From: Paraspadella gotoi
Taxonomy: Eukaryota; Animalia; Chaetognatha
DNA length: 64,000 nt
NCBI GenBank assembly: GCA_051294375.1
Contig: JBJCIZ010000028.1
Span: 2,025,053-2,089,052, forward strand
Direction of reading: 5' to 3'
Position 1 is the first letter of the stretch. Every line of letters starts with the position of its first letter. The notes under the pieces were generated by a model. The model ran no database searches, was not told the origin of the DNA, and worked only from the letters and a program-made list of their open reading frames with translations. Position numbers and translations under genes: made by a program. Below, one piece after another: positions 1 to 64,000 of this stretch.

Positions 1-2519
1 AAAAAAAAAAATCTCTAAATACTAAGTAAATGAACTTTGTGCATTAAGCTGATGTGAAAAAACTATTTTACAGAAATTTAAAGGAATTATTTTGGATGTT
101 AATGGAAACACCCAAGTGAGGACAAAATTATATGGAAATTAGAAAAAATGCTCGCGTATGTCAAGAGTACAACAAATTATAAAATAATATTATTCAATCA
201 GCTCTAGTAACAAAAACTCAAATTAAAGGACTGATGTAAAAAAAAAATTTAACTAAATATTAAAAGAATCACTGTAGAGAAAATGGCAATCAGCTAGTAG
301 CCGCCAAAATACAATGATAAAACTTTAATAATAATGTGGACGTTTGGAAAAATAAAAACAAAAATACAAAGAACGTCCATTATTAATCAGCATTTCTAAA
401 AAAACAGTTAATGATTCCCCATACTTATAAAGCTGTTTGTTGAATTCAACGCAAATATAATCATCAGCGGTTAAAAAGCAAAACGGATGATAATAAAATT
501 TAAAAAAAAAAAGCTAGCTATTACATTTTTTATTCTTTTTCTTTTTTTTAATTTGTTCTAGGGTTGTGGGCAGAGAGGTTGATAAACTATTAAGCTATAT
601 TCCGCGCGCACAAAAGGCTAATGCTTAGCAAGGCACCTCCACCTTTATGGCGGCAGTTTTTGTAGCTGACATGCAAAACAAACCAATACAGTGCAATGGG
701 GACACAAAATTTTCAAACCAAGAACGATTTGGAGGCATCAGAGGGGATCTTTGTCTTTGTGAAGCAGCTGCGTGGCCTCGGCAGATGATGGCAGATGCGA
801 AGGAGAGAGTCCAGGGCAAAATCTTTCCATTTAACAACAAAAAACAATTACAAAAAACAAAAGCAGTACTCTCAAAGGGAAAAGCATAAAGAATAAGATA
901 AAATGGAACTTATCTAAACCCAGAAAGGCCGGTTAGCAGCATTGCCAAAACCTAGAGCAGACGTAAAAGGCAAAACTTGTCATTTCATCTCTCAAGTATG
1001 AGAATTCCATCTCAATTTCCATATTTCCAAGTTACACTCGCTTCTGAATCCACTTTTCAGGCAAATGATAATTCTAAGGAAACTATTCATAGCACTGATT
1101 TTAATGAAGGAATGGAGGCATTTTCTCCCTCATAGGGTAAATATTGAACAAATTTTCAAAAATCGAAATTCACTTCGAGTTCATGGAGGCTTAATGGACT
1201 CATTCAATGTATCATTGAAAAAGTGAGGGCTTTTTGCCCTTCATGAATCAATTGAATGTACGCCTACCAAAATTCTGTGTTTGGCGTGTCTTTCTCATGA
1301 ACAGATAAAAGTGAATGTCGGCTGGCACTGTTGCGAAGCGTCCCGCATTGGCCGGTCGCAATGGTCACACGAAGCAAGATTCAGGAGCCCTCTGACCTAC
1401 ATTTGTCTTGCGAAAAACTATTGCTGAAAGTGTGCCTTTTATGTTCGTATTCTATTTTGATGGAGGAGTAGCATGCACACGGCCATTTCTTTCCAGGCGG
1501 TTTGGTTTCCAGAGGGCAATCACCTGGTCTCCCAGTAGTTACCGCATGCAAAAGGGCTTGCTCTGCTCTCTTCTTATTGTTCCTGAATGTGAATGCCTAA
1601 CAGATCTGAAAATTTCAAGTGAAACTTAAATTCTTGAAAAGCCCTCCACATCTTCTCACTTTTCTACAATTTTGCTGCAACTCCAGGTGGGGCATTAGTG
1701 TAGACTCCATCAATTCCTTTATCATTTCGTTAACAAACATAATCCAACAACATAATAGCATCTCATTCATCTATTCTTGTCGCTCTGGATTTGCTAAGCC
1801 TGGTACAGCTATCGTCTGCACTGGCATCTCAAAAGTTCTTATATGAATTTGANNNNNNNNNNNNNNNNNNNNNNNNNATCAATGACTCAATCCTTTGTGA
1901 CGAGTGTTTCCATACCAATATAAATATCTATAACTGTATGTAGTACGTGGAACTATGGAAAACGATTATAAATTTTGGAAAGGAAACAAATTTTACCACG
2001 ACTTGTACACAAGGAACAATAATAAGAACTTCATCGAATAAATTCCAACAGCTACACCTACTCCTCCTCCTCCTCCTCCTCGAGGCTTTCTCCAAACTGT
2101 GCTGCTCTCCCGCTGGTATGACTAGAAGTGGTACTATTTTCCGTAATTACCCTCGTAATTTCCGACCTTATTTAATTTAAATATTAATCTTTAATCACTA
2201 ATCGAATACTTAAAAATTAAGTTCGGGGATAAAGTTGAGGACTAACGGAAAAAAGTGCCAACCATTTGTTGTAGTCTGATGTGAAGATCGGAAACTGAAC
2301 AATGACGGAATAAATTTTTGTAAACAATATTGTCTCTCTCTCTCTCTCTCTGTCTCTTAATCGTTTCTTTTAAGTTAATTCGCAAAAGACAATGCTACAA
2401 TCTTTCTTTTCCTTCTTCAGCGCAAACAATGAGTTCAGATTATACATAATATAAATATTGTTAATATTGTTATTTCAATATGATTTGGAAAAACAGAAAC
2501 AACGACAACAAATAAATAT

Positions 2520-2578
<59 letters not shown>

Positions 2579-3050
2579 ACAACTTTATTGGCTTGTTACC
2601 ATATTTGAGTTAAATCTTATGTTGTGACCACACCATGTGACCACATGGGACCACATCCACCATCATTCAGCCAATACCATTGGCTCATAGGAGGAACGCG
2701 CCATCCTAACCGTTGCGNNNNNNNNNNNNNNNNNNNNNNNNNNNNNNNNNNNNNNNNNNNNNNNNNNNNNNNNNNNNNNNNNNNNNNNNNNNNNNNNNNN
2801 NNNNNNNNNNNNNNNNNNNNNNNNNNNNNNNNNNNNNNNNNNNNNNNNNNNNNNNNNNNNNNNNNNNNNNNNNNNNNNNNNNNNNNNNNNNNNNNNNNNN
2901 NNNNNNNNNNNNNNNNNNNNNNNNNNNNNNNNNNNNNNNNNNNNNNNNNNNNNNNNNNNNNNNNNNNNNNNNNNNNNNNNNNNNNNNNNNNNNNNNNNNN
3001 NNNNNNNNNNNNNNNNNNNNNNNNNNNNNNNNNNNNNNNNNNNNNNNNNN

Positions 3051-3478
3051 CCTCTCTTCCCCCCCTCGGAATCCGCATCGTCCACTGCATCGTTCCCGTT
3101 TTATCCAACGTGTCTTCAAAGAATTCTTCCATCCAGCTGCTTCCCTCCTCCTCCTCCTCCTCCTCCTCCTCCCTTTCTCTCCTCGCTCCTTTAATCTTCC
3201 TCAGCGTCGCCCGCAGCCAATCCGCAGTCTCTTCAGCTCTGCGGCGGCGTTCGGCGGCGTCGTTTCTCGCTGCATCGTCGACAGGGTCTTCCGTCGACGC
3301 CGAGTACGCCTTCAGCAACGTTGTGGCGTCATCCTTCGCCGCCTCTTCCGCCGCCAAATCCGCCGACAGCGTCGCCGCCCATTTGTCCAGATTCTGGCGC
3401 CGCCGCCGCCGCCGATGCTGCAGCGTTTCGATGTCCAATCCGGCGTCGGTTTCTTCAGCAGCTGCAGCCGCGGCAGTG
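3051..3478 (-). CDS. Nostrin-like exon, HR1/REM-like coiled coil, running into an N gap
   Basis: ORF 2617..3438 before the gap: RRRRRRQNLDKWAATLSADLAAEEAAKDDATTLLKAY...ADWLRATLRKIKGA...DKTGTMQWTMRIP. Confidence 0.7.
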
Positions 3479-6223
3479 TTTGTAAAAAGGACCGAATTAT
3501 GAAAACAAAAAGGGCAAGAGAATGCAACTTTTTACATATTAAAGTAGGTTGAATGTAATAATAGGCTTTAAAAGTTTTAAAAACTACATATTAGTTGACA
3601 AAATATTGTTTTGTATTATATATTTTTGAAAAATTATTTACCCACAAAGCACTAGCACATTTTAACCCAACAAAAAATTTAACCCAATTTAGCACATTTT
3701 AACCCAATGAAAATTGGTCAGAAAAACATTCATGTATATTTTTTTTAAATAAAAGTTAAAAATATTTAGGTATTTAAATTTAAAATATGATAACAAATTA
3801 AAAAGTTTATGATAAAAATTTTTTTTGACTTTTATAAAACTGGGCTTATAAAATAGAAATTCTGAAACACTTTTTCCTTACCAAATTTTACATTTGTTAT
3901 CACTTTTAACTCATCAATTCCTATATTTTTTTTGGTAATTTATGTATTTCGTAATTTTATTATCAAACGGGCCTTTTTCAAGCGACAAACCCTGCGCGGC
4001 CGCCGCCGCCGCCGGCGTCGGCAGCAACAGCTCCGCCGCTGCTCCGCCGGTCCCACGCCGACGCACCGTCCCGTCAATGTCGGTCACGACGTCGATCTTC
4101 ACCGACGCCAACGCCGCGTGGATTCGACGGAAGGCGTCGACGAAGGCGCCGAGGAAAGCGGCGTACTTCCGGTGGGCGGCGGCGACGGCGGAGACGCGGG
4201 CGGACTCGAGAACGTGTAGGGATGAGGCGGCGGCGAGGTGGGCGGACTGAAGGCGGGGAATTGGGTGATTGGGTGATAAGTGTACAATAAATGTAAATAA
4301 TTGTAACATCGCGGGACCTTGGATCTTGAAAGACCTTGGGTTTGGAAAAATGTTTACGTATCCAATTCGTCGTTTATATTCGCTGCAGAGTTGAAAAAAT
4401 ATTGCAATATTTACAAATTCGTTGATTAGAAAGATATATTCTGTTAGAACGATAAAATATCATGTAGGTATAAAGGATCGAAGCTTTAGGCCAAACTCAA
4501 AAAGTTAGGTCGCATTTCTTCTTGAATAATTTTACTTTTTTATAAACTTTGAACGAAACATTTTACCATTCACACATTTTGTGAAACTGGACTTCACAGA
4601 GGAATTAAAAAGGAAAACCTCCTCTTTTTAAAAACAAAGAAAAAGTTGCTCAAGATTTATTGATAAAAATAAACAAAATACCAAAATAATTATTTTAACT
4701 TAAAATCTAACGGATGACATTAATGACAAAAAAAATCAATCTGTAGCTTAGTCACTAAATGAGCTGCGTAGTGACCACTATGTCTGTAGTCAGGCATTGT
4801 TCTTCACGCCACCGCCTATAAGCATGACACCTTCAATCCCAAACCCGGTACCTACCCTGCGGGAAGCGTGAGGACGGCCGAGTAAGCCGCTTGGGGGCGT
4901 GGAAAACCTCAAGCCTGTTCCAAGCCCAGGACCCGTTCCGATGGCTGCTAGAGGGGGTTAAAGATGGTGCGGATAAGTCATCTTCAGCCCACTTAGCGCC
5001 TTATCCACAATGCCGTAACTTCTTTCAGCCTCTTGAATGGGTTTCTGGGCTAAAGCCCAGGGTGGGGATTGGAACGCAGGGACCCTACTTGTCCATAGCG
5101 AAGACTAATACGGCCGCGGACCTGCGGAGACAAAAGTTCCCTTTTCTCACCTCAGACTCCTGCCGCGCCATCTCGTGCTTTCCTGCTGCTGCTGTAGTAA
5201 TCCATCTCGGTCTTGATCAGCAGACTCGGTCGTTTCTTGAGACTAGACTCCAGCCTCTGTCGAATCCTTTGGTGGAGGCGGGGCGAGGAGCTGGGAGAGT
5301 TGCGGCTGGAGCGGAGAGGAGAGCGACAAATAGAAGCAGAAAATGAATTTAAAATTTTGATTTTTTTGGTCAGCAAATCAACTGGTAATCGGTTATCACA
5401 AATGATGTATACTAAAATTACTCTGCTCTGACGTTTTATTTGTAAAGCTCTCACATGTACAATAATCTTGCACGGTAATCAGTAATAAATGGCATAATAA
5501 GTTTTGCCGGCTGAACTAAGTCGTTAAGCGTTTTTTAAATTCTACGCTATAACAACCAACCACAAGCAAAAATATTGATTTTAAATTTTTTAGAATTTTA
5601 GCGACGGTTTTAGCATCTTATTCAATCAATCACTCTGTGAGATGGATGTAAAAAAAATGAAATTCAATGAAATCAAGAATTGAATCAAATGAATCAAATG
5701 AAAATGAAATCAAATCAAATGAAATCAAGTAAGTCAGTCAAGTCAAGTCAAGTCAAGTCAAGTCAAGTCAGTCAAGTCAAGTCAAGTAAGTCAAAGTCAA
5801 GTCAAGTCAAGTCAAGTCAAGTCAAATGAAACTCACCCCATCCACCGCCCTCTTCCGCTTCTCCGCCTCCCCACGCCGCAGCCCGCCGCTCTCTTCGGCC
5901 TTGGCCTCTTCGCATCGCCGCTCCGCCGCCGCCGACGCCGCAGAGCCGTCCTCCGACTCGATCTCTTCCTCTATCCTCGTCTGAGTCTCGATAGGATTTG
6001 GTCCGGGCGAAATGATTTCGTCTCCGAATCCAGTGGGCGACGAGTTTGTGATCGAGGATTCGATGTGGGTTTGGGGGTGTGTGTGGGGGTGTTTATGTGT
6101 GGGGAAGGAATTGTGTGTGGAGGGGAAAGGAAAAGGTGAGAAAGGAGGGGAAAAGAAACAAAAGAGATAGGAGAGAGAGGGAGGGAGGGTGAGAGAGAGA
6201 GATCAGAGAAGGAGAGAGGGAAT

Positions 6224-6265
<42 letters not shown>

Positions 6266-9200
6266 AAGAGAGAGAAGAACAAGAGAGAGTGCAGAAGAAT
6301 CTTATCTTTGAGCCCGCGAGACTACGTTCCAAGCTTCGTCAATCCAACAAAAAAGTGTATCGACAAGAGTTCACAGAAACACATTTTATTTGAAAAACAC
6401 ACAAAACACACAAAACACGGTAGCAGAAACTCGTAGAAACGAAGTTCGAACGGACGATTTAAAAGTTCATGATTCGATCCAGAAAATCGAATGAAATTAA
6501 TCGAGAAATTAAGGACGCGTTCATGTGAAACTGGAGATAAAGATATATCTTATGCTCTCTCTCTCTTCTCTCTATATATATATATAGAGAGAGAGAGAGA
6601 GAAAAGCCGAAACGTTCTTTTATTCAAGAGAAGACAGAGAGAGAGAGAGAGGAGGAGAGAGAGAGAACAAGAAGAAAGAAAAAGAAGAGGAAAGAGGGAA
6701 GAGAGAGAAAGAGAGAGAGAGAAGAGAGAGAACAAGAGAAAAAAAGAGAGAAAGAGAAGAGAGAGCACGAGAAGAAGAACAGTGAAAAATGAAGCTGATA
6801 GAGAGAAAAGAGAGAGAGGCGAAAGAGAGATAGGGCTCATATCAGAATAAATTTTTATTACAAATGATACTGGTATTGCTGCAGTATTAACTTGTTCATG
6901 CGTTAAAAATTTTGTAGTAATAATTTTTTTTACATTACTACTTGTTACTTAGAGATAACTTTTTGTCTCCGATTTTTTTATTTGAGAAATCCATAAATCG
7001 AGACTCTCAAACATACCACAGTGCCACAAAAAACATTTTGAATTGATCATTGTAAAACTTTTGCAGGAATGCAAATATTTAAGTAATTGAATTCTAATCA
7101 TTCGGCGTGGAACACTGACTCAATGGTTTTCGTTTGCTTCCCATACTATGGTTTTAGCAAACTTAACGACAATCCATAAGATTGAAATATCCTTAACGTT
7201 CCTTCTGCTTAAATAATAGAAACAATTTTGTCAAACATTTAGCGTGTGGGAGGATCATTTGGCGGGGGATTAAGATTCAAGCTCAGAACCTGTACCCAGT
7301 GTACATCTGATGATTCATTACGAGCAGAACAACGTGTTATCGAAGTATGGATTGTTTTCAGTGACAAGTGAAGCATTTCTATGATCAACGTGACGATGGA
7401 ACTTATTCAAGTTATGAAATAGGTTTAAAAAAGTTTAATTGTACATTATCAATCGGTCAATTTTGCTCCAAATAGCGCCTAACACATCGAGTTATGTCAG
7501 GGGTGGGACCTTTAATCGAGACAAAACATAACGTTCTGTCTGTCTAAAGATTGGATACAAATAAAAACATGTTTGAGCAAACAATGTCGGATCTGCCCAC
7601 GATCATTATCGTAATTAAATTAATTATAATTAATATAATTAACGATTAATTAATTCAAGTTAATTAATTAATTAATAGTCATTCTTTAATTAACTTGATC
7701 CAAATTTTGTTTTCATTGGATTAATTGACTGATTTTAATAATTGATTAATTAATTGACTAATTATTATATTTGACTAATTGATTAAGTTAACTGATTACT
7801 TATTTATCTAATTTATACTCTTGAATTTACATTTAATATAAACAGAAATTAAGAAGCATAATCATTAGTGAAAACAGGTTTTTTGTTTTTTTTCATTAAA
7901 CTCATTTACTCAAAAAACGATTCATCGAAACTGTGATTTCACACTTAATCAACATCTTCCACCGACATACAAATTTCAGGTCAATTGCCCATCTCACTCA
8001 TGAGTAATTGGTGTTAAATATAAGATAGTATTTTTTGGTTTTTATCCATTTACAACCTCATCTGTTCACTTCTTGTGTAACGCATTCTTATCGACACTTC
8101 ATTGATCTCGCTTCTTATAACGTTCACTACGCGGAGCCTCCTGATTACACAGACGGAGGAGAGACACATCACGAAGAGAGGTGATCAATGGTCGCAAATG
8201 CGCAGAATAAACGACATGGAAGGAAAGAGCACGAAAACGATGAAACGTGTGTTATTTGTAGGTTAGTAAGGAGAGAGAAGGCGTATGGAATAGTATTGTC
8301 GAAAAACATTTGAGGTCGTTTTATGTATTGGTATTAGGAGCAGATAAAGCATACATTGTTAAGATGAAGATGTTTACAGTGGTCGATGTTCTGAGAAATA
8401 GGTGATAGTGGGGTAATGGTGTCTTGATGCTATATTTTTCAATTACACTTCGCTGATGTTTATCGATTGATATATCACTGGTCTGTCCTGAAGTTCTAAC
8501 AACTATTGTAGAATTTTCTTCAGGTAGAATTTTATGGAAGCATTAATATGGAATTTACAGGGATGGACTTCAACGAATATGTCATTGATCTACATTGAAA
8601 AATAACTGTATAAGTATTTCTTACCATCTTTGATGCTTTTGGAGGGGATTGCATTTCAGAAAAATTACATACATGATTATATTTATCTGATATGTATAGT
8701 ATATGTTACGCAAATTTTCATTATAGATTAGCAGTATGTATGATAAGTGAGAGGATAAATTAAATTCCATAAGTCGAGGGCGATCTTTACCAACATCCGG
8801 TCTACCTTATCGGCCTAATTACGCCACTTCCTCTCTTTAGGCTCATTTACTTCGAGCCGTTCTAAATATACGTCACGCACGAGTTCACTTTGACCTCTAA
8901 CAAAAGCTACGTTTTTAAGCAACTGGACATTAGAAAGAAAGAGGATTAACTAGGAAACACGAGTATAGGGAAGCGCCGGAGACGAGGCCGATAAAGGATC
9001 AATGTGCTGGTCCGAGTTAAAAAGCAGGATGATAAAACATGTGGAATATTAGGAAGACGCTAGAACTACAGCTTTCGTAATTGTATCAAGTAATTCTTAT
9101 TTTCATCGTTCTCTACATTTATTTCTTCTTCACAATGGCATCTTCTAACCACTTTAATATTACTGATTGTCGTCTTATCTACATTTGGTGATATACCCAG

Positions 9201-11789
9201 ACTAAAAGATAAAGTACTTCTGAAACACTACATTATTACAACTGATTGATTGATTTATGATTGATTGATCCTATGGAGTGATTCTGATCGATTATTTTTA
9301 TTTTATTCATTCGTAAATTGGGGCGGTTTTAATTAGCGATAAAAAATCGCCGCTCAGTTTCAGGCCTACTTGTTCCGATCAGTTTATATTCTTTTTTTGG
9401 CGCATTTTTCTTCAAGTAGTTTTCAACTTCAAAATTAAACTCGATTTTTCGCAATTTCTATGTTCTCTTCTCAGTCGCAGCGGATCCACATTTCGTCCAC
9501 ATTTCGTCTCGTCACCTGGATTACCTCATCAAAGTCAAGTTTTATTCTTTTCTTATTAGGCGTTTATCAAGATTTCCCTTTTGCCTTATTTTTGCAAAAT
9601 TTGAAATACAATACTAACCTCAATCAATTTTTTATCCCGTTTTTGAAAACATCTTATATTTAGCTTCAAGTTTAAGTAATTTTCTTTAAATATTAACTTA
9701 CGGTATTGGTGAAACGACCGTCTCGCCAGCGGCGTTTTTATTTAACCGGCCGTTTAAAGAGGAAAGGTCAATATTCAGCATAGACAATGCGTAATCTTTG
9801 ATGTATTAGTAAGCTAATACATATCGAGAAATACATTATAGTCATTCATAATCAAAAAAAATAAGTTTAATTTATATGTTAAACATTCTGTTTTCATCAT
9901 CTTTCTTTTAACATCGGTAAATAACAAATTGTTAGGAGGCTTAAATGCGGTAAGGCACATTTTTCTTATAAGAATTTGTTCTCTTCAATCTGTTTGTTAA
10001 AAATCGTGGGTAACAAGTTAAACACACAGGTAAGGCAAAATTTAGAAGGGTGGGAATTTAAACCAATTATCTTGTTACTGTACTACATTGCCGAGGAAGA
10101 CGACCTCTGATGGTTGTGCCAGTCATAAAAAGCAACGGCAAGACTGGCTTCAGTACACCATAGAGGGTACACATAGCGAAATTTGAGCTTACTAGGAGTC
10201 TCTCTGAATTTGAAGAGTTGCAGCCTAAACGACTGCTATTACATATTGATTTAAAAATTTTGATACTATCTTAAACATTGTAAAAATGTAATAGAAGAGA
10301 CATTTGTAATGCGTTCCAGTTATGAAAAATTAGGGTTTAAAGTTTTAAAAATGTTTCATTTTTCAATGATAAACAAGTTGAAATTTAAAAATGTCTCTCT
10401 ATTCATTTTTCGATTCACTAATAAAAAAAGTTCATAAAAAATACTCAGATGGATTTGGCCTCTTTTCGTTTTGTGCGCACTCTTCAGATAGGTTTCTTTT
10501 TTTTATATTATAATAAAAGCCCGATATTAAATGGCGTGATGCATCATTTTAAAGTGGAATAACATTTTTTCGGAATCGGCAGGAGGTCAGCTTTCTGATT
10601 TGTACTCCATTTTGGCCTATTTTGGAAGTTGAGTTGAATGACCTTTTCTTAAGAAAAAGTTTTTCAGAAAATTTTGCTAGCTCTATTTTTTTAAAAGCGA
10701 TTACGCAAAATTTTTCTTTCGGATTTTTCNNNNNNNNNNNNNNNNNNNNNNNNNCACCTCAGACTCCTGCCGCGCCATCTCTGCTTTCCTGCTGCTGCTG
10801 TAGTAATCCATCTCGGTCTTGATCAGAGACTCGGTCGATTTCTTGAGACGAGACTCCAGCTTCTGTCGATCCTTTGGTGGAGCGGGCGAGGAGCTGGGGG
10901 AGTTGCGGCTTGAGCGTTAGAGGAGAGCGATGATTTAAAGGAGAAAACAATTTTTTTTTAGTTTAAGCAATCACTGGTAATCAGGTGATCACAAATGCAA
11001 TGTATACTAAAATTACTATGCTGTGACGTTTTATTTGTAAGCGCTCACTTGTACCAATAATATTGCACCAGTAATCAGTAATAAAATACATAATAAGTTT
11101 TTGCACTGAAACTAGTCGTTAGCTAAAATTATACCGTATAACCAACCAACCAAGCAAAAATATTGATTTTAAATTTTGTAGAATTTGTTACACGTTTTAG
11201 CATCTAATTCAATCAATCACTCTGTGAATGGATGTATAAAAAAATTAAATCGAATGAAATGAAATGAAATGAAATGAAATGAAATGAAATGCAAGTAAGT
11301 CAGTCAAGTCAAGTCAAGTCAAGTCAAGTCAAGTCAGTCAAGTCAAGTCAAGTAAGTCAAAGTCAAGTCAAGTCAAGTCAAGTCAAGTCAAATGAAACTC
11401 ACCCCATCCACCGCCCTCTTCCGCTTCTCCGCCTCCCCACGCCGCAGCCCGCCGCTCTCTTCGGCCTTGGCCTCTTCGCATCGCCGCTCCGCCGCCGCCG
11501 ACGCCGCAGAGCCGTCCTCCGACTCGATCTCTTCCTCTATCCTCGTCTGAGTCTCGATAGGATTTGGTCCGGGCGAAATGATTTCGTCTCCGAATCCAGT
11601 GGGCGACGAGTTTGTGATCGAGGATTCGATGTGGGTTTGGGGGTGTGTGTGGGGGTGTTTATGTGTGGGGAAGGAATTGTGTGTGGAGGGGAAAGGAAAA
11701 GGTGAGAAAGGAGGGGAAAAGAAACAAAAGAGATAGGAGAGAGAGGGAGGGAGGGTGAGAGAGAGAGATCAGAGAAGGAGAGAGGGAAT

Positions 11790-11831
<42 letters not shown>

Positions 11832-14800
11832 AAGAGAGAGAAGAACAAGAGAGAGTGCAGAAGAATCTTATCTTTGAGCCCGCGAGACTACGTTCCAAGC
11901 TTCGTCAATCCAACAAAAAAGTGTATCGACAAGAGTTCACAGAAACACATTTTATTTGAAAAACACACAAAACACACAAAACACGGTAGCAGAAACTCGT
12001 AGAAACGAAGTTCGAACGGACGATTTAAAAGTTCATGATTCGATCCAGAAAATCGAATGAAATTAATCGAGAAATTAAGGACGCGTTCATGTGAAACTGG
12101 AGATAAAGATATATCTTATGCTCTCTCTCTCTTCTCTCTATATATATATATAGAGAGAGAGAGAGAGAAAAGCCGAAACGTTCTTTTATTCAAGAGAAGA
12201 CAGAGAGAGAGAGAGAGGAGGAGAGAGAGAGAACAAGAAGAAAGAAAAAGAAGAGGAAAGAGGGAAGAGAGAGAAAGAGAGAGAGAGAAGAGAGAGAACA
12301 AGAGAAAAAAAGAGAGAAAGAGAAGAGAGAGCACGAGAAGAAGAACAGTGAAAAATGAAGCTGATAGAGAGAGAGAGAGAGAGAGAGCGAAAGAGAGATA
12401 GGGCTCATATCAATAAATTTATTACAATATGATTACTGGTATTGCTGCAGCTATTAACTCTGTTCATGCGTTAAAAATTTTGTAGTAATATTTTACATAC
12501 TACGTTGGTTACTATAGGAATAACTTTTTGTCTCCGATTTTTTTTATTTGAGAAATTCCATAAATACGAACTTCTCAAATCATACCACATGCCAAAACAA
12601 TTTTGAATTGATCATTGTAAAACTTTTGCAGAATGCAAATATTTAAGTAATTGAATTCTAATCATTCGGCGTGGAACACTGACTCAATGGTTTTCGTTTG
12701 CTTCCCATACTATGGTTTTAGCAAACTTAACGACAATCCATAAGATTGAAATATCCTTAACGTTCCTTCTGCTTAAATAATAGAAACAATTTTGTCAAAC
12801 ATTTAGCGTGTGGGAGGATCATTTGGCGGGGGATTAAGATTCAAGCTCAGAACCTGTACCCAGTGTACATCTGATGATTCATTACGAGCAGAACAACGTG
12901 TTATCGAAGTATGGATTGTTTTCAGTGACAAGTGAAGCATTTCTATGATCAACGTGACGATGGAACTTATTCAAGTTATGAAATAGGTTTAAAAAAGTTT
13001 AATTGTACATTATCAATCGGTCAATTTTGCTCCAAATAGCGCCTAACACATCGAGTTATGTCAGGGGTGGGACCTTTAATCGAGACAAAACATAACGTTC
13101 TGTCTGTCTAAAGATTGGATACAAATAAAAACATGTTTGAGCAAACAATGTCGGATCTGCCCACGATCATTATCGTAATTAAATTAATTATAATTAATAT
13201 AATTAACGATTAATTAATTCAAGTTAATTAATTAATTAATAGTCATTCTTTAATTAACTTGATCCAAATTTTGTTTTCATTGGATTAATTGACTGATTTT
13301 AATAATTGATTAATTAATTGACTAATTATTATATTTGACTAATTGATTAAGTTAACTGATTACTTATTTATCTAATTTATACTCTTGAATTTACATTTAA
13401 TATAAACAGAAATTAAGAAGCATAATCATTAGTGAAAACAGGTTTTTTGTTTTTTTTCATTAAACTCATTTACTCAAAAAACGATTCATCGAAACTGTGA
13501 TTTCACACTTAATCAACATCTTCCACCGACATACAAATTTCAGGTCAATTGCCCATCTCACTCATGAGTAATTGGTGTTAAATATAAGATAGTATTTTTT
13601 GGTTTTTATCCATTTACAACCTCATCTGTTCACTTCTTGTGTAACGCATTCTTATCGACACTTCATTGATCTCGCTTCTTATAACGTTCACTACGCGGAG
13701 CCTCCTGATTACACAGACGGAGGAGAGACACATCACGAAGAGAGGTGATCAATGGTCGCAAATGCGCAGAATAAACGACATGGAAGGAAAGAGCACGAAA
13801 ACGATGAAACGTGTGTTATTTGTAGGTTAGTAAGGAGAGAGAAGGCGTATGGAATAGTATTGTCGAAAAACATTTGAGGTCGTTTTATGTATTGGTATTA
13901 GGAGCAGATAAAGCATACATTGTTAAGATGAAGATGTTTACAGTGGTCGATGTTCTGAGAAATAGGTGATAGTGGGGTAATGGTGTCTTGATGCTATATT
14001 TTTCAATTACACTTCGCTGATGTTTATCGATTGATATATCACTGGTCTGTCCTGAAGTTCTAACAACTATTGTAGAATTTTCTTCAGGTAGAATTTTATG
14101 GAAGCATTAATATGGAATTTACAGGGATGGACTTCAACGAATATGTCATTGATCTACATTGAAAAATAACTGTATAAGTATTTCTTACCATCTTTGATGC
14201 TTTTGGAGGGGATTGCATTTCAGAAAAATTACATACATGATTATATTTATCTGATATGTATAGTATATGTTACGCAAATTTTCATTATAGATTAGCAGTA
14301 TGTATGATAAGTGAGAGGATAAATTAAATTCCATAAGTCGAGGGCGATCTTTACCAACATCCGGTCTACCTTATCGGCCTAATTACGCCACTTCCTCTCT
14401 TTAGGCTCATTTACTTCGAGCCGTTCTAAATATACGTCACGCACGAGTTCACTTTGACCTCTAACAAAAGCTACGTTTTTAAGCAACTGGACATTAGAAA
14501 GAAAGAGGATTAACTAGGAAACACGAGTATAGGGAAGCGCCGGAGACGAGGCCGATAAAGGATCAATGTGCTGGTCCGAGTTAAAAAGCAGGATGATAAA
14601 ACATGTGGAATATTAGGAAGACGCTAGAACTACAGCTTTCGTAATTGTATCAAGTAATTCTTATTTTCATCGTTCTCTACATTTATTTCTTCTTCACAAT
14701 GGCATCTTCTAACCACTTTAATATTACTGATTGTCGTCTTATCTACATTTGGTGATATACCCAGACTAAAAGATAAAGTACTTCTGAAACACTACATTAT

Positions 14801-27900: not shown

Positions 27901-29279
27901 ATTTTTTGTCTGTAAACGTTATTTATAATTTTTTCGGTTATCTAATAGGGTATTCCTGTAAGAGACTATTTTATGAAAACACACTCAAAGTCCTGGGGAT
28001 TTGTAATCCCATTAACTATTTGCTGAATTGCATCAAACAGTTAACGTTCAAAAAGATTATCGACTTAAAACAATTATTTATAAACATAGTCTAATTTAAT
28101 TTAATGAATTTGGAATCTGCACTTATTAATTTCTAAATTCTCATCACAAACCATTATCGGACTTGAATTATCTGACCTATTAAACACTTGATCATTTTAC
28201 AAATTATCGTTACACTTTACGGCAAATCAGTATCACTGGTTGATTTGCGAATAACTGATCAGAAGAAGATATGGTTCGGACGTGAGACGAAAAACAAGCC
28301 ATATCAGATGAATATCTGACAAGAAAGTGTAAAATACCTTTATAAGGCATGACCCTATCAATGAATTCGCAATACTGTCTCATTCATCCATCCTAGTCAA
28401 CTAGAAGTGGATTACAATAACAAAAGGCAATGTCGGTCAATCCAACTTCCCCCATCAAGATGAGACATATAAAGACGGACACAATTATATCTGATCGGTT
28501 AATGGCTGATAGAATGAAACAAGCGGCCACACACAATTAAATATTGTACAGGAGCCTTCGCGAGAGGGGTATTTCCCAGTACATTTTAGAGTCCATCTTG
28601 ATCGACCAAGTACCAGAACGACAACGGTAGTTGACAGTCGAGATCTTAATGAATAAATCCATAAAATTGAATGCCCTTAATACGATACATCAAGTAATAT
28701 AGTTAACACAGAAACCACATGGACCTTGTTGGTATAGATCCAACGTAACGCAGGAGTGAGGCGGAGACAGCACCTTACTGTTCACCCACGACGGGGTACA
28801 AAACAACCTTGGGGTAAGGATTAGCGTCTTTTTCCTTCGTCAAAGTGAAGGGATCTGAATACGAGGAAGCTCGTCATTACATTTAGACCTATGACAAAAC
28901 TGACGGTTGAAGAGGACTTCGCAGGCATGGCGTCCTTTCTTTTCGCGGCCGCCCTCAGAGAGAGCAGTGCGGGACTCCGTCGGGGAGAGAGGATTATCGC
29001 GGCGAAGGACGTTTGAAGGCGTAAGACCTTGCGGAAGACTCCCATGGTCGGACGCTCGCAAATGCGACGGGGTGCGGGGTTCTGGAGGGAAGTTCGGCAT
29101 TTGCTCCGTTGCTCATGTCGCTTCTTCATGCTTGTGAGATTTCATATTACTTTCTTTCTTTCTTTTCTGTTCATTCATTCTTCATTCTTATTTCATTCTT
29201 CATTCATTCATTCATTCATTCTCTCCCTTAATCTCGTTCCTTCTTCTTTAAATCTTCTTTTTCCTTTTTTGACTTTTTA

Positions 29280-29310
<31 letters not shown>

Positions 29311-32300
29311 TCTTCTCCTCTCTCTCTTCTCTCACACCTGGCGAGGCGAGGGTCCTGAAGATGGCCTCTAACGTCAGCGCGGGCGAAGGCTTCATATAGC
29401 GTCACTTCGCTCGAAAGACGTCCAAGAGAGACTCGCTGTCTCTAAAAAAAAGAATAGAGATTTCACCCTTGAAAAAGTGATTTACGTTGGGATTTTGAAT
29501 AGTTTTAGTGATACTGATCACTACCTTATACTATAAACTAAACACACCCAACGCATTGAGCTAAAGTTGATCTGTCGCGGAAACTCACGTCATATGTCAG
29601 ATGAGTAGAACATCGTAGGAGGCGTCTGCGACTGACCCCAACGGACGACGTTAGCTCGTTCATGCGAACTTCTCTCCACCACGACGACTGCACCAGGATA
29701 GCGACCCTCCCCGAGAACCGCCACGACAGGAGGGAGCAGAGTTGGAGGATCATGGAGGAAGGTGCTCTTCCGGGGGGGGCGTTGGTCTCCAGGGGCCATT
29801 AGCAAAGGAAAGGCTTCACCCGAATTTGTTGGATTTGAATTTTTTAGTTAGAAATAGAGTCAACAGACATGATTTGTTGTTTTTATTAAAGGATTACATT
29901 TCAATTTTAAACATGTACATTCTTGTCGGAAAGAAAAAGTCCCGATTTGAATGGAGCACTGATTAGAAGCAGTGTTGGGCAACGAAGACGACCCGCTCGA
30001 TGGACTCGGTCTCAAGACGGGAAAGTGGTCTGGATTGAATTTACACTTTTCGATAGACCCAACGATAATTGTCAGGGACCGACCTTGTTGCGATCGAGAT
30101 AGGTTCGCTTCTGAAATGTTCAAGGAAAATAGGTGGATATGGCATTGGATGAGCAAGTGCACCATCGGTATGATCTTTCTCGTCTCTCGAATCTCTGCTC
30201 TCTCTCTTCTCTTTTCTCTCTCTCAGTCTTGGATCTCGTATTCTCTCTCGGGTCTCTCTTCCTCTACTCTCTGCGATCTCTCTCTTCTTCACCCCGACGA
30301 AGTCCGGACGAGGGATGACCTGAAGTAAAAAGACGCCTTCTCCGCTCTTGGCGCGACGCCAAGCGGCGTTTCTCCGGTGTGCGCGGAAGTTTGATCGAAC
30401 GCCGAACAAATCTTTCTCCGCTCGAGATTGGGCGGACGGGAATCCTCGAACGGACGTAACGACCGAGTGTGTGCGTCGGCGGAGAGAGAGTAAGAGAGGA
30501 AGGAGAAGAAAGACAGCAGAGGAGAAGAGGAGTCGAAAGATAGAACATCAGCTCATCAGCAACGACGATCCGCCTCGTCCAGCACCAAAAGGCTTCGAAA
30601 TAATAGAAAAAGACCAACTAAAACTAGAACGTGTGAGAGAGAGGAAAAGGGAGGAAAGAAAAGGTTAGTGTTGATGCGTGAGCAGTTTTTTCAAAGCGGC
30701 TGACCCCCCCATTTTTGGGTTCTGTCATCTTAATCAACTAGAATTCCATAACTTTATGATATGCTTCTATTAAACGCTTCCTTAATCCTTCCCACAAGTA
30801 GTCGCAATTGTTGCACTGGGAACGGGTAAACCAAGACGTGATACATCTAACCTTCGTTGTAAGTCATGTCTAATGCCTGCTTCGACGCCCTGGCACTAGC
30901 CTAATTGCCTAACAGCCATTATTTCTCCTTAATCCGGTTCTCATTTAACTCCCGGTCCGTAGCGTGCACGCTAGTACTGGAGCCTCTGGCCGCCAACACC
31001 TAAACGGTATATGAAGTCTATATGAGGAGGTACCTTTAAACGCAGAACCCTAGTATACATAGATTAAATCTATTCAAAAACGCTGAAGAACTAATACATA
31101 TTAAATTAAGAAGGCATGAAAACTCTAAAGTATTAGTCTCTTTTAAAAAGGGACCAACGGTTAAATTATCTTAAATGCTGTGAGTTAATTGAAAATTGTA
31201 GTGGTCTGTGGAAATTACACGGAGGACCGCGCACAGAAATTAAGAGTAAACGATAGATGTAGAGGAGGAGACACACACCTCCTCGATCCTCCTCATTCCA
31301 TCTTAGATCGTTTTTCCGGCTCTCGATCAAGACGGAGACGCTACGGTCGAGCGCTCAAGAGTTGAACAAGTCAAAGTATCATCCGATGTGTCGAAACAGG
31401 GTCGGGCGCCACAGCGGGACAAAGCGCTACAGATGACGGAGCAAGACGAGTCGTGCAAGAGGCAATAGGAGAGCTCTTACAATGAAAACATAAGAAAAAA
31501 AGAGGAAGATAGAAGGAAACACATATTCGCCAAAAAATAAATACGATTTAGAATATATAATTGAATTAATAAATTATGTAATGAATATAAATGGGATTGC
31601 TATTGAAAGAATAGAACGCAATGACAATAAGTGAGTTTTTTATAGCTATTAAAACATAATATACACCAAAGCTGACACACCAACCATCATTTCAATAACG
31701 ACATCGACCCTTTTACTTCCGCGGGAATTAAAGCAGCTCGTGTTTAGTCTTCTGGAGAAGAAGATTTTGACCACTCAGGTCACAATATGGTTCAAGGACT
31801 CACCATGCGGCTGAAAGAACGGGATACTATTTGTTGCTGATAGTTCTGCTGTTACCGTCAAATAAAAAAAATAATCAACAAATTAATGTTAGCAAAGGTG
31901 AAAGATATAAATAAGTACAACACATATTAATAAACAACAATAATTACAACAGTAATTAGACCTCGCACGCCTGAGATTCATTTGAAATAACAATTATATT
32001 TAGCCATTCATTCTCAGTATGGTACTCTGATATAAACAGTGATTAGTTTCTTACGGGAAGTGGAAGATGACGCTGAAAGCTAAACGATTTTCACTTTCAC
32101 CTCTGTGACCTAGGATCGTACCACGCGTCAGAATTTGAGGTGTCCACCGTCTCGAAAAAAGGTCGTCTCTAGTCGACGTTATTCCGGTACTGAATCCCCA
32201 GTGAGGTGATGTTTCGTCTCTTAGGTCAAATTGTCCGTTTAGGTCCTGCGCAAAATAGAGAGCCGACAAAAATGGACGGAGATCTGATCGTGGCATCGTA

Positions 32301-35300
32301 TCGATTCGGTGAGTACTCTGTCGTACGTGACCGAAACAAGGTAAGCTCGATTTCGGTTTATGAACTCACCTTGGGCGGCGCCAGAGACGGACACATAAGC
32401 TGGTTAAATATTAACAGTTGGTGACAGGATCCTTCTCCCCCCACAATGTCTGATGGCGGGGGTCGACGTGGTTCTACGTAAAGTACACGTTGTCAAAATC
32501 CTGTGTTGTTTACGTGCACTTACCTTCCGCTTGGTCGCTAAATCAGATACGGATAGTGGTCGCGCGAAATCTCTTCCACATCTCAGTACGGAATGCGAGT
32601 AGTTTGTCGAATTTGATCGTGAGTGAGTGGTTAAGCAGTTGAGTCGTGGGTCCAACTGAGCTAAGGCAAATCGTTCTTTTATGCCGACCTTGCGGCGGCA
32701 ACGATCGGAGGTAGGTTGCGACGGTTAAACGTCGTCGGTGAAACGTGATCATAAAGATGGCCGTCGTCGTCCAGTGGTAAGTTTCCGGCTCCAGCATCTT
32801 GTAGAGACATTTGGCTCGAAGACGCTGAGACCGCGATGACTTCAAGACGTACGTAACTTTTGAGGGGATTGCGGCCATCGAGGACTCGGCGTGTTCATCA
32901 TTGCGCTCAGTGAGGCAGTGACCGAGCAGGTGCAGCGGACGAATACCGGGTGTGTTTCACGGCCGAGGAGAGTCACTCGTCGATATAGAGATGGGATTCA
33001 GAAGGGAGCGAACGTCACGAGATCGGAGATGCACTACTTGGCGGTGAGAAGGGTAAACTATATCAATAAACAAGTTGAATTATTATAAACATTAGCAAAA
33101 TAAATGAGTAAGAGTCAAAAAGATTAGATATATACCTAGTCCTCGCACTTCCCCAGACCACGCCCGACCCGTCTCGAACCGAAAGGCTCACTGCAAGTCC
33201 GGAGTCGACGAGGAACTGGAAGTCGAGGACTTTTGGCGCGACCGATCGTGACGCTGCGGCGGACGGGGGAACGTCCGGCGTCGCGCCAGCAGGCGACGCA
33301 CCGTGTACGAAGACGCTGACCTCCTGTCGAGGATGGAACGCGGGGACCCGGAAAGTGGCGCGGGATGCGAGACGGTAAGATGACGCAGCTGGCGCCGCTG
33401 CCGGCTCGGAGACGTGAGACGCGTCGACGAAGCGAGAATGCCGGCGTCCGGTGGAGGGAAAGACCGAAGGGACGCGATGTAGGATAGGCGGGGACCACGC
33501 TGCTGCTTCACGGGCAGCTTTGTGGAAAGAGTAGGTAAGGCTAAGTAAGGATGATTATTAGAATTAGATTTATTCGCATGGATATGAGTTGAGAATATTT
33601 ATATGCCAAATATTTTATTTTGACCGTTTTTACTTTGGAACATCAATCGCGTGTGTGAGAGGGAGAGAGAGAGAGGAGAGAGAGAGAGAAGAGAGGATGA
33701 GAGACGAGAGAGAGAGAGAGAGAGATAAGATAGATAGATAGACTAGATAGATAGATAGATTAGATAGATAGATGATAGTAGATAGATAGATAAAGAGAAA
33801 GAGATGAGAGAGTAAAGAGAAAGAAAGTAAGAAAGTGGCTTTGAAGATAAGTGAGATGATGGTTTCCTCTCTTGAACCAATCCCCTCGATTCCTCCCGAA
33901 TTTCCATCACCTAATAAGCGGCGTCGATGTCGATCCCGCCCAAAGACTTTACAGGATCTTCAAGGGTGCGTGACGGGTGACGAGGGTTGTGCAAGTGGGC
34001 GTGGTTCGCGTTTTTTCGGCGAAGAAGTCGCCGACCGAAATCGAGGAAGCTTCGTCGTTCGCGCCCCTTCGCTTGCTCAACGCGGGTCAGGAGGGTGGTT
34101 GAGTTTGACACGATCGCCACGAGTATGGAACGATTTCCGACTCCCTTCAAACAAATTTTAGAATAATATATCATTCAGTGGCAATAAGTCATGAGGTCGC
34201 TGTTTGCTGCTGCCACATTCTACTGAATGAAATTATGAATAAATGGTCGTAAAATGTTTTGTATGTTATATTGTTTATGTTTATTACTCGATTTCTTTTG
34301 TTGTCAAATTCAAATCAACTTTCGATGGAATGTTTGCCTTGATCACCCACGAGTTTGGCGCTGAAACAAAAACGCTCTCGGGCTCCACGCGCTCCGCTTG
34401 TCCGGTACTTCTCTCACTTCGCAGCGCTTGCAGCGCCTCATCCCGACGTCGCCCTGCCGCCGCACTGCCGCACGGCCGAAGGTTCGGGGCGTCGCCACAC
34501 GACGGCACGAAGCTGCAGATTGGCGCGTTTGTTCAAAGGCCACGCCACCGAAGGGCTCGATATGCTCTAACATGCAGCGAGGATTGGCGCTTATCAATCC
34601 CGACGGTGTGGATAGACCGAGAATGGCTAGATAAAGATTTAAGATTTAAGATTTAAAGATCTAATATCATCAACGGAATGAATTAAGGATTGGTTGGCTC
34701 CATAAGTGATGTGATTGCTCGTCTCTTCACGGAATCATCAGAATGCGACGAATCAAGACCTATACTTCAACCGCTTAGAAATCACCAATGACCGACAGGG
34801 ATAACCGACGGAGGGATTGATGGCAAAATTGCTCGGAGAAACTCTAGGCTTCACCTCTACCTCAAACTCAAGAAAGAACATTCGCTTCAAAATTTATTGA
34901 ACTGTTTAATTATTGTTTCATACCTTTGTCTTAACCATTTGTCATCGTGTCTGGTTACTATGTCATCACCTAATCATTGTCCGGGTCATAATAATATATT
35001 GTAACCAATACTTTGCCATTATTAATTACATCGTTATTTGACTAGAACGTCAACGATATTTAAATATTTAAAGATTTAAAGATGAAATCGGATTTTAGTC
35101 ATGCTGAGACGGACGACCCTTCATCCCGAGCACCTCGTCGGGAGCATCCATTCGGATTCGCATGATCCAGATTCCCTGAGTTGACGTATATGAAATTGGG
35201 TTTGTTTCTATGGAGAACAAGCGAATCCCGAGTCGATCGGATTCGGCGGGAATTCGAATTTAGATTTGGGAAGATCTGCGCGACCGTGAACGTGAATCTC

Positions 35301-38300
35301 TTCCTTAGATGGAATAAATACATATTTATAATCGTGATTTACAACTATTTGTACAAATTTAGTAAACAGGGCCTTTTGTCGGTGTACAAATTCAAAAACT
35401 AAAAATTAATAAATATTATAAATTAAACTAGAACAACTAAAAGTTCCACAAAAATCGGGGATTTTTCTTGTACGCTTTTTGCGCAAAGCAAAGAACAAAA
35501 AGCTTTAGTACGAAACCAAATTCGCAAAATCGCGAGAAAAAAAAAGGAACATTCAAGTCGTAAATGGGGAAAAAATGATCGATCAATATGGGGCAATTCT
35601 TTTAATCATATTAGTTATTTGCATATACAATCGCTCAAACTCACGGTGGTCTTGAGACAGCTTATCCTGAGTAGGGTGGGATGTACTTCTAGAGGCCCGA
35701 AACAGGTGACGGGCGGAGATTGGCCGTCTTTATCGGCGGCCGAGAGTTGATCCGCCGAGGGAAGAGGGTCTTGAAGGAGGCGTTGCGCTGGGAGGAGAAA
35801 CTCGACCCGTTTCGTTCTCTGATCGTGTTCACATTTTGATGACGATGTTTTTGGGGATGTATTTCCATTTCACGGGTTCCCGATCCTTTCCACACGAGGC
35901 TTTGGTTGCTCGAGATCGTGTGAATTGGCGCGATCGATGCTTGTCGTCATGTTCTTTTATGAATTAGTCACGGATTGTTCAACATCGCGTTTAGCATTAT
36001 GAGTACCCAAAAAATTGTTTTGTTGATGGTTAACGTAAGAAACTTCTTTTTCTGAAATAAAAATATTCTTTCAAATAGATTTTTTTTTTCAGAAAAAATA
36101 GATTCATTCAACTATGATTACAAAAATGTTTTAAAAAACAAAGCTTGGTTTTAAGAAAAGCGTCACATTTAAAACACCAAAAGATGTGAAAATGAAAAAT
36201 TCAAAAATCTTAAGTATTTTCGTAATATTTATACCTCATTTTTAACGAAGTTAAAAAAACAAAACGACAAATCTTGGATGCGTTTTTAAATGAGATGAAG
36301 TCTGCGATTAAACGGTATCGTCCAAAGTGCAAAATAGTTTAGTTAGTGCGGCGAGAGAATGATCAAGTCCTTAAATTTCTCTCTACTTCCAGGTATTCTA
36401 AACCAGACGAAAAAAAGGTAAGACGAAAGGGGCGATAGAAGTAATCCGAATACATTCATTCGGGTCGGTCAGTCATTTCAGCGAAGGTCTTCTTCTATCA
36501 TCTTCGGCCCTCATTTCTTGCGGCTCTCCATTGGTACAGCTGCGTCAGATCAACTCCCGATGTTCTTCTTCCAGATCAGTACGATCCGTTCGCCCATGTC
36601 GTCGATCCGAGAGATTGATCTGATCCGAATCTGCTGGAACCGTTCTGCATCTGACCAGCAAGTGCCACGAGGCGTAGATCTTGATGTTTTTCGCGGTCCG
36701 CCGAGGCGGGGGACGTGATGCTTCGTGTCGGACATTTTTTTATTATTAGCGACAAAATATATCTTAATATTCAAGTGTCACGAGGACGCGTTTGTTTGAT
36801 CGCTTAATTTATTGAATATTAAGGACTGCATTATCGGTGAGAACAAAACTTACTAGAAAAATATTATTTGATTTTAATTTTGTTTTCTTTTCTTTTTGGT
36901 TGTTTGTTGTTTTTTTTCTATTTAAAGAGGTTTCAACTTAAAATCGAATGTTTTTTTTTCTTAAATATAAATGTTTTCTTTCTCTTCCTTTCAATTTCTC
37001 ACAATACTTCCCCCACACACACACAAATGTATCAACCCTGCTCTCCACCGGTGCCTCTCTCGCCCTTTGGCGAATTCAAGCATCTCATTCCTGTCGGCGA
37101 TGTCCCTTCGCCGAGATACGGTCACAGTGGATGGAGTTTCGAAGGGAAACTTTATTTCTTAGGAGGACTCGGCCCAAAAGGAGAAGGAGGCGATTTGGTG
37201 GAGATGACACTACGACCGGGAATGTTTTTAAACAATCAGTTGATTCAATTCGATCCAGAGAATAATTGTTTTTCTCTTTTCCCTACAAAAGGTCAACCGC
37301 CTTCCCCTCGAATCTTTTTTGCTGAAGCTCGATTGAAAGAAAATGTTTACATTCATGGCGGATGGGGTAATAAAGTTCTTAATGATTTCCACTTTTTGAA
37401 CATGAAGAGTCAAAGTTGGTCATCGCTGACATTTGGTCTTCCTGCTGCCATTTGCCATCACACCCTCTCCCCCATCTCAGCCTCTCAACTCGTCCTGGTT
37501 GGCGGCCTAACTTCTTCCGGTCCATCAAAAAAAATATTCGTTTTCGACGTCAAAGACTCGAGTTTTACAAAAGTTCAGAATCTTCCTTCCGAATTCTGCG
37601 GCGACGATGAAGGGTTGTTTGCTCATCGCGCGATCGTCGTCACGAAAGAAAAGCGAGCGACGGGTCTTATCTGCGTCGGAGGATATCTTGATGGCAATAA
37701 TAACAAACATCCAAATCACATCATCAAATTCGATCTTTAACTTTCTGGTGCAATTCCTTTACGTTGGCAAATCCAAAAATGAGAGTGTACAGGAGAGATT
37801 CAACTGGGTTAACATTGGTTTAAGTATATTATAAAAAAACTAACATTTATTAGAAATTTAGAATACAAAATCTTTTGATCTCATAACTGTTTGACAAATC
37901 AATTTTGTAACGTTTGTAATGTTGGTATCTTTGTATTCTTTTAATAAATCAGTTAATCATTAACATTTGTAATGCAAAGTAACGTCAAAAGTAATAAACA
38001 GTTTTACAGTTAATTTTAATTTAATTTTAATTTGTCAGCATATAGTTAATTAAACATGCGGCTATTACTTAACTTATTTACAATATTTTTTTCATTCAGG
38101 GAGAGAGAGAGAGAGAGAGAAAAAAAGAGAAAACAAGAGAGTAAAAACAAGAGAGTGAAAGAGAGAAAGAGAGAAATAAAGAGACACATTTGATTTGATT
38201 GGTAATGCTTAAAAATGTGACGGCCAACACAATAAATATTTTTACAGAGCAGTACATAAATTTATGTTCAAACGAAAAGTATTAAGTCTACATAATTTAC

Positions 38301-39837
38301 AAATATAAAAGTAATTTAAGTTAGTTATCATCGAACCCTTTCCGTTTTTTATATTCCAGAGAGATGAGAGAGAAAGAGTGCGTAGAGAGGAGAGAGTGGA
38401 AGAGAGAGTAAAGAAAAGTAAAAAAAAATTAAGAAAGAAAGGAAGAGGCGCGAGACGTGAGTTGAAGGAGGAGAATGTGTTAGGAGAGAGAGGTAGGAGC
38501 CGAGGTCACCCCCGAGCACGACGGGACTTTTCCATTTCTCTCTCAATCCTCACCTCGCATTTTGTTGGGCGACGACTCTTCCAACCTTCGGAATTCGTTC
38601 GTCGGGTCGCGGCGGCGGTGGCCATTCCTGTTTCTGAAGCCGTCTCGGCGGCCGGCGTGGTCGTTGCGGGTTTGGCCGTCGGCTGCGNNNNNNNNNNNNN
38701 NNNNNNNNNNNNNNNNNNNNNNNNNNNNNNNNNNNNNNNNNNNNNNNNNNNNNNNNNNNNNNNNNNNNNNNNNNNNNNNNNNNNNNNNNNNNNNNNNNNN
38801 NNNNNNNNNNNNNNNNNNNNNNNNNNNNNNNNNNNNNNNNNNNNNNNNNNNNNNNNNNNNNNNNNNNNNNNNNNNNNNNNNNNNNNNNNNNNNNNNNNNN
38901 NNNNNNNNNNNNNNNNNNNNNNNNNNNNNNNNNNNNNNNNNNNNNNNNNNNNNNNNNNNNNNNNNNNNNNNNNNNNNNNNNNNNNNNNNNNNNNNNNNNN
39001 NNNNNNNNNNNNNNNNNNNNNNNNNNNNNNNNNNNNNNNNNNNNNNNNNCTGCATCCTGTTCTGAAGCGTCGGCGGCGGCGTCGTCGTCGTTTCCCGTCG
39101 CTGCGTCACCAATACTGAGGTGAAGGGGGGGGGGACGGAATGAAGAAAGGATTATATTATGACCGACATAATTCGGTTTACTTTTGTTTTTGGAACGTCA
39201 TGACAGAAATTTAATTCAAGAGATTAATTTTTTTTCCCCCAGCTCTTACAATATTATATATGCGATTTTATTCAAATACAACAAGGTTGATTCAGTACAC
39301 TCATCATCGACAAACAAACATAGACTAAGTCTGAGCAAACAAAAAGCATAATAAAATAGAGAGAAAAAAAAAAACCAAAAACAGTTAATTAAATAAAATT
39401 AATTCATTAAAATGTAAACAATTAAAAATTGTTTTTATGTTGTAAAAAACGGAAGGAGTTTCTGAAGAACGATTATTAAATATTACATTATTACATATTT
39501 ATAACACATTATTACACATTTATTACACAATATTACATATTACACTATTAGTATTACATTGGTTTGCACTTAACGATTAATATTTAGTTCAGTCAACGTC
39601 AAGTAGCCTTTCAAAAGGTTTTTTATTTTTATTTTTTTTTTATCAAGATTTTTTTCAATTCCTAATTGTAAGCACTAATCACAATCTTATTTCTTTTTTT
39701 TTGTTCGTACCTGTAGAAATACAATAATTTTCTTTTAAATATACATTTGTATTCACGCTTCTTGTTTTCTAAACCCAAAATCTTTGTTTTACCTTCAGTG
39801 CAAAAACAATTTGTTAAATTACAATGTTAACATTAAG

Positions 39838-39898
<61 letters not shown>

Positions 39899-40760
39899 AT
39901 TTGAATTTGAATTTATTCAATGGGGATTTAGGCACAAAATAATACAATAGGCCATAAAAAGCTACTTCATTACATTTAAGTCTACGAATTTAGGCATTCA
40001 TCATGAAATCTTTCCAATTTACAATTTATGCATGTATTTTCCCTTTGTAAATAATCCCATCCCAACACTGTTGGGATCGGCTAGAACCAAATTCCGNNNN
40101 NNNNNNTTTTCAATCCCCGTACAGCAAAGTTTTTAACATAGTCATATAATATAACCAATCAATGTTCGCTGATGGCACGTTGTTCATAATTGACATTTAT
40201 AATTTTTCGTAATTAAATTTCACCACGCTATAATCCTGAGGTTTTAACCTTTTAACGTCTCCTCCTCCTCCTCCTCCTCCCTCCGCCTCCTCGCACATCC
40301 TCCTCAACTTGGAGGATATCCTGGCGAGCGACTTGGCGTAATGAAGCTGAAGGTCGACCCTCTCTTGAAGGAGAGCCGAGGCGTCGCGGGTGAAGTCCGA
40401 GTTGGTCTTCAGGACGCGGAGGAGAACCTCGAGGCCGGGGGTGGAGCCTGTCCCGGGGGGGGGTAGGATAGGGTGGTTCGGATAGGGGATTGGGATTAGG
40501 ATAGTGATTAGGATAGGGATTAGGATTGTGTGAGATGGTCAGAGTGAAAAATGGTATCAAGGTTATGACGATTGAGAATTTAAGTACATACATATGAAAC
40601 GAGCAATTATAAATTAATCTTGGATCAATGAGTGGATCTATCAGTCCTTCTATAAATCAATCAATAAATAAATCAATCAATCATCACCTGAATTTGCCCA
40701 AAACGAATCCCGAAAGGGAAAGGCGACTAGAGACTCTGACTCTGTTGATGACGACGCCAT
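3051..40760 (-). CDS. NOSTRIN: Nostrin-like F-BAR (FCH) + HR1 protein, multi-exon gene span; the C-terminal SH3 exon was not seen
   Basis: Spliced exons with compatible phases give MASSSTESESLVAFPFRDSFWANSGSTPGLEVLLRVLKTNSDFTRDASALLQERVDLQLHYAKSLARISSKL (FCH N-terminus), ...LIKTEMDYYSSSRKAEMARQESE|SAHLAAASSLHVLESARV...DIDGTVRRRGTG (F-BAR C-terminus) and RRRQNL...DLAAEEAAK...LLKAY...WLRATLRKI...DKTGTMQWTMRIP (HR1/REM-like). The order matches invertebrate Nostrin as recalled; no search run. Confidence 0.75.
3991..4246 (-). CDS. Nostrin-like exon, F-BAR C-terminal helix
   Basis: Acceptor TTCAG, open frame SAHLAAASSLHVLESARVSAVAAAHRKYAAFL...DIDGTVRRRGTGGAAAELLLP (part of ORF 3914..4309), donor GTTTGT. 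Confidence 0.7.
5151..5330 (-). CDS. Nostrin-like exon (consensus KDRQKLESRLKKSTESLIKTEMDYYSSSRKAEMARQESE); second copy ~10759-10930
   Basis: Consensus of two indel-containing copies; donor GTGAG, phase 0, joins the 4246 exon in frame. The 5' boundary is approximate. Confidence 0.65.
5657..5829 (+). repeat. Compound (GAAAT/CAAAT)n-(CAAGT)n microsatellite; homologue at 11253-11394
   Basis: Directly visible. Confidence 0.9.
5837..6063 (-). CDS. Nostrin-like coiled-coil exon, frameshifted as assembled; further copies at ~11403-11629 and 17493-17723
   Basis: GC-rich island ending ...AAAERRCEEAKAEE...GEAEKRKRAVDG followed by donor GTGAGT; acceptor CACAG is intact in the third copy. Confidence 0.55.
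16319..17480 (+). repeat. (CAAAT)n pentanucleotide microsatellite, degenerate, ~1.1 kb
   Basis: Directly visible aaatc repeats. Confidence 0.95.
17481..19090 (+). repeat. Third, more diverged partial copy of the 5825-7460 segment
   Basis: Collinear similarity from atgaaactcaccc to ttgtacattatcaatc, with a shorter (AG)-rich tract and a 202-bp insertion. Confidence 0.9.
18596..18797 (+). mobile_element. tRNA-containing fixed-end element, copy 1 (internal deletion), TSD ATAC
   Basis: atac|TATGGTGG...GTCTCTTCA|atac; absent at the homologous sites ~7165 and ~12730. Confidence 0.9.
19426..20643 (+). CDS. Putative DZIP3/hRUL138-type HEPN domain + coiled coil + poly-Asp + Pro/Gln-rich region; probably a first exon, 5' part frameshifted
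   Basis: ORF 19608..20729 contains GDVSFF...SDLLRDKRNAISHDDGSGIDDEECYELF (R-x4-H). Upstream NHSRL..AILIDG(T)LMYKSLF needs indel correction. Donor CTG|GTAAGG at 20643. Confidence 0.6.
20920..22940 (+). repeat. 16-bp minisatellite (TGCAAATTCATTCCTG)n, ~2 kb
   Basis: Directly visible; it explains the CKFIPVQIHSCANSFL pseudo-ORFs in all frames. Confidence 0.95.
22985..23222 (+). repeat. Degenerate (GGTTAG/TTAGGG)-like tract; similar tract at 20866-20896
   Basis: gcttagggttaaaggttaggaacttagggtttaaggttaggg. Confidence 0.7.
27355..28560 (+). pseudogene. Indel-rich copy of the kelch ORF 3' half and its downstream flank (37455-38250)
   Basis: cacaccctttccccatctcagcctctcaactcgtcctgg, gcggcgacgatgaagg, gtcggaggatatct and ggcaatccaaaaatgag match 37455-37790, with many insertions. 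Confidence 0.75.
32400..33500 (-). pseudogene. Possible WD40-repeat gene exons in error-rich sequence
   Basis: Minus-strand reading KVLDFQFLVDSGLAVSLSVRDGSGVVW, then (frame-corrected) EVRT, a donor GTATAT, and CISDLVT in the next GC-rich block. This resembles a WD40 blade; the frames are broken. Confidence 0.35.
37027..37740 (+). CDS. Kelch-repeat protein (KLHDC1/2-like, C-terminal blades), antisense within the Nostrin-like intron
   Basis: PSPRYGHSGWSFEGKLYFLGG, PPSPR...VYIHGGWGNKVLNDFHFLN, HHTLSPISASQLVLVGG, AHRAIVV...LICVGG: about 4 kelch blades, stop TAA at 37740. The start may be an ATG or an exon boundary. Confidence 0.85.
   Translation: MYQPCSPPVPLSPFGEFKHLIPVGDVPSPRYGHSGWSFEGKLYFLGGLGPKGEGGDLVEMTLRPGMFLNNQLIQFDPENNCFSLFPTKGQPPSPRIFFAEARLKENVYIHGGWGNKVLNDFHFLNMKSQSWSSLTFGLPAAICHHTLSPISASQLVLVGGLTSSGPSKKIFVFDVKDSSFTKVQNLPSEFCGDDEGLFAHRAIVVTKEKRATGLICVGGYLDGNNNKHPNHIIKFDL
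38554..39114 (-). CDS. Probable Nostrin-like exon(s) 3, interrupted by an N gap
   Basis: Acceptor CCTCAG in matching phase (SIGDAATGNDDDAAADASEQDA...), GC-rich, donor GTGAGG. The end reads GWRVVAQQMR only if two 1-nt indels are corrected. Confidence 0.5.
40249..40447 (-). CDS. Nostrin-like exon 2 (GSTPGLEVLLRVLKTNSDFTRDASALLQERVDLQLHYAKSLARISSKLRRMCEEAEGGG...DVK)
   Basis: Acceptor GACAG, open frame continuing exon 1, ER-x-D-x4-YAK-x-L FCH motif, donor GTTAAA. Confidence 0.8.
40688..40760 (-). CDS. Nostrin-like exon 1 (MASSSTESESLVAFPFRDSFWANS-G)
   Basis: ATG at 40760, 73 nt (phase 1), donor GTGATG; F-x-D-S-F-W FCH signature. Confidence 0.8.
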
Positions 40761-40804
<44 letters not shown>

Positions 40805-40861
40805 GAGCAGGAGAGTGAAGAGAGCGAGAGAGAGAGAGAGAGCAGAGAAGAGATGACGGTG

Positions 40862-41052
40862 CTTAAAAATCGTCTTTTTTTATATCGAATGGCCTTTCAT
40901 TTTTAAACTTGACTTCGATTTACTGTAAATATTTTATATTTTAAACGAGTTTAAAACCGAAAAGAAAATTAGATCGACAGAGAAAAACAAAGTCTTGTCT
41001 TTCGGATTGAGTTAAATTTTCCCGTCGATGACACGAAAATTCGAACTTTGAA

Positions 41053-41128
<76 letters not shown>

Positions 41129-41433
41129 ACTGACCATTTAAAGTGTCGCTTAATTTAACCGAATCTCGCCATTGGTTATCGTGGTGTTATTCGATTTCTT
41201 TTTTTCNNNNNNNNNNNNNNNNNNNNNNNNNAGAGAAAACTGAGACTTAAAAATCGTCTTTTTTTATATCGAATGGCCTTTCATTTTAAACTTGACTTCG
41301 ATTTACTGATTTAATATTTTTATATTTTAAACGAGTTTAAAACGAAAGAAAATTAGATCGAGCAGAAAAAACAAAGTCTTGTCTTTCGGATTGAGTTAAA
41401 TTTTCCGTCGATGACACGAAAATTCGAACTTTG

Positions 41434-41502
<69 letters not shown>

Positions 41503-41582
41503 ACTGACATTTAAGTGTCGCTTAATTAACGGAATCTCGCCATTGGTTATCGTTGTTGTTATTTCGATTTCTTCTTTTTTTC
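40862..41582 (+). repeat. ~345-bp direct duplication across a 25-N gap (40862-41206 and 41246-41582)
   Basis: cttaaaaatcgtctttttttatatcgaatggcc...(CT)n...cattggttatcgt occurs twice; probably a contig overlap. Confidence 0.9.
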
Positions 41583-42204
41583 ACCGCAGTGAAAGAATCA
41601 AATCTCTCTCTGTTTTTTTTTTTTTTTTTCACCCGCAGGAAAAGATCCAATCGTTTTGGCTTTTGAAAGAAAACCACAATTTTTTTTATTGGCTTCTTTT
41701 TCGCAATGTAGAAATTATTTCATTAGTTCAATGGGTTCTACATTTTTATGAAACTTCTTAGCGCTAAGTAATCTTAACATTAAATTGTTATAGTTTAATT
41801 GATATAATTGAATTCATCTTACTACTACTAAAATTTCAGTTGTAGAAAATAAAACGAAGAAAGACAATATTTAATGAAAATGATTAAAATTGTTTTGGTG
41901 CAAAAATATTTTTTTATATTTTTGTGAAAATGGTTCGTGCTAAACTCTTAGGAAGTTAGGAGAATACAATAACAATTTATAGCAGATTAGTATTTAAAAT
42001 ATAATGGATGAAAATGAAACATCAAAAGATAAGAACAATTTTTTAAATTTTTTAAATTACTAGATTTTCACTTACTTTAAGTATTCATTCACATAAGCCA
42101 ATTGGTTAAAATTCTTTAGCTTCATAGAGTTTTTATCCCTCATTGTAATTTACAGAATTGAGTGACTAAGAAGTCTGGGACCGTGAGTCTTGATTGAAAG
42201 CTTG

Positions 42205-42330
42205 CAGGGACCTGCTTTGTCATTATCTTGTAAGAGTGATGGAGGCCTTGAACCACCAAAGCCTGTCACAGGTAACCCGGCTAATGCCATAGTTTAATTT
42301 TTATATTGGACGGACCAATTTCATATTGTA
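42205..42330 (+). repeat. Second short dispersed repeat family; copies at ~48680-48820 (reverse) and ~50060-50185
   Basis: Shared core cttgtaagagtgatggaggcctt(g/a)aaccaccaaagcctgtc and downstream tttttatattgg...accaatttcata. Confidence 0.75.
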
Positions 42331-42409
42331 AAACAATGAATGGTTTATAGATTTCCGAAATGATATCAGCGTGATAGTTAGTATTAAAAACGACTAAATT
42401 AGTTTAGTT

Positions 42410-45400
42410 TTACAGCATCCAAATGACAAAAATCCATCCGGGAATGAAAATTAAAACCAACATCAAAAAATAAGGATAATTATTTGAATACGCGATCTCC
42501 ACTCGCTCCACAAATTCATTGACAAAAGCCGAGGCGTTGAAATTTTTCATTTTCCGAATAAAATTCGTTCCTCTTTCCAATTTACAACATCTAGCCACAT
42601 TTCGTAGTACATTGGCGTGGTTATATATTTCAGATACTATATCGGCGTCGTACGCAGTGATGTGGGTAAAAGTTAAGAATAAGTACCCGATAGTTTTCGT
42701 AGTTTCGTGTTCGATTTCTGTCATATGTCGGTGACATAATTTATAAGTAAAGTGATAGACGACACATCCGGAGAATATTGAGAATAATTTAAAAGAGATC
42801 CTAAATTTGTAACGTTCTATTGAAGGAAGGAAACAATTGGCCAAAAAATAAAGCGATGGAATTACGGAGCAACATAATATTACGAATCCGTAATCCTTTG
42901 AAAAAAGATAATAAAGACTTTCCCGAATGAGCGTTCGCATATCGGGGTCTTCATTATCAATGGATCCATTGTAATAATTCGCGCAAGAATTTAACGTCCT
43001 GTTGCATATTTTCAAAAAATGTTTTACGTTAAACCCTGTATTATATAATGGTACCACCTTGAGATTTATCAGAATGAAACCAGCGCAAACCATTCGATAA
43101 ATTGTTTGGACAAAACGACAAAATTTCAGTTTTTTAAAGATTCCAAAAATATTATCCAAGCTGAAGAAAATAAAATTAAACGCGGCGACCACGAATAATT
43201 TTGACATCAAGTTGGAAAATTTGAAAACGAGCCAATGAGAGCCGGGCAGTTTTTTATGGACTCTCGGTGCGTCCGGTTGGAATCGGCGAATTCCGTTATA
43301 AATGAAATAAGTGGTTTCTCGGGAAATGCGTATGCCAGATACGTCCAGCAAATTAATGTGGCGAATCGAATAATACAGATTCAAATAGATTAAAATCATT
43401 GCAGTTATCATCGGTAGTAATGACAGGCACATTTTTTTAAATCTTCTGATCAATAGTAGATACAGAATAGAGTAAAAAATGTTTAATGTTAAACTAATAA
43501 ACAGGGCAACGAGTTGTAGTCTAACATCCAAGTTTATTAGAAGATAATTTCCCAGAAAAACTATAATTTTTGGTTGTAAATCGTAATAATTATAAAGTTT
43601 GCAATCTTTCGAAGTAGCGTTGAAAGTTGGGTAGAATGAAAACCATAAATGATTCCAGGTGCTAATAATGTAGAACACGTCCCAATTTGTACTAAAACTA
43701 AATTTTTTTTATAATAAAAAACATTTTTAAAATGGCCGCTATCAAAGAAGGGGTCGCCGGACTTTATGGAGTGAGTTAAATATTTATACTTTTTTTCAGA
43801 AAACATTCAATAAAAAAAATATCTAATATGGCTCTAAACCCCAGTTATTATTTTTAAAATATTTATTTGTTGATAGAAAAGACAAAACATTTTTGGGATA
43901 ACTTTGAATTTTTAATACCAGATTCTGATGACTTATAAAAAGTTGTCCAAATAAAAAATAATTCTTTCTTAATATTTTGATAATAAGTGGCTCAAAAATA
44001 GGAAAAACTATAAAAAATTAACCTCATCATTATCTTTTGATGATTTTATCAGTTTTTTTTAAATTTGAAAAAACGTTGACATTTTAAAAAGTTGTAATTA
44101 TATTTTTTTCGACTTTTTATTCTCTACCAGAATCCATAATGAAATTATAGGATTAAAAAAAAAGTGATCTACCATAGGAAATTTCTGGCACATAAATTTC
44201 AGTTGCTTAGTCTTATGATCACTCAGAAATACAGTAGATAAAAAAAACATATTGCCTAGAAGATCATTTGAATTACCTAAAATAAGTTTTAAAGAGACAG
44301 TAATTATTGATAAGTGTTAATGACAGAACCGTTCAATATAAGCAGTCCCTGAGCTTCGGATCAGGCTGTAACACCATGTTACAGGCGGGTTAAGCGCCCC
44401 GTCCCTCTTAACTGCTAGGCGGCTACCGGGCTAGAACCCCGGACCTTTGGGTTGGGAGGCGAATGACTTGCCTCCGGCACCAATGGCCACTGATGAACGG
44501 TTGGTGGATTTTAGTCCACCATAGTTTTAATTTTTTAAGTCATTTTTGGGACGTGATCAAAAAATACCGAGTATCTACAAATCGACCCTCAGTGAGCAAA
44601 CAAAAATCCCGATTGTTTCCCAATACATTGTAAAAAGAAATCTTTGGCAAATCAATCATTTTCAAGCGACGCATTCCCCAATTTACTTTTACTTTATTCG
44701 CAATGTAATAATCTACTTTCACCGCGAAGAAAAATGAACACAACAAAAAATTCATCAAATGCTGAGCGACGATTTGGAATAAAAAGTTTTTGGATGATCG
44801 ATCGAAGGAAATTAAATCACGATTTGATCTTCCTTTTGTCATAATCATCCTTGATATTTCCCTCAATTCAGGTAAAGTACACACTCTAAATATTATAAAA
44901 ATTGCCACAATACCAAACCAGGGATGAAAGTAAACAATTTTAGTGAAAATCATCATGATGCAGATCGAAAGGCCGCAAATCGCCTGCGCGAATCCAAAAA
45001 CGTAACTCGAGAGACGCAAAGGTTTGGCCGCCTTTTGGAAAGTTGAGTGTCGCCGATCCATTGCGAATTTGCCCAAGCTGATAGTTGAGAACGCCACAGA
45101 TACGATGGTCGGGATTTCCTGTCCCACGTTCCAAGTGCATCTGTGACCGTCATAGGCGATTTCTCCCCAACCCAACAACAATTGAAAGCAATTGCAGGTT
45201 TTGTTTCCAATTTGTTTTAGAATTCCATTCTTATTCTCGTAAATGTTTCCTTTTACGCTCAAAGTGAGCAAATTTCCCATATCGTCCAAACCGGGGACGC
45301 AAATTCGATCCGTTTCTGACGTCCAGATCAAAACTGTGGCCAGAGTCTGAAGGAGGAGTTGGGGGTAAGACTCCAAGAGAACGTGCAGAATTTTGAGTCG

Positions 45401-46853
45401 TTCCAACAAAAACTCTTTTGCTTGAAAACGTTCCGCTGACAATAATGAACATGGAAGTATATTAGTATTTAGGTCAAGTCATTTTTTTTTCTTGTATTTC
45501 TATTTTTTCTTTTTTACCTTTCTTTCTTAGCTTTTCACTTATGGTGGACTAAAATCCACCAACCGTTCATCAGCGGCCATTGGTGCCGGAGGCAAGACAT
45601 TCGCCTCCGAACCCAAAGGTCCGGGGTTCTAGCCCGGTGGTCGTCTGGCAGTTAAGAGGGACGGGGCGCTTAACCTGCCTGTCTCTTCACACTATTATTA
45701 ATTTACTTGAATTGTAAGGAAAGAAGCGCACAGGTCCAAAAATGGAATATTATTGGAATATTTTTTCTTATTAACATATTTTACCGCTTTTAAGATAATC
45801 CACCGACGTTTTGTCCAAAGACAGATCCACCATTGCAGGAACGACTCCCAGTCCAAGCGAAAATAATCCGCTCGTCATATAAATTCGTTTGCGATTGCTG
45901 AGGAGTCGTGGAAAGAGTTCCTAGTACAACAAATCGTGATGAAGTTGGCCAGATTAAGTTAATTTTTGTTGTTTTTTTTAATTTTAACTTTAAAATAATA
46001 TGAATTGTAAAAATAATTTACAACTGATTCAACAAAAATAACAAAAATCATAATATGCAAACACCTTAATTAACAAGTGAAGATTTTGAAGAATGGTGGT
46101 TTTTTTACACAACTGCTTTCAGACACAAATATTGAAAATCAACGCAATATATAGTACCATATGAAGAGACAGTAACAATTGTTATATGTTAGTGACAGAA
46201 CCCTGAGCTTCGGATCAGGCTGTAACACCGTGTTACAGGCGGGTTAAACGCCCCGTCCCTCTTAACTGCTAGGCGACCACCGGGCTAGAACCCCGGACAT
46301 TTGGGTTGGGAGTCGAATGATTTGCCGCCAGCACCAATGGCTGTTGATGAACGATTGATGGATTTTAGTCTACCATACATATAAAATATTAAACTATTAA
46401 CCTTGGAGAGCGGTAATTGAAACCAGAGGCAAGTCATTTGCCTTCCAGCCCAAATGTCCGCGTTTTTACCTTCGAGCAGCTAATTTTGACCGACTGCTAA
46501 ACCGGCTTGTTCCGTGATGCTACAGCCCGATCCCAAGCTCAAGGATCGCTCTAATATGAGCGATTGACTCATTAATATTGCTAATATTGTCTCTACAATA
46601 ATTAAAATTGAATATTTCATGAAAAGCCGGGTTCACCGATCAAATGAATTACCTTGTTCCTCTTCAGGAAGATGTAACCGTGAATTGTGGACACGACACA
46701 GTGAACCATCAGGGTGACGGTCAAGACTCCGGCTAAAATAAGCAATTTGCGTGACTCACTGTGCAAAAACGAGTGAATCGTCCTGACGTCGGTGATCACG
46801 TCCAAAAGCGTGATGCCAACGTTCACAATCAACGCGAGAAGCGAGAGAACCAT
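42410..46853 (-). CDS. XK-related (XKR scramblase family) multi-pass membrane protein; exons 46853-46653, 45920-45785, 45435-~44569, ~43760-42410
   Basis: Exon 1 has LLDVITD (XK DxxTD motif) and exon 3 has HVLLESYPQLLLQ (XK LESxPQLxLQ). GT-AG boundaries and phases (0, 1) are consistent for exons 1-3. The join to exon 4 is uncertain. Confidence 0.75.
44290..44523 (-). mobile_element. tRNA-containing fixed-end element, copy 2 (234 bp), TSD GTTT on + strand
   Basis: gttt|TAAAGAGACAG...GTCCACCATA|gttt. Confidence 0.9.
45540..45689 (+). mobile_element. tRNA-containing fixed-end element, copy 3 (150 bp, internally deleted), TSD CACT
   Basis: cact|TATGGTGG...GCCTGTCTCTTCA|cact; the deletion joins two CTGT motifs. 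Confidence 0.9.
46162..46377 (-). mobile_element. tRNA-containing fixed-end element, copy 4 (216 bp), TSD CATA
   Basis: cata|TGAAGAGACAG...GTCTACCATA|cata. Confidence 0.9.
46423..46562 (+). mobile_element. Old diverged relic related to the 234-bp element
   Basis: gaggcaagtcatttgccttccagcccaaatgtcc and tacagcccgatcccaagctcaagga align to the element core; the ends are not recognisable. Confidence 0.6.
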
Positions 46854-47021
46854 GTCTCAAAAAAGAAATTTTGACTTAAAAATGATATCTAATTATAAAT
46901 ATTGGATCAAGTTTATTAATCTTGTGTTGTACAGATGATCTCTCAATATTCAGAAAAAAACGCTGGCCTCCCTCTACAAATATTTAAAATTTAATTGTTA
47001 GAATCTTGTTTTTTAACAAAG

Positions 47022-47255
47022 TGAAGAGACGGTAATTATTGTTACGTGTTAGTGATAGAACCGTTCAATATAAGCAGTCCCTGAGCTTCGGATCAGGCTG
47101 TAACACCATGTAACAGGCGTGTTAAGCGCCCCGTCCCACCTAACTGCCAGAGGACCACCTGGCTAGAACCCCGGACCTTTGGGTTGGGAGGCGACTGACT
47201 TGCCTCCGGCACCAATGGCCGCTGATGAACGGTTGGTGGATTTTTGTCCACCATA
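47022..47255 (-). mobile_element. tRNA-containing fixed-end element, copy 5 (234 bp), TSD AAAG
   Basis: aaag|TGAAGAGACGG...GTCCACCATA|aaag. Confidence 0.9.
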
Positions 47256-48318
47256 AAAGTTAATTATTTTGATAAAATTATAACTATATTTTCATATGTT
47301 TAAAAGAAAAATTTTTAAAAGTATGGTAAAACATTTTGTAACTTTGAGATAAAAATTAGAATCTATAGATATAGAACAGAGAAGAACGGAGAGCTGAAAG
47401 TGCGACTACATCAATGGCAATAATAGAGAGCGAGAGTGAGAGCGAGAGAGAGGGATGGAGTGGCAGCTCGAATGTCAACTTCCTCATAATCTGTCATTAT
47501 TCTCGATACATAAAATTAACAAGTCAAGACAACCTTGGTGAAAATGTCAGAGTCATTATTCGCGTCCATCTTGATTGCGCGTTTAAAATGTCACGAATCG
47601 CGATTTTGTGCCACTTTCTTGGTTTTTTGTGCCACTTTTTTGCCACTTTTTTGTGCCACTTTCTTGGTTTTTTATCGCGAAAGGGAGAAAAGTGTGAAAT
47701 TTTTTGGTTTATGTTAAAAAAGTAAAAATATTGCATAAAGAGTACACTATGGCAACCGCCGGGTTGTCCTTGATGCCCATTGGGATGAGGCATCTGTTGG
47801 CTTTGGGGGATTCCGACCCTCAGTAACGCCTTCTGTCACTGGTGCGGTTACCCTAGGACGGTCTCGCTTTGCCAACGCAGAGAGAAGTTGAGAAGCTTTA
47901 TCTAGATTTTAATACAAATAAAAATAACAACCTTTACAACTTCCAATAGTAAAAATTTCCAATTGTAAACAATTGTAATAATTTTTTTGTCTTTTTTTTA
48001 TTTTGTCGCTGCCTTTTCTGATTTGTCATAATTTTTCGTTTTTATGTTTTATATTTTTTGTTTTTGTTTTTGCTTCCATTTTTTACTTGACGTTTCTCGG
48101 TTTTTTACTGTTTCTGGTTTTTATGATTTTGACATTTGATCCTTGAACGGTTTTGAACGTTATTTTTTATAGTTTCTTATGAATTAGTTCTTAATTTAAA
48201 AAAATAATAATACTTGGGAGATACAGTTCCGAGTTTTTTACATTATTATTGATGCTGTTACTGTTCTTGTATTCAATTGTGTTACGATTACTATTACTAT
48301 TACTACTTTTGTTATTAA

Positions 48319-48376
<58 letters not shown>

Positions 48377-49055
48377 CCTTTGAATATAAATACGTAAGGC
48401 GAACTGTATTCGCGACATTGCATTCATTAAATATCTAATATTACAATTTATATTTACTAAAACAAAACTGTTTTGTCGTCTTTTGTTTCCTTTTGCTCCA
48501 ATTTTGGGGTCAGGATAAAACTCGGCCGACACTGAGGTCAAAGGCGTCGCCAAAGATAACATTCCTTTAAAATCCGACTCTGAAACTCAACCGCCCTACA
48601 ATAACAACAATGACCCGCATGAGACAGAAAACCTTCTTTTTGAGTTGACAAGTACGTACATACTATTTCAATAGTTTCAATTGCACGATATTGGTACAAT
48701 CAAGAGCAAAAATTATCCATTCATTAAATACATAAGCTCTCTGGTACTACTATTACTTTGGACAGGCTTTGGTGGTTTAAGGCCTCCATCACTCTTACAA
48801 GATAATGACAAAGCGGGTTTTGATATTCATTCCCAGAGAACCTGGCTTCATTATTATCAATGAAAGAGTATAATGTTTCAAGAACAATGTAGAATGTAGA
48901 TTGTATTGAAACCACGTTTTATGTTCTATCACTGAACAATTTAAATTAATAAAATAAGCAGATGGCGACTCTGTTGGCCGTTGGATTCTTCACCGAGTAA
49001 GAGGTTCCGGATTCCGCCCAGTCAACTTCGAAATGGGACGTCAGAAATTAAAAGA

Positions 49056-49104
<49 letters not shown>

Positions 49105-49291
49105 ACTTTAATTTTCCTTACGTCGTGACCAAAAAAAAATAATTGTAATTTTGGCAATTCTTGCTCCTTGTCTACGTAAAAAATTGAAATTTGTTTTAAC
49201 AGCAATGAAATGAATATAAACAAATGAATTCAATATTCCTATATTTAAATTAAACTACCTCTATTATTACAAACGATTATTTTATCACAGG

Positions 49292-52200
49292 ATGACTAAA
49301 TTAGTTGCCTCGCTACTCGTGTCCTGTTGGATTTTCGTTCTGTCGCAGAAGAGCAACGGGAAAATTATCGGTACGTTTTAACAAAGTTGGTAAAATATTT
49401 TAATTTAAATATAAATTGCATTATTGTGTATAAGTGGAATTGTTTTATTTATTACGTTTGAAAAATTCCGGTTCTATTTTAAAGCTTTCAATATAGTCAA
49501 AATTTTATTTCCAAGTAAATAATATTTGCCATTGTTGTTAACTTAAGAAACTCCATTTTCGTTTTATATAAAATGGTCACAACAAATATAAAAATTATTC
49601 ATTCAACAAATATGCTATCTTGTTTGAGCTGCCTCGACTTTCTGGCTGACTTTCAAGATGGCGACGATCTTGGTTTCAAATGTAGTTTGTTTATTACAAA
49701 TTCGAGGTTAAACAGTTCATAATTAAGTCGATAATTAAGTCCATAAAATCATGAAAAAGTCCTTTAAATTATAAACAAACGGTCTTAAACAAAAGGTCTT
49801 ACAACCGTACGACGTCGGAGGCAACTGCCCCTGACTCTTAAACAATTCTTTACGTTAAAAAATAATCGGGATATCCCGAGTTCACGTTTCTTCATCGTCT
49901 TCATAATCGTCGTCGCGTTCTCTCTCTCTCGAGAAACTGGGCAAAGTAAGACGCAGATATCGAATCCACGGCCGTCGGACGTCGAGCCACTTTTCTTCCT
50001 CTTCGGTCACGACCACACGCAGCCACGACTGGGAGTGAATTCTTGATTTAAAAGTGTAGTGTAAGAGTGACGTAGCCTTTTAACCATCAAAGCCTGTTCA
50101 AAGTCAGGGAAAAGATAACTTATTTATCAAATTTTATTTTTTGAATTAATCATTTTTATATTGGGTGTACCAATTTCATAGCAGTCGAGTTATTTAACTC
50201 CCGGAATCCCTGGATTTCCCATCAATCAAGCGACATAACAGTATGGCGGACTAAAATCCTCCAACCGTTCATCAGCGGCCATTGGTGCCGGAGGCAAGTC
50301 ATTCGCCTCAACACCCAAAGGTCCGGGGTTCTAGCCCGGTGGTCGCCTAGTAGTTAAGAGCGACGGGGCGCTTAACCCGCCTATTACACGGTGTTACAGC
50401 CTGATCCGAAGTTCAGGGACTGCTTATATTGAACGGTTCTATCACTAACACATAACAATAATTACTGTCTCTTCAACGGTTTAATAAACCGTTGCAATTG
50501 TATAAAACGATCATATATATATTTTATAGTTTTAATATTTTTTCTTTTCAACAGTAACCAAAATCGAAGATGCTTGTAACTATGGGCGATATAACTTCAT
50601 CGATTCAACTCCATTGTTTCCTTGTTGTCCTCTTCTCTCATGGATGAAGAGAAAGAATCTCGGTCACGTGAAATCTTTAATGGAAAGATGTTCCCCGAAT
50701 CGAGTCAGTTGCTCCGACGGGCAGATCTCTTGCCCGACTATGAAGGGACCCGCCTGTGAGATGCGGTGCGTAAACGGCTATCGTCATCACAGGTGATCAT
50801 TTAGAATTGGATAATAAACGAGTAACTGAGTTTTGTTGAGCGTGTTCCATTTTGGTTTTCAGTTGCTCTGCGGAACAACTCAAAAAGTCTGTCTGGTTTT
50901 TCTGTCTCACTTAGGTTAAAAATGCTATAACTTAATCAATTTAGTTCATATTTGGCATGAAAGTAAAGGTAATATAAGGCCTTTAATATGCGTATATATC
51001 ATACTTGCGAAGTCACGTGATAATTAAAAATTCGATGCTCTTTTGTTTTTTTCGTTGATACGGAAAGAATCTCGAACGTGAGCGACAGCTAGCGCTTCCT
51101 TTTTAAATATATATATATACATATTTTACAAATAATGATACATTGCGTCATTTAAAGTTATTGTGGTTATGTAAATTGAAGTTTTTCATGTGATGATATT
51201 ACTCTCATTTATTGTCATTTACTTTTTCGTGAGAAAAAAAAGGTAACTCATAGTTAAAATAGAATACTAAAAAAAAACGCGCGCAGCCATTTTTTTCTTT
51301 TTCAATTCATTAGCCTTAGTTATTATATTTTCAATATATATCATTGAGTATTATATCTTGTTCATGTATATTTTCATATATATACTTGTATTATATCTTG
51401 TTATATAATTTCAATCATATATCTTTGTTATTATACTTCTTCATATATATCTGTTATTATTAGTCTTTGTTATTATATTCTTTCATCATATAGGAGTCTC
51501 TGTTAATTATTCTCTTGTTATTCATAATTTTCACTATATAGGTCCTTGTTATTATATTGTTCATATATTTATCTTGCTTATTGTATATCTTGTTATTATA
51601 TTTTTCCATATATATATGCTTGTCTAGTTGATGATCGCTTGATTATTCTATACGTTTGTGCATAATATATCGTCTGCGTTATTTATAAATCTTTTCATAT
51701 CGTATATTAGTCTTGTTATCATATCCTTGTTTTCTATATATTTGTTTCATATTTATAATCTTGTTATCTATAGCTCTTGTTATTTATATATCATATATAT
51801 CTTGTTATTCATACTTTCTTTTCATAGTATATTTGTATTATATTTGTATTCATAATTTTCATAAATATACTCTTGTTATTCATATTTATCACTATCATAT
51901 GCTATGTTATTAAGTATCTTGCTTATATATTCTTCATAATATACATGCTTGTCTTATTATATCTGTTATTCATATTTTCATATATCATCTTGTTATTAAT
52001 AATTTTCATATATATCTTCTGTTCACACTATATCTTGGTTATGTAATATTTTCCATATATATCTTGTAATGTATATCTTGTATATTATATTTTCATATAT
52101 ATCTTGTTATTATGTCTTGTTATTAATTTTCAGTTATATAAATCTTGTTAATATATCTTATGTTATTATAGGTGTTGGGGCTCATATAGTATCTTTGTAT

Positions 52201-55053
52201 TATACTCTTGTTCATGCTATCTATTCAAATATATATCTTGTATTAGTATTTTCATAATATACTCTTGGTTAATATAACCTCTTGTTACTTATATTTCATA
52301 ATATAATCTTTATTATACGTCTTGTTATTATATTTTGCATATATATCTGTTATTATATCTTTGTTATTATATTTTCATATATATCTTGTTTATATATCTC
52401 TGTTATTATATTTTCAATATATATCTTGTTTAATATATCCTTGTTTATATATATTTTCATATATATCTTGTCTATTATACTCATAGTGTACATAGCACGG
52501 AGGAGCGGACTTTTCATTATATCTCTTGTTAGTTTATACTCTGTTATTATGATTTGCTCATAGCTATATCTTGTATTATATTTTCATATATATCTTGGTT
52601 AATATATCTGTTATTCATAATTATTTCATATATATCTTAGTTATTTATCTTGTTATTACATATTTTCATAATATATCTTGTTATTATATCTTGTTATTAT
52701 ATTGCAACAGATATTTCATATATAATCTTGTTAATTATATTCGTTTCATAATATATCTTCGTCTAATATATCTTGTTATTATGGCAATTTCAATAATATC
52801 TTGTTTATGGAATATGGGTCGTTGTTATTATATTTTCAATATATATCATTTGTTATTTAATAATCTTGTTATTAGTATTTGTCATATATAGTCGTGTTAC
52901 TTATGAGAGGCTCCTGTTATTATATATTTTCATTATATACTCTTGTGTAAATAATCTTGTATTATATTTTCAATATATATCTTGTTAAATATATCTTGTT
53001 ATTGTATATAATCTGTCCATACTACTACCATCACTTGTTTATTAAATAATTACTTGTGCGATTCAAATATCATCATTGTGTAATACAAACTCTTGATTTA
53101 TTATTACTTTTTCATTACTCCAGATCTTGTTAATAATCCTCTGTTATGAGGTACAGGGTTATCATATATATCTTCGTGTAATTATTATCCTTGTCTATAT
53201 ATTTTCTATATATCCTTGTTATTATTCTTGTTAATTATATTTGTCATATATAGTGCTTGTTAATTTTATATCTTGTTATTCTATATTCTTCATATATATT
53301 CTCTGTTATTATATGCTTGTTATTATTTTTCAATATATATCTTGTATTAATCAATTGTTCAGGCATACTATCTTGTATTATATCTTTGTTATTATAGTTG
53401 GTTCAATATATCCGTTGCGTATTATATTTTCATATATTCTTGTTATTATATCCTTGTTATTTCATATTGTTCATAATATATCTTGTTATATAGTCTGTTA
53501 TTATATTTTCATAATAGTATCTAGGGGGCGGGTTATTATATTTTCATACCTATATCCTTGGTTATTATATCTTGGTTATTATATTTTAAATATATATCTT
53601 GTAATTCAGTATCTTGTTATTTATTAATTTTCATATATTCTTGATTATTAATATGTTTCATATATATCTTGTTATTAATATCTTGTTATTATATTTCATA
53701 TATATCTCTTGGTAATATTATATCTCTGTTATTATAACCTTTTCATATATGATCTTGTTATTATATTTTCATATATAATCGTTGTTAGTATAATCTGGCG
53801 TTATTATCATTTTCATATATACTTGTATGATTAAGCATATTTTCATATATATCTTGTTATTATGATCATTGTTATTATATTTTCTATATCTCTTGTTATT
53901 ATACTCTGTTTAATTTTCATATATACTCTTGTTATTATACTTTTTCATATATATCTTGTTAATATATGCTTGTTATTAATATTTTCATAATACTATCTTG
54001 TTAATTATATCTTGTTATTATACTTTTCAGTATATATCTTTTCATTATATCCTTGTTATATACTTTTCATATACTTAGGTAGCTTTGATTAATGTAGACA
54101 TATTCTTGTTATTATATTTTTCATATATATCCTTGTTATTTATGTATCTTGTCGATTTCAGGCATATTGGTCAGGATATAGTATCGTTTTATATGACCTT
54201 CCCCGTCATATATATCTTGTTAATTATTCTTGTTATTAACTATTTCATATATATCTTGGTTATTTGATATCTCTGTTATTAATGTTTCATATAAATCTTG
54301 TTCATTATATCTTGTTATTAATTTTTCATATATATTCTTGTTATTATATCTTGTTATTATATTTTCATATATTACTTTGTTAATATATCTTGTTATTATA
54401 TTTCAATATATATTTGTTATTATATCTTGTTTTTATTTTCATATATTATCTATGTTATTATATCTTGTTATTAATATTTTCAATCATATATCTTGTTATT
54501 ATATTTTCATATATATCTTGTTAATATATCTTGTTATTATATTTCATATATATCTTGTTATTATATCTTTGTTATTATATTTTCATATATATCTTTTACG
54601 TTATTATATCTTGTTATTTATATTTCATATACTATCTTTGTTATTATATCTTGTTATTATATTTCCTCACTATATATCATGTCAATATAGTCTTGTTATT
54701 ATATTTTCATATATACTCTTGTTAATATATCTTGTTATTATATCTTGTTATTTCATATATTCTTGTTATTAATATCTTGTTATTATATTTTCACATTATA
54801 TCTTGTTATTATATCTTTAACTTGTGTATTATTGTTATAGTTTGGTCATATCCTTCTTTCTCTTAGTTGCGACTCTGATCCAGAAAACCGAATGCGCCGA
54901 CGGGTTTGCGCCGTAAAGATGAAGGACAACGGAAACTTGACCACGATGGGCGAATGTCGGAGAGACGAGGATTGCCAACTTGATCAAAAATGTTGTTATT
55001 CGCCGACTTTAATTACGAAAAAATACGGATCGTGCGAAATGTTTTGCTTTTAA
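49292..55053 (+). CDS. Secreted Cys-rich protein with C-terminal WAP-like domain, 167 aa; exons 49292-49370, 50555-50792, 54867-55053
   Basis: Signal-like MTKLVASLLVSCWIFVLSQKSNG. Exon lengths 79+238+187=504 nt with GT-AG sites and matching phases. C-terminus ECRRDEDCQLDQKCCYS...GSCEMFCF*. Confidence 0.85.
50242..50475 (+). mobile_element. tRNA-containing fixed-end element, copy 6 (234 bp), TSD ACAG/ACGG
   Basis: acag|TATGGCGG...GTCTCTTCA|acgg. Confidence 0.9.
51318..54835 (+). repeat. AT-rich satellite, ~25-bp unit TCTTGTTATTATATTTTCATATATA mixed with 13-bp TCTTGTTATTATA subunits, in intron 2 of the WAP-like gene
   Basis: Directly visible; noisier toward the 5' end. Confidence 0.95.
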
Positions 55054-55676
55054 AGAGATGAGGCGTTTCGTTTGGTTGTTTTTTTTTTTGGGGGGGGCGA
55101 TGTTTTTTGAAAGCTACTCATTTTATTTTTTAAATTTTTTTTTTTAGTTTTATGATTAGGAAATGGGTTAGAGATAAGGATTAGGGAAGGGATTAGGGAT
55201 TAGAGATTATTATATTTTATTTGAAAATAAAAATTAGGGTTGAATAATTAAAATTGAAATTGAGTTTAAGGATTAGGAACAGAAAACGGACTCTCTCGGA
55301 AAATAGTGCCCAACCTCAATCCGTTATTAAACAGTTTTTAAAACATTTTTTTTAAATAATATCAAAAACTAATATGGAAAACAAAATGTCAATATTCATA
55401 GTTAACTTGGAAGGTCGTAAATATAGTCATCCAGATTTTAAAAAAATAGTATCATTTGTTCTATTTTCCCATCTTTTTAATTACAGTTAAGCTACAGTTC
55501 AATTAGCTACTTAATTTAGAAAACGTAGGCGACTAAACTAGATTATTTAAAGTAAAAAAAATTATAAAAAAATGAAATAGTTAACTATTTAATATTTAAC
55601 TATATCTTCCTGACTCAAAGGCGGAAACATTAGTAGTTTAATCACGAGCAAGGAATTTCTTTCAATAATTCTCGTT

Positions 55677-55715
<39 letters not shown>

Positions 55716-55716
<1 letters not shown>

Positions 55717-57957
55717 ACGATTGACAACGACGGATGACAAAGAAGAAGACCACGACGACGGACGACGACGATGACAAAGAAGAAGGACGACGACGACAAG
55801 ACGACGACGATGACAAAAGAGACGACGACGACGACGACGACGATGACAAGAGAAGGAGAGACGACACGACGAGACGACGACGACGACGACGATAGGACAA
55901 AGAAGAGAGACGACGACGACGACGACGCGACAACGATGACAAAGAAGAAGAGAAGACGACGCGACGACGACGACGACAAAGAAGAAAGAAGACGACGAAC
56001 GACGACAATAGAAAAGAAACCAGATGAGAAATGAAATCTGGCTTGATGTTCGTCTTTGATTCAGAAAGCGAAAAAACTTTTCCACATCAATTCCGCTTCT
56101 AATGCGAAAAACTTCCAATTTTTTTCCATAAAAAACTTCTTGATTATCAAACAAAACTTTATCGGCCTTAAACATAAATATAACAAAATTTTACATCGTG
56201 TTTAATTTAAAACTTTTTTAAAATGTTTTAAACTAACGTTCACCACCGAAAAATATTAAACAGCAATTTTTTAAACATTTTAATTTGCTTAAAGCTTTTT
56301 CTCGTTCTAAAATGGAGACGGTTGAAGAAATATTTAATCCTAAGATGGAACACTCTAATCACTCTAACAATCACGAAGGAAATCGAGGTGATGTCACCGA
56401 CAAAGTATTTCACTCTGATTCACAACAAAAGCAAAATTGTGAATTTGTCAGACAAACTTTGCCAAGGCGAGTTTTGTCTCACAGGAGAATCACAAATTTA
56501 AAACAAAAAAATCATATTAAAAAACAAAAATGCGAAATTTGTTGAGAATGGTTTTCAAGATTGAATGATCATCTTCTTACTCACACAAACGATAAACCAC
56601 ACAAATGTGAAATTTGTCAAAAATGTTTTAAATTTTAAATTGCACTGAAAATTCATGTATAGAACTCATACACAAAGAAAAGCCATCACAAATGTGAATT
56701 CTGTCAAAAGAGCTTTTCAAGAGTGGCATACTANNNNNNNNNNNNNNNNNNNNNNNNNTCTCTCTCTCTCTCTCTGTACAATAAAATCGGCTACAATCAG
56801 ACGCGATTTCTTGCGACGACGACGACACGACGACGACGATGACAAAGAAGAAGACGACGACGACGACGACGATGACAAGAAGAAAGAAGAAGACGACGAC
56901 GACGACAAAGAAGAAGAAGACGACGACGACGACGACGACGATGTGACAAAGAAAAGAAGACGACGACGACGACGACGATGACAAAGAAGAAAAGACGACG
57001 ACGACGACGACACAGAATGAAGAAGAAGAAGACGACGACGACGATGACAAAGAAAGACGCACGACGACGAACACGACGCAGAATAAAGACGACGACGACG
57101 ACGACGGGACGATGACAAAGAAGAAGACGACACGACGACGACGATGACAAATCAGAAGAAGGAAAGACGACGACTGATGACGACGACGATGCCACAACAG
57201 CAAAAGAAAAGAGACGCCGATGACAAAGAAGAAGACGACGACGACGACGACGACGACGACGGATGACAAAGAAGAAGACGCACGACGACGACGACGATGA
57301 CAAAGAAGAGAAGACCGACGACGACGACGACGATGACAAAGAAGAGAAGACGACGACGACGAGACGACGTGACAAAGAAGAAGAAGACGACGACGACGCA
57401 ACTCGATGACAAAGAAAAGAAGACGAACGACGACGACGACGACGATGACAAAGAAGAAGACGACGACGACGACGACGACAAAAAGAAGAGAGACGACGAC
57501 GACGACGACGATGACAAGAAGAAGACGACGACGACGACGCAAGACAGAACAGGAAGAAGAAGACGACGACGACGACGACGATGACAAAAGAAGAAGACGG
57601 ACGACGACGACGACAAAGAAGAAGAAGACGACGACGACGACGACGACGACGACATGACAAAGAAGAAGAGGACACGACGACGACGACGACGATGACAGAC
57701 GACGACGACGACGACGACGACGATGACAAAGAGAAGACGACGACGACGACGACGATGACAAAGAAGAAGACGACGACAAGACGACGACGATGACAAAAGA
57801 AGAAGCAAGACGACCGACGAGCAGCCGATGACAAAGAAGACGACGACGACGACGACGATGACAGAAGAAAGACGACGACGACGACGACGACAAAGAAAAA
57901 GACGACGACGACGACGACGACGATGAACAAAGAAAAAAAGACGACGACGACGACAAA
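55716..57957 (+). repeat. (GAC)n-GATGACAAA-(GAA)n compound microsatellite arrays (55716-56008 and 56814-57957)
   Basis: Directly visible; it generates the poly-S/R/V/D pseudo-ORFs. Confidence 0.9.
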
Positions 57958-58270
57958 TAGAAAAAGAAACCAGTGATAGGAAATGAAATACTGGCTTGAT
58001 GTTCGTCTTTGATTCAGAAAGCGAAAAAACTTTTCCACATCACATTCAGCTTACTTATGCGAAAAAACTTCCATTTTTTTTTCCAAAAAAAAAACTTCTT
58101 GATTATCAAAACAACAACTTTATCGGCCTCTACATAATATAACAAAATTTACATCCGTTTTAATTTTAAACTTTTTAAAATGTTTTTAAACTAACGTCAC
58201 CACCGAAAAATATTTAAACAGCAAATTTTTAAACATTTTAATTTGCTTAAAGCTTCTTTCTCGTTCTAAA

Positions 58271-60730
<2,460 letters not shown>

Positions 60731-60835
60731 GTGAACTGTAAAAAAAATTATATGTCATCAAAATATACTTTAAACTTTCTTTCCATATTATGATGACTCT
60801 GCCCCTTTTTGTACCATCTCCATGACACTCCCTGT

Positions 60836-61110
60836 TCTATCCCCTATCACCTATCCTAACCCCTATTTCCTATCCCTATCACTATCACCTATCCTATTCC
60901 CTATCACCTATCCTAAACCCTATTCCCTATCACCTATTCCGATCACTATTCCCTATCCTGTCCCTATCACCTATCCATATCCTCTATACCTATCCCTATC
61001 CCCTTTTCTATCTCCTATCCCTATCCCCTATCCTATCCCCTATTACTATCCCCTATTCTTATCCCCTATCACCTATTCCCTATCCCTATCACCTATCACC
61101 CTATCCTATC
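60836..61110 (+). repeat. (CCCTAT/CACCTAT)n degenerate hexamer repeat
   Basis: Directly visible; related GGATAG/GGATTAG tracts at 40487-40526 and 55153-55203. Confidence 0.85.
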
Positions 61111-62883
61111 TCATTAAATGACGGCTAATGTAAAGTTGAGCCATAACCTTTATTTGATTTAAATTTTATTTAGTCTTGATTAAAAAAATTTGGATAAATT
61201 TTTTTCTAGAATCATGATTATTTTATTTTGTTCTCTTTTGTTCATATTGTTTCGGGAACAGAAACGCAAAATTTAATATATATATAGTATTATCTTTCTA
61301 AAATAAGAAATATTTTATCAAAATTCTTTACTCTTTTAGTCTCTGTAGTAAAAACTCTTATATGACGAAAAGCTTTTTGTTATTTTTCGCAGCTTTTGTG
61401 TATATTGCTCACAACTTGGGTGTTTTTTAAAATAATATACCTCTTTATGAAAATTTGCAAATTACTTGTTTCACTATTTTTGTTTGTAATTAATAATTGT
61501 TAAAGGTTTTAATATATCCCCTAATAGGTATAATTTAATGGAATAATATTTAAATTAGTTAATAAAGTATAGAATAAACATTTAGTTTATCTGATTTACT
61601 AACTGCTTTATTTCTGGTATGTTAATATATTTACCATCCCTATTCGAATAAAAGACGAACAATAACAAATAATTTTTTTTTAAATTTTAAAAATAAATTT
61701 AAAATTAAATCATNNNNNNNNNNNNNNNNNNNNNNNNNNNNNNNNNNNNNNNNNNNNNNNNNNNNNNNNNNNNNNNNNNNNNNNNNNNNNNNNNNNNNNN
61801 NNNNNNNNNNNNNNNNNNNNNNNNNNNNNNNNNNNNNNNNNNNNNNNNNNNNNNNNNNNNNNNNNNNNNNNNNNNNNNNNNNNNNNNNNNNNNNNNNNNN
61901 NNNNNNNNNNNNNNNNNNNNNNNNNNNNNNNNNNNNNNNNNNNNNNNNNNNNNNNNNNNNNNNNNNNNNNNNNNNNNNNNNNNNNNNNNNNNNNNNNNNN
62001 NNNNNNNNNNNNNNNNNNNNNNNNNNNNNNNNNNNNNNNNNNNNNNNNNNNNNNNNNNNNNNNNNNNNNNNNNNNNNNNNNNNNNNNNNNNNNNNNNNNN
62101 NNNNNNNNNNNNNNNNNNNNNNNNNNNNNNNNNNNNNNNNNNNNNNNNNNNNNNNNNNNNNNNNNNNNNNNNNNNNNNNNNNNNNNNNNNNNNNNNNNNN
62201 NNNNNNNNNNNNNNNNNNNNNNNNNNNNNNNNNNNNNNNNNNNNNNNNNNNNNNNNNNNNNNNNNNNNNNNNNNNNNNNNNNNNNNNNNNNNNNNNNNNN
62301 NNNNNNNNNNNNNNNNNNNNNNNNNNNNNNNNNNNNNNNNNNNNNNNNNNNNNNNNNNNNNNNNNNNNNNNNNNNNNNNNNNNNNNNNNNNNNNNNNNNN
62401 NNNNNNNNNNNNNNNNNNNNNNNNNNNNNNNNNNNNNNNNNNNNNNNNNNNNNNNNNNNNNNNNNNNNNNNNNNNNNNNNNNNNNNNNNNNNNNNNNNNN
62501 NAAATATTAAATATTTTTAAATATGAAAAACTGTAGATAATAAATGTTGCAAAATAAATTGATGTTGAATTAATTCAAACTCTTTCTCAAGATAACAAAC
62601 AATAATAATGTATAAAATTATTAGCAAATTGTCGTCGCATCACCTCGCTTCCCAGTTTTTCCAACCTGACTTTTTTTTCGGTCAAAACATTTCAACCGAA
62701 AAAATTTTCCAAGTTTTTCAGTCCAAAATCAGAATTTTTTCTTTCTTCTTTCTTTTTTTTATTTCTTTTTTTTTCAGGGATTAAACGATCAACAGTTTTG
62801 TACGGATTTTTTTCTCTTTTTTTTTAAGCGGACGAACGGATTGACGGACTCGTAAGTGTCGTTACCGGGAAATAATGCGGGAA

Positions 62884-62919
<36 letters not shown>

Positions 62920-63045
62920 NNNNNNNNNNNNNNNNNNNNNNNNNNNNNNNNNNNNNNNNNNNNNNNNNNNNNNNNNNNNNNNNNNNNNNNNNNNNNNNNN
63001 NNNNNNNNNNNNNNNNNNNNNNNNNNNNNNNNNNNNNNNNNNNNN

Positions 63046-63081
<36 letters not shown>

Positions 63082-63540
63082 CTCACCTCTTTGAATTTGT
63101 TTTTGTTTTGCTGTCGTGTATTTAAATGTTGGATTTTAAAACAAGTAATAATATTTGCTTCATGATTGTCATTTTTTAGTTTTGCTTATGGCATAAGTTA
63201 TACTTTTCTTTTACATATTTTTTCTTTATACTTTTCCGTACTCTCTCGCTTTCTGTCTTTCTTTTAACCTTTCTTATTTCAATTACTCAATTACTACCTT
63301 TTGTTTTTACCATTTCGGCAATCCTCTCTCCCTTCTTCTCTCTCTCCCTCTCCCTCCCTCTCTCTCTCCCTCTCCCTTCTTCTCTCTTTCTGTCCCTCTC
63401 TCTCTCTCTCCCTCCCTATCTTCCTCCCTCTCTCTCTCTCTCTCATCCAGTTCTCAGATTTAAATTTTCAAAGCCACAAAAACACTCGGAATAAATTTGT
63501 CTTAAAAATACTTTTTCGCGGGAAGTCAACTTTTGATGCG

Positions 63541-63579
<39 letters not shown>

Positions 63580-63770
63580 GATTTGAAATTATACTAGGAG
63601 GATCAATCAATGTTTTTTTAATAGATGAAATTAATATCGCTTAAAAATAACAGTAGACATTACATATTATAATAATAATACTTTTATTAACGTTTTCTTC
63701 TGAACAATATCCAAACTATTATTTCTTCGTCACAATCGGCTGCATTTTCTAAGCTTGTAAAAAAAATTGT

Positions 63771-63978
63771 TGTCCGTCTCTCTGTCTGTTCATTCGCCCA
63801 TCCATACATCCCCCTTCACATTAAACTCCAATAACTCGTGATTGGATGGATTAAGTCTAATCCAGCTCAAGCCCACACTTTCCTACCCACACACAATTTT
63901 TTAATAAATCCATCCATCCAATCACGAGTAATTGCAGTTTAATGCTGAAGTACGGACGAATTGACAGATGGACGGACA
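63771..63978. mobile_element. Foldback/MITE-like element with long imperfect inverted arms
   Basis: ttcacattaaactccaataactcgtgattggatggat is the near reverse complement of atccatccaatcacgagtaattgcagtttaatgctgaa; outer arms tgtccgtc...gacggaca. Confidence 0.6.
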
Positions 63979-64000
63979 TATGATTTATCATGATCAAATA

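Follow-up and report, generated by a model that had tools for sequence, protein, structure and literature searches.

Which kind of mobile element joins a tRNA-like unit to fixed ends and short flanking duplications? The question is raised by a 234-bp repeat found in six copies, on both strands and with the common fixed ends TATGG...CTTCA, in a 64-kb stretch of DNA (the whole stretch analyzed, hereafter the window). The first-pass annotation had described six copies with common ends in both orientations, which we confirmed; the range that it gave, 44290-50475, holds for five of them, but not for the copy with the ATAC duplication, which lies at 18596. Three copies are exactly 234 bp long, as had been stated, and the other three carry differing internal deletions while keeping both ends. 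The copies and an older, diverged relative are as follows.

18596..18797, + strand: copy with a 3′ internal deletion, 202 bp, ATAC duplication
44290..44523, - strand: full-length copy, 234 bp, AAAC duplication, last bases TTTA
45540..45689, + strand: internally deleted copy, 150 bp, 84-bp deletion at a short microhomology, CACT duplication
46162..46377, - strand: internally deleted copy, 216 bp, 18-bp deletion, TATG duplication
about 46380-46597, + strand: older diverged relative (seventh), ~67% identity (143 of 213 columns), ends GTCTCTACA
47022..47255, - strand: full-length copy, 234 bp, CTTT duplication, both ends backed by read contigs
50242..50475, + strand: full-length copy, 234 bp, ACAG/ACGG flanks

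The copy at 44290..44523 starts 17 bp beyond the stop codon of an XK-like ORF, and the older relative has the copy at 46162..46377 at or within its 5′ end. Similar ends, TATG...CTCTTACA, mark a second repeat family in the window, one of whose copies is flanked by CTGC/CTAC; the likeness between the ends of the two families suggests that both may be recognized by one integrase.

A perfect 4-bp target-site duplication (TSD) flanks five of the six copies (ATAC, AAAC, CACT, TATG, and CTTT) and the sixth has one mismatch (ACAG/ACGG), in agreement with the earlier description. The probability of a perfect 4-mer by chance in these flanks is 0.0098, which gives P ~5e-10 for at least five perfect duplications among six copies. 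Paralogous empty sites for the copy at 18596 were found within the window near 7161-7169 and 12725-12733; they have the length expected with a single 4-mer and, at ~80% identity, provide moderate support. In four runs, read contigs left the element mostly at 47022 (72, 41, 22, and 35 contigs, respectively) and at 47255/47256 (140, 77, 35, and 63 contigs, respectively), and the flanks beyond the element ends were unrelated and AT-rich, with an agreement of 0.42-0.49. The modal contig flank was CTAT or ATAT on either side, pointing to a 4-bp, ATAT-like target preference. The read contigs show the family to be very high-copy with sharp ends, and many private deletions lie within the element. When read contigs were compared with 43900-50900, no empty allele was found among the joints listed (15 of 56). 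A 5-bp reading of the TSD, which had also been entertained, is disfavored because the terminal A is common to the contigs leaving the element, the matching fifth base on the opposite flank is mixed in the contigs, and the copy at 45540 breaks the reading. Matches to words of the element in prokaryote genomes (14) and viruses (two) were treated as chance, as were 119 metagenome loci with a 15-letter pattern, which is too short (at most 21 bp of the element matched); these metagenome loci were reused as motif-matched controls.

Variable TSD lengths, tails, and 5′ truncations, which the first-pass annotation had named as signs against its view, were not seen in the window copies. The 3′ end is fixed and the TSD constant at 4 bp in the six copies and the contigs, and the three shortened copies retain both ends, so that the absence of a tail and of 5′ truncation is borne out. 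A terminal inverted repeat, likewise said to be lacking, was not found in the window copies (5 of 15 terminal bases match), a TTTT run is absent from all six, and the element contains a terminal hairpin as well as a subterminal inverted repeat of 9 bp. The view that the repeat is neither SINE nor MITE was upheld, given that its tRNA-like part is not at the 5′ end and that it has neither a tail nor a terminal inverted repeat. Its interior is laid out below for the copy at 44290..44523.

44502..44521, - strand: 5′ terminal hairpin, element positions 3-22, 7 bp
44419..44490, - strand: tRNA-like module, element positions 34-105
44471-44482, - strand: box-A-like sequence within the tRNA-like module
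44426-44442, - strand: T-arm with GGTTC within the tRNA-like module
44341..44416, - strand: twister-like module, element positions 108-183, predicted only
44399-44403, 44390-44392, and 44385-44386, - strand: predicted twister-like blocks GA+CGG, TAA, and GC, respectively
44353-44360, - strand: loop TCCGAAGC of P4, which with the closing stem P5 and the P3 hairpin makes up the predicted twister-like stems

The tRNA-like part is preceded by a 33-nt leader with a hairpin and followed by ~130 bp without a T-run. Its acceptor-like stem and T-arm pair, as had been described, but the D and anticodon stems are unpaired, and the tRNA-calling check proposed for this core returned no tRNA from either ARAGORN or Rfam; Rfam gave chance matches only in the region. 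Young copies keep GGTTC, except for one with adjacent changes, and retain the acceptor and T-arm pairing; box A is imperfect (TGGTG..CGG). After the tRNA part comes a twister-like module that the first-pass annotation overlooked, and the type-P5 twister core blocks are complete in three of the six copies. No Rfam hammerhead match was obtained in the repeat, and hammerhead and HDV-like readings were rejected on inspection by eye.

Taken together, the 234-bp repeat is in our view probably (at roughly 0.6) a solo LTR left by a miniature LTR retrotransposon of the Helenus type (TRIMp3). It does not constitute a new class: size, tRNA-like boxes, unfoldable cloverleaf, and 4-bp TSD all match the solo LTRs of Helenus, a group described in 2024 (Helenus/TRIMp3; PMC10886601). 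A solo LTR or TRIM with a tRNA-type Pol III promoter, one of the two options offered earlier, is the best explanation but less new than was implied, and the ends, given then as TG...TA, are TA...CA when read in the tRNA sense. Under the Helenus reading (after Kojima, 2024), the parent would have two LTRs around a short internal portion bearing a primer site and a purine tract; it would be transcribed from a putative tRNA-type Pol III promoter in its LTR, Gypsy reverse transcriptase and integrase would copy and insert it in trans with a 4-bp stagger, and LTR-LTR recombination would leave a single LTR flanked by matching 4-mers. The twister-like fold would be degenerate or incidental, and dispensable for transposition. 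The six window copies are single units, and none of them shows a two-LTR form, a primer site, or a purine tract. A TGG-type primer site was absent from the modal contig flanks, which is weak as a test, because the copies of a shared internal region are merged into few contigs. None of the 19 window ORFs scanned matched a reverse transcriptase or integrase, and no autonomous partner was found among them. No published Helenus proved closely similar, either in the parts of the literature covered or in a motif search in which line breaks may hide matches. Counted against the Helenus reading are the lack of the short inverted repeat with which most animal Helenus LTRs end, the long stretch free of T-runs past the tRNA part (unlike most Helenus LTRs compared), a box B, GTTCTA, that is off the GTTCRA consensus, and the internal deletions in three of six copies, which are compatible with DNA transposons too.

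The other option offered earlier, a non-autonomous DNA transposon devoid of terminal inverted repeats, would owe its TSD to a DDE transposase with a 4-bp stagger and its tRNA-like part to a captured SINE fragment. It would accommodate six single units each with its own TSD, the internal deletions at microhomologies in three of them, the private deletions in the contigs, and the 9-bp subterminal inverted repeat with its terminal hairpin. Yet DNA superfamilies with 4-bp TSDs (Ginger, Sola, and Academ) carry terminal inverted repeats, which this element lacks; its 3′ CA, length, and TSD suit LTRs; and no transposase was found among the 19 window ORFs scanned. Helentron-type elements are not known to make a variable TSD, a further point against a DNA transposon. 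With so little in its favor, we regard this origin as unlikely. A tRNA SINE of atypical form, having a 5′ leader and mobilized by a LINE that makes short duplications, is highly improbable: the tRNA head of SINE type ahead of a body, the very high copy number, and the insertions in AT-rich introns and gene flanks are what such a SINE would show, but the element has no tail, its leader stands ahead of the tRNA part, and its TSD is constant and both of its ends sharp in four runs.

It is also conceivable, though doubtful, that the repeat is an animal LTR retrozyme, that is, an LTR-type element whose twister-like module would self-cleave at U132/A133. Pol III transcripts spanning two LTRs, or a pair of units arranged head to tail, would be cleaved into unit RNAs and circularized, and Gypsy reverse transcriptase would copy the circles into cDNAs of solo, full, or multimeric form, following the model for plant retrozymes. 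A Gypsy-mobilized LTR uniting a tRNA-derived Pol III promoter with an active P1-less, circularly permuted twister, and integrating mostly as single LTR-sized pieces, can be proposed only tentatively. In its order and core the module follows a type-P5 twister (GA+CGG, UAA, a 3-nt P2, GC, the P3 hairpin, P4, the loop UCCGAAGC, and a 6-bp closing P5), and T1 is paired at 3/3 positions in all five young copies retaining the module. A descriptor derived from Table 1 of PMC8501958 matched 3 of 20,000 shuffles and no other site within the window, but it was written after the sequence had been inspected and is passed by only three of the six copies. Of 116 control loci with the P4/L4 word, five have UAA..GC and none the T1 partner. 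The same GACGG/UCCG swap and 3-nt P2 occur in two phage twisters over the Rfam threshold, P1 is dispensable in vitro (PMC5408937), and head-to-tail pairs occur in the read contigs, one of them with its units exactly 4 nt apart; the 4-bp TSDs and solo LTRs of plant LTR retrozymes, discussed below, also speak for this reading. Against it, the Rfam twister model (RF02684) gave no match at E up to 5-10, its gathering score not being reached. All 22 phage P5 twisters have a P1 of 15-26 nt with at least 6 bp and a G-C loop-closing pair, whereas the module has a 6-nt linker and an A-U pair; its P2 requires a bulge or C-A mismatch, and changes in P2 length may disrupt the twister active site (PMC5408937). 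In a phage-P5 twister covariance model, the copies scored 7-18 bits, true twisters 31-71 bits, and 7 of 32 motif-matched controls 13.7-17.4 bits; this model was dropped as twister support since the copies did no better than the controls. Predicted folds prefer a competing hairpin at element positions 123-126/135-138, which in the older relative is preserved via a two-sided change while T1 and P2 are broken, and the P4 hairpin also looks like a second tRNA T-arm.

As a Helenus-like solo LTR, the repeat would represent a very abundant new family of the group described in 2024, and its annotation is worthwhile because such repeats get mistaken for SINEs or tRNA genes. Should the twister-like module cleave, it would connect Pol III TRIMs with retrozymes, bring animals as well as plants into the range of LTR retrozymes, and constitute a natural P1-less permuted twister; our literature search found no precedent for an animal LTR element joining a Pol III promoter to a twister. 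Among the sequences covered, two published Helenus LTRs from wasps (Helenus-2_SyJa and Helenus-2_SyUm) contain an apparent hammerhead on inspection by eye. If the retrozyme reading were true, it and these apparent hammerheads would imply repeated recruitment of self-cleaving ribozymes by TRIMp3 elements.

The module shares with type-P5 twisters (Rfam RF02684) the block order, UAA, GC (T2), the UCCnAAGC loop, and GA with a complementary T1 triple, but differs in having no P1 hairpin, a flawed P2, an A-U loop-closing pair, and no Rfam match. By eye, its P3 arms resemble those in the table of Schistosoma twisters, whose T-variants are placed at the 5′ end of an RTE LINE in the part of that paper covered (PMC8501958), whereas the candidate here lies in an LTR. 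Plant LTR retrozymes, as presented in the portions of Cervera et al. (2016; PMC4918200) and PMC7761336 covered, are likewise non-coding LTR-type units with 4-bp TSDs, solo LTRs, and Gypsy-type ends; they hold within the LTR a ribozyme, which is only possible in the 234-bp repeat, and theirs are type III hammerheads, with no evident promoter in the covered part of PMC7761336, in contrast to the animal host, putative tRNA-type promoter, and twister candidate of the repeat. Cassandra and Ajax also carry a Pol III promoter from a small RNA within a TRIM LTR, but from 5S instead of tRNA, and the Ajax TSDs are 5 bp (PMC10886601, in part).

According to the sections of PMC10886601 covered, animal Helenus elements have a 4-bp TSD and LTRs of 104-323 bp, a range that includes 234 bp, and eight animal families are listed without an internal portion. 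Their box A is TRGCY..YGG and their box B GGTTC, their tRNA was judged non-functional, and their primer sites are Gypsy-like; mobilization by Gypsy elements was inferred by Kojima (2024), and Pol III transcription is putative for Helenus itself as well. Compared with these, the 234-bp repeat shows no two-LTR form among its window copies, has no terminal inverted repeat or close sequence match among the families covered, and bears a long structured module with no T-run downstream of its tRNA part. Its start, TATGGT, differs by one base from the TGTGGT of five bivalve Helenus LTRs, and its 5′ TA is common to five wasp families, whose LTRs begin TATAAC. With Helenus TRIMs it shares a tRNA-like sequence in an LTR-sized unit, the GGTTC box, a non-functional tRNA fold, the animal-type 4-bp TSD, LTR-type termini (TA...CA) with a 3′ CA, solo units, and a high copy number.

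When one copy of the element, the 234-bp repeat with an internal tRNA-like part, was used as a blastn query, six copies and one weak relative were found in the window:

18596-18797, + strand, element copy, 202 bp
44290-44523, - strand, element copy, 234 bp
45540-45689, + strand, element copy, 150 bp
46162-46377, - strand, element copy, 216 bp, at or inside the 5′ end of the older relative at 46380-46597
47022-47255, - strand, element copy, 234 bp
50242-50475, + strand, element copy, 234 bp

The first-pass annotation had also counted six copies, three of them exactly 234 bp, but its range of 44290..50475 holds only five, the sixth lying at 18596. The full-length copies differ from one another at 19-21 positions, and the three short ones have differing internal deletions at short microhomologies with both ends retained. 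All six start with TATGG and end with CTTCA (CTTTA in one); the TG...TA ends proposed earlier are the antisense view, and in the tRNA sense the element ends are TA...CA. Flanking 4-mers were perfectly duplicated in five of six copies and with a single mismatch in the other (P ~5e-10; background 0.0098 per 4-mer). As first described, the six window copies lack a tail and a terminal inverted repeat (5/15 terminal bases match); they also lack a T4 run. The older relative (~46380-46597) is identical to the element in 143/213 alignment columns, and a short AT-rich word in its 5′ part is shared with a second TATG repeat family.

Contigs of public runs from the same organism were aligned to one element copy (47022-47255; 8214, 2000, 780, and 1616 contigs in four runs). 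Among the contigs listed, at least 72, 41, 22, and 35 departed from the element at 47022 and at least 140, 77, 35, and 63 at 47255/47256, entering unrelated AT-rich DNA (agreement 0.42-0.49), with few exits elsewhere. The modal flank on either side was CTAT or ATAT. The contigs had the element's terminal A in common, but at the fifth flank position on the opposite side the base was mixed; thus, the target-site duplication (TSD) is 4 bp, and the 5-bp length once considered possible is disfavoured. Summed contig depth in the element reached ~2.5 million vs. ~100 in unique DNA (run X1); although this figure is no measure of copy number, the family is clearly of very high abundance. Some single contigs contained head-to-tail pairs, and in one pair the units were exactly 4 nt apart. 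At CpG sites, C-to-T or G-to-A changes made up many of the minor variants among genomic copies, a pattern suggestive of methylation of the copies in the host.

The segment around 18596 recurs without the element in two paralogs (near 7161-7169 and 12725-12733), and their length across the site equals that of the filled site minus the element and one 4-mer copy. These empty paralogs are ~80% identical and do not separate 4 from 5 bp; they moderately support a duplication that would have been made by insertion. They come from a 5.5-kb tandem duplication (5148-10729 / 10755-16293) with 100% identity over kilobases and 25-N gaps at its borders, probably an assembly artefact or haplotype copy, of which a diverged third copy lies at 17482-19101.

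The element is organized as follows:

element positions 3-22, 7-bp hairpin
element positions 34-105, tRNA-like module: box-A-like word, T-arm of 5 bp carrying GGTTC, acceptor-like stem of 5-7 pairs
element positions 108-183, second structured module

Both modules lie between the arms of a 9-bp inverted repeat, and the whole-element fold beats shuffles only modestly (z = -1.89). The acceptor-like stem and T-arm of the earlier tRNA-like reading were recovered, but no pairing occurs in the D or anticodon stem, and the element was called as a tRNA by neither ARAGORN nor Rfam.

The second module reads, in order, GA-CGG, a 6-nt linker, UAA, CCC, GC, an 8-bp hairpin, a 5-bp stem with loop UCCGAAGC, and a 6-bp closing stem, the block order of type-P5 twister ribozymes (Table 1 of PMC8501958; PMC5408937, as far as available). 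We consider twister ancestry possible, at slightly under even odds, and a presently active, putative ribozyme unlikely. A descriptor of the twister blocks, whose post hoc composition from the sequence counts against this reading, matched 3/20,000 dinucleotide shuffles and, in the 64-kb window, three element copies only. The T1 pairing is complete in all five young copies having the module; among 116 unrelated loci with the same word at stem P4 and its loop L4, UAA..GC occurred in five and a T1 partner in none. Viral loci fetched by an element-like pattern had P2 and P4 fully paired in two of 120 cases. Both of these pass the Rfam P5 threshold, so a CCG/CGG swap combined with a 3-nt P2 does occur in nature:

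L357:297-350, + strand, phage type-P5 twister, 3-bp P2, CCG/CGG pseudoknot, above Rfam threshold
L291:297-355, + strand, phage type-P5 twister, 3-bp P2, CCG/CGG pseudoknot, above Rfam threshold

P1 is reported as dispensable in vitro (PMC5408937). Against a twister, Rfam gave no match to the element at E up to 5-10. In all 22 well-paired phage examples (20/121 plus 2/120 loci), a P1 hairpin is present and the loop is closed by a G-C pair; the element shows neither feature. P2 needs a bulge or mismatch, and minimum-energy folds favour other pairings. With models made from 16 and 21 phage twisters, element copies top the window, yet at 7-18 bits vs. 31-71 for true members, and 7/32 motif-matched control loci scored 13.7-17.4 bits. 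In the older relative, T1 and P2 are broken, though the P4/L4 block is best kept (15/18), and a rival hairpin (123-126/135-138) is retained via a two-sided change. The P4 hairpin could alternatively be a decayed second tRNA T-arm. No TRIM or LTR with a twister was described in the literature searched, including the available parts of PMC6765202, PMC10085705, and PMC13725137.

The window contains genes of C2H2 zinc-finger (array 58448-60700, period 84 bp), Kelch (KLHDC2-like, 36841-37740, +; degenerate paralog 27358-27732), and XK-like type, with an FCH/F-BAR fragment at 40200-40538 (-). Introns and flanks of the XK-like multi-exon membrane-protein gene (44540-46853, -) contain four element copies; this gene and a second large hydrophobic ORF (42410-43708, -) had no Pfam match and almost no database relatives. 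A second high-copy repeat family has TATG...CTCTTACA ends, similar to those of the element, and a 5′ hairpin, with no tRNA-like part in its window copies:

50060-50180, - strand, second repeat family
42229-42325, - strand, second repeat family
48755-48815, + strand, second repeat family

Of the copies at 50060-50180 and 42229-42325, one had CTGC/CTAC flanks and the other no matching flanks. Two copies share ~15 further bases past CTCTTACA, a stretch that may mark where an internal region begins. Another very high-depth repeat (47740-47890) starts near a TATGGCA word; its window copy looks truncated because contigs run on with other sequence past 47888.

Helenus elements, miniature LTR retrotransposons (TRIMs) whose LTR includes a tRNA-like sequence, are already known (Kojima 2024, PMC10886601, cited here from the parts available), and the element probably works like a Helenus solo LTR and is a probable member of the group. 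The six window copies all stand alone; this fits solo LTRs and is no proof of them. Most likely, Pol III would have transcribed a two-LTR parent, using the tRNA-like boxes as promoter, and a host tRNA would have primed it; a Gypsy partner would have provided reverse transcription as well as integration into ATAT-like sites (4-bp stagger), and recombination would have left solo LTRs. Of this, the present data show the ends, TSD, abundance, and boxes, the remaining steps being modeled on PMC10886601. The main rival, which we think improbable, keeps the Gypsy integrase and adds ribozyme cleavage and circular RNA, after plant LTR retrozymes, for which 4-bp TSDs and solo LTRs are described (PMC4918200, in part); animal retrozymes in print, from the portions available, are non-LTR and hammerhead-bearing with larger TSDs (PMC7229834; a 2026 preprint). 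Past the tRNA part of two wasp LTRs in Data S1 of PMC10886601 (Helenus-2_SyJa-LTR and Helenus-2_SyUm-LTR), a putative type III hammerhead core was seen by eye; the available text has no mention of it.

No close match to a published Helenus was seen when six diagnostic element words were compared with the accessible supplement of PMC10886601: four were absent, a fifth appeared a single time, in an LTR that is unrelated, and the sixth was present in the tRNA part of seven fish families. Animal Helenus families have 4-bp TSDs, Gypsy-like primer sites, a conserved GGTTC, and LTRs of 104-323 bp, eight being listed without an internal portion, and their tRNA-like sequences were judged unable to encode a working tRNA. 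Five bivalve LTRs start with TGTGGT, and five wasp LTRs start with TATAAC and end with CA, likewise giving the TA...CA ends of the element in the tRNA sense.
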